DNA of 48,103 bases. Source: a virus (Duplodnaviria; Caudoviricetes). The notes under the pieces were generated by a model. It was not told the DNA's origin, made no database searches, and worked only from the letters and a program-made list of their open reading frames with translations. The first letter of the stretch is position 1. Each line of letters begins with the position of its first letter. Shown one piece after another: positions 1 to 48,103 of the stretch. Both the position numbers and the translations under genes were made by a program. Where the stretch lies: the IMG/VR virus record IMGVR_UViG_3300043756_000069, positions 1 through 48,103 of that record. The stretch is one strand, 5' to 3'.

Positions 1-2
1 TG

Positions 3-845
3 CACTTGTGCAGCATGTAACTTCAATGCTGCTGCTGATGCGTTACCACCCATAGTAACGCCCATCTTCTCTGCTTCTGCACGTTCCTCAGCAAGTCCCT
101 TTGAACCTTGTGACAACATCGGCAATATCTGTTGCCAGTTCCTACCGAACAACTGTGTGGCAATTTTTGTTTTGTCCACACCAGCAGGCATAGCATTGAA
201 CTTGTCAATGACAATACCCAACATGTCATTCATGTTACCGCCATGTGCACGAACATCGTTCATGCTAATGCCAAGGTCTTTCATCACTGTGACACTACTT
301 GCTGTTCCTGCTTTGAATCCTGCTATCTGAGTAGCAGTGCTTTTCAGTGCAAGTGAGAACCCTCTCTGACTCACACCGTTCGCTGCTGAAACAGCTTCCC
401 ATGAAGCAGCATCCTTGACACTCATACCTGTCACTTGGTGTAGTGACTCAGATGACTTCGCTAGATCAGTTGTTGACTGGATAGCATCCTTGATTCCTTT
501 CACTGAAATGTAACCGGCTAGCATTCCACCAATTGTTCCCGCTGCACCACCGAACAATGGTTTCTTTGCAGTCTCCTGAATCTTTGACATGGCTTTGCCA
601 ATCGATCCACCTGATGACACTGCATGTTGTCCCATCAATGCAAGTGAAGTGACACCTTGTGTAGCGGCCATCCTGACACGACTAACTACACTGTCAACTT
701 TTCCGACTGAACTTGATGCTTGTGCACTACCCTCTTCTGCACTCTTACCAATGTTCTTTAGTGCAGCGCCAGCTTCCTTCGTTTGTGAAATGAAGGAAGC
801 AATGTTCTTGAGTGTGACAAGTATGCTTACTTCTTCGTCAGCCAT
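3..845 (-). CDS. Tape measure protein, 5' part (runs off the window edge)
   Basis: Translated by hand from ATG at 845: MADEEVSILVTLKNIASFISQTKEAGAALKNIGKSAEEG..., open to the edge, Ala/Gly-rich and helical; follows the tail chaperones. Absent from the ORF track because there is no stop in the window. Confidence 0.85.
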   Translation of the reverse strand, partial: MADEEVSILVTLKNIASFISQTKEAGAALKNIGKSAEEGSAQASSSVGKVDSVVSRVRMAATQGVTSLALMGQHAVSSGGSIGKAMSKIQETAKKPLFGGAAGTIGGMLAGYISVKGIKDAIQSTTDLAKSSESLHQVTGMSVKDAASWEAVSAANGVSQRGFSLALKSTATQIAGFKAGTASSVTVMKDLGISMNDVRAHGGNMNDMLGIVIDKFNAMPAGVDKTKIATQLFGRNWQQILPMLSQGSKGLAEERAEAEKMGVTMGGNASAAALKLHAAQV

Positions 846-1060
846 TAGGTGACCTTGAATGCATTAGACACTGCGTTGGCAATACGTATGGCTAGGTTAT
901 CGTCACGCTGATCTTGTAACCTGAATATCTCTTCCGTGACTGCTTGGTACAGTAACACTTCGAACTGACTACCTTGTAGAAAATCCATCACAGGTATACC
1001 AACGTACTGTGCTTTCGCAGCCTCAGTGAATTCAACCTCACTCTTGACTAACCTAAAAAA
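845..1060 (-). CDS. Tail assembly chaperone, -1 frame extension (gpGT-like)
   Basis: Open -1 frame (FFRLVKSEVEFTEAAKAQ...AFKVT*) starts at the slippery T TTT TTA (1060-1054); its TAA overlaps the tape measure ATG. Confidence 0.75.
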   Translation of the reverse strand, partial: FFRLVKSEVEFTEAAKAQYVGIPVMDFLQGSQFEVLLYQAVTEEIFRLQDQRDDNLAIRIANAVSNAFKVT

Positions 1061-1623
1061 TCCTCGTCCGCAGTGCGTGACTTATCTGTCAACCACTGTG
1101 ACAGTAAGACATTAGCCTGAATGATCTTGTGTTCAGAACCATACAGACCAATCACCACTTCACGTGGATCACTTGCATCGTAGTCAAGGATACGTGCAAG
1201 TTCGTCACTTCTGAAATTCACTTGATGATCTTTACTGATTGAAGTGACACCTTCTGCATATGTGCCATCTTCATTCAGCCAATCACCACTAGCGTATCTC
1301 TTTGCACGCTTGAGTACGTTCTTCGATGCCGCTATCAATGTGTCAAGTGACGAGAGTAAACTCACACCTTGACCGTTGACATTCTTTGTTTCACGTCGAA
1401 CTTCACGTGCAATTTTTTCAGTCACTTCTGAGGAAATGTACTGAAACTCTACTCCTAACATACCGTGGTAACCAGGTACGTCCATCACCTTTGTCTTACC
1501 GTATAGGTCAGCAGCATCGGCACGTAACTGACGTAGGTTACTGATGAGTGCCTGTTCATCCTCTTCACCAATGCCACCATTGGTCATAGAAGTAACGACA
1601 CCAGTAACTTCTTCATCTTCCAT
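1048..1623 (-). CDS. Tail assembly chaperone (gpG-like)
   Basis: Lies between tube and tape measure; ends at a slippery heptamer. Confidence 0.75.
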   Translation of the reverse strand: MEDEEVTGVVTSMTNGGIGEEDEQALISNLRQLRADAADLYGKTKVMDVPGYHGMLGVEFQYISSEVTEKIAREVRRETKNVNGQGVSLLSSLDTLIAASKNVLKRAKRYASGDWLNEDGTYAEGVTSISKDHQVNFRSDELARILDYDASDPREVVIGLYGSEHKIIQANVLLSQWLTDKSRTADEDFLG

Positions 1624-1636
1624 TGTGTTCCCCTTA

Positions 1637-2059
1637 CTACGAAGCGGTCAAACTGTTCAGATCGACCACCACCGAAATGATCGCTGCGTTGTTGTTGTTA
1701 CTGTCAACCTTTGGATCGGTAACTGTTTTCAAGATACCTGTTCCAATGATTGGGTTACCGTATGGTTGGTAACTCCTGTCCAGCGGTTGCTTCTGTAACC
1801 TGCACTGACCAATGCCACACTTGTCAAGCAGGAAACCGATGATGCCATTGTCACGTGCCAGTCGATAGTTACGTCCGATTGTCACGTCACCATAAGTGGT
1901 CGGTCCACCTAGTGACTCTTCATCAGGTTCACCACCACTGCGATACATGACACTGTTAGTGTCCTTGTCACCACCAGCCCATGTATCCCACACACCAAGG
2001 TCAGTACCGTCAACCTCAAGGTGCACAAGGAATAGCTGTTCACGTGTGCCGTCAGGCAT
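1637..2059 (-). CDS. Tail tube protein (T4 gp19/CIS-tube-like)
   Basis: 140 aa, directly after the sheath; Y-R-S-G-G...L-G-G...Y-G-D-V-T-I-G-R pattern. Confidence 0.8.
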   Translation of the reverse strand: MPDGTREQLFLVHLEVDGTDLGVWDTWAGGDKDTNSVMYRSGGEPDEESLGGPTTYGDVTIGRNYRLARDNGIIGFLLDKCGIGQCRLQKQPLDRSYQPYGNPIIGTGILKTVTDPKVDSNNNNAAIISVVVDLNSLTAS

Positions 2060-2072
2060 TACTCACTCCTTA

Positions 2073-3203
2073 CTACGATGTGGTTAGTGACTCAGTGATC
2101 GGTACCTTGGCAATGTTGATGATCACCTGTTCTGCCATGCTCGCAGTACGTAGACCAACGTTTGCTGACAGGATACCTTGTGCAAATGAATTGTCAGTGT
2201 TCACAGCAGGACCAGTGTCAACACTGAACGCTTCCTTACTTGTGTCACCATACAAGTCACCATTGTTGTAAAACTCCAAGCACACGTTGGAGATTGCACC
2301 AGCGTACTTCGCAGTGACACGTGCCATCGAGTCAAGCTTACTGAACACAAAGTTCTCAGCAGTGATATTCAGTGCTGACTTGATTGCCATGATGGTACGT
2401 GAACCATTGAACATGGTCCAGTTCTGATCCTGAATTTGATCAGCAAGTGAACGCCAACCGTAAGTACGTACTCCCATCTGTACCATTCGACTGACATTGA
2501 CACTTGCTTCATTCAACGTCTGACGGTCATCATCAGTCCACGGTGGCTGTGACAGTCCTTGAATGTATTTGGCAATACCATTCACACCAGATGCAGGATC
2601 ACCAGATGACAAACCTGATGCATCGTTACGTGCAAGGTTACCAGCAATACGTGCAGTCGGAGGAACAGTACGTGTTGTACCTGGTACCAAACCAGGTGCA
2701 ACGTCCCACGGTGCAAACATTGCACTGAACCTGTCACCGTGCAAGTTAGCCACACCAGTGATCTTACCTGCTGCTGTAACTAGATCAGCAACAACAGCAG
2801 TGTCAGGTGCATCCAACAGTGCAATACGTCCTATCGCTGTTAGTTCAGCAAGTGCAAGGTGAACATCGTCACTTGTCTCACCAAATGCAGTAAGTGTACC
2901 TGGACCATAGTCAGGTACAAACTGTGTCGCTGCTTCCGCAATGTCACTGTCAGTACCAGTCATCGGCACTGACGCAACATATGCACGGAATCCACCTTCA
3001 CGGAAGTAAGTCTGTACACCGTCCCACAGTGAACCTCCGGGTTGACGTTCACCGAACAGTGTAGTGAACTGGTCAATTGAATACACCAGTCCAAAGTCTT
3101 CCTTCTCCGCTTTACCTACAGCAAATAGTGTGGCAATGTCAACATACTGCTGACCACCTGGTGGTGTGTCAATGATGTTGACTTGGTAACCTGGTAATGG
3201 CAC
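2073..3203 (-). CDS. Contractile tail sheath protein
   Basis: N-terminal LPG-Y-V; 'YFREGG', 'ALLDAP', 'VPPTARIAG', 'GVRTYGWRSL' and C-terminal 'AEQVIINI' sheath motifs. Confidence 0.9.
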   Translation of the reverse strand: MPLPGYQVNIIDTPPGGQQYVDIATLFAVGKAEKEDFGLVYSIDQFTTLFGERQPGGSLWDGVQTYFREGGFRAYVASVPMTGTDSDIAEAATQFVPDYGPGTLTAFGETSDDVHLALAELTAIGRIALLDAPDTAVVADLVTAAGKITGVANLHGDRFSAMFAPWDVAPGLVPGTTRTVPPTARIAGNLARNDASGLSSGDPASGVNGIAKYIQGLSQPPWTDDDRQTLNEASVNVSRMVQMGVRTYGWRSLADQIQDQNWTMFNGSRTIMAIKSALNITAENFVFSKLDSMARVTAKYAGAISNVCLEFYNNGDLYGDTSKEAFSVDTGPAVNTDNSFAQGILSANVGLRTASMAEQVIINIAKVPITESLTTS

Positions 3204-3869
3204 CTACTCACCATCCTCATCGAGTTTGTGAACAGTGTACGTTTTCTCAGTAATCTCTGGGAACTGAGTAAGTACGTCATACGGATTAGGTGGAATAAGC
3301 TTGTTACCCCACAAGTCACTAAATCCCTGAAAGACGTTCATCACATCTTCCACTTCAACTGTGAAAACTAATCTGACTGATGACACCATCTGTTCAAGAA
3401 TGGGATTCCAGTCATCATACCTTTCATCATTCCAGTCAACACCAGATGCCCAACCACTCAACTCAGGCATCTGTTGCATTATCAAACGAATTGCAGCACC
3501 GTAGTAACCTGACAAGTCCTTTGCATCCTGGTCAGTACGTGCAGCGCAAACAGCGCCAATTGCTATCAACCACCATGCTCGCACGTTACCTTCATTGTCA
3601 CGTTGCGGTACTCTACCAGGACTGATACCTGCTGACACTACTGCCACGAATGGCATAGTGTCCTGTGGGTGACGTGCAAAGTTCTGTTCAACTCTCCATG
3701 ACTTTGGTGTAGGTATGAACTCCTTTGGTAGTCCGTGGTAACGCTCCATTGCAGCAAGGTAAGGAATCATCCAGTCCTGTAAGTGCTTGAGTACATTACG
3801 TTCAACTGTCCGTCTATCAACTACACTAGTGATAGTGCAGTAAACGTCAGGTGTTTCGTCAATACTCAC
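3204..3869 (-). CDS. Tail terminator/neck protein (putative)
   Basis: Lies immediately upstream of the sheath; 221 aa. Confidence 0.5.
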   Translation of the reverse strand: MSIDETPDVYCTITSVVDRRTVERNVLKHLQDWMIPYLAAMERYHGLPKEFIPTPKSWRVEQNFARHPQDTMPFVAVVSAGISPGRVPQRDNEGNVRAWWLIAIGAVCAARTDQDAKDLSGYYGAAIRLIMQQMPELSGWASGVDWNDERYDDWNPILEQMVSSVRLVFTVEVEDVMNVFQGFSDLWGNKLIPPNPYDVLTQFPEITEKTYTVHKLDEDGE

Positions 3870-4339
3870 TTGAATTCACCTGTAACAATGTATTCCTGCA
3901 CTGCTCTTGCAATGTTCCTACGTTCACCTTCTGGTAACTGCACGACACGACGTTGTGGTAGATGTGTACTCGGTGAGCCTGCTTGGTGAATACCAGCGTA
4001 GTACACAGTGGTACCGTAACGTAAGTAGTCACTGCTTACGTCAGCTACCGATCCAGCACCACCACCAGTAAGTGAGTTGTACAGTAAGTCAGTTGCACGT
4101 AAGACTCCATTGTCAACTTCCCTACGCTGCTTACTTTCGATAGTAGATATCGCTAGTGGCGTCCAGCCACCTGAACCGTAAGCACCTTCACTCTCAAACT
4201 GTAACTTCTCCACATCTTGAAGTTCCTTCACCAGTTTCTCAAACAGTGGTTGAAGGTTACTGGCATTCTCAGACAACCGTAAAAAGGTACGGTCAATCTG
4301 TGTCTCACCGAGAACTTCAATAGTGAAACGAAGTGGCAT
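3866..4339 (-). CDS. Virion morphogenesis/tail completion protein (Mu gpG/P2 S-like)
   Basis: 'QFESEG...W.PL...T...L..SL...YGT.V.YA.IHQ.G...LPQR' pattern. Confidence 0.75.
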   Translation of the reverse strand: MPLRFTIEVLGETQIDRTFLRLSENASNLQPLFEKLVKELQDVEKLQFESEGAYGSGGWTPLAISTIESKQRREVDNGVLRATDLLYNSLTGGGAGSVADVSSDYLRYGTTVYYAGIHQAGSPSTHLPQRRVVQLPEGERRNIARAVQEYIVTGEFK

Positions 4340-4340
4340 G

Positions 4341-4544
4341 TTACTTTCTCAACAGTGAACCTGGTTGTGCATGTGGAAAGCCACTCGGCCAACTGCCAGC
4401 AGGCACACCAGGTTGTTCACCTGGAACCATTGCAGGGTAAGGTTCATCTTCTGGATGAGGTTGTTCTGTTGGTTCTGGTGTAACTGGTTCAGGTTCAGTT
4501 ACAGGTTCAGGTTCTGTCTGTGGTTCTTGTGGTTCTGTTTCCAT
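4341..4544 (-). CDS. Small Pro/Glu-rich hypothetical protein
   Basis: AGGAAAAGGA upstream of ATG 4544 (METEPQEPQTEPEP...); collinear with the operon. Confidence 0.5.
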   Translation of the reverse strand: METEPQEPQTEPEPVTEPEPVTPEPTEQPHPEDEPYPAMVPGEQPGVPAGSWPSGFPHAQPGSLLRK

Positions 4545-4576
4545 TACTGTTTTCCTTTTCCTTGGTTGTGTCACCC

Positions 4577-5047
4577 TTACCACCTTCGTTGTGGATGCTC
4601 CCAAACAATAGGTGAAGGAAAACCACCACCTAGTGAATTCCAGTTAGTTTGAAATTCATCCATTGGTGGTTCACCTTCCTCTATTCCACCTGCCATCGCT
4701 GTGATTAGTGCATTCTCCTTCGCGTTGAAACGTGTCATCAGTTTGTCATACATCGAGTTTGTTGCTGCTGCTTGTTCCGGCCAGTAACTAAGTTCAACGT
4801 TTGCTGCTGCAAGCAACACAACCAAAGTACGTGCAGCTTCATAGTATTCACTTGTGAGTGGTGCGTCAGGTGCAATGTCAGCAGTTACTTCATTCGCTGC
4901 TTCTTCAATCAGACCTTGCACATCTTCTGCTGTCGGTAGTGTATCGTCAGTGAAATCTCTTACTAGGTCACCTGCTTGGTTACGTGTTCTTGCACGGAGC
5001 ATCCTTGCAATGTCCTGCACCGTAGGAGTGTAATCACTGACAGACAT
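4577..5047 (-). CDS. Head-to-tail adaptor
   Basis: 'YTPTVQDIA..LR.RT...F...T.PT..DV..LI..A' pattern typical of actinophage adaptors; synteny. Confidence 0.65.
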   Translation of the reverse strand: MSVSDYTPTVQDIARMLRARTRNQAGDLVRDFTDDTLPTAEDVQGLIEEAANEVTADIAPDAPLTSEYYEAARTLVVLLAAANVELSYWPEQAAATNSMYDKLMTRFNAKENALITAMAGGIEEGEPPMDEFQTNWNSLGGGFPSPIVWEHPQRRW

Positions 5048-5052
5048 TACCG

Positions 5053-5583
5053 TTACTCCTGTTGTTGACTTCTCCTTACTACTGCTTCAAGTCCCATGAT
5101 CACACCTTTACGTGGATCGTTACCTGTTGCAGCAGCTTCCGCAGCAAGTAACCTCGCTGCTGTTTCAGCGTCACCTTCTGACGCATCAATTACTTCTTGC
5201 ACACGTGGACCTTTGTCTTTGATCCAAGTGATTAGTTCAGTGTCAGTTGCATCCGCTGCACTGAACTGTAACTCACTTCCAGTCTCGACAGGTATTTCAC
5301 TACCTGTCAACACTGCAAGGTTCTGGTTACCACGTAAGAATGCGCCTAACCTTGTGCCACGTGCAAACTCAAGTGGTAACACATCGATCACATCACCAAC
5401 ATGTGCAGTGTGATCTTCTGCAATTATCCTGTCAGGTTCATAAGGGTGCTCTGCTTCTATGCGATACGGAAACGCACGTGCAGAGACAGTTACTTTTTTC
5501 AGTTTCTTACCTGTTAGTGACTCACCTGCTTCCTCAAAGATAACGTCATTCGTTGAAGGTTTCGTTGTCCTAGCCTGTGGCAC
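5053..5583 (-). CDS. Hypothetical virion-region protein
   Basis: Between capsid and adaptor; C-terminal 'AARLLAAE....PRKGV...L' helical module. Confidence 0.55.
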   Translation of the reverse strand: MPQARTTKPSTNDVIFEEAGESLTGKKLKKVTVSARAFPYRIEAEHPYEPDRIIAEDHTAHVGDVIDVLPLEFARGTRLGAFLRGNQNLAVLTGSEIPVETGSELQFSAADATDTELITWIKDKGPRVQEVIDASEGDAETAARLLAAEAAATGNDPRKGVIMGLEAVVRRSQQQE

Positions 5584-5618
5584 TAATATTCCCCTTGTTT
5601 TTCTGCCGACAGGACTTA

Positions 5619-6638
5619 CTAACCTGCAAGTCCTGTCGCTTGCAGGATTGAGTACGGGTTAGTCACATACATGACTGGCCGCACACTTGTCTGTGACCAT
5701 GTGCGTTCCGTTTCAGGTTCACGCCATGTCTCAGTACCGAGTGGCTTTTCCACTCTCATTTCACCAACCTGTCCTTCTTGCACAAAGTAAATTGTGCCAG
5801 CAGGAACACGATTGGAAACGTAAATGGACTTACCGATGAATGTCAGGAAGTCAGCAAGTGACTGTGCACCATAAATGGTGGACATGTTTGCATACTCCTG
5901 TGGATTCATCAGAACCAGGTTGAACACAACACCTAGTTCATCCTGCTCAGCAAGTAAGTCAGCTTCCGCAAAGTCACGGAGTGGATACTGCTGTGCAGTT
6001 GATGCACTGGTACCAGCAGTGACAACTGCTGTCCAGTCACGACCAACGAATGTACGGTTGAATCCAGTAACCGCTGCATTCATTTCTGCGATTGCACGTG
6101 CGTTGATCTTACGCACGACAGTGTTACCAACCTGTCGCATCAAACGCATGAACAGGATAGTGTTATTACGGTCACGTGCTTCATCCGTAATGAACACTTT
6201 GCCACCCCACTTCTCAACAGAGGCAACTTTCGGGATAAGTTGCACACCAGTGAGGATTGGGAACTCGGCACCTGGTGACACACGTTCAACGTCACGTGCA
6301 GCGTACAGTTCATTCCATGTAGCCTGATCGTAAATCACTGCACCACCAGTGACACCACCTGCTGATGCAAAGATACGGTCAGCGATGAAACGCTGTTGTG
6401 TCAAGTCCATGATCATCCGTGTGATACGTGTTGGTTGGTTCAACATCATATCCACAGTGATCAGTGTACCTGACACTGTTGGTGGTCCGAGCGGATGAGT
6501 GACAGGTGCTTCCACCATCGGTGGTGGAGTAACAGCAACGATGCCACTGTCATTAGCTGCTGCAATTGCATCAGCATCACGACGTGCCGCAATACGATGA
6601 CCAGCGCGAATAAGGTGACTATTCTTCACTGTTATCAC
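5619..6638 (-). CDS. Major capsid protein
   Basis: 339 aa after the protease and decoration genes; 'V.PG.EFP', 'KWGGK..ITDEARDRN' motifs. Confidence 0.85.
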   Translation of the reverse strand: MITVKNSHLIRAGHRIAARRDADAIAAANDSGIVAVTPPPMVEAPVTHPLGPPTVSGTLITVDMMLNQPTRITRMIMDLTQQRFIADRIFASAGGVTGGAVIYDQATWNELYAARDVERVSPGAEFPILTGVQLIPKVASVEKWGGKVFITDEARDRNNTILFMRLMRQVGNTVVRKINARAIAEMNAAVTGFNRTFVGRDWTAVVTAGTSASTAQQYPLRDFAEADLLAEQDELGVVFNLVLMNPQEYANMSTIYGAQSLADFLTFIGKSIYVSNRVPAGTIYFVQEGQVGEMRVEKPLGTETWREPETERTWSQTSVRPVMYVTNPYSILQATGLAG

Positions 6639-7060
6639 CCACCCACACCAGTCGCGAACAATGCAACACCTACGTCAGCACCAGATACACCAGTGTCAAC
6701 TGCTTGACCACCACCTGTACCTGTTACTGCAACACCTGCTGCACCTGCACCAACTTCTGCACCTGCTGTGATCGCACCACCAGCAGATACAGGAACAATC
6801 TTTGGTGCACGGTAAACTGTCACAAGATCACCTTGTGCACAGTCATGTGCCGCAACACCAAAGACAGGATCACCAGCACCACACGGTGCAACAGTGATGT
6901 TACCGCCGACGATAGCATCACTTACACCTTGACGTGGATTACCTGCTTGACGTGCACCACTGATTTTGACGAATCGCTTACCTGTCACAGCAGCACTTGC
7001 GTAACAAGTAACCTCATCACCCTGATCGTAGTAAGGGGTTGCGAGGTTAGCGGGACTCAC
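6635..7060 (-). CDS. Capsid decoration/cement protein (DUF2190-like)
   Basis: Gly/Ala-rich; 'AAVTGKRFV', 'FGVAAHD', 'V.AGGAITAG.EV'. Confidence 0.75.
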   Translation of the reverse strand: MSPANLATPYYDQGDEVTCYASAAVTGKRFVKISGARQAGNPRQGVSDAIVGGNITVAPCGAGDPVFGVAAHDCAQGDLVTVYRAPKIVPVSAGGAITAGAEVGAGAAGVAVTGTGGGQAVDTGVSGADVGVALFATGVGG

Positions 7061-7062
7061 TG

Positions 7063-9033
7063 TCAGTCACCCCCTTGCACTACCATAGGAGTTGGTACAT
7101 CACCATTGTGAATCTGTCCCGCTGCTTTGATACGGTGACGTTCACTGGTGGTAAGCCATGACGGATCATAGGCTTGTGCACTGACACCACCGTCAACCGT
7201 TTCATCCTTACCAGTACCAGCAGTACCACGTGCTTCGACTGGCACCAATCCAGGTGCAAGTGACTCAATCAAACCCTTGGTACCTTCTGGATCAGCTTTC
7301 CATGCTGACAGGTAATGTTCCTTACGTGACGGTGGGAACTTACCTGCTTTGATTGCACTGTTCAGAAACTCGTCACGTTCACTGTCACGTGTACGTGCCG
7401 CTAGTTCTGCACCTTGCCTTGCCTGTCCAGCAACTTCATCCCATGTTGCCTTGTCAACAACAATGGTACCGTCAGGCAAATTCACTTTTGCCGCAGTAGG
7501 AATGCGTCCTGCTTCCTCAGTTGAAGTGATAGCGGTTGTATGACTTTCCTTGTCACCATCCTTGTTCTCACCACTACCACTTTCACCTTCCGACGCGAGA
7601 AGTGCTTTCACCACAACCTGACTTACTGCTTCGTCACTAGCATCATCAGGTAACTGCTCAGCAGTGAGTCCCAACTTCTCGCGCAGTGATTTCGCTTCAC
7701 CAGCATTGAGTGTCATCAATACTCCTGGTCGCGATTCTGCACGGACAGTGTACATGACCTTTGGTGTCTCGTCAGTAATAGACGCTGCGACAGATGCACG
7801 TATCGCTGCACCAATTGCTGACTTGATAGGTTGGTCAACGTACTGAATTTTCACAGGGACAGAATCAGTGAAGTTGATACTGTCACCTTTCGTAGTGAAC
7901 GCTACGCGATATAAACCTCCCTCGTCATCGTCAACGATTAGTTCGTTGGGATCAAAGTAAATGGCACGAATCCACCACCACATCTGTTGACTGGATAGTG
8001 AATCGTAGTAACTGCGACGAACATCATCCAAGTTCACTTGTCCAGTTATCTTGGATGCTTTCGTACCCTTCTTCACCTTTGGCTTGTCACCACTGTTCAG
8101 CATGTGATCTTCACTTGCTGCCAGTTTGGTAAGTGAATCCGGCGGGTCTTCCTTGAGTGAATTCTTGTAAATATTCACCAGTGTAGTTGCTGCTGCTTTC
8201 GCTGCTGCATCACAACCACCTGTAACCTGATTGATCCTACCTGCTGCATTGTGACATGCTGCACGGTTGATCGTTCCATCAGGTTCTCTTACTGGCAATG
8301 AATAACGCTGTTTGGCAGGTTTGTCACTCCAATCTGCACTGCACTTGTTACGATCATAGATCGCTGCACGTGCATACTGTGCATCGTCGAAAGCAGAGTT
8401 AGGAAAGTCAGACCACGGTTTCTCACTTACTGATTCTGCCATGATCTGACTAGCATGAATCACTGACATTGGTTCACCTTCTGCTGCTTCAACAACTTGA
8501 ACGTTGTCTGGACCTTCCTCAGTGAACAGTTGTGGAAGGTCATCTAGCGTAGTAACACCAGGACCGACAACACCTAGCAAAGCAACAGCATCAATTGACA
8601 GTGACCACTTCTTACCTGTCACCGTTTCAACATCGAAGTTACCTTCAACTGAACGGTTCGGATATGCAGTGGACATGATCGCTGCTAACCACTTAGGTAC
8701 ACCAACAATGTCACCGACAACTGTCTGTCCATTGTCAGTCAATCGTAAGTTCTGCCACGTACCTAGTGACGGTTCACCGTCAAACTTCACACCGTCAGGT
8801 GTTTCACTTGCATTGAAGCGAGGATCACTATGACCAATCTTTGTACGTGGCGGATGAATGGCAGGATCATCCTGACTGGTAACTAAATCCTGCAAGTGCT
8901 GTTCGGTGAAAGTAAGCAGTCCCGTGCTAGTCGGATAATCAATACCCGTACTAATCATCGGGACGTTAGGGACAGTGACTAGTTCACTGATACCCTCAGC
9001 GGTCATCGCTTTTGCAATGATGCCTTTAGTCAC
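7063..9033 (-). CDS. Capsid maturation protease-scaffold fusion (Mu gpI-like)
   Basis: GTG start at 9033 after AGGAAGGA; N-terminal 'K.GH.D', 'YPNRSVE', 'AVALLG..PGV'; C-terminal scaffold-like 'AIKAGKFPP.R'. Confidence 0.75.
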   Translation of the reverse strand: MTKGIIAKAMTAEGISELVTVPNVPMISTGIDYPTSTGLLTFTEQHLQDLVTSQDDPAIHPPRTKIGHSDPRFNASETPDGVKFDGEPSLGTWQNLRLTDNGQTVVGDIVGVPKWLAAIMSTAYPNRSVEGNFDVETVTGKKWSLSIDAVALLGVVGPGVTTLDDLPQLFTEEGPDNVQVVEAAEGEPMSVIHASQIMAESVSEKPWSDFPNSAFDDAQYARAAIYDRNKCSADWSDKPAKQRYSLPVREPDGTINRAACHNAAGRINQVTGGCDAAAKAAATTLVNIYKNSLKEDPPDSLTKLAASEDHMLNSGDKPKVKKGTKASKITGQVNLDDVRRSYYDSLSSQQMWWWIRAIYFDPNELIVDDDEGGLYRVAFTTKGDSINFTDSVPVKIQYVDQPIKSAIGAAIRASVAASITDETPKVMYTVRAESRPGVLMTLNAGEAKSLREKLGLTAEQLPDDASDEAVSQVVVKALLASEGESGSGENKDGDKESHTTAITSTEEAGRIPTAAKVNLPDGTIVVDKATWDEVAGQARQGAELAARTRDSERDEFLNSAIKAGKFPPSRKEHYLSAWKADPEGTKGLIESLAPGLVPVEARGTAGTGKDETVDGGVSAQAYDPSWLTTSERHRIKAAGQIHNGDVPTPMVVQGGD

Positions 9034-9046
9034 TGTGTCATCCTTC

Positions 9047-9337
9047 CTAGTAACTTTTGTCCAGTGGTGATTTACCAACACCGTACTTGCCTGCTTTTTT
9101 ATTGTCGTCTATCTGCTGTCTTACCTTCCTTCCTAGTGGTGAATTCCAATCGAGAACAGTTGCTTGCGGTTTACCTTTGGTAAGTTCTTCAAACCTTTTC
9201 TGTGCAGCTTCTTGTTCCTCTGGTGTAGGTTGTGACACAATGAAAATCTGATCCGCTTCTGTCCAAGTGAACTTACTTTCACGATCACTCGTTGCGTCAC
9301 TTGTCTTTTCACTATCTGGTTCTTTTGGATCAGCCAT
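9047..9337 (-). CDS. Hypothetical protein; candidate immunity protein for the upstream toxin domain
   Basis: ATG at 9337 lies just inside the 3' end of the portal-toxin fusion gene (stop 9330-9332). Confidence 0.5.
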   Translation of the reverse strand: MADPKEPDSEKTSDATSDRESKFTWTEADQIFIVSQPTPEEQEAAQKRFEELTKGKPQATVLDWNSPLGRKVRQQIDDNKKAGKYGVGKSPLDKSY

Positions 9338-12300
9338 TGGTAACAACCTCACACACTACATGGTTCACAGTATCCTCACCACCATAGTAACCAACGTCCC
9401 TGTTTATACTGAGAACTCTCAGTTGTGTTTCTCTTGGTAGTAACACTTCTGATTCCCTGCTCGTTGCTGTTCCAGTCTGATCAAGTGACAGAGAATTGAA
9501 ACCTTTCGGCACATGAATTTCCACTATCGTTCTGCCGAATTCTTCTGCTGTTTCCAGACGCAGTGAAGCAGATGAATATGCATAGTCACTAAACACTGAC
9601 CCTACTTGAAGGTCTTTCAGTGCATCTACACCACGTCCCTTCACACCACGGAAAAGTGTAAGGTCAGTGTCAGCAGCAGACTCCATAATTGCATTGTCAA
9701 TTGCTGGTATCACTTCCTTTAGTGACAAGTAACTAGTCCCACCGTATGCTTGTCCTGGTGCGTAAATCTTGGTGGCAGGGAAGTCACCACCCTTTGCATC
9801 ACGCAGTGCAGTGTTGATTGTGGTGAAACTACTGCCACCGTAAGCTGTTACTGCACGCTTCTCTACCTCATCAGGTGCAGCATTGAAGTGTCCCATTGCA
9901 TAATCTTGTGCCTCAAACTTAGTGTCATACTGAGTCTGCCAATCCTCTGTCGGCAGTTCAACGTCACTTGCTGTAGGAGTTTGCCCAGCTTCTTCCTCAT
10001 ACTCATCCTCTTCATAAGGTGAAATGAAGTCTTCCTCAGTAGGTGCGTAAATCTCTTGTGCCTCTTCCTTACTGAGTGGTTCACCACTTGGTCCAATGAG
10101 TTTAGGTGCACTGTCAGCAACGTCCTTACCATACTGCCATTCCATTTCTGACTTAGTAAGTGGCACACTGTCAGGACTGAGATACAACATTTCCTCTTCC
10201 ACTGCTGGTGGTGGTGAAAGTGGTGCTGCTTGACTAACGTCAACCCACTCTTCACCCTTCTTGTATGCAGGTGCATACTCTTCCAGAAGTGCACCAGTGG
10301 AATCGTACTTACTCATCTCTTTCATCATACCAGTGAACTTATCTTTGGCATACCATGAACTTCCGTTCGAACCGTAAGTGTTAGCAAATGCCTCAGCGAA
10401 ACCTTCCTCTGGATTAGTCAGTGCATAGTCACTGATGTGTGCCAAGTCCTTGAAGGTCATACCCTGACTGTACATTTCATCCAGTATCTCATCAGCACCA
10501 AAACCGTGCACGTTTGCATACTGGTGACCAAGTTCGTGCATCATCATATCGTAACTGTTCTGCACTGGTCCGTCAGTGAGTCCCATATCTTCCACTGCAC
10601 GAATGGTGTCATTGATCATAATGCCATAATGACCATTTACACCAGTCTTGTAAGTAACTGCTTTGGCACCCTGCAACTCACCGTCAAGTATTTCCTTCTG
10701 CATCTTCGCTGCTGGTCCAAAGCCACCTGTCAGCACAGGATCACTGGTAAAGGTAATCTCAGTAAGTGCACCGCGAGTTGTGTCAACATCACCTTCAATT
10801 ACTTCTGGCATGTGAGTTTCAATCTCACTGAGTGCACTACCTATGTCACCCATCTGACTAGTGTCCATCGTAGACAACTCACCAAAGTTACCTTTGATCT
10901 TCACTAAGCCACTCTGTTTACCAATGCCACCGCTAGGAAACTTGTCTATCAACGCTTGTTGTAACTGCTTAGTTTCCTTCGCTGTCAGTTTGTCAGAGTC
11001 CTTCACGTCCGACCATGACGCTGCTTCTTCATAAGTAACTGCTTTACCCTCTGACACTTGTTGGTAAGCTTCTTCCGCTTCCTGTTGTGTAGCTGGCATT
11101 TCATCACCATACACTGCAATGAGTGTGCCACGACAACGTGACCAACCGTCACAGTCAGTGTAACCGCCAGCAGGATAGTCAACTTCTGCATCGTCAATCG
11201 TTTCATATGCAGTGCCATCTATCGCTGCACATGGATCACAAGTTTCACTGTCAAGTAACTCACTGGCATACACAGTGAAAGCAGGTTCACCAGCCTGTGC
11301 CTTGATTGGTTTACCCTTACTTGACTTCACTGGTTGCGGTTGCACTCTCGCTTGTGCAACTGCCATTGTCGCTTTGCGTCCATCGTTCATTGCAGAAGTA
11401 AGTGCACCACCGAGTTGATCCTGTAAGTAACCAGTAGTGAGATTGATAAGGTCTTCCTTCACCTTGTCAGCGATAGTCTTACCATCGAGTGAACCACCAG
11501 CGTAAACGAATGCACTTGACTTGGCAGAGTTAGTAAGTGTGTCAGCGAGGAACTTGTCAACTACCTTTGCACGTTCACGCTGATCCTCTGACAGTTGATT
11601 CAAGTCAGGCAACTGTAAAGTTATTCCCTGACGTGATGCTTCCTGTTGTGCATCATGTGCACCCATTGTCGCCATCGTTGACATGTGAGTGAAGATGATA
11701 TCCTCAAGCAATGGCGTAGCTTGAATTTCACCTATCTTCGCTAGTGAATTACCTGCTTCCGCCAACTGGTCATGTAACTCATCCATCTGTTGCAACTGTG
11801 GCTTACGCACTGCACTCACCAGTAAGTCACGCTGCTGTTTCCAGTTAGCGTCAGCACTTCCCCAATCGACTGCTGCTTTCAGTTCATGTGCAAACAATTC
11901 TCTACGGAGCGGACGGTTAGGTAAGGTCACAGGGGAAAGTGACTTACCAGTAACCGTCCGCTCACTGCTTCCACGTGCACCATAGACCGGCACGTCAGAC
12001 ATTGGTCCTTGACCAGCAGGTGAATTAGATGGTGAAGGAGTAGTAACACCACCTGTTTGCTCACCGGACATGGGCGGCCAAGGTTCTGACAGATTCGGTT
12101 GTGGCACAACTGGTTGTGGAAGTCCTGGTTTACGCATTGGCAAACCGTAACGTTCACGAATTGAATTCTCCAATTCATCATCCATGACAATTGCACCACG
12201 CTCTAACAGCATGGCAAATTCACGACCACTAAATGCACTGTCAGGATTGCGAGAGTAAACTAACTGTGGTGTAGCGTCAGCTTCTTCATCAACGTTCCAA

Positions 12301-13385
12301 CCCCACCAGTTTTCAATCACACTCGCAGTAAAAATCTGACATATCCAATTAGCTAACTCATCCAGTGCATCAGCAAAGAAGTCAATGAATTCAGTACCGA
12401 GTGCACGGCTACCTGTTTGTGTTTGACCTAACTGCATGAACATTGCTAACCATGACCGTGCCATTTCTTCATTGTCAAGTCTGATACTTGCAATTGTGTC
12501 AGGCAATGTTCCTGTTGTCCCTACCAGGGATACTTTCGTACCGTTAGGAACTGCACCACCACTTGTGTCACCTGCTCGCATCTTACGCATCAACATGTCA
12601 AGTCTCAGCATTGCACCACCTGACATACCAGGTGGCGCTTCTGCAATCGGTATACCTATACCGTTACGTTCCTGCTTCTGTGCATCAACCCTGAGTAACC
12701 TATCTTTGCGTAACCAGTTACGGTAACAAGCACGTAGTAAGGATCGACCAGTCCAGTTTGCACCTTCCATCATGTATGGATACCAGGTGACTCTGTTCAC
12801 TGGAATCATTTGTGGTGAGAACAGTTGCTTGAAACCGAGCAAGTCACCTTTTGCATCGATGTTTATTTCAGTGATTGTCTCCGGCGGACGTGGTGCCAGC
12901 TTAGTCAAGTGCCAGTTACCATCATCACCTATCTCACCAACCTGTTCAAACGCATAGTGTCCCATGATGATTGACACAAGTGCATCTGACAGGTGCTTAC
13001 CAAAGTCAAATCTGTTGCGGTACTTCTGACGTGGCAGTGGTTCATGTTCCTTGATGTTCAGTGACAAGTCTTTTGCGAGGTTAGTTACTTGATCCATGTC
13101 ACAGTCATTAGGATCGAGTAACCAGTGATACCGGCGGACTGGCACAGTTGTGGCTAGGAACAAACCTTGCACTTGTGCATCGTGCCGCATGTCACTGTAA
13201 GTTTGAATGGATCGCGGCCACTGTAACTCTGGCGAACGTTCTAGTGAGTCACTAACATAACTCATCCAACCTGGAACATTGACAGACCACAGGTTAGTGC
13301 TACCGATTTCATCGGTCGGTGGACTTGTCGGTAACGATTGGTTACCGCCAAATATGTTAGTGATATCTAGTGGTCCGATTGACAT
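9330..13385 (-). CDS. Portal (DUF935/Mu gp29-like) fused to MuF-like, HEXXH metallopeptidase and VIP2-like ADP-ribosyltransferase domains
   Basis: Portal motifs 'ERNGIGIP', 'GSRALG'; MuF-like 'D.ETC.PC..IDG...CRGTL'; 'HELGH...YALTNPEEGFAEAF'; ART 'INTALR...LFRGV...YSSAS...ESEVLLPR'. Confidence 0.85.
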   Translation of the reverse strand: MSIGPLDITNIFGGNQSLPTSPPTDEIGSTNLWSVNVPGWMSYVSDSLERSPELQWPRSIQTYSDMRHDAQVQGLFLATTVPVRRYHWLLDPNDCDMDQVTNLAKDLSLNIKEHEPLPRQKYRNRFDFGKHLSDALVSIIMGHYAFEQVGEIGDDGNWHLTKLAPRPPETITEINIDAKGDLLGFKQLFSPQMIPVNRVTWYPYMMEGANWTGRSLLRACYRNWLRKDRLLRVDAQKQERNGIGIPIAEAPPGMSGGAMLRLDMLMRKMRAGDTSGGAVPNGTKVSLVGTTGTLPDTIASIRLDNEEMARSWLAMFMQLGQTQTGSRALGTEFIDFFADALDELANWICQIFTASVIENWWGWNVDEEADATPQLVYSRNPDSAFSGREFAMLLERGAIVMDDELENSIRERYGLPMRKPGLPQPVVPQPNLSEPWPPMSGEQTGGVTTPSPSNSPAGQGPMSDVPVYGARGSSERTVTGKSLSPVTLPNRPLRRELFAHELKAAVDWGSADANWKQQRDLLVSAVRKPQLQQMDELHDQLAEAGNSLAKIGEIQATPLLEDIIFTHMSTMATMGAHDAQQEASRQGITLQLPDLNQLSEDQRERAKVVDKFLADTLTNSAKSSAFVYAGGSLDGKTIADKVKEDLINLTTGYLQDQLGGALTSAMNDGRKATMAVAQARVQPQPVKSSKGKPIKAQAGEPAFTVYASELLDSETCDPCAAIDGTAYETIDDAEVDYPAGGYTDCDGWSRCRGTLIAVYGDEMPATQQEAEEAYQQVSEGKAVTYEEAASWSDVKDSDKLTAKETKQLQQALIDKFPSGGIGKQSGLVKIKGNFGELSTMDTSQMGDIGSALSEIETHMPEVIEGDVDTTRGALTEITFTSDPVLTGGFGPAAKMQKEILDGELQGAKAVTYKTGVNGHYGIMINDTIRAVEDMGLTDGPVQNSYDMMMHELGHQYANVHGFGADEILDEMYSQGMTFKDLAHISDYALTNPEEGFAEAFANTYGSNGSSWYAKDKFTGMMKEMSKYDSTGALLEEYAPAYKKGEEWVDVSQAAPLSPPPAVEEEMLYLSPDSVPLTKSEMEWQYGKDVADSAPKLIGPSGEPLSKEEAQEIYAPTEEDFISPYEEDEYEEEAGQTPTASDVELPTEDWQTQYDTKFEAQDYAMGHFNAAPDEVEKRAVTAYGGSSFTTINTALRDAKGGDFPATKIYAPGQAYGGTSYLSLKEVIPAIDNAIMESAADTDLTLFRGVKGRGVDALKDLQVGSVFSDYAYSSASLRLETAEEFGRTIVEIHVPKGFNSLSLDQTGTATSRESEVLLPRETQLRVLSINRDVGYYGGEDTVNHVVCEVVTNG

Positions 13386-13396
13386 TTACTTACTAC

Positions 13397-14305
13397 CTAG
13401 ATCGGCCAAGGTGCAAAAGTGCCTAGGCGTGAACTTGCTGAACCACCACGCCATTCATGGTCATTAGGACGCTGCCATGTGTAAAACGATGTGCCATTGT
13501 CAAGTGTCGCCCAAAAGTGTAAGTTACCTGACTTTGATAACTTCGCAGTGATACCACGAATTGTTCTACCTGTTGGTGCGTCCCAGAACTTTGTCCAACC
13601 AGCGGGACCACGACCAGATTGTCCACCTTGCCAGTTAGGTGAATCAGGTGACTGCCATGTTACCCACACTGACTGTCTCTGTGGACCAACCATCCAACAA
13701 TGTAACGTACCATTTGCTGACAGTTCAGAAGTCATACTGTTGTCATCCTCACTGAGTTGTGGTGTTGGTTGTGGTGACGGTCCTGGTGTAACACCACCTT
13801 TCGCTGGCATTCCTGCGTTCACCCAATTACGTAAGTCAGGACCGGGACAAGCAGTTGCGTAATCCTTACCGTGATACCACTTGTTCAGTTGACGACCAGT
13901 GACACTGCACAACCAGTTGTACAGATTCACTGTTGATGTTTTCGCAGCGTCAGTTATTGGTGAAGTGGGATTACCCTGTGCTGTACTCGGTTGTAACACA
14001 CATACTCCCCAACCATCCGTGTTGTGTGGCGGTGAGTGAATTCCCCTAACGTCACGACCACAACCTTCGAAGATTGTACCTGACATACCAACTAAGAAGT
14101 TGTAACCTGGTGACGCTGCTGACCATCCTTGGTTCATGTGCATACGTTCAATGTCACGTACCCATTGACGTTCGTCACGTGATGACATAACCGGCCAGTG
14201 CACAACAAAGAAACGACGTGATGACAGTGCAACATTTCTGCCACTTGACACACGTGACGCAGCACCCCACTGTGAACGTGTCACTATCGGTGGTTGTGTT
14301 GCCAT
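13397..14305 (-). CDS. Endolysin, N-acetylmuramoyl-L-alanine amidase (PGRP/Amidase_2) with C-terminal repeat domain
   Basis: 'IVTRSQWGA', 'VVHW', 'GYNFLVG..G.IFEG.G', 'H.D..ATACPG'. Confidence 0.9.
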   Translation of the reverse strand: MATQPPIVTRSQWGAASRVSSGRNVALSSRRFFVVHWPVMSSRDERQWVRDIERMHMNQGWSAASPGYNFLVGMSGTIFEGCGRDVRGIHSPPHNTDGWGVCVLQPSTAQGNPTSPITDAAKTSTVNLYNWLCSVTGRQLNKWYHGKDYATACPGPDLRNWVNAGMPAKGGVTPGPSPQPTPQLSEDDNSMTSELSANGTLHCWMVGPQRQSVWVTWQSPDSPNWQGGQSGRGPAGWTKFWDAPTGRTIRGITAKLSKSGNLHFWATLDNGTSFYTWQRPNDHEWRGGSASSRLGTFAPWPI

Positions 14306-14311
14306 TACCTG

Positions 14312-14551
14312 TTACTTTTCCTTGTCATTGTCATTGTCATCTTTGTGTTTACCACCAAGGTAAGTAGCCAGTGCACCAATCGCGGCACCTAAAGCTACTG
14401 ACAGTGCATCTGCTTCCCGATCTGACACATGACTGTGATGTGGCACAAGTTCCACCAGTATCAGTAAGATGATAGTGGAACTGACACCAGTGGCGAGAAT
14501 GATCGCAACTAAGTCTCTTCCGTCCCATTTATGTTTCTTCTTCCCGTTCAT
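14312..14551 (-). CDS. Holin-like membrane protein (2 TM)
   Basis: Two hydrophobic segments; adjacent to the endolysin. Confidence 0.6.
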   Translation of the reverse strand: MNGKKKHKWDGRDLVAIILATGVSSTIILLILVELVPHHSHVSDREADALSVALGAAIGALATYLGGKHKDDNDNDKEK

Positions 14552-14741
14552 ACTGACCGTGATAAGGTGTCACCTGTGAACGAATGCCAAGTGCAGAAAC
14601 AATTGGTGCAAGTGCACCAACGATAGTGCCAATGTCCCAATCGTTCCCTGCAACAATGGTAACGACAATGACACCAATCGTAGTGATGAAACCAATGAAT
14701 ACCGCTGGTTCCTGCCATATGCGTACAGTGATTTCTTTCAT
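14529..14741 (-). CDS. Holin
   Basis: 'EPAVF...IRSQVTP' two-TM pattern typical of actinophage holins. Confidence 0.7.
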   Translation of the reverse strand: MKEITVRIWQEPAVFIGFITTIGVIVVTIVAGNDWDIGTIVGALAPIVSALGIRSQVTPYHGQYEREEET

Positions 14742-14748
14742 CGTTATG

Positions 14749-16221
14749 TCACCACTGTGTACTCATCAAGTCACCAGTAAGTGAAGAAGAGGAAGAAGTG
14801 ACAGCAGCGTCAAATGCATCCGGCCACATTGCATCGTCAACTGACGCCATCATCAGTGAGTCAGCGCGGTCAGGTGAAGGTAAGCCACGCTTCTTCATGT
14901 CTTCTTTTGACTCCACCTGTATCTTCCCTGCACTGTTTACCTTCCACTTGATTGACACTAACTGTGTGGCTAGTTCCTCATCCTCTGGATCAATGTCAAT
15001 GTCACCTGTCCTGAACAGTTCACGTAAGTGCCAGTATTGTTCTGCACGTCTGTTCAGAAACCTCTTACTGTCAAATGCTTTGTTTGAACTGTTGAACCCA
15101 CCAACGTTCAATCCCTGTTCGTACAGTCTGTCATACACACCAGCGCCAATGCCGATTAGGTCAATGAATGCTGGCATGTCAGGATCACGTAACCGTGACT
15201 TCACTTCACCAGCTACTCGCATCGTGTCACCAACTCCTACTTCACTAAACACGATGCGATAGACAGAACCGATACGGTGAGTAATAACACTAGAGTCAAG
15301 ACCACTACGTGCAACATCGACACCAAACTGTCCATAGTCACCTGTCGGAATCGGTAGAGTAACTTCCTGTGCATCGGTAATCCACTGCTGTTGGATAAGT
15401 ACATCAGTCGCTTTCTGTGGGAATCTTCCACGAACACGTGACTCCCACAATGGTGAACTTTCACCCCAACGTTTTCTGCGTTCTTCAACCCATGTCGGTG
15501 AGGTAAGTAACTCAGCTAGATAGTCAGGTATCTTTTCACCTGAGAAGTTAGGTGTGTCAAATGCATCGATCTGAATTACATTCCAACCAGAACCGGGTGC
15601 ACACACTTTTGCAAACTGTGATGCTGGATCATCCGGGTTACCTATGGCGAGGATACGTGCATTCTCTGTTGTGATCAGTGACTCGATTGCATCCCACAAC
15701 CATTTAGGTATACCCGCCGCTTCATCTATCACTACAAGAATAAACCTTGCATGAATTCCCTGGAATGCAGCTTTCGCTTGTTCAATGTCAATGTAATCAG
15801 CAGGCTTACGACCAAAGCCTATGATTTCACCACCAGGTAACTTCCACATCGGTTGGTTACCAACAGTAATGTAACCTGGTAAGGAACACTTACGGTGCAT
15901 TCGACCTATCTCTCGCCAGAGGATAGCTTCGATTTGTGGTTGTGTTGGTGCAGTGGAGACAACGAATGCTTCTCCTAATGGGTGACAGTCAATCCACCAC
16001 CCACATAAGGCACCTGCAATCCATGACTTACCAGGACCGTGACACGCTTGCACTGCTGTATGTCTGTTGTCACATACACTGTCAGCAATGTCAGCTTGTT
16101 TTGACCATACCCAACCAAGCTTATCCTCAGCCCATGCCGTGGGATCATACAGGTAAGGATCAGGTGTTGGATACAAACGTGCGAGTACCCTGTCAGTTGT
16201 TCCTACTGGCAGGGTACTCAT
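14749..16221 (-). CDS. terL: Terminase large subunit
   Basis: Walker A 'ACHGPGKS', Walker B 'VVIDEA', 'IGNP', nuclease 'GVDVAR.G.D' and 'SPDRAD'. Confidence 0.95.
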   Translation of the reverse strand: MSTLPVGTTDRVLARLYPTPDPYLYDPTAWAEDKLGWVWSKQADIADSVCDNRHTAVQACHGPGKSWIAGALCGWWIDCHPLGEAFVVSTAPTQPQIEAILWREIGRMHRKCSLPGYITVGNQPMWKLPGGEIIGFGRKPADYIDIEQAKAAFQGIHARFILVVIDEAAGIPKWLWDAIESLITTENARILAIGNPDDPASQFAKVCAPGSGWNVIQIDAFDTPNFSGEKIPDYLAELLTSPTWVEERRKRWGESSPLWESRVRGRFPQKATDVLIQQQWITDAQEVTLPIPTGDYGQFGVDVARSGLDSSVITHRIGSVYRIVFSEVGVGDTMRVAGEVKSRLRDPDMPAFIDLIGIGAGVYDRLYEQGLNVGGFNSSNKAFDSKRFLNRRAEQYWHLRELFRTGDIDIDPEDEELATQLVSIKWKVNSAGKIQVESKEDMKKRGLPSPDRADSLMMASVDDAMWPDAFDAAVTSSSSSLTGDLMSTQW

Positions 16222-16514
16222 TGCACTGTTCCCTCCGAATCACTAGTAAGTGATTCACTGTTACCGTCCACTGTAACTGTGTTATCACTTACAGGGATAA
16301 TCGGAAGTAGTGTATTTCGCTGTGGATGCGGTGATCCATAACCAGTGATGGATTGTGGGATCGGTTCTCCGTTGCGGAAACGACCAAACTTTCTGCGGTA
16401 ACTGTTTGACTTCACATCGAACAGTGGTTGCAAGACGATGCGTGATAGCAGTAACTTGTCATCATCCGACAGCAAGTTATCGTATTCGTACTCAGTGAGA
16501 TATGGACCGTACAT
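16218..16514 (-). CDS. Hypothetical protein
   Basis: Overlaps the terL start (coupled); collinear. Confidence 0.55.
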   Translation of the reverse strand: MYGPYLTEYEYDNLLSDDDKLLLSRIVLQPLFDVKSNSYRRKFGRFRNGEPIPQSITGYGSPHPQRNTLLPIIPVSDNTVTVDGNSESLTSDSEGTVQ

Positions 16515-16523
16515 TAGTTACTT

Positions 16524-16724
16524 TTACTTTGCATCGCGATGATCGTATCTGGTAACCATTGCAGTACGTATGTCAGAAGCGTTCTTCGCGTACTCAGTAG
16601 CAGCTTGCAAGTGTTGCATAGCCTGCGTTTCACGTTGTGTACGCATACAGTCCAGTGCTTTTTCAGTAAGTAAGAACACCATTCGTCTGCACTCTGCAAT
16701 CTCACTGTCATACAAGCTAGGCAT
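16524..16724 (-). CDS. Hypothetical protein
   Basis: Collinear ORF, 66 aa. Confidence 0.5.
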   Translation of the reverse strand: MPSLYDSEIAECRRMVFLLTEKALDCMRTQRETQAMQHLQAATEYAKNASDIRTAMVTRYDHRDAK

Positions 16725-16746
16725 CAGTTACCAGTTACAGAACAGG

Positions 16747-16946
16747 TGTCCCGCGCCAACGCTGCATGTTGACGCGGGACTCGATAAGTGAACCGGACGA
16801 GTTACACTTTGCTGAGATAGCTATGTTGGATTTATTTGTGCCAAAATAAACCACTAGTGCAACCCGCCCGATTCATTTTTGCGCCGCACCTTACTTACCG
16901 CAACTTGGAGAGAGTCACCAGGTAACGCGCGACACACTTATGTGTC
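16747..16946 (-). ncRNA. Structured intergenic RNA element (unknown)
   Basis: On the minus strand: 19-bp helix 16875-16857/16807-16789 with only G.U mismatches and enclosing small hairpins; 13-bp hairpin ~16748-16780; hairpin 16931-16946. Confidence 0.4.
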
Positions 16947-16997
16947 AGTAACGGTTACAGATGTGTTGTAAGACCGCTATTTGCTGACGAAAAATTT

Positions 16998-17288
16998 TTA
17001 GCCAGCCGGAATGTGCCCTAACGGAGCAGCAGTTTCTTCATCTTCCTTGATACGCTGTTCCTCTGGTGTAAGTGAAACTCCTTCTTCCATGTCTTCTCTA
17101 CGGTGCTTTTCGCGTAACTCTTCCCTTTCACCACCGTGGAGTGCTAGTAACTCTTCGTTACGCTTGTCCTGCTTCTCTTGTGCCTTTTCGTACTCTGACT
17201 GTTCGTGTTTCTCTTCACGCCGTTCCTCGCGTGACTCGACACGTTCTGTAACTGATCCTTCTGGTCCTGTTCTCGGCTGTGGTGACAC
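16998..17288 (-). CDS. Hypothetical highly charged protein
   Basis: GAGGA RBS, GTG start; Glu/Arg-rich coiled coil. Confidence 0.6.
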   Translation of the reverse strand: MSPQPRTGPEGSVTERVESREERREEKHEQSEYEKAQEKQDKRNEELLALHGGEREELREKHRREDMEEGVSLTPEEQRIKEDEETAAPLGHIPAG

Positions 17289-17315
17289 TTACTGTTTCCT
17301 CTCGTATCAGTGAAT

Positions 17316-17849
17316 TTACGCAGCTTTCTCTGATGCAGCTTCGAGTTGACGCATTCTCCTGTCAATAACCATTGGCAGCAGTCTACGTTGCTCGTCAGAG
17401 AGGTTTAGATCAGCAGCAAGATCAGTAAGTAGTGGCGTAATTATGTCAGCAACACGTTCAGCAACTCTCACTCTACGTTCGTCAATGCCAACCTCAATCG
17501 CATACTTACTGTATTTGACCAGGTTTGCCAGCGCATCGTCACGTAACGTTACCCAACGAGAGATAACTTCTGCTGTACGTTTCTCTTCAATCTCGATCCA
17601 CTTACCAGATGGTAACTGAGCAATGTTAGTTTCCAGTGGACGTTCAAAAAGCTCATCCTCTGAGAGCTTACGTATCTGTTCGTCACAGTAACTAACTTCG
17701 CCAGCAGTAATACGAATGGCATGAATGATTGCATCATGTGGTTCCACTTCAATTGGTGTACCCATGAAACGATCATCGACTCTCGCCAACCACTTTCGCA
17801 AGTGATTGTCATGGTGACTACCAGGGTTTACCTGCCGACGATTCCGCAT
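17316..17849 (-). CDS. Terminase small subunit (putative)
   Basis: First gene of the virion operon, upstream of terL; helical, 'AIEVGIDERRVRVAE'. Confidence 0.5.
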   Translation of the reverse strand: MRNRRQVNPGSHHDNHLRKWLARVDDRFMGTPIEVEPHDAIIHAIRITAGEVSYCDEQIRKLSEDELFERPLETNIAQLPSGKWIEIEEKRTAEVISRWVTLRDDALANLVKYSKYAIEVGIDERRVRVAERVADIITPLLTDLAADLNLSDEQRRLLPMVIDRRMRQLEAASEKAA

Positions 17850-17856
17850 AAAGCGG

Positions 17857-17895
17857 AGGTTACAGCCCGTGTCAAATGTCCCTGATTTGCAGGGG
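17857..17895 (-). promoter_or_regulatory. Putative virion-operon promoter (leaderless)
   Basis: CCCCTGCAAAT...TTTGACA-N7-TAACCT; the -10 ends 7 nt before ATG 17849. Confidence 0.5.
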
Positions 17896-18653
17896 AAAAT
17901 GAGTTACTGTCCGTATCATGTGACAGTATGGGGATACAGTTACTTTTTCTGAAAAAATTTGTGTGTGTTACTACCGCAGTTCGAGCGAAAAAATTACTTT
18001 TTTCCTCGCGAGAACTCGGTAAAAGTGTAACTTTACTTTACTGTTTACAGTCAAAGTAAACAGTAAGTGCACCCGCCCAGGTGACGGATGAGTAACTGTT
18101 ACACACAGTACAGGGTACCTACACTGACCAGTCACCAAGTGTCACTGTCAGTGTCATCAGTGTTCACTCAATAGTACGTAGATAGTAAGTAGAATAGTAA
18201 GTACAGTATATCTATCTTTCTCCTGCAAGTGACAGTGAACTTTGAATAATCAGTTAGTCAGTAGGGTCTAAGGGAAAGGGAGACACCTGTCTATACTGTT
18301 ACACTTACTGTTACTGTTACTTACTGTAACTGTAACTGGAGAAAAGAATACACATACTTACTGACTATACTTACTATTATGTGTAATATAACAGTAAGTG
18401 AGCGGAGCGAAGTGTAACTGCTGAATCGAACACTACATACCTGTGCGATCAGAATAGTAAGTAAATAGTAAGTAGTTATGTGTATATCTCTGTCTGTCTG
18501 CCCGCCCCTTTGCGCCTACTTATTTACTTACTATTCAAAGTGCACTGTCATTTGCAGGGGAAAGGCCGAGTACACCGAACGTACTATTCGACTTACTATC
18601 TACGTACTATCTTCCCACGACGCCGCGTAGTAGATCGAGTGACTGTCAGTATT

Positions 18654-18692
18654 CCCCTGCAAATCGCGGCTATTTGACACGTCCTATAGGGT
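18654..18692 (+). promoter_or_regulatory. Putative promoter, same motif family
   Basis: CCCCTGCAAATC...TTTGACA-N7-TAGGGT upstream of ORF 18735. Confidence 0.45.
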
Positions 18693-18734
18693 ACATGGTA
18701 CGCAAGGAGTAACCGCAGTAAGGAGAGAGTTACA

Positions 18735-19241
18735 ATGTCAAACGGGAATACAGTAAGAGTAACGATCAGTACCACGTCACTTGAACTGATCGAAGAGACA
18801 CGTGAAGTGAATGAGTTACCTGGTGAGTACGTTGAACGTGCTATACGAACGGAAGCGTACATACGTGCCACGAACAGATCAGTAGCGGAAGTGAAACTGT
18901 TACTGGATGCGATGAGTGACGTACCTGGTACAGTTACCACAGTTGAAGCAACAATTACAGATGAACACCTGGAACACATATCGTCAGCAATAGACGGTGT
19001 TTCAGAAGATGTACCACATCAGTGTCCGATATGTGGTGCAACATCTGGTGACACTGCTTGCATAGCGAATGGTCAAGCGCATAGTGCATGTCCCTATTGG
19101 GAACGTGTACCACATGAACGTGCGGTACGTCCTACACCAGAAGCAATGACACGTGCGTGGAAACAGATCAGTGACAATGAACGCAAGTCACTTGCGCTCG
19201 ATCCGTTTGACATCGAAGACCTTTGTGATGAGGATGACTGA
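18735..19241 (+). CDS. Hypothetical protein with Cys cluster (zinc finger-like)
   Basis: AAGGAG RBS; 'CPICGA....C......H..C'. Confidence 0.7.
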   Translation: MSNGNTVRVTISTTSLELIEETREVNELPGEYVERAIRTEAYIRATNRSVAEVKLLLDAMSDVPGTVTTVEATITDEHLEHISSAIDGVSEDVPHQCPICGATSGDTACIANGQAHSACPYWERVPHERAVRPTPEAMTRAWKQISDNERKSLALDPFDIEDLCDEDD

Positions 19242-19404
19242 ACGTACACTTGCATGTCTGGACTGTGCACTAACTGATCACGTGTTACGTCACCTGGTGT
19301 ATAACCAACAAATGGATTTGGTGGAGTGTCCAGTGCACGGTGTGGTTATCACTGGTGAGCAGTTGTACCGCATGACATACCAATACCAGGGGGTGAATCA
19401 GTGA
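19234..19404 (+). CDS. Small hypothetical zinc-ribbon protein
   Basis: MTERTLACLDC...ECPVHG; overlaps the upstream stop. Confidence 0.55.
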   Translation: MTERTLACLDCALTDHVLRHLVYNQQMDLVECPVHGVVITGEQLYRMTYQYQGVNQ

Positions 19405-19814
19405 ACTGTTACGTAGCTGGTCGAACACGCGACGTACACAGAGTGAACAAGGTACAGAACCTAGCTGTGGAAGCTGGTCACACGATAACGTTCGATTGGA
19501 CTGGTCCAGAAGGTAACATCAAAGATGACTGGTCGAATGACACGCATACCGCTGCTGTTCACTCACAACGTGAAGTGGCAGCAGCGAAGTGTGAACTGTT
19601 CATACTGGTAACGCCACGTGCACTAGGTGGTGTTGGTTGCTTCATTGAATTCGGTGTCGCGTTAGGTAATGGTGCACTGTGCTATGTGTTTCCATTCTTG
19701 GATCGTGACAGTGTGTTCTTCTATCATCCGTCAGTGTACATCATACCGAACCTGGACAAGCTAACTGGTGCACTAAAGCTTGCACCTGGTAGGTACCACG
19801 GTATGCGTAAGTGA
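19401..19814 (+). CDS. Nucleoside 2-deoxyribosyltransferase-like protein
   Basis: 'YVAG', 'GH.IT.DWT', 'G.G...EFG.A' NDT-fold motifs. Confidence 0.7.
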   Translation: MNCYVAGRTRDVHRVNKVQNLAVEAGHTITFDWTGPEGNIKDDWSNDTHTAAVHSQREVAAAKCELFILVTPRALGGVGCFIEFGVALGNGALCYVFPFLDRDSVFFYHPSVYIIPNLDKLTGALKLAPGRYHGMRK

Positions 19815-19822
19815 ATCAAACA

Positions 19823-19963
19823 ATCTACTACACAAGCGTAGTACATACTACACAGGTTAGTTGAATGTTATTAGCAACCACTAACATAACCAACGTTCTG
19901 CGTAGTACGACAACCTATAGTTGTCCTGTCGAACGCTTTAGCTACTACGCTTGTGTAGTAGAT
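19823..19963. repeat. Perfect 21-bp inverted repeat
   Basis: ATCTACTACACAAGCGTAGTA (19823-19843) and its exact reverse complement (19943-19963). Confidence 0.9.
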
Positions 19964-20295
19964 CATCAGGAACTAGATACACCAGATTCCGGTGTATCTT
20001 TTGAAAACCTATACTTGACGATCTACTACGATGCGTAACTGTTCGCATCGTGAACATAATAGTTTGGTAAGGACATGTAACACTACGCAGCGTAGTGGTG
20101 TACTTAGTGCGAAGCACGAAGTGCTTCGCAGGATGCAGCACAGCACGAAAGCGAAGCTTTCCCTCATATCCTGGAAAGCGGTAGACCAGACAACGGAGTT
20201 GTCAGGTGTGACCAACGGAGTGAAGGTCAGTCACGGTGTGAGTAACAACCACCAGGTGACGGAACAGCAGTAACCAAGCTGACTGACCAACACAT

Positions 20296-20880
20296 TAGGA
20301 ACAGCCACCGAATCACACCACACTCTGTACCGTCAACTGAGAATCACTCAGTAGCAGATGCCACACCACGCGAGACTTCGGTAGGCACTAGGTGGACCAG
20401 ATACACCACGCACCTGCACACAAACGGTACGGTCTGGATTGGGAGCACCAGTCACCCAGACGTGGAATGTCGAATCAGGTGAAGTGCCAAGCGAGGTATC
20501 TGATAGCAACCTTGACGTTTACCATTGGTTCCGGTTGCTAGGGCAACATCGTTGATCCGCCACACAGTGAAATAAAACTACAGTGCGCGGGGAGTGAGTA
20601 GAGTCGCTTGGTACAGACACTTAGTGTCTAACCAATAGTTACAGTTTTCTGTCCCGTGATCTTCACTGGTTCGTTGTTCAGTGCGACACACGTTTGCGGG
20701 ACGGTGGTAACGAATACAAATTACTCCTCCTTGTCACTGTTACATGACAATGCTTGGATTCACACTGATGGCTGTCCTACTTTCGATGGTAGGCGTGAGA
20801 ACGAATGAGTCAGTGCCAAGTATGGGTTATCACGCGGTTCAAGTCCGTGGTAACGGTGTGGCGTTCATTCGCCCTATAGC
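20296..20880 (+). ncRNA. Large (~600 nt) structured non-coding RNA candidate
   Basis: No credible ORF; more than 10 helices, including long-range 20296-20307/20769-20779, 20484-20494/20604-20614, 20649-20659/20694-20704 and 20802-20808/20865-20871; T-arm-like CGCGG-TTCAAGT-CCGTG. Confidence 0.6.
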
Positions 20881-20909
20881 AGTACCACTCACACTAAGGA
20901 GTACACACT

Positions 20910-21215
20910 ATGGATGCTTCACGTAGAAGCAATGGTCCTGACCGTGGTAACAGTTACTCACGTCGCGCTCGCAAGCATCGCCTACTCACTGAGTTTGGCG
21001 ATGGTGAGACTTGCGAGTGCATTTACTGTGGCGCTGAGTTGAACTTCGACACGGTTACATCAGACCGCGTTATACCTGGTTCGAACGGTGGCACTTACCA
21101 CCGTGACAACCTGGTGCCAGCTTGCCAGTTCTGCAACCTGTCACGTGGTGACACACCAATCCTTGAATTCATGTTGAAGGTTGGTCCTGTCAAGCTGGCC
21201 GCTTCAATCGGCTAG
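20910..21215 (+). CDS. HNH endonuclease-fold protein (first His replaced by Arg)
   Basis: CxxC ... 'SDRVIPGSNGG...DNLVPACQFCN..RG'; AAGGAG RBS. Confidence 0.85.
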   Translation: MDASRRSNGPDRGNSYSRRARKHRLLTEFGDGETCECIYCGAELNFDTVTSDRVIPGSNGGTYHRDNLVPACQFCNLSRGDTPILEFMLKVGPVKLAASIG

Positions 21216-21296
21216 CACACACCAGTGCACTGATGAGTCAAATCGTCAGTGTGCTTTCCCCATAAAGGGGTAACTCACACTCAAGGAGTAATTGAA
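21216..21296 (+). repeat. Intergenic hairpin-RBS element copy 1
   Basis: Stem AGTGCACTGATGA / loop GTCAAA / TCGTCAGTGTGCT; CCCC-ATAAA-GGGG; TAACTCACACTCAAGGAGTAA. Confidence 0.9.
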
Positions 21297-21797
21297 ATGA
21301 AACTCACCATTCATGGTCCGAACCTGAACGATCAGTCAAAGGGTACGTTCCACGTGCACACTGCTGAGTGCCGTGACAATAAGAAAGAAGTCACGCACAA
21401 CGGTAGTGAGTTGCCGATCACTCACGAATTCAAGTCAGTGATTGACGTTGTGGAATACATTTACGGTGATCACATGGCCGAGCATCCGGCTGGTGACAAG
21501 TGGTCCACTCCTGATGTTTACGTCAGTGACTTCCACTTCGCACCGTGCACCAATGACCTTCCTTATGTCACTGATGAGGAAATGGTCATTGAGCAAAAGG
21601 TCACTGAGGATGACTTGACTGACTGTGATGGTTGTAACGGTTCTGGTATCTACTATGGCCGTGGCTACGTGGAGAATGGAGTGTTCAAGGGTTACACGAA
21701 CACTTGCTTCCGTTGTCAGGGTAAGGGTAAGCAGAATGCTGCTGACCGGAAGCGTAACAGCAACTATGACAAGTACCACCGTAGGGTAAGCATCTGA
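21297..21797 (+). CDS. Hypothetical protein with DnaJ-type CxxCxGxG zinc finger
   Basis: CDGCNGSG...CFRCQGKG; start reassigned to the ATG after the RBS. Confidence 0.75.
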   Translation: MKLTIHGPNLNDQSKGTFHVHTAECRDNKKEVTHNGSELPITHEFKSVIDVVEYIYGDHMAEHPAGDKWSTPDVYVSDFHFAPCTNDLPYVTDEEMVIEQKVTEDDLTDCDGCNGSGIYYGRGYVENGVFKGYTNTCFRCQGKGKQNAADRKRNSNYDKYHRRVSI

Positions 21798-21878
21798 CAC
21801 ACAGTGTGACCAGGTTTCAACCACCTGGTCATACTCTTCCCACAAGGGATAACTCACACTCACAAGGAGTAATCACAA
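21798..21878 (+). repeat. Hairpin-RBS element copy 2
   Basis: AGTGTGACCAGGT/TTCAACC/ACCTGGTCATACT; TCCC-ACAA-GGGA; conserved tail. Confidence 0.9.
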
Positions 21879-22169
21879 ATGACCAAATACACAGTTATGT
21901 TCAACGGTCATACGTTCACACGTAACAGCGAGCATGTCTACACACATGCAGCGTTCAATCCTAACCGTAGAGGTAACCGAGCATGGGTTAGCTTTCACGG
22001 TTCGGAGAAAGCTGCTAGGCGTGCTGCTGGTTCATTCGGGTTAGTTCATGCTGTCATCAGTGATAACCCAACTGCTAAGTGCATCGTGTGCAACGGTGAA
22101 CGGTATTACACTGAACAGCACGCGGACGGTTCACATCATCGCGTTGCATGTTGGAAGTGCAATCGGTAA
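21879..22169 (+). CDS. Hypothetical protein, C-terminal zinc ribbon
   Basis: RBS tail; CIVC...CWKC. Confidence 0.75.
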   Translation: MTKYTVMFNGHTFTRNSEHVYTHAAFNPNRRGNRAWVSFHGSEKAARRAAGSFGLVHAVISDNPTAKCIVCNGERYYTEQHADGSHHRVACWKCNR

Positions 22170-22247
22170 CACAGTGTGTGGTCGCTTCATCGCGGCCACA
22201 TACTCTCCCCAATTGGGGTAACTCACACTCACACAAGGAGTAAACAA
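22170..22247 (+). repeat. Hairpin-RBS element copy 3
   Basis: AGTGTGTGGTCGC/TTCATC/GCGGCCACATACT; CCCC-AATT-GGGG; tail. Confidence 0.9.
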
Positions 22248-22484
22248 ATGCAGGAATTGTCCTTCACTCAGCATGACCTTCATGGTCACAAGTATGTCAA
22301 CCCTACTGCTGTTGTCAGCATGAAGAACAAGAAGGAACTGCACTTGTGCGATAACGTCACTGAACTGTTTGACGCAGTTGCAGGTGACAAGAAGTTCGTT
22401 GCACATGAAGTGATCGGTAACGCACCTGTTCAGGTACTCATCAGTCCTGACGCAGTGGCTACCGTTCAGATTTACAAGCGGTAA
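22248..22484 (+). CDS. Hypothetical protein
   Basis: ATG after the AAGGAGTAA tail. Confidence 0.7.
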   Translation: MQELSFTQHDLHGHKYVNPTAVVSMKNKKELHLCDNVTELFDAVAGDKKFVAHEVIGNAPVQVLISPDAVATVQIYKR

Positions 22485-22569
22485 CAACACAGTGCGGTAA
22501 CGAGTCAGATCGTTACCGTGCACTGTCGGCAATCCTGCCGACTGACTCACACTACAAGGAGTAACACTC
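22485..22569 (+). repeat. Hairpin-RBS element copy 4
   Basis: AGTGCGGTAACGA/GTCAGA/TCGTTACCGTGC; GTCGGCA-ATCC-TGCCGAC; tail. Confidence 0.9.
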
Positions 22570-23262
22570 ATGTTGAAGTCACAAGTCAAGATCGGTGGCA
22601 AGTACACTGCTAAGGTGTCAAACAACCTGGTCACGGTGCGGATCGAAAGTGAACACCGTTACGGTGGTTGGACTGCCACTAACCTTTCCACGATGCGGAA
22701 GGTGCACATCAAGAGTGCACAGAAGCTACGTGGTGAAGTCACTGACAAGCCTAAGACCGAGCGTCCGCGCAATGGTAATGGTGATCCTTTGGCGAGTGAA
22801 CGTCAGATCAATTTCATCAATGACTTGCTTGATCAGCGAGTTGCTAGTGATGAAATGGTGAATGCGTATCACGTTGCTGTGTTGGAAGAGAGGTTCACCA
22901 TTGGTAACGCTGACTGGATGATCAAGCAGTTGAAGCGTAACCCGATGAAGAGTGACCACAGTGCACCTGAGATTGATCAGGTGAAACTCACCACTGACCG
23001 TATCACTCAGATCGGTCGCGATGGTGGTGCAGAAATGGTCACCGAGTCACTTGACAGGGACATTGTGTCCATGTCAGTTGAGGCAATGGTTACCGATATC
23101 ACTGGTGCCGATCCTGCTGACATGTCAACGTTTGAACTGAACACTTACGCCATTGCTTACCTGGATGGCGTGATGAACGGTGCACTGAAAGCAGTTGAAA
23201 CGCTACAAAAGCAGTTCAACGCACCACGCGAGAAGGTCACTACTCGCAAGAAGCAGCGGTAA
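22570..23262 (+). CDS. Hypothetical protein (SH3-like N-terminus, '[10 protein letters not shown]' module)
   Basis: 230 aa; RBS tail. Confidence 0.75.
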
Positions 23263-23340
23263 CACAGTGTGTGGGAGAGTCAAATCTCCCACATACTCTC
23301 CACCATAAGGTGGTAACTCACACTAACAAGGAGTAACGCA
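23263..23340 (+). repeat. Hairpin-RBS element copy 5
   Basis: AGTGTGTGGGAGA/GTCAAA/TCTCCCACATACT; CCACC-ATAA-GGTGG; tail. Confidence 0.9.
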
Positions 23341-23661
23341 ATGTCTGATGACAAGCCTATGACTGAACTTGAAGTGTTCAATCTGGCAGAGGAACTGTCA
23401 GGTGAACAGATTGATGACATGTGGTCAATGAATATCACTAAGTTCTCTGACAAGTTGTCAATGGCACTGTGGACCATTAGTGGTCACGGTTTCGATGATG
23501 ACAGTATCCCTAGTCCTAGTGATGACGGTTCATATGTTCTCAGGATCAATCGGTTCGTAGTCCTGTGTGACACACAGGGTTTCGTCAACACTCGTCCATA
23601 TGACAAGGTGCAACATGCACGGTGGGCGATGGATGATATCCGTCGCGATATGAACGAGTAA
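23341..23661 (+). CDS. Hypothetical protein
   Basis: RBS tail; 106 aa. Confidence 0.75.
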   Translation: MSDDKPMTELEVFNLAEELSGEQIDDMWSMNITKFSDKLSMALWTISGHGFDDDSIPSPSDDGSYVLRINRFVVLCDTQGFVNTRPYDKVQHARWAMDDIRRDMNE

Positions 23662-23740
23662 CACACAGCAGTGCACTGTTTCACCACGGTGCACTGTTCT
23701 CCGCGTATGCGGTAACTAACACTCACAAGGAGTAATCACA
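23662..23740 (+). repeat. Hairpin-RBS element copy 6
   Basis: AGCAGTGCACTGT/TTCACC/ACGGTGCACTGTT; CCGC-GTAT-GCGG; tail. Confidence 0.9.
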
Positions 23741-24022
23741 ATGAAGGTATTCATGCTTTGGTACGGTGGTAACGGTAACTATGCTGCACCTGAACTGGAT
23801 GACGTTGAAGAGTTTGACAGTATCAAAGATGCTGTTAGGTCATTCGATTCACGTGCAGATAGTTGGAACACTTACTATCCACTGGTTGAACGTGACACGT
23901 TCGACAATGGTGGTCAGTTCGCTCACCTGTTCTTCACCGATCCGCGTGAATCAGGTGAAGGTTACCCTGACAGGGTAATCGAGTATGGTCCACGCGGTGG
24001 CATTCACGTGAACCGTATGTAA
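23741..24022 (+). CDS. Hypothetical protein
   Basis: RBS tail; C-terminal 'YPDR....GPRGG'. Confidence 0.75.
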   Translation: MKVFMLWYGGNGNYAAPELDDVEEFDSIKDAVRSFDSRADSWNTYYPLVERDTFDNGGQFAHLFFTDPRESGEGYPDRVIEYGPRGGIHVNRM

Positions 24023-24103
24023 CACACAGTGCACCAGTGACTCATCATCGCTGGTGCATTCTCCGCCACATGGCGGTACTCACACTCACAAGGAGTAACA
24101 GCA
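24023..24103 (+). repeat. Hairpin-RBS element copy 7
   Basis: AGTGCACCAGTGA/CTCATCA/TCGCTGGTGCATT; CCGCC-ACAT-GGCGG; tail. Confidence 0.9.
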
Positions 24104-24259
24104 ATGACCATTGAACAGATGTGGGACAAACTCATTGAACTAGGTGTCAGTGAGCAGTGCCTACGTATTGTCACTAGCATCAACGGTTACAACGCGCAGA
24201 CAATGCGTGACGTACTGTATGCACACATTGGTTACAACGATTTCGACCAGGTGAACTAA
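24104..24259 (+). CDS. Small hypothetical protein (51 aa; below the ORF-track cutoff)
   Basis: MTIEQMWDKLIELGVSE...; RBS tail; TAATG overlap with the next gene. Confidence 0.7.
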   Translation: MTIEQMWDKLIELGVSEQCLRIVTSINGYNAQTMRDVLYAHIGYNDFDQVN

Positions 24260-24453
24260 TGCACGATGAAATGACAGATAGTGAAACTGCTGTCCTTCAC
24301 AACCTGCTTGCCAAGTATTGCACTCAGTATGCGATGCCTGGTGAGTGGTCAATCAGTGAACGTCAAGCATTCACTGCACTAGCTGGTGACTTGCGTGAAT
24401 CCATTATGGATGAGCGCATTACACTGGAACCATTTCCCAACCTAGGTTGCTGA
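24259..24453 (+). CDS. Small hypothetical protein
   Basis: Translationally coupled at both ends. Confidence 0.65.
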   Translation: MHDEMTDSETAVLHNLLAKYCTQYAMPGEWSISERQAFTALAGDLRESIMDERITLEPFPNLGC

Positions 24454-24620
24454 TGCCACACACCATAGGTCACTACGATGCACGTTTGGCAATGCTGAAC
24501 GTGCGTATCAGAAGACTCACCGATGAGCGTAAGCGAATCACTGGTGAGTTGAACGCTGCTAAGCGTGAACGTCGCGCCATCCTCGCAAAGCAGCAGCGCA
24601 GTAAAGCAGCAAAGAAGTAA
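24453..24620 (+). CDS. Small basic coiled-coil protein (55 aa)
   Basis: TGATG overlap; MPHTIGHYDARL...KAAKK*; stop precedes copy 8. Confidence 0.65.
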   Translation: MPHTIGHYDARLAMLNVRIRRLTDERKRITGELNAAKRERRAILAKQQRSKAAKK

Positions 24621-24694
24621 CACAGTGTGATCGGGTTTCATCACCTGGTCACACTCTCCGCGTAAGCGGTAACTCACACTAACAAGGAGTAACA
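24621..24694 (+). repeat. Hairpin-RBS element copy 8
   Basis: AGTGTGATCGGGT/TTCATC/ACCTGGTCACACT; CCGC-GTAA-GCGG; tail. Confidence 0.9.
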
Positions 24695-25006
24695 ATGTCA
24701 GACACACTCAAGATCATCACTAACAACGTTCCACGTGACATTCTGTGGGACTTGCCAGAGAGTGACCGTAAAGAGTTTGACTACATCAAGTGGTCAGATG
24801 TTGACAACGGTATCGAGTCAGTGGCTTTTGTGAACTACAAAGGTCAGTTGTATGACTTGAATGACACGGAAGGTGTCTTCCCTGCTGACCGTAGCTGGTT
24901 CTATGTCAGTGACTCATTCTTCTCTGGTGTACTGTTCAGGTATCCAGCGGATGAATTCGGCACGTATGACACTGAACAGATCATTTGCGGAAGGTACTAC
25001 GCATAA
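24695..25006 (+). CDS. Hypothetical protein
   Basis: RBS tail; 103 aa. Confidence 0.75.
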   Translation: MSDTLKIITNNVPRDILWDLPESDRKEFDYIKWSDVDNGIESVAFVNYKGQLYDLNDTEGVFPADRSWFYVSDSFFSGVLFRYPADEFGTYDTEQIICGRYYA

Positions 25007-25185
25007 TGCCATTCTCACAATCACACTCACTGATCAGCTTTGTCATTCGTGACAGTGATGATCACATCATTGAAACACGTGACAACATGTCACGCACGGA
25101 TGCTGTTGAATTCATGCGCTCATTCTTTCGTAGCATGGAAGAAGATGAGTACATAATTCAGGTGAACAAAAAGATCAAGTGGTAA
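25006..25185 (+). CDS. Small hypothetical protein
   Basis: TAATG coupling (MPFSQSH...). Confidence 0.6.
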   Translation: MPFSQSHSLISFVIRDSDDHIIETRDNMSRTDAVEFMRSFFRSMEEDEYIIQVNKKIKW

Positions 25186-25263
25186 CACAGTGTGGTGACG
25201 AGTCAAATCGTCACCATACTCTGCACCATACGGTGCTGATTCACACTCACAAGGAGTAACACT
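25186..25263 (+). repeat. Hairpin-RBS element copy 9
   Basis: AGTGTGGTGACGA/GTCAAA/TCGTCACCATACT; GCACC-ATAC-GGTGC; tail. Confidence 0.9.
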
Positions 25264-25527
25264 ATGCCACGTGCTGCTAAGCAGCAATACCGCATATACA
25301 TTCATGGTCACTCTTTCCGTCATGTGTTCGGTACACCTGACGCTAAGGAAGTGACTGCATGGATGGTGAAACTGTACAAAGGTCAGCAACCTGGTTTCCC
25401 TAGGGTTGGACCTTATGACTGGTCAGTTGAGAAACTTGATCAGTCTGATGGTAACTGGTATGCGATTGACGCACTGTCAAAACAAGCGTTGATCGCTGCT
25501 ATTCACAAAGGTGTCACTAATGCCTAG
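25264..25527 (+). CDS. Hypothetical protein
   Basis: RBS tail. Confidence 0.7.
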   Translation: MPRAAKQQYRIYIHGHSFRHVFGTPDAKEVTAWMVKLYKGQQPGFPRVGPYDWSVEKLDQSDGNWYAIDALSKQALIAAIHKGVTNA

Positions 25528-25867
25528 GCTACAACGTTCACTGCACCGTGGTTGGTCTGACCGTAAACCGTTCATCAGACGTGTCCGTTGGTATCAGAAT
25601 GAAAACATGAGTGCACTTGCACAAGTGAGAAGTTCTATGCCATACAGGTTGAATTTCCAAGATGAATTCATGGAGATAAACCGATTCTTCACTACACATG
25701 AAACGACACTACACTGGTTTGAACGATTCATTGCACTAAGTGATGAGCGTCCATTCAAGCCTGTACCTGGAACGTACCCACCACAACCAAGTGGTGAGAA
25801 TGTTAGTGACTCACCAGTGCGGCGGATCGAAGAAGAGATTGAAGCTGCACAAGCAGAAGGTAAGTAG
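25520..25867 (+). CDS. Hypothetical protein
   Basis: Overlaps the upstream gene end; stop precedes copy 10. Confidence 0.65.
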   Translation: MPRLQRSLHRGWSDRKPFIRRVRWYQNENMSALAQVRSSMPYRLNFQDEFMEINRFFTTHETTLHWFERFIALSDERPFKPVPGTYPPQPSGENVSDSPVRRIEEEIEAAQAEGK

Positions 25868-25946
25868 TAACAGCACAGCGATGTGTCACAACGTCGCTGT
25901 GTTCTTCCGTCACCCGACGGATAACTCACACTAACAAGGAGTAACT
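25868..25946 (+). repeat. Hairpin-RBS element copy 10
   Basis: AGCACAGCGATGT/GTCACA/ACGTCGCTGTGTT; TCCGTC-ACCC-GACGGA; tail. Confidence 0.9.
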
Positions 25947-26303
25947 ATGTCTCGTCCTAAGTCAATGACTAACGTGCAACTGGCAGAGTGGTTGGACCAA
26001 CTCGGTTCACACACTGTGTACGATGCAGTGATGTTGACTGACACACTACCTGCTGACATTGCAGCAATAGTGCCGACACAAACCACTGCACAAGTCAGAC
26101 GTGCAATGGAGAACCGTGGACTAGGTGGTGACATTACCACTAAGGATACGATTCTGTTCACTGGTTACATTGCGGCAATGGCTATTTCACGTGCACGTTG
26201 TGGTAGTGACGCATGTCAGGAAGCATACGGTCAGATAGCTGGTCGTGGTTCCATTCACCGTGCAGCGATTGCACTACTCAGAAGGACACCTGACAATGCA
26301 TGA
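25947..26303 (+). CDS. Hypothetical protein
   Basis: RBS tail. Confidence 0.7.
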   Translation: MSRPKSMTNVQLAEWLDQLGSHTVYDAVMLTDTLPADIAAIVPTQTTAQVRRAMENRGLGGDITTKDTILFTGYIAAMAISRARCGSDACQEAYGQIAGRGSIHRAAIALLRRTPDNA

Positions 26304-26502
26304 CGAAATGAACAAGCATGAAGCGATTGAACGTATGAAGACACTTCACGCACAGCTTACTGCTGCACGTGAAAGTGCACTCATCTGTTCAGCGTTACTA
26401 GCTGGTGTGGATCAACGTTCTACCTGGTTGCGCGATGACATAGCGCAGTCACTTGAAGTTCTCGATTCACAGGTGCGTGGAAACATTCACTCCATGCAGT
26501 GA
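26296..26502 (+). CDS. Small hypothetical protein
   Basis: AAGGA upstream; MHDEMNKHE... Confidence 0.6.
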   Translation: MHDEMNKHEAIERMKTLHAQLTAARESALICSALLAGVDQRSTWLRDDIAQSLEVLDSQVRGNIHSMQ

Positions 26503-26577
26503 CACAGTGCAGTGCAGAGTCAAATCTGCACTGTGCTTTATTACCCTCAGATCAAACACTCACAAGGAGTAACACTA
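26503..26577 (+). repeat. Hairpin-RBS element copy 11 (no second hairpin)
   Basis: AGTGCAGTGCAGA/GTCAAA/TCTGCACTGTGCT; CACTCACAAGGAGTAA. Confidence 0.9.
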
Positions 26578-27156
26578 ATGATAGGTTGCACCAACGTCTA
26601 TCACAACGAAGTTGACTGTCGCGTAGCAGGATTGTCATATGCACTGTGGTGCAGTGCATGTCGGATGACACTGACGGATATCTACGTTGAAAGCATCAAA
26701 GAGTCACATGCTCGCATTCAAGCGAGTATCGATGATGAAACTGTCATTGACTTACTGACCACTCCAATGTTCCCGTTGCAGTATGACGTGAAGGATCACA
26801 ACAATGAACGTGGTGACTATTACGAAGAATGTGACGTGTGTCATCGTTCAATGTTTGACGTTCAAACTGTTCACCTAGGTGACTCTCGTCCTTGGACATG
26901 GGACACCATTGGTGTATGTGGTGCGTGTCGTTTCACTGAGGCAATCAGACAAGCTGCTGAGAATGCACAGTATGAACGGTGGGCGCGTGAAGAACAAGAG
27001 TGGCTAGACAACGGTGGTCAGGAATTGATTGACAGTGAACCGTATGTGTGGCCGGATGAACGTGACACTTACCGTAGCAATCCAGACGGTACAGTTACAC
27101 TCATCACAGAAAGCGGTCAGGAACACACTTACGATCCTGACCAGTTGGATCAGTAA
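26578..27156 (+). CDS. Hypothetical protein with CxxC motifs
   Basis: Start reassigned after the RBS tail; CSAC, CDVC, CGAC. Confidence 0.7.
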   Translation: MIGCTNVYHNEVDCRVAGLSYALWCSACRMTLTDIYVESIKESHARIQASIDDETVIDLLTTPMFPLQYDVKDHNNERGDYYEECDVCHRSMFDVQTVHLGDSRPWTWDTIGVCGACRFTEAIRQAAENAQYERWAREEQEWLDNGGQELIDSEPYVWPDERDTYRSNPDGTVTLITESGQEHTYDPDQLDQ

Positions 27157-27251
27157 CACCAAGTGCAGCAGCGAGTCACATCGTTGCTGTACTCTGCGCC
27201 AAGGGTAACCGCGCAGAAGAGTTACCCACACTCACAAGGAGTAGTGACACT
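27157..27251 (+). repeat. Hairpin-RBS element copy 12 (second hairpin replaced by overlapping helices)
   Basis: AGTGCAGCAGCGA/GTCACA/TCGTTGCTGTACT; CTGCGC..GGGTAAC.GCGCAG..GTTACCC; tail. Confidence 0.9.
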
Positions 27252-27776
27252 ATGTCACAGTTCAACACTAAAATCACTGAGGCAATTGAAGCGTTGGACG
27301 CTGAGATTGCTGACGTGGAGCAAGAGTTGGAACAGTTGAAAGCAACTCGTGCCAACCTTGAAACAGTGTTGGTTGAAGGTGACGATGAGACACCTAAGAA
27401 GTCACAACGTAGCAAGGTGTCAACCATCAAGGTCAGTGACAAGCCACAACGCAGTGGTCGTGCTGACAGTAAGCGTGGTGAGATTATCTCCATGCTTGAG
27501 GATGGTGTAAAGCCATCTATCATTGCTGAGCAGATGGACGTTACACCTAACTATGTGTACACCATCCGCAAAGCGGAAGCTATTGCACAGAGTGACACAC
27601 CACGCCGTGGTGGTCGCCGCGCATCGCGTAACAGTGATAGCGGTAACGGTGCACGTAAGGTCACCAAGCGTCAGCAGATTGCTGACATGCTTGCAGACAA
27701 AATGTCAGTGAAGGATATCGCTGACGAGTTGGGTATCTCACCTTCCTACGTTTACAACGTGAAGGGTAGTCTCTAG
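27252..27776 (+). CDS. Tandem helix-turn-helix DNA-binding protein with N-terminal coiled coil
   Basis: Two HTH repeats: 'GVKPSIIAEQMDVTPNYVYTIR' and 'KMSVKDIADELGISPSYVYNVK'. Confidence 0.8.
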   Translation: MSQFNTKITEAIEALDAEIADVEQELEQLKATRANLETVLVEGDDETPKKSQRSKVSTIKVSDKPQRSGRADSKRGEIISMLEDGVKPSIIAEQMDVTPNYVYTIRKAEAIAQSDTPRRGGRRASRNSDSGNGARKVTKRQQIADMLADKMSVKDIADELGISPSYVYNVKGSL

Positions 27777-27863
27777 TACACAGTCAGTGTGTGAGTCGAA
27801 TCGCACACTGACTCTATTCCTCTCATAGTTCACACTACAAACCACTCACAAGGAGTAACCCGT
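27777..27863 (+). repeat. Hairpin-RBS element copy 13
   Basis: AGTCAGTGTGTGA/GTCGAA/TCGCACACTGACT; CACTCACAAGGAGTAA. Confidence 0.9.
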
Positions 27864-28109
27864 ATGGCGGATGCACCTGCATCTTCTACACCACGTCCGC
27901 GCCGTTCACGCAGTCGTGCACCAGTGAAGACTGGTGTCACTGTTGTGTACCTTCAAGAGCGTGAAAGTAAAAACTTCATGCGCTTCGAAGAGGAAGTGGA
28001 AAACGGTAAAGACCCGATTGTCGGCAGTTACTTTTACATCGGTAAGCCACTGTTTGACAGGTTGGGTAAGCCTGATGCTATCGAAGTGCAGATAAAGCCA
28101 ACCGAGTAA
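27864..28109 (+). CDS. Hypothetical protein
   Basis: RBS tail. Confidence 0.7.
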   Translation: MADAPASSTPRPRRSRSRAPVKTGVTVVYLQERESKNFMRFEEEVENGKDPIVGSYFYIGKPLFDRLGKPDAIEVQIKPTE

Positions 28110-28186
28110 CACACAGTGCAGTGGCGTGTCACAACGTCACTGCACTTTCCCACTAAGGGATAACTCACACTAATAAGGAGTAACTA
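28110..28186 (+). repeat. Hairpin-RBS element copy 14
   Basis: AGTGCAGTGGCGT/GTCACA/ACGTCACTGCACT; TCCC-ACTAA-GGGA; tail. Confidence 0.9.
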
Positions 28187-28366
28187 ATGGGTGCCGATGT
28201 AACTGGAACACGATTCAACGCTCATGGTCGTAAGGTCGAAGATGTAAACATCTTTGTCAATCGCGTTGGTGACAAAGTGTTCCTTCAAATTGAAGGTAAA
28301 GGTCCAGCCAAGATGTATGACATACCTTTGACCGAGTGGCAGAAGATGGTAAACGGTACCAAGTAA
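28187..28366 (+). CDS. Small hypothetical protein (59 aa; not in the ORF track)
   Basis: MGADVTGTRFNAHGRKVEDV...; fills the interval between copies 14 and 15 exactly. Confidence 0.7.
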   Translation: MGADVTGTRFNAHGRKVEDVNIFVNRVGDKVFLQIEGKGPAKMYDIPLTEWQKMVNGTK

Positions 28367-28431
28367 CACAGTGTGGTGACGTGTCACAACGTCACTACAC
28401 TCTGTAGTAAACACACAACACAAGGAGTAAC
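28367..28431 (+). repeat. Hairpin-RBS element copy 15
   Basis: AGTGTGGTGACGT/GTCACA/ACGTCACTACACT; ACACAAGGAGTAA. Confidence 0.9.
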
Positions 28432-28911
28432 ATGGTTGAAGCTGTACCTGATCCACCTATTGATCCTATGAACTTGAAAGTTCAGTATGGAACAAGGTCA
28501 CTTGGACAGAAGGGTTACATTCTCCAAGACATGCAGTCACTAACTGTTGTCTTTCAGAGTGACTTCAAAGGTGACGTGATCAAGGAAGCACAACAGCGTA
28601 AGAGTTTCACACCTGCCAATGGCAGTGAGGAAACTTACGCACGTCAGTTAGCTGGTGCTGCTGGTGAACAACCAATGACTGAAATGATGACAGTGCGTAG
28701 TGCACTAGCTGGTGCTGTCGCAATGTCACTTGGTGATTACCTCAACTCCGAACAGGTTGAAGGTACTCCACTTGAACAGTATGAGTTTCAGGTGAGTCCC
28801 AATGGTGACACTGCTGTTGTGGTGATGGTTCGTCACACGTCAGATGACAGATGGATTTACACATTCACTGCAAACATCAGTGGTTCGGTCATCCGCACAC
28901 CTGCACAGTGA
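28432..28911 (+). CDS. Hypothetical protein
   Basis: RBS tail; 159 aa. Confidence 0.75.
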   Translation: MVEAVPDPPIDPMNLKVQYGTRSLGQKGYILQDMQSLTVVFQSDFKGDVIKEAQQRKSFTPANGSEETYARQLAGAAGEQPMTEMMTVRSALAGAVAMSLGDYLNSEQVEGTPLEQYEFQVSPNGDTAVVVMVRHTSDDRWIYTFTANISGSVIRTPAQ

Positions 28912-29012
28912 CACTTGGTCAGTGGTTCGTTGACAACCTAGCAATCATCGCTTTACTTGTGGCACTGCCATTTCTTATTGGATGGTTGCTAGACAAGTGG
29001 ATACACAAGTAA
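28908..29012 (+). CDS. Small single-TM peptide (34 aa)
   Basis: GTGA overlap; MTLGQWFVDNLAIIALLVALPFLIGWLLDKWIHK*; stop abuts copy 16. Confidence 0.55.
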   Translation: MTLGQWFVDNLAIIALLVALPFLIGWLLDKWIHK

Positions 29013-29090
29013 CATCAGCACAGCAGTGTGTCATTACGCTGCTGTGTTCTCCGCCAACCGGCGGTAACTCACACTACAAGGAGTAAGCAC
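29013..29090 (+). repeat. Hairpin-RBS element copy 16
   Basis: AGCACAGCAGTGT/GTCATT/ACGCTGCTGTGTT; CCGCC-AACC-GGCGG; tail. Confidence 0.9.
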
Positions 29091-29477
29091 ATGCCACGCA
29101 CACAGTCAAAGCTTGATCGTATGGCACAGATTGAGTCAGTGTTGAATGACGCTGACCTACTGACCGATTACCTTCAAGAGATTACTGACCACATCGAACA
29201 GCTAACTACTTTGCAGGAAGCTGTTCAGGAAGTCACTGAGTATGTCACTGAGGGAATGAACACTGTGTCAGAAGCACAGGGTTACCATGAAGATCGACAG
29301 TGGGAAGATCGTGACAGTCAACTGTCAGAACTTCAAGACAACCTGGAACGTATCGAAAGTGCACTCAACACTATCGGTGGTGTTGAACTGAGTGAACTTC
29401 GTTCAGTGGATGATGAAGTGAACACTATCCATGACAAGGTGGCAGAAGCACAGGAAGAGTTAGGTCACCTGATCTGA
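29091..29477 (+). CDS. Hypothetical coiled-coil protein
   Basis: Start reassigned after the RBS (MPRTQSK...). Confidence 0.7.
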   Translation: MPRTQSKLDRMAQIESVLNDADLLTDYLQEITDHIEQLTTLQEAVQEVTEYVTEGMNTVSEAQGYHEDRQWEDRDSQLSELQDNLERIESALNTIGGVELSELRSVDDEVNTIHDKVAEAQEELGHLI

Positions 29478-29548
29478 CACACAACACAGTGGCGAGTCAC
29501 ATCGCTGCTGTGTTCTTACCCTACTAACACACTCACACAAGGAGTAAG
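29478..29548 (+). repeat. Hairpin-RBS element copy 17
   Basis: AACACAGTGGCGA/GTCACA/TCGCTGCTGTGTT; CACTCACACAAGGAGTAA. Confidence 0.9.
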
Positions 29549-29803
29549 ATGGCAAAGGAACATTACGTCACTGAGGATCGCATCATGGTCTATGAAGGTG
29601 ACTTGGTGTATGACTACTACAGCATGGAACCTGTCATCATTGGTAGACCATGTGGTGGTGGTTGGTTTGACACACTGTCAATCACTGACGCCAACAAGCG
29701 TTCACGTGCAGGTATGTTGAACGGTCAGCGTATCTGTTCAATTGAATACGCTGCACTGAAAGACTTTGATGGTGCAAAGGATGCACTGAACAAGGTCACC
29801 TAA
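29549..29803 (+). CDS. Hypothetical protein
   Basis: RBS tail. Confidence 0.7.
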   Translation: MAKEHYVTEDRIMVYEGDLVYDYYSMEPVIIGRPCGGGWFDTLSITDANKRSRAGMLNGQRICSIEYAALKDFDGAKDALNKVT

Positions 29804-30018
29804 TGCCAAAGCAAGGTTACGATTACAGGTTACGTTGTCTTATTGACGGTGATGCACTTGAGGCTTACCAAGGAAAGTCAGGTGACTATTTCGGCTGGTA
29901 TGAAGGTGAAGTGGTGACACTTGAAGTGAAACACAAACATCACACACTGAACATCAAGCTGGACGAAAAAGGTAACGTGTCCCTGCAACGTCACATCAAT
30001 CCTCACGTAATAACGTAA
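29803..30018 (+). CDS. Hypothetical protein
   Basis: TAATG coupling. Confidence 0.65.
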   Translation: MPKQGYDYRLRCLIDGDALEAYQGKSGDYFGWYEGEVVTLEVKHKHHTLNIKLDEKGNVSLQRHINPHVIT

Positions 30019-30095
30019 CGTCAACCAGTGAGTGAGTCACTTCGCTCACTGGTTCTGTCAGCAATAAAGCTGACTACTCACAAGGAGTAACACTT
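30019..30095 (+). repeat. Hairpin-RBS element copy 18
   Basis: AACCAGTGAGTGA/GTCACT/TCGCTCACTGGTT; GTCAGC-AATAAA-GCTGAC; CTCACAAGGAGTAA. Confidence 0.9.
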
Positions 30096-30284
30096 ATGCC
30101 CGGTTACTATCGGTTGCGTGCAACTGATACAGGCTTTCAACTGTCATGGGTAGGTAACACCATGTCAATAAACATCGACGATGACGGAAGTCACGGTCCA
30201 ATCGCTGAGTTGTATCAGCGAGTGGATCAAGTGTTCCATGACAGTAGGAAGGAAGCAGAAAGGTCACACAGTGAAACCGAGTGA
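30096..30284 (+). CDS. Small hypothetical protein
   Basis: RBS tail. Confidence 0.65.
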   Translation: MPGYYRLRATDTGFQLSWVGNTMSINIDDDGSHGPIAELYQRVDQVFHDSRKEAERSHSETE

Positions 30285-30501
30285 AAAGAATCCAGCCATT
30301 GACGCAACACTGACAGCAATGTTTGGTGTTGACAGACAAGCGTCAATCAAAGAGAACGTGTGCATTGATCCGCCAATTGGTTGTGGTCAACCAATCAGTA
30401 ACTTTGCACTGTGGTCTGAGATTGAACAGTCAGAGTACAAGATCAGTGGTCTGTGTCAATCATGTCAGCGTGAAATATTCAAGGCTAACTATGACACGTA
30501 G
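30271..30501 (+). CDS. Small zinc-finger-like protein
   Basis: GTG after GAAAGG; 'C....GCG...EYKISGLCQSCQ'. Confidence 0.65.
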   Translation: MKPSEKNPAIDATLTAMFGVDRQASIKENVCIDPPIGCGQPISNFALWSEIEQSEYKISGLCQSCQREIFKANYDT

Positions 30502-30937
30502 ATTCCCTAGGTTCGAATTCCCTGACTTCAATGATCGCGATGCAGTCATCAGGTTTCAACTTGACAGACTGGATCATTGGGAAGCTGCACACAACAAACG
30601 TATTGAACTAACCATGAAGGACCGTATCACTGTTGACAGTAACGGTGTTGCGACAGTCACATACACAGTTGATGAGTATGAAGAACTGTACAAGTTGACT
30701 AACCTCGCAATGAAGATACGGTTACTGTGGGAAAGCTGTTACTCACGTGATCACTCACTTGAGTTGCTGTATACGTTCGAATACGTTGGCGTGGTGATTG
30801 ACTATCGCCTAGGTCTACGTAAGACACTACGGTCAAGTAACAGTCAGTCAATACCTAAGCTGGCACGTGCAGTGATACGTGACCAGGTTGACGGTATCAT
30901 TGCAGCACTGGATGATATCGAGACACTGACTCAGTAA
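30491..30937 (+). CDS. Hypothetical protein
   Basis: Start reassigned to MTRRFPRF; stop precedes copy 19. Confidence 0.65.
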   Translation: MTRRFPRFEFPDFNDRDAVIRFQLDRLDHWEAAHNKRIELTMKDRITVDSNGVATVTYTVDEYEELYKLTNLAMKIRLLWESCYSRDHSLELLYTFEYVGVVIDYRLGLRKTLRSSNSQSIPKLARAVIRDQVDGIIAALDDIETLTQ

Positions 30938-31014
30938 CACTTGCAGTGTGTGAGTCACATCGCACACTGCAACTCCTGCACAAGCAGGTACTCACACTCA
31001 ACACAAGGAGTAGC
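30938..31014 (+). repeat. Hairpin-RBS element copy 19
   Basis: TTGCAGTGTGTGA/GTCACA/TCGCACACTGCAA; CCTGC-ACAA-GCAGG; tail. Confidence 0.9.
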
Positions 31015-31356
31015 ATGGCAGACAGACATTTCCCTGTCTATGTAGTGAGGTTACCCAACAATGAAGGTTGCGGTCACCAACACAACACTGATGAACAAGC
31101 ATGGAACTGTGCGAGTAACATTGCACATCGCCGCAAGTCACTAGCATGGATACAAGTAGTGAAGATATCCATGCGTGCACACGGTCCGCGTGAAATAATC
31201 ATCGGTCAGGTTGCACAGTACACAACATGTACTGAGTGCAAAGGTCTAGTGCTGACACTGGATAACGGTACTGAACGTGGACACTATGAAACGTGTTCAC
31301 ACTTCACTGCTGGTGATCCTCGTCCTGGTCGTGGAAAGGTGACACTAAGTGACTGA
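31015..31356 (+). CDS. Hypothetical protein (Cys/His motifs)
   Basis: Start after the RBS; CGHQH, CTEC. Confidence 0.7.
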   Translation: MADRHFPVYVVRLPNNEGCGHQHNTDEQAWNCASNIAHRRKSLAWIQVVKISMRAHGPREIIIGQVAQYTTCTECKGLVLTLDNGTERGHYETCSHFTAGDPRPGRGKVTLSD

Positions 31357-31564
31357 TCTAATTCTTGAACAGATGGCATACGAACTAAAGTGTGCACTTG
31401 AAGCGAGAGGATTGGACCCTAGTGATCCACCTAGTCAGTCACAACCACCTGCTGATGCTGCGTTTGCTGAGTATCAGAAACGTGGTGGCACACAGTGCAC
31501 TGACGCACAGTCACTTGCACTGGCACTAGTTGCAGAAGTGGTGAGTCAATCGAAACAAGATTGA
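31349..31564 (+). CDS. Hypothetical protein
   Basis: Overlap-coupled. Confidence 0.6.
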   Translation: MTDLILEQMAYELKCALEARGLDPSDPPSQSQPPADAAFAEYQKRGGTQCTDAQSLALALVAEVVSQSKQD

Positions 31565-31824
31565 AGGAACCGATTGTGCGACAGGAAGACCTAACACCTG
31601 ACACACCTAGAACGTGGTCACAGTTACTAGCCACGTTCAACGTTGGTGATGATGCACGTTGGCGATGTGTACCTAAGCTGGAAGGTGACGGTATACAGTC
31701 AGTCAACATGGCACGTGTGCACGATAAGCAGTTACGTGTGCGTGACAGTAAACGTCACAAGCAACACATTCACCATCAACAGTTACCAGTTGACGAACCG
31801 GAAGAAGTTGAGCGGAGAATCTAG
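31561..31824 (+). CDS. Hypothetical protein
   Basis: Overlap-coupled. Confidence 0.5.
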   Translation: MKEPIVRQEDLTPDTPRTWSQLLATFNVGDDARWRCVPKLEGDGIQSVNMARVHDKQLRVRDSKRHKQHIHHQQLPVDEPEEVERRI

Positions 31825-31991
31825 TGGACATACTCTTGTTCATGGATCACCTGTTCGATGAAGGTGTCAACGTATACATTGGTGACTGTACTCGTCCTGG
31901 TCCAAAGGTGCAACTTGCACCAGAGGATGAGGAAGAACTAGACAAGGTAGTCACTGACATAATCAAACGTCACTTCAAGCGAGACAACTAA
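31824..31991 (+). CDS. Small hypothetical protein (55 aa)
   Basis: GTG overlapping the upstream TAG; TAATG into the next gene. Confidence 0.5.
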   Translation: MDILLFMDHLFDEGVNVYIGDCTRPGPKVQLAPEDEEELDKVVTDIIKRHFKRDN

Positions 31992-32191
31992 TGCACCTAG
32001 CACCAACCAAGCAACTGCACGTGATGACTGCTGGTAAGAAGAAAGCAGTAGTCGAATACGTGGAAGGTGAAACATTCACCAAGTATCGTGTGGTCACCTG
32101 GTATGACGGTCACGTTGTCATGCCTTACTACTGCACCACTGAGGAACGTGCACTAGAACGTGCACGTCAGTACATGCGGAACGCTAGCTAA
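31991..32191 (+). CDS. Hypothetical protein
   Basis: Coupled ORF. Confidence 0.6.
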   Translation: MHLAPTKQLHVMTAGKKKAVVEYVEGETFTKYRVVTWYDGHVVMPYYCTTEERALERARQYMRNAS

Positions 32192-32193
32192 CC

Positions 32194-32370
32194 ATGACAA
32201 GTAGATACCAAGCAAAGCGTAACCTTCTACAGAACGCACTCAGTTACCTAGCAAGTGACATGTACACAGAAGATCATCCAGAGAATCCAAACGGCGATGC
32301 CGAAATGGAAATGAAGGATGAACTGTTACTAGACGCTGCAAGGAAGTTCGTAGAAGCACACACTAGCTAA
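32194..32370 (+). CDS. Small hypothetical protein (58 aa)
   Basis: MTSRYQAKRNLLQNAL...; stop abuts copy 20. Confidence 0.6.
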   Translation: MTSRYQAKRNLLQNALSYLASDMYTEDHPENPNGDAEMEMKDELLLDAARKFVEAHTS

Positions 32371-32449
32371 CACATTGCAGTGTGCGAGTCACATCGTGCA
32401 CTGCAACTATCACTCTCATAACTAACACTCACAACAAGGAGTAATACTC
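32371..32449 (+). repeat. Hairpin-RBS element copy 20
   Basis: TTGCAGTGTGCGA/GTCACA/TCGTGCACTGCAA; TAACTAACACTCACAACAAGGAGTAA. Confidence 0.9.
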
Positions 32450-33112
32450 ATGGAGTATGAGTTTCCACACGAACTAGTGGCGGAGACTGACACACGTGCT
32501 GGCCGCATGTTCAGTGCTGGTGACGTGCGTGTGACAGTTACACAACGTGGTGAACACATTACTATCAGGTTCAAGGCATTACGGGATAACCGTGATGGTG
32601 AAGGTCGTAACTGGTTACGTGTGCCACTGAATGAAGCGTCACATGTGTTCATGGAAGTACCTAACAGCAGTGGTGAATGGCCGGACAAGATCGGCGTGTT
32701 CTATCCACGTACTGGTAAGTTCTTCCAGGTTGACACTGCTGATCCTGAACGTGTCAAAGCTGCAACTCTCGCTGCACGTTGGTTGAATGAAGGTGCACAA
32801 CGTGCAGAGAAGATTGGTGGTTACAGGTTGCAGGAAGAGTCACACTGTGGCGTGTGCGGTCGCACACTGACTGATCCTGAGTCTATTGACTTAGGTATCG
32901 GTCCTGAATGTAACCGACGGCAAACTGGTTCACAACACCAAGTGAAGCAACGTCAGAAGTCAGCATTGAAGTCATACAGTGACAGACACATGACTGCTGA
33001 TGACGCCATCGAAATCATTATGGACATGCCAGATGATGAAGTGGAACGTGTCAGAGAAGAGTTGAACATGTGGCACTCTGCTGACAGTCAATCAACACTG
33101 TTCGACAGATGA
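32450..33112 (+). CDS. DUF6011-domain protein
   Basis: 'CGVCGRTLTDPESIDLGIGPEC'. Confidence 0.8.
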   Translation: MEYEFPHELVAETDTRAGRMFSAGDVRVTVTQRGEHITIRFKALRDNRDGEGRNWLRVPLNEASHVFMEVPNSSGEWPDKIGVFYPRTGKFFQVDTADPERVKAATLAARWLNEGAQRAEKIGGYRLQEESHCGVCGRTLTDPESIDLGIGPECNRRQTGSQHQVKQRQKSALKSYSDRHMTADDAIEIIMDMPDDEVERVREELNMWHSADSQSTLFDR

Positions 33113-33333
33113 AGAGGCAACACATCATCATCAGTAAGAGGCAAGCGAAAGCGATAGCTGACACACTTGCCAGTGCACCTGAGAGTGCACTGTACTACGT
33201 TGAACAGACAGTGGATGACATTGGTGGTACTCACCTGTACTTGCATGACCGTACACTCGCTGATCCTTGTGTACACATAGCGAGGTATTCAGGTAGCGTA
33301 TCACCACGAATGGACAGTGACAGACAGGAGTAA
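33109..33333 (+). CDS. Hypothetical protein
   Basis: ATGA overlap; last gene before the terminator. Confidence 0.65.
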   Translation: MKRQHIIISKRQAKAIADTLASAPESALYYVEQTVDDIGGTHLYLHDRTLADPCVHIARYSGSVSPRMDSDRQE

Positions 33334-33337
33334 TAGT

Positions 33338-33378
33338 AAACCCCTGCCGATCATCGCGATCGGCAGGGGTTTCTTTTT
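33338..33378 (+). terminator. Intrinsic terminator between convergent blocks (possibly bidirectional)
   Basis: AAACCCCTGCCGATC-ATCGC-GATCGGCAGGGGTTT followed by CTTTTT. Confidence 0.85.
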
Positions 33379-33416
33379 GTGACTACTTGTTCGGTAGGTA
33401 CTGAACAAACATACTG

Positions 33417-33599
33417 TTACGGTTCACGACCACGGTTCAGTACCAGTAACACTTTGCACTGGTCACAGTACAACGTCACTGCATCAGTAGCTTTATGGTG
33501 AGTCATCGTTACTGGATGACCTAAGTGTAACTGTATCTCTTCTGTACGTGCAACTGTACGCTCCGGCCAATTCCAATCCGGCCAATCGTCAGTGTTCAT
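33417..33599 (-). CDS. Small hypothetical protein
   Basis: 60 aa; H...CDQC; collinear. Confidence 0.5.
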   Translation of the reverse strand: MNTDDWPDWNWPERTVARTEEIQLHLGHPVTMTHHKATDAVTLYCDQCKVLLVLNRGREP

Positions 33600-33668
33600 T
33601 TGTTTCCCTAGGGTCTGTGCGGATTCGCTGGTTCGTCCAGTTGTAAGCGAGCGGGAATCGCTCTCGCG

Positions 33669-33974
33669 TCAGTAACTTATGGTTACTCGACCGCCAACCG
33701 GCGCACGTTTGTTCAACCATTGTACTGCGTATTTGTAACTGCCATTGGTACGGTATCGATTTTTACGATACCACTCACCACGTTCACGATAAGTGACGTG
33801 TGATTCATGGAACAATTGTTCAACGTTACGGTCAAGTTCCCACCAGTGTATTAGACGTAACTCATACGGACAGCCAACTTGCATATCACCTAACCGTGAC
33901 AGTACACCTTGAAAGGTGTCACTATAACCCACCTTGAAGTAAGGTGTACAGATACAATCAATTAGGTAGATCAT
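33669..33974 (-). CDS. GIY-YIG-like (T5orf172/MUG113) protein
   Basis: 'IYLI......FKVGYS......RL..MQVGCPY.L.......E..FH......RGEWY'. Confidence 0.8.
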   Translation of the reverse strand: MIYLIDCICTPYFKVGYSDTFQGVLSRLGDMQVGCPYELRLIHWWELDRNVEQLFHESHVTYRERGEWYRKNRYRTNGSYKYAVQWLNKRAPVGGRVTISY

Positions 33975-34197
33975 CGTGACGCTGGTTGTACCGGCGGACC
34001 TTGCTAGGTGAAACGTTTGACTCTAACTGATACAGACAGCGACGACACACAACGTACATACTGGTCACCCAATACTTACGCACAAACGGTTTCCATATCT
34101 CGCAGCATGTGCACTGCTGTTCCTCGTTACGGTTGAACTTCATACCCTTACGCTTAGTGTCACGTACTGCAATACCTTTGACATACAGTTCACTCAT
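33958..34197 (-). CDS. Hypothetical zinc-binding protein
   Basis: CTCC...CRRC; coupled. Confidence 0.6.
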   Translation of the reverse strand: MSELYVKGIAVRDTKRKGMKFNRNEEQQCTCCEIWKPFVRKYWVTSMYVVCRRCLYQLESNVSPSKVRRYNQRHDDLPN

Positions 34198-34478
34198 AGT
34201 TGTCTCGGTGTCAGGAATGGATCATCGGCAACTGCACCATACTGGTCACAGTTATACACTGCACCAGTGCGGTTCCATATTGCAAACTCACGAAAGCCAC
34301 CAGCGTCCTTTAGTGTTACTTGTGTCCAAGGACCATCACCTTGTGTAACGATAGTGTCACTACCTGCCAGCTTCTCAGTGGCATATTCAACACGGTAACC
34401 CTGGTGATCAATGTGCACCACTTCCGCAAGTGGATACTCATTCAGTAACATGTTCAGTCCACGTCGCGCTTCACTCAT
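34194..34478 (-). CDS. Hypothetical protein
   Basis: ATGA-coupled. Confidence 0.65.
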   Translation of the reverse strand: MSEARRGLNMLLNEYPLAEVVHIDHQGYRVEYATEKLAGSDTIVTQGDGPWTQVTLKDAGGFREFAIWNRTGAVYNCDQYGAVADDPFLTPRQL

Positions 34479-34831
34479 GCTGCCACTTCCTCTGACATTT
34501 CAACGCACAGTGCAACTGTAGGTTTACCATCCAATCTATTCTTACCGAATGACTTTGCGTAACCAGCGTACAGTAACGTTGTTGATTCCCACTGTATCTT
34601 GATCTTCACCTTCCAACCGAACAGCTTACTGACGAAGTAACCTTCGACGAATGACAAGTTACTGTATGAGTGTAGATACAACTCTCGCATTGGTCGCGGC
34701 CAGTCGGCAATAGCAACACACTTCTCAGGGTGACTACGTAGTATGGGTACATGTCTCTGCTGTTCATCAACTGACAGTGCGTCCCACTTCATTGTCAGTC
34801 GATCAATTACTAGCAGGATGGTTGCGCTCAT
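34475..34831 (-). CDS. Hypothetical protein
   Basis: ATGA-coupled to the helicase. Confidence 0.65.
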   Translation of the reverse strand: MSATILLVIDRLTMKWDALSVDEQQRHVPILRSHPEKCVAIADWPRPMRELYLHSYSNLSFVEGYFVSKLFGWKVKIKIQWESTTLLYAGYAKSFGKNRLDGKPTVALCVEMSEEVAA

Positions 34832-36675
34832 ATCTCCTTACCGTTCACAATGTCAGGGTACTCCATTGACCAGGGGATCATACTGCTACCAAGTGACTGT
34901 AACAGTTCGTGTAAGTCATGGTTAGCAACCTTTGCTATTGACTGCATCTTACCTGCTAGGTTCAGTTCAACCAGTGGATCACTACTTACCTTTGCACGTG
35001 GCACTATCAAACGTGGTCTGTGTTTGAGTCCGATCCGCTTGACTCTACGTAGTGACTGAATGTAAGCGTCCGTGTCAAATGAACGGTCGTGATAGTACAC
35101 TGTTTTGGTTGCTTGGAGGTTGTGTCCGAACTTCCCGACTCCCATCTGTAACACCAGAACGTCCAAGTCACCTGCTTTATAGTCATCTATCACTTCATCC
35201 TTGTCTTCACTCTTCATGTCACCGACCACCATGTCAACTTCAATGTCAGCAAAGTTGTCACACACCATGTCATACACTGACTGTGCAGTCGGCACCCACC
35301 AACACCATACGATCATTGGGAATTCAATGTCACCTTGTTCAAGCATAGTATGCAACAGTGACTCTTTTGCACTAACACGCTTACCGTCAATGTTGCACAG
35401 GTTAGAAGTGATCTGTTGCATACGTGTCAGTTGTGCCAGCTTGATATCCGCACTGACTTTCTTACCTGACTTGAGTGTTGTCGTCCAATCGTTCAGCATG
35501 TCAATGAACGCTTTGTGTTGTGCAGGTTCTAGTTCAATCTCGATTGGATCGTAAATGTAATCAGGTAGTTCGTCCAGTACATCTTTCTGATTGCGGACGA
35601 ACATGAAGTCACGTAAGTAACTCTGAGGATCGTGGTCTGGTCTGTCACCATTCACCTGCCAACCCCATTGGTTACGATCCACCGTGCAGAAGAAGTCAGT
35701 GAACCGCCAGTAACTAGTGAAACCACGTGGCATGATTGTCTTCACTTGTGGATACAAGTCACTGCGAAACTTACTGGTTGGTGAACCAGACAGTAACCAC
35801 ACCTGGTGACTGTACTGTGCCATCTGTTGTAACACATCGACCTTCACTGCACGACGGTTCTTGAGTAACACTGACTCGTCAATGATGATCAAGTCCCAAT
35901 CAGTGGAGAAGTAACTTTCACGTGGCACAACCTTACGCTTACGTACTGGCACTTCCTTACCCTTTGTGTCACGCTTCTTTGGTCCTGACTGTATCCACTG
36001 CTTCTGTGCAGTGGCACCACGTATCTCTTTACCGTTACGGTCAAGTGGATAGTTGACAAACTCTTCACCATCTTCGTCAACGAATACCGTCTGGAACAGT
36101 GTGTTGAAGTTTGTCACTACACACTCTGTCTTAGGGTCTTTCTCACCAGCGGTTGCACGTGACCATGAACGATACAACTGTGACCACTTGTCCCATTCTG
36201 TCATCCAGTTCTTGGCAAGTGTCAATGGTGCAACGACCAGTATCTTACTAGCCTGTAGTATGTCAGCAGCAACGATACTGGTTGGTGACTTACCTAATCC
36301 TGGTGACAGTGCGAGGATACAACCACGGTGAGGATTGCACACCATGTATTCCACTGCCACCTTCTGGAAGTCATATAACTCTTCCCAATGTGGGTGACCG
36401 TAAGCACGATGTTCTAACTCACGGTTACTAGTTCCCCAACCAGTGAATCCCCAATCAGTAAGTGCAAGATTCTTCACTACCCACGGTGCACCATTCAGTA
36501 TCTCTCTACCGTACCAGTCAACGATTGTCACCATGTTCAGTGACGTTGGTGGTAACCGCCATGCACCTTTCTCCTTGTCCCACCTTCCACCTAGTTGTGT
36601 CTTCACTTCATCACTAGGGTACTTAGGTGGACGCACCAGTATCTCTTTACCGTCAATCTCAATTGCTTTCGCCAT
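34828..36675 (-). CDS. SNF2-family (SF2) helicase
   Basis: 'LYDFQ', 'PGLGKS', 'IIIDES', 'LSGSP', 'G.NLQ', 'Q...R..RIG'. Confidence 0.9.
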   Translation of the reverse strand: MAKAIEIDGKEILVRPPKYPSDEVKTQLGGRWDKEKGAWRLPPTSLNMVTIVDWYGREILNGAPWVVKNLALTDWGFTGWGTSNRELEHRAYGHPHWEELYDFQKVAVEYMVCNPHRGCILALSPGLGKSPTSIVAADILQASKILVVAPLTLAKNWMTEWDKWSQLYRSWSRATAGEKDPKTECVVTNFNTLFQTVFVDEDGEEFVNYPLDRNGKEIRGATAQKQWIQSGPKKRDTKGKEVPVRKRKVVPRESYFSTDWDLIIIDESVLLKNRRAVKVDVLQQMAQYSHQVWLLSGSPTSKFRSDLYPQVKTIMPRGFTSYWRFTDFFCTVDRNQWGWQVNGDRPDHDPQSYLRDFMFVRNQKDVLDELPDYIYDPIEIELEPAQHKAFIDMLNDWTTTLKSGKKVSADIKLAQLTRMQQITSNLCNIDGKRVSAKESLLHTMLEQGDIEFPMIVWCWWVPTAQSVYDMVCDNFADIEVDMVVGDMKSEDKDEVIDDYKAGDLDVLVLQMGVGKFGHNLQATKTVYYHDRSFDTDAYIQSLRRVKRIGLKHRPRLIVPRAKVSSDPLVELNLAGKMQSIAKVANHDLHELLQSLGSSMIPWSMEYPDIVNGKEI

Positions 36676-36814
36676 CAGTGACTACTCCTTGTAAAGTGAC
36701 TCTCCTAAGTGTAAGTGTAATGTGCTGGCTCCCGGTTACTCACCACGGGAGTATGGTGTCCGGTTACTTAGCTCCTTGCGTTACACTAGTGCACGGGGAG
36801 TACCAGCACATTAG

Positions 36815-37051
36815 TTACTCATCACCTGTTGGCATACGCCATGATGAGTAGAACCTACGAACAGCATCTAACCGTGGACATACCCAACCTGCACGTGTGC
36901 CACCTGGTCTACTAATGTCACGTATGGAACCTTTGCACCCTGAACCTAACATGTGTAAGTCCGCAACATACACACCAGGTAGGAGTCCCAACTTGTGACA
37001 GTTGCAATCAGGGTAACGTGCAAGTGTGTTCTGTAACACGACTAGACTCAC
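36815..37051 (-). CDS. Small Cys-rich hypothetical protein
   Basis: Collinear; several Cys/His. Confidence 0.5.
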   Translation of the reverse strand: MSLVVLQNTLARYPDCNCHKLGLLPGVYVADLHMLGSGCKGSIRDISRPGGTRAGWVCPRLDAVRRFYSSWRMPTGDE

Positions 37052-37092
37052 TGTCTTACTACGTTGACTAGAAGTAACAACGCTTCCAGTTA

Positions 37093-37959
37093 CTACGCGA
37101 CGCTTCTTCTCCTTCTCCTGCGCCGTGGTGACTCTTCCTCTGCTGGTGACTCTTCCTCTTCTTGTGACTGTGACGAATCTCTCCGAGGGTTTGCACGTGC
37201 ACTTCTACGTGGACGTGTCACTTCCTCTTCTTCGTCTTCCTCTGTATCTTCCTCTGTATCCGAGCGATTCGAGCGTGACCGTGAGGTTGTCGAAGAAGTG
37301 CGGCGACGACGTGTAGGGGTTACTTCTTCCTCTTCCTCATCGTCATACTCTTCTTCATCGTCATACTCTTCATCGTCAGGTTCAGTGTCACGTGAACGTG
37401 AACGACGTGAACGTGTCACTGTTTCACTGCGACGTGATGAACGACGTGAACGAACAGGTTCCTCTTCTTCCTCTTCATCCTCATCTTCATCATCATACTC
37501 ATCTTCATCACGTGAACGACGTGACCTAGTGCGACGTGACTCATCTGCACTACGCCTAGTAGTACGTTCACTCCTACGTGACGAACGACGTGACCTTCCG
37601 TCACCTTCTTCTTGTTCGTCATACTCTTCAAGTGTCTGACCAGGACGACGCTCAGCTTTCTTCGCAATCTTCTTGATCTTCACCTTGTCACCAACCCATG
37701 CATATGCAGTGTTGGCTTTACCCAAACCTTCATCTGGATCAGCAATGTAACGGTCAACCAGACCAAGGTACTCCAACGCAACCATGATTGGTGCGTACAC
37801 TGGTGGATGAGTAATGTTTGCTTCCTGTGTCAGTTCCTTCCACAGAACAATACCTTCCTCACCAGCTTCTTCTGGCGGGTTACGCAGCATGTCAACAATG
37901 GACGCAACGTAATCACTTCTGCGTCCCTTCTTGACAGTCTCCACTCTGGTAAAACCCAT
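37093..37959 (-). CDS. Putative winged-helix protein with a long Arg/Ser and acidic block disordered tail
   Basis: AAGGAGTAG RBS; N-terminal 'LEYLGLVDR'; alternating RRS and E/D blocks. Confidence 0.75.
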   Translation of the reverse strand: MGFTRVETVKKGRRSDYVASIVDMLRNPPEEAGEEGIVLWKELTQEANITHPPVYAPIMVALEYLGLVDRYIADPDEGLGKANTAYAWVGDKVKIKKIAKKAERRPGQTLEEYDEQEEGDGRSRRSSRRSERTTRRSADESRRTRSRRSRDEDEYDDEDEDEEEEEEPVRSRRSSRRSETVTRSRRSRSRDTEPDDEEYDDEEEYDDEEEEEVTPTRRRRTSSTTSRSRSNRSDTEEDTEEDEEEEVTRPRRSARANPRRDSSQSQEEEESPAEEESPRRRRRRRSVA

Positions 37960-38047
37960 TACTGCTACTCCTTTTCTGTGACGGTTGGTGGTTGATTGTG
38001 AGTGTTACCTGTCAGTGTCGCCGCCACGATCCGACACCAACCCGCGT

Positions 38048-38100
38048 ACCCTATAGCATATCGGCATCGCTGTCAAGCGATACAGAAAACCCCTGCAAAT
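38048..38100 (-). promoter_or_regulatory. SigA-type promoter with upstream TTTGCAGGGG box
   Basis: TTGACA(38076-38071)-N17-TAGGGT(38053-38048). Confidence 0.7.
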
Positions 38101-38146
38101 TCAGGGAACAGATGTTCGGTGACACTGCGATATGTCAGTGTCAGTG

Positions 38147-40261
38147 TCACTCGCGAGAAAGATTACGGGCGATCCAAATGGTTGTAGATTTGGTGCGACC
38201 ACTCATCTTTTTCTCGATGATCAAGTTACGATCTTTGAGTAACTTCACTGCACGATCAATCTGTTGCGATGACTTATTCATCTTGAAAACTTCTGCGTAC
38301 ACTTCTTTACGTGTCAGTCCGCTCGGACTTTCAAGTAATGCTTGGTACAGTTTGTTTGCGTCCTTGTCACCTATCTGATCCGCCAAGCAATACTCTACTG
38401 TCTGCACTGAGTAATCCCATACTGCTAATGCTGCTTGTAGATGAGGCACATCGATAACGTCACTCTGATCACTGACAGCGTAGATCACTGCCAATCGTTT
38501 TACTTGTGGACGGAAACGCGACTTGAGCGCATGAACCATACTTGATGGATGCGCTGCTGCTTTCCATCTACTTACTTCATCAGTCCACAACTCTCTTGCT
38601 TCGTCAGTAAATTCATAATCCTCTGGCGCATCTTCGTGACCATATTCCAATGCATCAATCAGTATAGGTACAAACTGGTTGTACTCTTCTTTCGTCAATG
38701 GATACTCTTGTTTCAGTGTACGTGTTCTTTCTGACCAGCAGAACAGGAAGCGGTTACCGTAACCACTCATCAAGTCCACCTGGTCAAAGTCACGTTCAAG
38801 TTCTGGTGGTGTCACGTGTGCAACCATTGACAAGGTAACGTTACTCACCGAGTGTTGACTGCCAGCAGTCACCTTTGCTGTACTACCATAGTCCCACAGT
38901 GCACGTACTATGTCCTTGATAGTTGCACCAGTACGTGAGGCAACGTGTAACACTCTTCCATACTCAGGTTCAAAGTTGAAGAACCGGCGATCACGTTGAC
39001 CACCTTTCTTTATGTGTTGAACTTTCTCACCTTGAATTACCGAGTGTTCATCTAACGGTATGTCATCAGCAAGGACTTCAATGAAACCCTCACCAGTTTG
39101 TACTCCTTCATGCGGATAGAAAGTAGGATCGACTCTCTTGAGAAGTGAACGTGCGTAGTTCCAACTGTCACCTTTTGCGCCACGTCCCGAGTCACCAATG
39201 ACCATGATGTACAGTGCAGTACGGTGGTACGATTCACCTTGTAAGAAACCTGGACAAGCATCGTCTGCATATTCACTGCCAATACGGTTACCGAAAATGG
39301 CAAGTGCCTGCATAAGTAACGCTGCTGGGTGCGATTCACTTCTGTTCGCAATGAACTTCACCCACTCACCAATCGGACCATACAATGCAACAGGTTCCAA
39401 CATAGGCTTACGGATACGTGCTTTGACACTAAGATGAATGTCACGTGGACCTATCGCATCCGGTGGATAACGTGACACTGACTTGGCAATAGTGGGTAAC
39501 TCTGTCAGCATTTCTTCGAAGTCTTCGATCCTGTCAGTGTCCCACACACTTACCATGCGTTCCAGTTCATTAGCGTTGAAACCGTAACGTCGCATCATAC
39601 CCATGAAGCGAGTGATCATTTCGTTACGTTCACCTTTGACCAGTGTCCACTCTTCCTCGTTAGGTAACTCGCTTTCGATGCGAGCATAGTGTGTCTGACT
39701 CAGTACCTTGTTTATCCACTGAATCGGAAGAGGGTGAAACTCATTGTCATCGTTGTAACTCTCGACAGTGTACAGTCCGCCACCGTTCGATGCTTTGCTA
39801 GTGTCACTTGGTGGCGCAACGACATAGCCGTTACGTAGTAACTCTACACCTGGTGCGATGTTCTTTGGTAAGTCATATTCCTGGTCATCGATGCGGTAGT
39901 AATAGTGAAAGCCACCGCCGCCAGTTTTGACAGTGTAAGTTGCAGGTAATTCACCATGTGTTTCAATGAGTGTGTCTAGTGCTTCCAAACCTCCGTGACG
40001 TGCATCAATGTCAAGGACTGCTAAACCTGATAGTGGTAACGCTATGCCTATGTTGTATTCTGGATTCTCCTTCCACCATCTTCTGATCTGTAACTGGTTA
40101 CCAGTTGCATCATGCCATCCGTGACCACCGAGTGCAGGTTGTTTGTTTCTTGGTGTGACTGGAAAGATACAAAATCTGAACGCTGCATATGCTTGTGCTG
40201 CTTCTGATAGTGACGCTCCTGGTAAAAACTTTGACAGTGGTTCGCGTTGTGCGGCCAACAC
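38147..40261 (-). CDS. Bifunctional primase/polymerase (Prim-Pol) fused to a DUF3987-like helicase domain
   Basis: 'IFPV....K.P', 'NIGI', 'VLDID', 'T..GG.HYYY', 'YVVAPPS', PriCT-like 'GERN'; C-terminal P-loop-like 'IGDSG...KG', 'G..NRF'. Confidence 0.9.
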   Translation of the reverse strand: MLAAQREPLSKFLPGASLSEAAQAYAAFRFCIFPVTPRNKQPALGGHGWHDATGNQLQIRRWWKENPEYNIGIALPLSGLAVLDIDARHGGLEALDTLIETHGELPATYTVKTGGGGFHYYYRIDDQEYDLPKNIAPGVELLRNGYVVAPPSDTSKASNGGGLYTVESYNDDNEFHPLPIQWINKVLSQTHYARIESELPNEEEWTLVKGERNEMITRFMGMMRRYGFNANELERMVSVWDTDRIEDFEEMLTELPTIAKSVSRYPPDAIGPRDIHLSVKARIRKPMLEPVALYGPIGEWVKFIANRSESHPAALLMQALAIFGNRIGSEYADDACPGFLQGESYHRTALYIMVIGDSGRGAKGDSWNYARSLLKRVDPTFYPHEGVQTGEGFIEVLADDIPLDEHSVIQGEKVQHIKKGGQRDRRFFNFEPEYGRVLHVASRTGATIKDIVRALWDYGSTAKVTAGSQHSVSNVTLSMVAHVTPPELERDFDQVDLMSGYGNRFLFCWSERTRTLKQEYPLTKEEYNQFVPILIDALEYGHEDAPEDYEFTDEARELWTDEVSRWKAAAHPSSMVHALKSRFRPQVKRLAVIYAVSDQSDVIDVPHLQAALAVWDYSVQTVEYCLADQIGDKDANKLYQALLESPSGLTRKEVYAEVFKMNKSSQQIDRAVKLLKDRNLIIEKKMSGRTKSTTIWIARNLSRE

Positions 40262-40407
40262 GTATCCTCAATTCGAAGTGAACAGTAACAGGTGGTCGCT
40301 AAGAGTAAGTGACTCAGGTGTCACAGTCAGTGTGGTGCACTCACTAACCATGACACCTTGAGCCACAAGGAGCACCACTTAGTCAACCACCAAGCGAAGC
40401 GGAGCGG

Positions 40408-40450
40408 AGGTTATCAGTGAGAATCACTGACTGTCAAATCCCCGCAAATT
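40408..40450 (-). promoter_or_regulatory. SigA-type promoter with a palindromic operator in the spacer
   Basis: TTGACA(40437-40432)-N18-TAACCT; the spacer is TCAGTGA-N3-TCACTGA; ATTTGCGGGG box upstream. Confidence 0.7.
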
Positions 40451-40515
40451 GCGAGTGTCAAAAAACACCGAACGTGCGTTCTGTACACTGCACTTCACCT
40501 AGTAAAGTGTCGCGG

Positions 40516-40546
40516 TTTGCAGGGACTTTGACAGGCATGGTAGGCT
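40516..40546 (+). promoter_or_regulatory. Divergent promoter for the replication block
   Basis: TTTGCAGGG..TTTGACA-N7-TAGGCT (extended TGn); also reads as TTGCAG-N18-TAGGCT. Confidence 0.55.
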
Positions 40547-40559
40547 GGCCGCCGGACAT

Positions 40560-40985
40560 ATGTCACACCAACGACACTCAGTAGTAATTGCGTTCGATCC
40601 AGGTGTCACAACTGGCATCGCGATAGTGAACGCTCGCAACAAGGTACTGTACACAGCAGCAATCAATGAAAGGATGGTTACATTCGCAGCGAAAAGGTTA
40701 CGACGTAAATTCAAGGAAGCACCAGTTGCTATCGAGACTGGTCCATTGTGGAGAACTAACAGTAACCTGACTAGGAATATTGAACAGGAACTACGTGAAG
40801 TGTTCCCGTCAGCAACCCTAGTCCGTCCGAGTCAATGGAAGCGTCATCCAGCAGCGAAGTGTAGTGAGAAATTAGTTACCACACATGAACGTGATGCTGT
40901 AAGACTCGCCCGTTGGTTCATAGCAAAAGGAGTTATTGACAATCATGCCGAAAGGGAAGACGCTGCAAAAGCGGACTCCGCTTGA
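40560..40985 (+). CDS. RuvC-like Holliday junction resolvase
   Basis: 'IAFDPGVTTGIA', 'VAIE', 'PSQWK', 'HERDA'. Confidence 0.8.
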   Translation: MSHQRHSVVIAFDPGVTTGIAIVNARNKVLYTAAINERMVTFAAKRLRRKFKEAPVAIETGPLWRTNSNLTRNIEQELREVFPSATLVRPSQWKRHPAAKCSEKLVTTHERDAVRLARWFIAKGVIDNHAEREDAAKADSA

Positions 40986-42249
40986 AAACACTCAGTTACT
41001 TTTAGACATCAGTGTCACTGAAAGGGATACGTTCAAAACATGTCGCAGACGTTGGGAGTTGGAAGTCCTTGAGAACCTCCAACCATTTGTTCCACTCGGA
41101 CAGGCACTTGACTTTGGTGAAGGAATACATGAAGCACTTGAGAGTTACTACATCGCCAAAGCCAACGCACCGTCACTTCCACCTTCCAAAAAGAAAAGTT
41201 CACCACTCAAAAGTGCACTCTCAGCGTTAGACAATTGGTACGAACGTAACGCTGACCGTGTAGAAACTGATCCTGATATGGTCATGGAAGCAAAGGATGC
41301 TTTCCTTGACCAGTTATTTGAACAGTCAAATCTCGCAGAAGAAATGCTGCGAGGTTACCATCAGTATGCACAGCAGGAAGATAACTTTACTGTTCACGCA
41401 GTAGAAGGTTTGCAAACTGGTGCAGGTAAGTCATGGTTGCATAAGCATTGGGAAGACCGTGAATTCATGGGTGAACATTCAGAGAATGGTGTCATCCTTG
41501 ATGAAGTGTCAGGTAGGTTACTGTGTCCGATCCTTGATCCAAAGACACAGCAACCACTACCAGGTAAGCCAATGCTTACTGCAAAGATTGACTTACTAGT
41601 CAACGTAATAGAAGAAGGTCTGAAAGGTCTGTGGGTTTACGATCACAAGTCAACGATGAGTGAACCTAATGACCGTGGACTTGACTTCTTTGATCAACCA
41701 ACTGGTTACTGTTACATCGTGTGGCGCTGGCTAGGTATACCACCACGCGGTGTGTGTTACAACTATCTCGTCAAGCGTGTGCCACATGAACCGTTCATAT
41801 TGAAGAACAAGAAACTGTCAACACGACGTGACCAGTTGACCACTGCTGAAATGTACCATGACGAATTGGAGAAGCATGGACTGATACTCAAGGATGGTAG
41901 TATCAGACACGACAGACCGACGCCACAGTCAGTGACATATGAGGAAGCGTATGAAGCGTTACTGTCGCGTGGCTTTGATCCGTTCTTCAAACGTCACTAC
42001 ACACAACGTAGTGTCACTGAACTGCGTAACTTCGAAGAGAGGTTACATGCTGAGTACCAGGATATGCTTGACGTGTATGAAGGAGTAGCAGAAGCGTATC
42101 CATCGTTTGGTTTCCCACACATGCCTTGGTGTAACTGGTGCAGTGTGGCACCAATCTGTCAGGCAATGAATGATGGCAGTGACGTGGACGGAATAATTGA
42201 ACAACGGTTCATGGAGAAACCTGACCGTAAAGCAGTGAGGCACTGGTGA
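40945..42249 (+). CDS. Cas4/RecB-like PD-(D/E)XK exonuclease
   Basis: 'CRRRW', 'FG..IHEALE', 'KIDL', 'DHKS', C-terminal CxxC...C (Fe-S ligands). Confidence 0.85.
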   Translation: MPKGKTLQKRTPLENTQLLLDISVTERDTFKTCRRRWELEVLENLQPFVPLGQALDFGEGIHEALESYYIAKANAPSLPPSKKKSSPLKSALSALDNWYERNADRVETDPDMVMEAKDAFLDQLFEQSNLAEEMLRGYHQYAQQEDNFTVHAVEGLQTGAGKSWLHKHWEDREFMGEHSENGVILDEVSGRLLCPILDPKTQQPLPGKPMLTAKIDLLVNVIEEGLKGLWVYDHKSTMSEPNDRGLDFFDQPTGYCYIVWRWLGIPPRGVCYNYLVKRVPHEPFILKNKKLSTRRDQLTTAEMYHDELEKHGLILKDGSIRHDRPTPQSVTYEEAYEALLSRGFDPFFKRHYTQRSVTELRNFEERLHAEYQDMLDVYEGVAEAYPSFGFPHMPWCNWCSVAPICQAMNDGSDVDGIIEQRFMEKPDRKAVRHW

Positions 42250-42440
42250 CAGGTAAACGTTTGAAGAGAAAAGACTTGACAGGTTACCAACAACTCAGTG
42301 TGAACGCTGAGAGTCATTACAACCTTGCAGTCAAGCTGATGAAAAAGGGTAAGTACAAAAGGGCAAATGTACATGCCACACTTGCTGTTGCAAAACAGTT
42401 AGAGTGCATTGAAACGTCAATGTATAGGTTGCGTGACTAA
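42246..42440 (+). CDS. Small hypothetical protein
   Basis: GTGA coupling. Confidence 0.55.
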   Translation: MTGKRLKRKDLTGYQQLSVNAESHYNLAVKLMKKGKYKRANVHATLAVAKQLECIETSMYRLRD

Positions 42441-42441
42441 C

Positions 42442-43194
42442 ATGGCACTGCGAATACATACACCTGCACAGTTGAAGTTTGCAAAGGTACTCATTTTTGC
42501 ACCACCTGGTCATGGTAAGACTCACCTGCTAGGTACAGCACAAGAGGATGACCGCACGTATCCAATGTTGTTTCTCGACTTCGATGCAGGTAGTGAAACA
42601 CTTGACGGTCTGGACATTGACGTTGTACGCATTCACAGTTGGAAAGATAGTGATGAAGTGTTGGAAGCGTTGGAACGTCAAGAGATAAAGGTGATCGGTG
42701 GCACTGAGTATGACTTTGGTGAGTACCGTTCAATCGGCATTGACAGTATCAGTGAGTGGAATCGTTGGGCGCAGTTACACATACTGGAAAAGGAAGGGAA
42801 AGGTAGGCGCGATCCTGACCTAGTTGAACTGAAAGATTACAACCGAGTTGCTGTACAGTTACGCAGAGTGCTGCGACGTTACCGTGACTTACCAATGCAT
42901 GTGTTCCTAAGTGCACACGCTATCGACCGTGAAGAACCACGTTCTGGCATGATAAAGAAACCTGACTTGTCAGGTACATTGTCAGATGAGATTGCAGGAC
43001 TAGTGTCAACTGTTGGCTATCTCGCTGTTGACCGTAGTGATGGTGAACGTGTGCTAGTGCTTCACGGTTACAAGGAGTACCGCACCAAGTGCAGAACACC
43101 TTGGAATGTAACCGCACCAGAAGAGATTATCGCACCAGACATTACCGAAATCATGGACGTGTTAGGTTACAGTTTGAACGGAAGGAACAGGTAA
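42442..43194 (+). CDS. AAA ATPase (Sak4/AAA_24-like recombination protein)
   Basis: Walker A 'PPGHGKT', 'LDFD.G', 'IDSISE', 'LSAH'. Confidence 0.85.
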   Translation: MALRIHTPAQLKFAKVLIFAPPGHGKTHLLGTAQEDDRTYPMLFLDFDAGSETLDGLDIDVVRIHSWKDSDEVLEALERQEIKVIGGTEYDFGEYRSIGIDSISEWNRWAQLHILEKEGKGRRDPDLVELKDYNRVAVQLRRVLRRYRDLPMHVFLSAHAIDREEPRSGMIKKPDLSGTLSDEIAGLVSTVGYLAVDRSDGERVLVLHGYKEYRTKCRTPWNVTAPEEIIAPDITEIMDVLGYSLNGRNR

Positions 43195-43355
43195 TGTCAC
43201 GTGATGTACTGAGTGCACTCGATTGGGACGCAATTGAGGATGCAGTGAACGTTGTTGCTGCTGGTAAAGCAAAACGCATTGACGGTGAAGGTTGGAAGGT
43301 GTACGCAGCAGGTACCATTGTCCGCATTGACTTGTCACTCAACCACCAGGAGTAG
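43194..43355 (+). CDS. Small hypothetical protein
   Basis: TAATG coupling (MSRDVLSALDW...). Confidence 0.6.
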   Translation: MSRDVLSALDWDAIEDAVNVVAAGKAKRIDGEGWKVYAAGTIVRIDLSLNHQE

Positions 43356-43358
43356 ATA

Positions 43359-44033
43359 GTGCCATATCACACCGTGAACTTTTCAGACGTTGAAGACTTC
43401 GAAGCGTTACCAGAAGGTGAGTATGCAGTTGAGATTGACAAGGTAGAAGTCCGCCGGAACAAAGCGGATGATGGTGACTATCTCAATTGGGAATTCGTTG
43501 TACTCGATGGTGACTATGAGAACCGTCGCTTGTGGTTGATCACTTCACTCAAGCCACAAGCACTGTTCAGGTTGAAAGATGTACTTGAACAACTTGACTT
43601 ACTTGAAGGTGACGAAATGGAACTTGAGTGGGACGATGATCAAGATGTAACTTCATCATCCGGTCCACGTTTGCTTTACCCTGACGTTGAAGGTATGGAA
43701 GCAAGTATCAGAGTGAAGAACGAAACGTTTGACGGTAAGGAACGCAATCGAGTTGACAGCGTATTCACTGGTAGAAAGAAGTCACGTGACAAGAAGACAA
43801 CACGTCGCAGTGCAGATGACAGTAGACGTACTAGGTCACGTAGTAGACGTGATGAAGAAGAGTATGACGTTGATGAAGATGACGATGATGAAGAGGAAGA
43901 GGAAGAGTCACCACGCCGTTCTTCTCGTCAAAGAACCACTGGACGCCAGTCACGTGAACGTGACACTGACAGTGAACGCTCTCCACGTTCACGAAGGAGT
44001 GAACGCAGCAGCGGACGGCGACGTTTGAGGTAA
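43359..44033 (+). CDS. DUF669-like ssDNA-binding protein with Arg/Ser-acidic tail
   Basis: 'FEALPEGEY.V.I', 'YLNWEF.V.DG.Y.NR.LW'; follows the Sak4-like ATPase. Confidence 0.8.
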   Translation: MPYHTVNFSDVEDFEALPEGEYAVEIDKVEVRRNKADDGDYLNWEFVVLDGDYENRRLWLITSLKPQALFRLKDVLEQLDLLEGDEMELEWDDDQDVTSSSGPRLLYPDVEGMEASIRVKNETFDGKERNRVDSVFTGRKKSRDKKTTRRSADDSRRTRSRSRRDEEEYDVDEDDDDEEEEEESPRRSSRQRTTGRQSRERDTDSERSPRSRRSERSSGRRRLR

Positions 44034-44124
44034 CTGTGGAGTTACGTTCGAAGAAGAAAAAGAAGCAACGACACTTTCACTTACCATTGCGACACAAGGA
44101 TCACGATACACACTTACGTGACCA

Positions 44125-44364
44125 GTGGAAACAATGGAAACGATTCCTCCGACCAAATCGTCAGAAGTGAAACTGATTGCAGTTGTGTGGGTATGCTCGC
44201 ACTGTGGGAACTATTACGGTTCCAGCAGTGCGGGTAACCTCGCACAGACATACAACACTGACATAAAAGGTGAGTCAACTTTCCCACGGTCACACTGTCC
44301 TGACTGTAGAGTCCAAGGACTTACTGTCGAACGGATTCCTCATCACGTAGAGATAGAGGTATGA
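44125..44364 (+). CDS. Small zinc-ribbon protein
   Basis: CSHC...CPDC. Confidence 0.6.
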   Translation: METMETIPPTKSSEVKLIAVVWVCSHCGNYYGSSSAGNLAQTYNTDIKGESTFPRSHCPDCRVQGLTVERIPHHVEIEV

Positions 44365-44570
44365 CAATGCAATGGGATTGCACTGATCTATTCACTGATG
44401 TACAGTGGGCGGACGTGCACATTGATGGTCACAATGAATTCCGTATGAACATTCAGCAGCGTAACGTCATTCACTGTGTTCATGTTCGCATTGACAAACT
44501 AGCGCCATTCATTGACCATGTGCGTGAGTCACAGCGAGAACACGCAAAGCTAAAAGCAGAACGTGCATGA
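44361..44570 (+). CDS. Small hypothetical protein
   Basis: ATGA coupling at both ends. Confidence 0.6.
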   Translation: MTMQWDCTDLFTDVQWADVHIDGHNEFRMNIQQRNVIHCVHVRIDKLAPFIDHVRESQREHAKLKAERA

Positions 44571-47008
44571 CTGTACTGGCATCACCACGTAAGGTTGGTA
44601 CGTGTCGGACGTGTGAGTTTTCACCAACACTGTGTCAGAGAAAAGTAGGTAAGACCAAGACAGCGATTGTACTTGACTATCCTACACAACTTGAAGCACG
44701 TAAGGGTAGGTTGCTTGAAGGTGACACTGGAAGACTCATCAAACAAACACTGAACGGATTAGATGTTGACATAAATGACTTACACATCGTCACTGCACTC
44801 AATTGTAAACCAAGTGCATCCAAGCCGAAAGAATTACGAACGGCAATGGAATGTTGCCGAGCTAGGTTACTGCGGGAATTGCGGTCACTTGGTATACAGA
44901 AGGTACTTTGCTGCGGCACCATCGGTTATTCTGCACTCACAAGTACCGAGCGCATTCCGCGTATGGACAAAGTGCATGGTAGATGGTTGTCAGTGTATGG
45001 TATGCAACTCATCGCTACTTACTCGCCAACGAGAGTCCTGATCGATCCTGAGTTATTCCGTGACTGGATACGTACCTTCACTAAGTTCTTCACTGGTAAC
45101 GGACGAGAACCTTGGCCGGAAGTCAGAGTGCACACCATACGCTGGCCGCATGAGTTTGCACAATGGTTATCTGACTTCGCGGTTGATCCAATCTCATGTG
45201 ACATAGAGACTGACGGTTTCAAGGCAATAGATAACAGCATCATCGCTGTTGGGTTTGGTCACATAGCGGATGACAATAGTGGTGACATTGCCATACTTGA
45301 CCAGGACTTACTTGAACAGCGTGAGACATGGGAGTTGATAGCTAGTCAGTTGACCAATGGTGAGACTGACTTTCACAACGCACGGTTTGACTTGAAGTTC
45401 TTGTGTCATGTTCTACGTGCGTCAGGTATTGACTTCACGTTGTCAGGCATTGGCGACACGATGTTACTGAACTACTGCTTAGACGAACGTCCAATGGGTA
45501 GGTACGGTGCACACTCACTCAAGAACATGTCACGTGTCAGATACGATGCACCTGACTATGACATTGACGTTGGCAAGTGGTTGAAGGAATGGCGATCAAG
45601 TAAGACAACCACACGACGTAAGCGCCAGATGATCAAAGAGTTACACACCTACCTGTCGCTTGACTGTTACTACACTGCACGTCTAGGACGTGACTTGCGT
45701 GATGAAGTGGAACAGGAATCACCACGGTTACTGAACCTGTATGACACACTGTACATACCAGGTACACTTGCACTTGCTGACATTGAAGACCGTGGTGTAA
45801 AACTTGACCGTGAATATCTTGAGAGTCTTGCAAAGGAACTGAGTGACAAGTCAAATACAGTCCTTCGCAAGATTCGTGAGTACCTTGAAGAACCTGACTT
45901 CAACCCTGCATCGTCAACTCAGATGCACAAGTTACTGTACAAGGATTGGCAGTTACCAATCATCAAGTCAGCGAGGAAAGGTAAGTACCGTGAAGGACCA
46001 ACGTCACAACCTATTCTCCGTGCACTACGCACCAAGTTCCCTGAGTATCAAACCTTCATCGATCTGATCATTGAATACCGCCAGTTACAGAAAACGCTTG
46101 GTACATACGTCTACGGATTTCTCGACAGAGTGGATAGTGACGGTAGGATCAGGTGTGATTACTTACAGCACGGTACGATTACTGGACGGCTCTCATCGGC
46201 TAACCCTAACCTTCAAAATATCCCTGACAAGTCACACTTCAACTTGGACATTAGAAAAGCTTTTGTTCCGACATGGCAAGATGGGTACATAGTTGAAGGT
46301 GACTATAACCAGCTTGAACTAAGAGTCACTGCACATGTGACACAGGACAAGGCTCTCGTTAGAGCATACGTTGACGATAGAGACTTTCACAGTGATACGT
46401 CAATGGCAGTGCTGCGTAAAGACGCGGAAGGATGGGAACGTTCACTAGTGAAGAACATTGTATTTGGTGCACTGTTCGGACGTGGCGCAGAGTCAATTGC
46501 ATTCGGTCCTGAAATGGATCACGTTGAAGAGATAGGTGAACAACGTTGGACGTTACAAGAGACAACGATTTTCTTCCGGCGGTTCTTTAGTCAGTATCCA
46601 CAACTCCGTGACTGGCAAGCTAACCAACGTGCAATTGCTTACCGTGACCAGCGAATAGAAACTATCTTTGGCAGGATCAGACGCTTCCCATTCATCAGTC
46701 ACAATGACAATGGTGCAGTTGGAAGGTACGCAATCAACACACCTATCCAGTCACCTGCCAGTGACATTACTTTCGATGCGCTCATTCGTATTCACCATCG
46801 CTTGAAAGCTTTGAATGCACGTGTTGGCAGAGTGATCGCACACGTTGTACTGACAGTGCATGACAGCATTGTCGCTGAGTGTCACCCTAAGTATCTCAAG
46901 CCAGTAGTGAAAATCATGGAAGAAGAAATGCAACGTGTGCCTATCAAATCCAACGTACCGTTCAAAGCGAAGATCGGGACCGGACACAATTGGAGTGAGT
47001 GTAAGTGA
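44567..47008 (+). CDS. polA: Family A DNA polymerase with N-terminal uracil-DNA glycosylase-like domain and 3'-5' exonuclease
   Basis: Exo 'DIETDG', 'HNARFD', 'Y...D'; pol 'TGRLSS..PNLQNIP', 'DYNQLELR', 'K...FG..FG', 'VHDS'; N-terminal UDG4-like Cys pattern. Confidence 0.92.
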   Translation: MTVLASPRKVGTCRTCEFSPTLCQRKVGKTKTAIVLDYPTQLEARKGRLLEGDTGRLIKQTLNGLDVDINDLHIVTALNCKPSASKPKELRTAMECCRARLLRELRSLGIQKVLCCGTIGYSALTSTERIPRMDKVHGRWLSVYGMQLIATYSPTRVLIDPELFRDWIRTFTKFFTGNGREPWPEVRVHTIRWPHEFAQWLSDFAVDPISCDIETDGFKAIDNSIIAVGFGHIADDNSGDIAILDQDLLEQRETWELIASQLTNGETDFHNARFDLKFLCHVLRASGIDFTLSGIGDTMLLNYCLDERPMGRYGAHSLKNMSRVRYDAPDYDIDVGKWLKEWRSSKTTTRRKRQMIKELHTYLSLDCYYTARLGRDLRDEVEQESPRLLNLYDTLYIPGTLALADIEDRGVKLDREYLESLAKELSDKSNTVLRKIREYLEEPDFNPASSTQMHKLLYKDWQLPIIKSARKGKYREGPTSQPILRALRTKFPEYQTFIDLIIEYRQLQKTLGTYVYGFLDRVDSDGRIRCDYLQHGTITGRLSSANPNLQNIPDKSHFNLDIRKAFVPTWQDGYIVEGDYNQLELRVTAHVTQDKALVRAYVDDRDFHSDTSMAVLRKDAEGWERSLVKNIVFGALFGRGAESIAFGPEMDHVEEIGEQRWTLQETTIFFRRFFSQYPQLRDWQANQRAIAYRDQRIETIFGRIRRFPFISHNDNGAVGRYAINTPIQSPASDITFDALIRIHHRLKALNARVGRVIAHVVLTVHDSIVAECHPKYLKPVVKIMEEEMQRVPIKSNVPFKAKIGTGHNWSECK

Positions 47009-47101
47009 ATGAAACCAAAGCCACTGTTCACCTATCTCGTTGTACTACTATGCTTCGCAATAGTAATCACACTGATCATTGACATAATCGTCAGACGATA
47101 A
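47009..47101 (+). CDS. Small membrane peptide (30 aa)
   Basis: MKPKPLFTYLVVLLCFAIVITLIIDIIVRR*; starts right after the polymerase stop. Confidence 0.45.
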   Translation: MKPKPLFTYLVVLLCFAIVITLIIDIIVRR

Positions 47102-47214
47102 TGCTTGAACGTGGTGCCATAGGTTTCATGTGCAGTCTCGCTTTGTCTGCACTGTTCGGTATACCTGTTTGGGTAGCCGGTTTGATTGTGGCTTTTTCTT
47201 ATATCGTTTACCTG
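47101..47214 (+). CDS. Small membrane peptide (37 aa)
   Basis: TAATG coupling; entirely hydrophobic. Confidence 0.45.
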
Positions 47215-47331
47215 ACAACAAACGAAAGGTAGGTGACTGCACCACACGACCATACTAGTGTGTGACCGAATCAAAAGGTAGGTCTGTGCGAACACACTTG
47301 CTGGACAGTGAAAACAACGAAAGGTATGTAA

Positions 47332-47769
47332 GTGTCTATCTTCGCAGCAACGTTTGCATTGCTATGGTCACCAGGACCAGTTGAGTTTACTGACTATGCA
47401 ACGTTCAGCAGTTACCCTGAAACCACGATCACCAAAGTTACTTACAAGCGTATACCACACCACAAGATTCGTAAGCGTGTGCAACATGCTGATCCACCGC
47501 CATCATCACCAATGAATACAGCATTGGCGTCTTACTATGATCTGTCAGGTACAGGTGCATGTGGTGTGCCAGCACAAGATGGTTATGCATTTGCCAACTT
47601 GTCATTACCATGTGGAACACGTGTCACTTTCTGTTACACCAGTTGTGTCACTGCCACTATGGATGATCGTGGACCATATGTTAGCGGTAGACTGTTTGAC
47701 TTGAATGTCAATCTGAAAGATGCACTCGGTTGTCCTGATCTATGCGAGGTTAGATGGAAGGTAACATAA
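47332..47769 (+). CDS. RlpA-like double-psi beta-barrel (lytic transglycosylase-like) protein
   Basis: 'ASYY...TGACG...LPCGT.V.........DDRGPYV.GR.FDL'; hydrophobic N-terminus. Confidence 0.8.
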   Translation: MSIFAATFALLWSPGPVEFTDYATFSSYPETTITKVTYKRIPHHKIRKRVQHADPPPSSPMNTALASYYDLSGTGACGVPAQDGYAFANLSLPCGTRVTFCYTSCVTATMDDRGPYVSGRLFDLNVNLKDALGCPDLCEVRWKVT

Positions 47770-47969
47770 GACAAGCATTCGACTGTAGTGACTTGTTTCC
47801 TGAGTATGCACATGCTCACTGTAGAGTGAGAAGCAATACTGCATACGTACAACTGTGGACTGAACAATGGACGGAGAAAGGCTTTACAGTTTCTATCGAA
47901 ATGAACGTTGACAAGATCAGTAACTTTTTAGAGCAGTGTCGCAAACACCAAAGTCACCCTAGGGAGTAG
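47754..47969 (+). CDS. Small hypothetical protein
   Basis: GAGGT RBS; overlaps the RlpA-like gene end. Confidence 0.55.
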   Translation: MEGNIRQAFDCSDLFPEYAHAHCRVRSNTAYVQLWTEQWTEKGFTVSIEMNVDKISNFLEQCRKHQSHPRE

Positions 47970-48103
47970 TCGAGTTCGCAAGTGTAACTGACAACACAGC
48001 AGTTGAAAACGCGGGATACGTCAGTAACTTTCGTACCCTCTGACAGCTAGGACAGCCAAATGCCACGGCCACGTTGTTTGTACTGTAACAAGATAATCAG
48101 ACA

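What the first reader, a model, noticed from the sequence alone, without database searches (positions are those of the whole stretch)
20296..20880. ~600-nt highly structured non-coding RNA candidate heading the cassette array
Seen: an interval without a credible ORF and with many helices: TAGGAACAGCCA(20296)/TGGCTGTCCTA(20769) closing ~480 nt; GTACCGT(20327)/ACGGTAC(20424); ACTGAG/CTCAGT; GTCTGG(20432)/CCAGAC(20456); GTGCCAAGCGA(20484)/TCGCTTGGTAC(20604); TAGCAACC/GGTTGCTA; AGACAC/GTGTCT; CTGTCCCGTGA(20649)/TTGCGGGACGG(20694); TTGTCA/TGACAA; CGAATGA(20802)/TCATTCG(20865) enclosing a T-arm-like CGCGG-TTCAAGT-CCGTG. Possible pseudoknots: GGAGTGA(20591)/TTACTCC(20721) and ATGCTTGG(20750)/CCAAGTAT(20816). 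Wobbles again favour the + strand. Known: large phage-associated ncRNAs of this size class exist (ROOL, GOLLD; HEARO is linked to HNH ORFs). Inference: a large ncRNA or ribozyme-like leader, possibly a new class, co-transcribed with the HNH gene and the array.
Basis: partly seen in the sequence, partly recalled or inferred. Interest (0 to 1): 0.82.

Follow-up and report, generated by a model that had tools for sequence, protein, structure and literature searches.

The report
New large folded phage RNA
A soil phage carries a gene-free stretch of about 500-600 bases whose fold is kept in related phages and fits no catalogued RNA family; it is likely a new large non-coding RNA, predicted to be cut free from the front of the phage's early transcript and to act on its own, though no transcript has been seen.

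Summary
All 13 named helices are at the stated places. The ~480-nt closing helix also has a counterpart. The flanks are variable and the 5' end is undefined. No Rfam family matches. The neighbouring HNH is a common actinophage type with Arg at the catalytic His, found without such an RNA elsewhere, so a HEARO-like reading is weak. The gene junctions behind it are fixed 13-bp, tRNA-like hairpins; a relative has hammerhead ribozymes there, so the transcript is probably cut into pieces. Best reading: a new family of large pseudoknotted phage RNA, released by processing and acting as a free RNA, like ROOL or GOLLD. Expression and function are untested; only two near-complete copies are known.

The parts
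20296..20307 (+). 5' arm of the closing helix
   Evidence: Pairs with 20769-20779 (-17.3 kcal/mol); L085 has a 12-bp counterpart. The 6-mer at its centre occurs twice in the window (20261, 20298), so which copy matches the L085 arm is uncertain.
20308..20430 (+). Variable 5' domain (multi-hairpin in the window)
   Evidence: No significant alignment to L085 1-100 (280 of 1000 shuffles). 20358 A>G in contigs of three other studies turns an A-C mismatch of the predicted 20354/20418 helix into G-C (by eye).
20437..20633 (+). Conserved ~200-nt core: multibranch domain, invariant single-stranded blocks, hairpin with a UGAAA (T-loop-type, label recalled) loop
   Evidence: 79% identity over 204 columns with L085; helices covary; first block 43 of 45 and last block 22 of 23 identical.
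20590..20728 (+). Predicted pseudoknot, arms 20590-20597 and 20721-20728
   Evidence: 8 of 8 pairs kept in L085, none changed, so no covariation; duplex -14.1 and -11.6 kcal/mol.
20640..20711 (+). Optional hairpin domain
   Evidence: Absent from L085 (core end to next block 11 nt against 86 nt); present with compensatory changes in one X2 contig (by eye).
20720..20750 (+). Conserved block with pseudoknot arm and small hairpin
   Evidence: 9 of 9 and 11 of 11 identical in L085; held by diverged contigs of run X2 that continue into the HNH gene (table 5).
20769..20779 (+). 3' arm of the closing helix
   Evidence: Positional match in L085 524-535, anchored by two downstream shared motifs.
20776..20793 (+). 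6-bp hairpin with T-loop-like loop; overlaps the 3' arm by 4 nt
   Evidence: fold; similar hairpins at the same place in L085 537-554 and L086 3-21.
20802..20885 (+). 3' domain with second T-loop-like hairpin (20833-20849); likely the processing signal ahead of the HNH gene
   Evidence: Shared with L086, closing pair G-C to A-U; replaced by other hairpins in L085.
20910..21215 (+). 101-aa HNH-fold protein, Asp-Arg where active HNH domains have Asp-His
   Evidence: Pfam HNH_5/HNH; alignment to Cas9 HNH domains; D52 R53 invariant in 10 of 10 aligned.
21224..32406 (+). 20 gene-junction repeats: 13-bp stem, 6-7-nt loop, usually a second hairpin, then a shared ribosome-binding leader
   Evidence: 19 of 20 have 13 bp, 1 has 12; 2 of 500 random windows reach 13.
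33338..33380 (+). Strong intrinsic-terminator-like site closing the array
   Evidence: 15-pair stem plus T run; consensus match only.

Best explanation
The stretch is a conserved, non-coding folded element with a ~200-nt core and variable side domains, and it is likely a large RNA made as the head of the phage's early transcript, predicted to be cut free at tRNA-like hairpins by host processing enzymes and then likely to act as a free-standing scaffold or decoy, in the manner of ROOL and GOLLD RNAs. Shown: no ORF, covarying helices in relatives, + strand wobble bias, position ahead of a co-oriented 12-kb array that ends in one strong terminator, fixed-length tRNA-like hairpins at the gene junctions, hammerheads at the junctions of a relative. 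Inferred: transcription, cutting by RNase P or RNase Z, the pseudoknots, a single fold of ~490 nt, and action in trans. The target is not identified.
For: Covariation in L085: 70 pairs examined, 47 same, 6 one-sided, 13 two-sided, 4 broken (registers set by me); blind subset. Closing helix of 12 bp in L085 reached by 3 of 2000 shuffles by length and 26 of 1000 by energy. Core identity (79%) exceeds the adjacent coding gene (75% nucleotide). Conserved blocks separated by domains of different length is the pattern of large RNAs with optional peripheral domains (established knowledge; GOLLD has a conserved and a variable region, PMC12286853 passage). Junction hairpins of 13 bp; in L085 a whole tRNA-like element (28.2 bits, cut-off 29) sits at one junction; in L002 three junctions match Hammerhead_II (42.9, 35.9, 31.1 bits; cut-off 37). 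RNase P cuts non-tRNA RNAs that present a T-loop plus acceptor-length helix (PMC4919913, section 4.3).
Against: Only two near-complete copies; one is cut off at its 5' side. Window z is -1.39. The closing helix has ensemble probability 0.985 when folding starts at 20290 but 0.008 from 20050 and 0.003-0.006 in L085. Junction loops are mostly 6 nt, not the 7-nt T-loop, and lack CCA. No tRNA genes in the window, whereas ROOL and GOLLD often lie near tRNA islands. No sigma-70-type promoter was found upstream (0 found, 4.5 expected). Nothing here tests action in trans.
Confidence: 0.43

Rival explanations
1. A cis-acting leader that folds on the nascent transcript and alters RNA polymerase or the ribosome so that the long array is expressed (like HK022 put or the Bacillus EAR element; both recalled).
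For: Sits at the head of a co-oriented array with one strong terminator at its end; the closing-helix arms have competing local partners, as a switch would.
Against: Much larger than the recalled elements; only three weak + strand terminator-like sites lie inside the array, and the total (10) is at chance level (11.0); L002 has a similar array with no detectable core.
Confidence: 0.2
2. Not one RNA: a ~200-nt structured RNA plus independent small modules that are swapped between phages.
For: L085 shares the core but not the 3' domain; L086 shares the 3' domain; contigs of X2, X5, X6 leave the window's sequence at 20318, 20440, 20659 and 20747; L085 1-100 aligns better to 20063-20164 (20 of 1000 shuffles) than to 20280-20430.
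Against: A closing helix with two-sided changes and a long-range pairing span the variable parts in both copies; block order is the same.
Confidence: 0.13
3. The RNA is the partner of the adjacent HNH protein in a HEARO/OMEGA-like ribonucleoprotein.
For: HNH is the first gene behind the element in the window, L085 and L086, while later genes differ; two X2 contigs link the conserved block to the HNH gene; best PDB sequence matches are Cas9 HNH domains.
Against: 101 aa, no RuvC; catalytic His replaced by Arg; the same Arg-rich N-terminus and Asp-Arg motif occur in cultured actinophage HNHs, which in 6 of 6 neighbourhoods viewed (of 567 matching records) lie directly behind another gene, with no core match; no HEARO match.
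Confidence: 0.11
4. A phage-encoded trans-acting ribozyme or ruler that recognises and cuts the tRNA-like junction hairpins.
For: Junction hairpins need an enzyme in trans; L002 uses self-cleaving hammerheads and has no detectable core; the core holds T-loop-type motifs, one equal to the junction loop sequence, and a block resembling RNase P conserved region I (resemblance recalled, not from a call).
Against: RNase P models give 0 matches at E 10 (controls rang in 11 and 13 of 14 genomes); no conserved partner for a P4-like helix in the list of shared helices; host RNase P and RNase Z would suffice; the presence/absence contrast is one genome; pairing to the shared leader is at chance level.
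Confidence: 0.08
5. A single-stranded DNA structure (origin or recombination signal) that is not transcribed.
For: G-T wobbles are also tolerated in folded DNA; long inverted repeats lie upstream.
Against: Sense-strand bias, T-loop-type loops and pseudoknot-like pairings are RNA features; the clade has true ribozymes in the same transcription unit.
Confidence: 0.05

Closest known systems
ROOL RNA (RF03087) and GOLLD RNA (RF02032)
   Same: Phage-borne, several hundred nt, non-coding, multi-helix with predicted pseudoknots, conserved core plus variable regions, function unknown (PMC12286853, passages and Discussion read).
   Different: No covariance-model match; no tRNA island in the window; heads an array of short early genes; cage formation untested.
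HEARO / OMEGA RNA with IscB or IsrB (RF02033)
   Same: Structured RNA directly upstream of an HNH-type ORF.
   Different: No model match; protein is a 101-aa HNH-only type with Asp-Arg that is common in actinophages without an RNA; no transposon features seen.
Bacterial and archaeal RNase P RNA (RF00010, RF00373)
   Same: Short motifs resemble conserved region I and the end of P2 (recalled); T-loop-type motifs; tRNA-like elements lie downstream.
   Different: No model match; no P4-type helix conserved in both copies.
Tandem hammerheads flanking genes in polycistronic prophage RNAs (PMC3088659, passages read)
   Same: The relative L002 has type II hammerheads at its gene junctions, which suggests the array transcript is cut between genes.
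   Different: The window's junctions are 13-bp tRNA-like hairpins, not ribozymes; the large element itself matches no small ribozyme.

Membership tests
ROOL RNA | Match to the ROOL covariance model | tested here: not met
   No ROOL row in all-family scans at E up to 10. One search also gave 0, but its controls rang nowhere, so that call alone is inconclusive.
GOLLD RNA | Match to the GOLLD model (conserved 3' region) | tested here: not met
   0 matches at E 10; none.
ROOL / GOLLD | Often near tRNA islands | tested here: not met
   0 tRNA genes in the window; the record is 78% complete.
ROOL / GOLLD | Abundant discrete RNA forming RNA-only cages | not testable with these tools
   Needs expression data and cryo-EM.
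HEARO / OMEGA | Match to the HEARO model | tested here: not met
   0 matches.
HEARO / OMEGA | Adjacent IscB/IsrB with RuvC segments | tested here: not met
   101-aa protein with HNH domains only; Arg at the catalytic His position.
RNase P RNA | Match to bacterial type A or archaeal model | tested here: not met
   0 matches at E 10 with working controls.
RNase P RNA | P4 pseudoknot helix with the conserved-region-I strand | tested here: not met
   No such helix among those shared by the window and L085; L085 is cut at its 5' side, so a permuted partner is not excluded.
Group I intron | Model match, and P3/P7/P8 core with the G-C guanosine-binding pair | tested here: not met
   No intron row. 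The closing helix, following hairpin and a 5-bp shared helix give a loosely similar topology, but no G-C at the expected place (by eye, consensus recalled).
Group I intron | Interrupts a host gene; intron-less allele exists | tested here: inconclusive
   No interrupted ORF; none of the 4 joints listed skips the whole element, but contigs are short.
Group II intron, OLE, raiA, ARRPOF and other Rfam 15 families | Model match | tested here: not met
   4227 families; best rows 17.2-18.3 bits, far below their cut-offs.
tmRNA / tRNA | ARAGORN gene call | tested here: not met
   0 genes in the window and in 5 of 5 loci.

The most novel reading that the evidence does not exclude
The element is a phage-encoded trans-acting ribozyme or molecular ruler, an RNase P counterpart of independent or very distant origin, that cuts the twenty tRNA-like junctions of the phage's own early transcript, and is replaced by self-cleaving hammerheads in a sister lineage.
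Probability: 0.08. Interest if true: 0.95.

Novelty: new variant of a known kind. Interest (0 to 1): 0.68.

Why it matters
Large, highly structured bacterial and phage RNAs are few, and those whose functions were solved are mostly ribozymes or core machinery (established knowledge). A new family from soil phages adds a cryo-EM and biochemistry target. It comes with an unusually testable setting: twenty fixed-length tRNA-like junctions in the same transcript, and a relative that has hammerheads at the same positions.

Tried and rejected
Homologue hunts that failed: HNH in viral contigs (none); core patterns in viral contigs (5 chance hits, read) and genome contigs (4 chance hits, read); blastn of cultured phages (short chance hits only); model R1 over 73 held sources hit only the window and L085 strongly. 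No RNA holder listed; this is no evidence on expression. Antisense to the shared gene leaders: best 30-nt window of the element ranks 76 of 4808, about what ~60 windows give by chance (7 of 20 leaders used); the internal pairing explains the block. Remote homologue in L002: a 16-of-17 match to the downstream block (31 of 500 shuffles with the whole query) and two colinear 8-mers (125 of 3972 background windows), no model match: unproven. HDV-like ribozyme at 20756-20810: too little room for P3/L3 (by eye, consensus recalled). The 11-nt match at 48048-48058 to the 3' arm is at chance level (E 10). The wide HNH profile search never returned. Literature searches listed no description of this element; most subscription papers are not covered.

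Full report
Setting. The window is a 48-kb virus record, 78% complete, with sheath, tube, Mu-like portal, amidase, terminase, primase and PolA genes. All six runs listed as holding the stretch are soil metagenomes; X1 may be its source. Terminase and HNH matches point to actinobacterial phages at 39-54% identity, so there is no cultured close relative. The interval lies on the + strand between a hairpin-rich zone (19815-20290) and a 101-aa HNH gene that opens about 12 kb of short co-oriented genes ending at a 15-pair terminator-like site.

Observation. All named helices are present and there is no credible ORF. By energy alone the interval is unremarkable: z -1.39 on + and -1.07 on -. Rfam 15 gives nothing at gathering scores over the window and only weak unrelated rows at E up to 10.

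Relatives. A metagenome scan with the HNH alignment gave 15 loci; 2 belong to this phage group. L085 (HNH 75% identical) holds 638 nt upstream of HNH, folds at z -3.68 and shares window 20437-20636 at 79%. RNAalifold finds 54 pairs, 7 with two-sided change. With registers set by me, 70 pairs give 47 same, 6 one-sided, 13 two-sided, 4 broken, 3 of the 4 in GTCTGG/CCAGAC. Two sequences cannot support an R-scape test. L086 (HNH 57%) has only 154 nt upstream and shares the 3' domain, with a compensated closing pair at the T-loop-like hairpin. Short contigs of runs X2, X5 and X6 share pieces; one X2 contig has a compensated version of the 20649/20694 helix (by eye, one contig).

Extent. L085 has a 12-bp helix closing about 480 nt whose 3' arm lies at the same place as the window's, with two two-sided changes in its inner seven pairs. 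Against it: the helix is improbable in the folding ensemble of L085 and of the window when upstream sequence is included, and the motif of the 5' arm occurs twice in the window. The pairing 20590-20597 with 20721-20728 is kept without change, so it is a prediction. Between the conserved blocks lie domains of different length. I read this as one RNA of about 490 nt plus a 3' processing domain, with an undefined 5' end; a mosaic around a 200-nt core remains possible.

Junctions. Of 20 junctions behind the HNH gene, 19 have a 13-bp stem and one has 12, with 6-7-nt loops; 6 of 7 in L086 have 12-13 bp. In L085 one junction holds a whole tRNA-like element (28.2 bits, cut-off 29; ARAGORN does not call it). 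In L002 (terminase 68% identical) three junctions match type II hammerheads, one above the cut-off, and five show the core motifs by eye. The simplest joint reading is that these phages cut the early transcript between genes, by self-cleavage in L002 and by tRNA-processing enzymes here. This is inference; RNase P is known to cut such mimics (PMC4919913, passages and section 4.3 read), and tandem hammerheads around prophage genes are active (PMC3088659, passages read). T-loop-like hairpins at 20776-20793 and 20833-20849 would release the large RNA in the same way.

The HNH. It is first in the array in 3 of 3 loci, but has Arg where Cas9 HNH domains have the catalytic His, and the same type occurs in 567 phage records. 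In the 6 neighbourhoods viewed it follows another gene directly, without the core. An obligate RNA partner is therefore unlikely.

Mechanism. Best reading (0.43): a free large RNA, released from the early transcript, acting as scaffold or decoy like ROOL and GOLLD (PMC12286853, passages and Discussion read). I put about 0.85 on a real structured RNA and much less on any one function. Rivals: cis leader (0.20), mosaic of modules (0.13), HNH partner (0.11), trans-acting processing ribozyme (0.08), folded DNA (0.05). The ribozyme idea failed the RNase P model tests and the leader-pairing test but is not excluded.

Novelty. No Rfam family matches, and nine literature searches (listings and abstract starts only) showed no description. 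The viral screen PMC10690425 (passages read) reports candidates of at most 151 nt; a piece of this element could be in its supplements, which I did not read. Preprint 10.64898/2026.09.22.753630 (passages read) does not mention HNH; its supplements are closed. Motif collections outside Rfam were not checked. I file it as a new family within a known kind, the large ornate phage RNAs. Labels such as T-loop, P4, put and EAR are recalled and come from no call, except where a paper is cited.

Noticed in passing
window 21224-32406; L085 1339-1404; L086: Gene-junction repeats with a fixed 13-bp stem and T-loop-like loop look like tRNA acceptor-plus-T-arm mimics; one junction in L085 is a whole tRNA-like element.
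   Followed up: partly
L002 404-2560, - strand: Type II hammerhead ribozymes at the gene junctions of a related phage, in place of the tRNA-like hairpins.
   Followed up: partly
window 19815-20290: Hairpin-rich non-coding zone (z -7.10) with a perfect 21-bp inverted repeat; 20061-20128 is shared with a diverged X2 contig. L002 3400-3990 is similarly hairpin-rich (z -7.74).
   Followed up: partly
window 17861-18688: Nested long inverted repeats (70, 40 and 37 nt arms) in an AT-rich stretch between the divergent gene blocks; possible origin.
   Followed up: no
window 9330-13385, - strand: 1351-aa portal protein fused to a C-terminal ADP-ribosyltransferase domain.
   Followed up: no
window 44567-47008: Family A DNA polymerase with an N-terminal uracil-DNA glycosylase-like domain.
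   Followed up: no
window 47770-48068: Non-coding stretch near the contig end; holds an 11-nt complement of the 3' arm of the closing helix, at chance level.
   Followed up: partly
L085 and L086 arrays: Genes behind HNH differ in order and content from the window's, which suggests exchange at the junction repeats.
   Followed up: no
L002 5880-6500: Long low-complexity repeat tract between the divergent gene blocks.
   Followed up: no

Follow-up and report, generated by a model that had tools for sequence, protein, structure and literature searches.

What is the function of the hairpins that punctuate a block of small genes in an uncultured soil phage? The window, the whole stretch of 48,103 nucleotides analyzed here, is the IMG/VR record IMGVR_UViG_3300043756_000069, which has no tail genes and is probably incomplete. 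A sequence-only reading had described about 35 small genes separated by 20 copies of an element composed of a hairpin and a ribosome binding site (RBS), and had proposed roles in RNA cutting, stability, translation, or gene exchange.

Fold, strand and placement of the elements

The small-ORF block (21297..33333, + strand) contained 35 ORFs, split into 20 units of one to six genes. Most of these ORFs had no family match when the window proteins were scanned. An HTH protein (27252-27776, +) and a DUF6011 protein (32450-33112, +) are encoded within the block, and its first gene encodes an HNH endonuclease (20910-21215, +); the region of this gene (20880..21215, +) carries an A/C tail and AAGGAG without the 13-bp hairpin. 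The block ends at a canonical intrinsic terminator (33338..33382, +) with 15 pairs and a T run, which is unlike the 20 elements. Gene size and position suggest that the block may act early and in host takeover; for most of its genes, no function was found. A single transcript probably spans the whole block.

All 20 hairpin copies were recovered on the + strand between 21224 and 32406, compared with a mean of 0.07 motif hairpins in 30 dinucleotide shuffles. In element 1 (21224..21296), hairpin 1 (21224-21255) is followed by YU, hairpin 2, an A/C tail, AAGGAG, and the ATG at 21297. Hairpin 2 was also present in elements 2 (21803..21878; hairpin 1 at 21803-21835, with a 7-nt loop), 3 (22173..22247; 22173-22204), 4 (22491..22569; 22491-22522), 5 (23266..23340; 23266-23297; the top-scoring copy), 6 (23667..23740; 23667-23698), 7 (24028..24103; 24028-24060, with a 7-nt loop), 8 (24624..24694; 24624-24655), 9 (25189..25263; 25189-25220), 10 (25872..25946; 25872-25903), 14 (28115..28186; 28115-28146), 16 (29017..29090; 29017-29048), 18 (30023..30095; 30023-30054), and 19 (30941..31014; 30941-30972); in element 12 (27162..27251; 27162-27193), the second part is longer and structured. 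Elements 11 (26506..26577; 26506-26537), 17 (29483..29548; 29483-29514), and 20 (32375..32449; 32375-32406) have no hairpin 2, and elements 13 (27782..27863; 27782-27813) and 15 (28370..28431; 28370-28401; the shortest copy) have no stable one. The second hairpin, which had been described as usual, was present in 15 of the 20 elements and missing from 5. It began exactly 2 nt past hairpin 1 in 13 of the 15 window copies having it and 2 to 3 nt past hairpin 1 in the relatives L062, L054, and L057. The elements occupied all 19 internal gaps of 65 to 95 nt, and all 15 tight junctions (-14 to +11 nt) were free of them. Each hairpin lies 3 to 8 nt past a stop codon (20/20).

The stem had the expected 13 bp in all 20 copies, although the basal position of copy 22491 is an A.A, and the loop, given as 6 to 7 nt, had 6 nt in 18 copies and 7 nt in two. 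The mean stem identity among copies was 47%, while the loop, the length, and the Y-U were constant. Pairing was maintained by compensatory changes, as had been claimed, with two-sided changes at 12 of the 13 pairs. Of 260 stem cells, 99.6% were paired, compared with 63.7% in shuffles, and the covariation score of the stem alignment was 1.055, compared with 0.273; registers slid out of place were 20 to 50% paired. The described excess of G.T among non-Watson-Crick pairs was clear (33 G.T, no A.C, and one A.A), and the + strand folded better in 20/20 copies with both RNA and DNA parameters, in agreement with a strand-specific fold. The G.T bias is compatible with either RNA or + strand single-stranded DNA and cannot separate them; the folded strand is presumably RNA. 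Hairpin stability averaged -20 kcal/mol, and the mean predicted formation probability of hairpin 1 in its sequence context was 0.96.

Five related metagenomic contigs supplied 12 further copies, giving 32 altogether. In all 29 unbulged copies from the window and relatives, pair 12 was G-C, the loop contained U-C-R, and Y-U lay directly 3' of the stem, and in none of them was pair 1 of the stem G-C or C-G. When the three bulged L062 copies were included, G, U, and C were common to 32/32 copies. The end bases of the loop covaried (G...A/U/G versus Y...C; Fisher P = 2e-4, with copies that are not independent), suggesting a shaped loop. Conservation at both helix ends, with the middle free to vary, is the layout of a ruler. 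The hairpin of element 20 and its L053 orthologue were identical at 31 of 32 nt, whereas the flanking genes were 70 to 73% identical, with 48 of 75 four-fold sites identical. In addition, neighboring copies resembled each other more (Mantel rho -0.22, P = 0.01), and GTCA/TGAC was the most enriched tetramer of the phage genome (2.85x); its enrichment in loop-keeping relatives was 1.3 to 1.7x in four of five and 2.4x in L053. A search of Rfam 15 gave no match at the gathering threshold (10 weak ones at E up to 10, far below it), and terminator calling on the + strand called no element and one true terminator, at the block end. Covariation, G.T-only wobble, geometry, conservation, and the lack of an Rfam or terminator explanation together support a one-strand structured signal under selection.

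RBS tails and gene turnover

The sequence AAGGAGTA, just before the ATG, was invariant in 20/20 elements. The conserved tail of about 23 nt described earlier is a shared loose consensus, but exact shared runs are short: the longest run per copy pair had a median of 12 nt and a maximum of 26 and reached at least 20 nt in 9 of 190 pairs. The tail also lies upstream of hairpin-free genes (20896+, 37973-, and 36690-). The suggested control of translation was not borne out, as predicted SD-to-ATG unpairing was 0.48 when the hairpins were included and 0.50 when they were left out.

The proposal that the elements make genes swappable modules held in part. Gene content differs between relatives: L062 shares seven genes with the window in a partly different order and differs in content, two whole element-plus-gene units sit between window orthologues that adjoin in L062, and low-depth contigs of relatives have element tails ahead of other genes. 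However, turnover also occurs at element-free junctions, where three genes absent from L053 fall inside one unit; the RBS tail exists without the hairpin; and the homology that copies share is cut short by their divergent stems. In L062, two orthologues lack an element of their own. In the close relative L298, the sole visible junction has no element, and L300 has a different junction motif for homologous genes; the wider group can therefore do without the element. Among the ambiguous contig joints of the source run, no clean tail-to-tail deletion or circle was found in the 15 listed of 23, a sample from which rare variants drop out.

Possible roles of the elements

We tentatively propose, with slightly less than even confidence, that the elements are a loop-read, length-measured mRNA processing or stability signal, likely cut between the hairpins; cutting or stabilizing appears to account best for their role. 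We infer both that a cut exists and where it falls. The U-C-purine loop of hairpin 1 would serve as the docking site of a factor measuring 13 base pairs, and cleavage would likely occur at or beside the Y-U linker. The upstream unit would retain a 3' hairpin that protects it, and the downstream unit would carry a 5' hairpin preceding its RBS. Ordinary phage recombination would produce gene shuffling at the shared tails as a side effect. The elements carry neither a promoter consensus nor a U-tract, and one true terminator stands at the block end, which argues for processing. The five elements without hairpin 2 count against it, as do the mismatch with the rules of E. coli RNase III and the indifference of that enzyme to the loop. 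A survey of 61 sampled genomes from a possible host class revealed no hairpin family of this kind, which also counts against processing because a host-read signal might have appeared there. Scans of the window proteins identified no nuclease or binder reading the elements. Because distant relatives carry isolated copies, a host enzyme seems somewhat more likely than a phage enzyme to be the reader.

The invariant loop with its closing pair and the constant 2-nt linker between the two stems would also suit a binding site without a cut, at which RNA polymerase or a protein from the phage or host would support antitermination reloaded at each gap or shielding of the mRNA. We consider this unlikely, although worth some weight. 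Over its 12 kb, the block contains 20 untranslated gaps, and no promoter was found inside it; gene 27864-28109 encodes a small beta domain along with an Arg-rich tail and has a counterpart in L062, and HK022 put RNA is a two-hairpin analogue for antitermination. However, binding alone would need neither the strict 13-bp length nor the invariant far-end U, and the 27864 protein gave a weak fold match (best Z 4.9; OB-like rows at 3.2 to 4.0), with look-alikes in unrelated phages. It is less probable that the elements have no dedicated reader and act simply as weak terminators, pause sites, or insulators, in which case the loop would reflect common descent and the GTCA bias. Strong hairpins close to stop codons, the top rank of GTCA, and the likeness of neighboring copies agree with this, and U-less and tandem terminators occur in Actinobacteria. 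Yet the 8 nt 3' of the stem contain only 1 to 4 T, unlike the U-rich tract of an intrinsic terminator, and the phage uses a canonical terminator elsewhere. Moreover, the loop, length, and Y-U stay fixed over divergent stems, also in relatives with little GTCA bias, and no gain of RBS accessibility was predicted.

That the elements are chiefly recombination handles, serving PeSL-like shuffling or mini-circles, is improbable. The rearrangements relative to L062 and the low-depth contigs are in its favor, and the phage encodes an AAA_24 ATPase, a PD-(D/E)XK nuclease, and a DUF669 protein, which we take to be a single-strand annealing module; against it, homology between copies is short, pairing would not be selected by recombination, the L053 difference sits within a unit, and the listed joints held no clean event. 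Marginally less credit is due to a promoter-terminator cassette, in which the loop would be the -10 box for an ECF-type or phage sigma factor and hairpin 2 would lie in a short leader. The loop GTCAAA/GTCACA presumably resembles a sigmaE-type -10 box, and PeSL stem-loops frequently overlap a -10 box (PMC2839356). ECF sigmas, however, need near-consensus boxes 16 to 18 bp apart (bioRxiv 2020.06.23.168245), and a conserved -35 box at that distance ahead of the -10 box was absent: positions -36 to -30 carried at most 0.5 bit, with scattered AAC explained by TAA plus C. Promoter-like sites between 17.8 and 34 kb numbered 13, compared with 20.4 in shuffles; no sigma-70-like site overlapped an element on the + strand, and no sigma factor above the cut-off was present among the window proteins scanned. 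It is very improbable that a site-specific recombinase or HUH nickase acts on the elements as attC- or REP-like hairpins of single-stranded DNA, despite the cassette-like layout and the better folding of the + strand as DNA too. The attC core motifs, RYYYAAC and GTTRRRY, were absent from 20/20 elements, the window copies have no extrahelical bases and a single orientation, and no integron or other integrase or HUH protein was found among 72 proteins scanned from this probably incomplete record.

The elements might represent bacterial loop-and-ruler RNA cutting, in which one enzyme chops a 12-kb transcript into 20 protected messages and captured genes are immediately expressible; we regard this as unlikely, though not far-fetched. 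The loops may then be tRNA-elbow-like or custom hexaloops, and the enzyme may be an off-label tRNA-processing nuclease or a nuclease of the phage or host that works in the manner of Rnt1p or Cas6. The RNA motif is uncatalogued, and its 32 copies are a clean natural mutagenesis of the loop U-C-R, the pair-12 G-C, the 13-bp length, and the Y-U; because they define the critical positions, the reader is directly findable by in vitro assay. A programmable cut-and-protect signal would explain the expression of long captured small-gene arrays in such phages, would extend T7-style processing to a loop-reading rule undescribed for bacterial RNase III in the literature cited, and might serve in synthetic operons as a small part that splits them. 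Should the elements prove to be just weak terminators or insulators, they would still be a good Rfam-type family of modest interest.

Comparison with known systems

The earlier reading knew of no analogy matching this consensus, and here the elements matched no Rfam family and failed the tests for attC, for canonical RNase III sites, for PeSL or ECF promoters, and for U-tract terminators. T7 RNase III signals are, like the elements, hairpins between polycistron genes, past a stop and ahead of an RBS; five of them lie in the polycistronic precursor and single-strand cuts leave stabilizing 3' hairpins (PMC3867540). E. coli RNase III requires 11 bp of helix above the cut in its minimal T7 R1.1 substrate (PMC1540722), or 13 bp counting overhang pairs as derived from the numbering there, and the elements have 13 bp in all long gaps. 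Unlike T7 signals, they occur in 20 copies, have a second hairpin 2 nt on, and have no lower stem (pairing probability across the stem base at most 0.12 in 18/20); their loop is the most conserved part, and they mostly break the proximal and distal box rules. A canonical E. coli RNase III site was rejected, as in none of four registers did more than 11 of 29 copies obey both proximal rules, the E. coli rules possibly differing from those of the host enzyme. U.G peaked at pair 11 (9/29), but the canonical U-A neighbor occurred in 0/29. E. coli RNase III has no requirement for loop sequence (PMC1540722), and a loop-independent signal is contradicted by the invariant U-C-R.

The PeSL cassettes of the T4-type phages RB49 and phi1 (PMC2839356) share with all 20 elements the order of stop codon, G-T-containing stem-loop, SD, and start, and likewise are repeated before orphan genes of a variable region. 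PeSLs have consensus sigma-70 promoters and variably placed terminating stem-loops, whereas the elements are promoter-free, with fixed geometry and a conserved loop; no copy had a sigma-70 consensus promoter on the + strand, and there was no -35 information. The SAS/ESAS of cluster K mycobacteriophages place an SD-containing AGGAG repeat shortly before the ATG of nonstructural genes, often with an upstream inverted repeat, as in the elements (PMC3203893). ESAS arms are conserved in sequence, variably spaced, and judged not to support RNA pairing (PMC3203893), whereas the arms of the elements vary and covary around a fixed loop. This and their different consensus set them apart from SAS/ESAS.

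By numbering, we take the pair-12 G-C and loop U-C-R, the acceptor-T minihelix trait seen in 29/29 copies, to echo tRNA G53-C61 and U55-C56-R57. Unlike a canonical T-loop, which was rejected, the loops mostly lack U54 (present in 4/29) and A58 (8/29) and have 7 nt in 3/29; no CCA follows the hairpin in any of the 29 copies, and tRNA gene calling called none. Rnt1p, RNase P, and RNase Z (the latter two on the tRNA acceptor-T stack) combine loop recognition with action at a set distance, as proposed here (PMC3867540 and PMC4810234). Rnt1p, which cleaves 14 to 16 bp from the loop (PMC3867540), is eukaryotic and reads NGNN tetraloops, whereas the elements have a 6-nt loop inside a further pair. 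Altogether, the T7 signals and PeSL cassettes are precedents, and the elements are a variant of these rather than a separate category.

Architecture and fold of the intergenic elements

The sequence-only reading had described 20 hairpin copies sharing one layout, and 20 elements were indeed located at 21224-32449, every one on the + strand. A dinucleotide-type chance test gave a mean of 0.07 such hairpins per shuffle of the region (30 shuffles), a count that is not readable as a probability because the copies share ancestry. Each element follows the order stop codon, 3 to 8 A/C-rich bases, 13-bp stem, loop, Y-T, a second hairpin where present, A/C tail, AAGGAGTA, and ATG. The loop was 6 nt long in 18 copies and 7 nt in two. 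The second hairpin, previously described as usual, occurred in 15 of the 20 elements, and in 13 of these 15 it began exactly 2 nt after the first. The elements had also been said to punctuate about 35 genes. The block does contain 35 ORFs, and an element was present in all 19 internal gaps of 65 to 95 nt, but none of the 15 tight junctions carried one. One canonical terminator stands at the end of the block, at 33338.

The stem positions were paired in 99.6% of cells across the 20 copies, compared with only 20 to 50% in shifted registers. Mean stem identity between copies was just 47%, and two-sided changes were found at 12 of the 13 pairs, with a covariation score of 1.055 versus 0.273, in agreement with the compensatory changes proposed earlier. 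RNAalifold recovered the same helix from 28 copies. Non-Watson-Crick pairs comprised 33 G.T, one A.A, and no A.C, and the + strand was the better folder in all 20 elements with both RNA and DNA parameters. The fold is thus strand specific, as had been claimed; this asymmetry identifies the strand and does not by itself distinguish an RNA from a DNA molecule. Among 29 unbulged copies, the G-C at pair 12 (near the loop), the loop U-C-R, and the Y-U directly 3' of the stem never varied, and the first pair, at the stem base, was never G-C. The loop conservation carries the caveat that GTCA is the most enriched tetramer of the window genome (2.85x), but the loop is kept in four relatives in which this enrichment is 1.3 to 1.7x. 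Exact runs common to two copies had a median of 12 nt and a maximum of 26 nt, and neighbors were more similar than distant copies (rho -0.22, p 0.01), a pattern that local duplication or conversion would give.

The phage genome and relatives of the array

The window, a complete virus record of 48,103 bases, belongs to a tailed phage with portal, capsid, protease, sheath-like, and terminase genes on the left side and primase-polymerase, SNF2 helicase, PD-(D/E)XK nuclease, AAA_24 ATPase, and DNA polymerase A genes on the right. Tape-measure or baseplate genes were not recognized, and the record is therefore probably incomplete. The phage has no close cultured relative. No cultured phage showed a DNA match to the array at 21200-29100 or a match to two array proteins, and the polymerase was 25 to 28% identical to those of cultured phages among the matches listed. 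The best named terminase matches were Streptomyces phages (about 41%), weakly suggesting an actinobacterial host. The sequencing run that best holds the sequence is a soil metagenome, which may be its source; no RNA run was among the listed runs holding it.

Several other features were observed. The portal protein (9330-13385, - strand, 1351 aa) is fused at its C terminus to an ADP-ribosyltransferase-like domain, and the DNA polymerase A (44567-47008, + strand) has a uracil-DNA-glycosylase-like domain at its N terminus. The AT-rich, gene-free segment at 17860-18690 contains nested inverted repeats with arms of 37, 40, and 70 nt and an outward-facing TTGACA on both outer arms, and is a candidate origin, genome end, or pair of divergent promoters. 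Upstream of the array, a stretch of roughly 1.1 kb (19815-20900) lacks any convincing gene; it contains a perfect 21-nt inverted repeat (arms 19823-19843 and 19943-19963) and may harbor the promoter of the operon or encode a small RNA. Across the window, GTCA/TGAC, TCAC, CACT, and CAGT are over-represented 2.5- to 2.9-fold, and GGGC/GCCC, GGGG, GGCC, and CCGG are under-represented (0.1 to 0.3x), the latter possibly reflecting restriction avoidance. The protein encoded at 21297-21797 (and P0050-P0097) is modular, with a 91-aa domain rich in metal ligands that occurs alone, with a Zn-finger tail (the window form), or with HARE-HTH (PF05066) in relatives.

Contigs of relatives were obtained through homologues of the DUF6011 gene (32450-33112) and searched with R1, a model of the element. 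Matches were found in 5 of 99 loci, the remainder being mostly distant DUF6011 carriers: one each in L053, L055, and L057, two in L054, and seven full copies and one degenerate copy in L062. The hairpin upstream of DUF6011 was identical at 31 of 32 positions between the window and L053, whereas the flanking genes were 70 to 73% identical and retained 48 of their 75 four-fold sites; by this comparison, the hairpin is under purifying selection. The L062 copies tolerate one bulge close to the stem base, and two of them are not immediately 3' of a stop codon. In the close relative L298, the single visible junction lacks the element; a 16-nt direct repeat in three exact copies lies in the noncoding leader of its orthologous array (L298:9535-9860), and gene 21297 and the HNH gene (20910-21215 in the window) are in swapped order. 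Downstream of DUF6011 in L055, L057, and L060, queuosine-pathway-like genes adjoin the recombination module; by their motifs, these would be 6-pyruvoyltetrahydropterin synthase-like, radical SAM, and GTP cyclohydrolase-like genes.

Seven genes are common to L062 and the window, one of them relocated. Two window element-plus-gene units are missing in L062 between two orthologues, two L062 orthologues lack their own element, and three genes are absent in L053 from within a unit. Low-depth contigs from four runs place element tails ahead of other genes and also contain mixed hairpins; in these contigs, joints at the tails share 20 to 40 matching letters and are not assignable to one copy. Judged from gene content, element-plus-gene units do turn over between relatives. 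The proposal of swappable modules is partly supported: it fits the whole units in L062 but not the loss inside a unit in L053 or the element-free orthologues. In the source run, no clean excision was seen among the 15 joints shown (of 23), and a dedicated cassette mechanism is conjectural.

Outside these relatives, Rfam gave no match at the gathering threshold, and relaxing the cut-off to E 10 brought up no relevant family. Pattern scans of IMG/VR DNA returned 0, 51, and 70 loci, with single matches throughout and no array; model matches in these loci were tail-only by construction. The hairpin model R2 had no match in 99 other loci, among them 35 kb of Streptomyces phage LazerLemon. R1 matched nothing in two complete virus records and gave a single match, confined to the tail, across five additional genomes or records; in three metagenome contigs it covered the loci themselves. 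No such hairpin family was found in 61 genomes from the class of a Solirubrobacterales MAG, a possible host class. That search, which scored 106 candidates per genome, gave four matches in three genomes, all perfect palindromes, three with a loop that is the reverse complement of GUGA; those checked sit after gene ends and are terminator-like. Literature searches, which covered the main texts of mostly non-subscription papers, listed no description of the motif. The element is real, selected, and uncatalogued.

Possible functions and comparison with known systems

The earlier alternative of ordinary terminators was not borne out, since only 1 to 4 T occur within 8 nt 3' of the stem and no Rfam family matched. 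The few T and the separate terminator at 33338 also argue against plain attenuation, which is rather improbable; the GTCA enrichment of the window genome favors it, but that bias is small in the four relatives keeping the loop. A role as a promoter is quite improbable. The loop resembles a sigmaE-type -10 box, which favors it, but no sigma-70-like + strand site lies inside any element. ECF sigmas require near-consensus boxes (bioRxiv 2020.06.23.168245), whereas the -35 zone of the elements is without information. A DNA recombinase site, which would fit the better folding of the + strand as DNA, is the most improbable reading, as attC core sequences are absent. Use of the elements as recombination handles is improbable too: units turn over between the window and L062, but exact runs between copies are short and the L053 genes were lost within a unit. 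The suggested control of translation by insulating the RBS fared no better, as the hairpins gave no predicted gain in RBS accessibility.

A canonical RNase III site was also rejected. According to PMC1540722, the smallest substrate carries a helix of 11 bp above the cut and the enzyme is indifferent to loop sequence; similar preferences are given for Bacillus subtilis RNase III in bioRxiv 2023.03.12.532304. Our own derivation of 13 bp including overhang pairs agrees with the stem length. However, the lower stem is absent in 18 of 20 elements, the proximal-box rules are passed by at most 11 of 29 copies in any register, and the enzyme disregards the loop, unlike the invariant U-C-R of the element. 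RNase P and RNase Z measure from the tRNA elbow (PMC4810234). The pair-12 G-C and loop U-C-R fit a tRNA minihelix, but its 7-nt loop, U54, A58, and CCA are not matched.

Our tentative preference, at somewhat less than even chances, is that the elements are signals read at the loop and measured along the helix, with a predicted cut at the Y-U linker that would protect the messages on either side. The anatomy is that of a ruler, because conservation lies at both ends of a fixed-length, freely varying helix and the second hairpin, where present, mostly follows exactly 2 nt on. On a putative transcript spanning the block, such a cut would leave the upstream unit with a 3' hairpin and the downstream unit with a 5' hairpin ahead of a strong RBS. 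The same logic is known from T7 early RNA and Rnt1p (PMC3867540). Direct evidence supports the fold, its geometry, its conservation, and its placement, and a transcript, a cut, and a reader are inferred. Binding without cutting is unlikely. No reader was found from two predicted structures and the 61 genomes: the DUF6011 protein (pLDDT 86) had no structural match above Z 4.8, and the 27864-28109 protein had only a weak best match (Z 4.9), and no viral protein matched it at an E value of 0.001 or lower. Atlas look-ups for reader candidates returned unnamed viral clusters or nothing.

L300, a GC-rich phage, has homologues of window genes 21297 and 22570 and uses another motif at its junctions. 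Its 13 junctions (L300:9750-13650) run stop, short GC hairpin, YTYGATCA, A/C tail, GGAGGA, and ATG, with no 13-bp hairpin. This suggests that the stop-hairpin-RBS architecture recurs while the element motif belongs to one phage group. PeSLs have the same layout as the elements but contain promoters, which the elements lack (PMC2839356). The SAS/ESAS sequences share the SD repeat (PMC3203893); however, the element arms covary as a fold and the ESAS arms do not. The element adds to the structured intergenic signals of phage polycistrons, with a new motif of a known kind.
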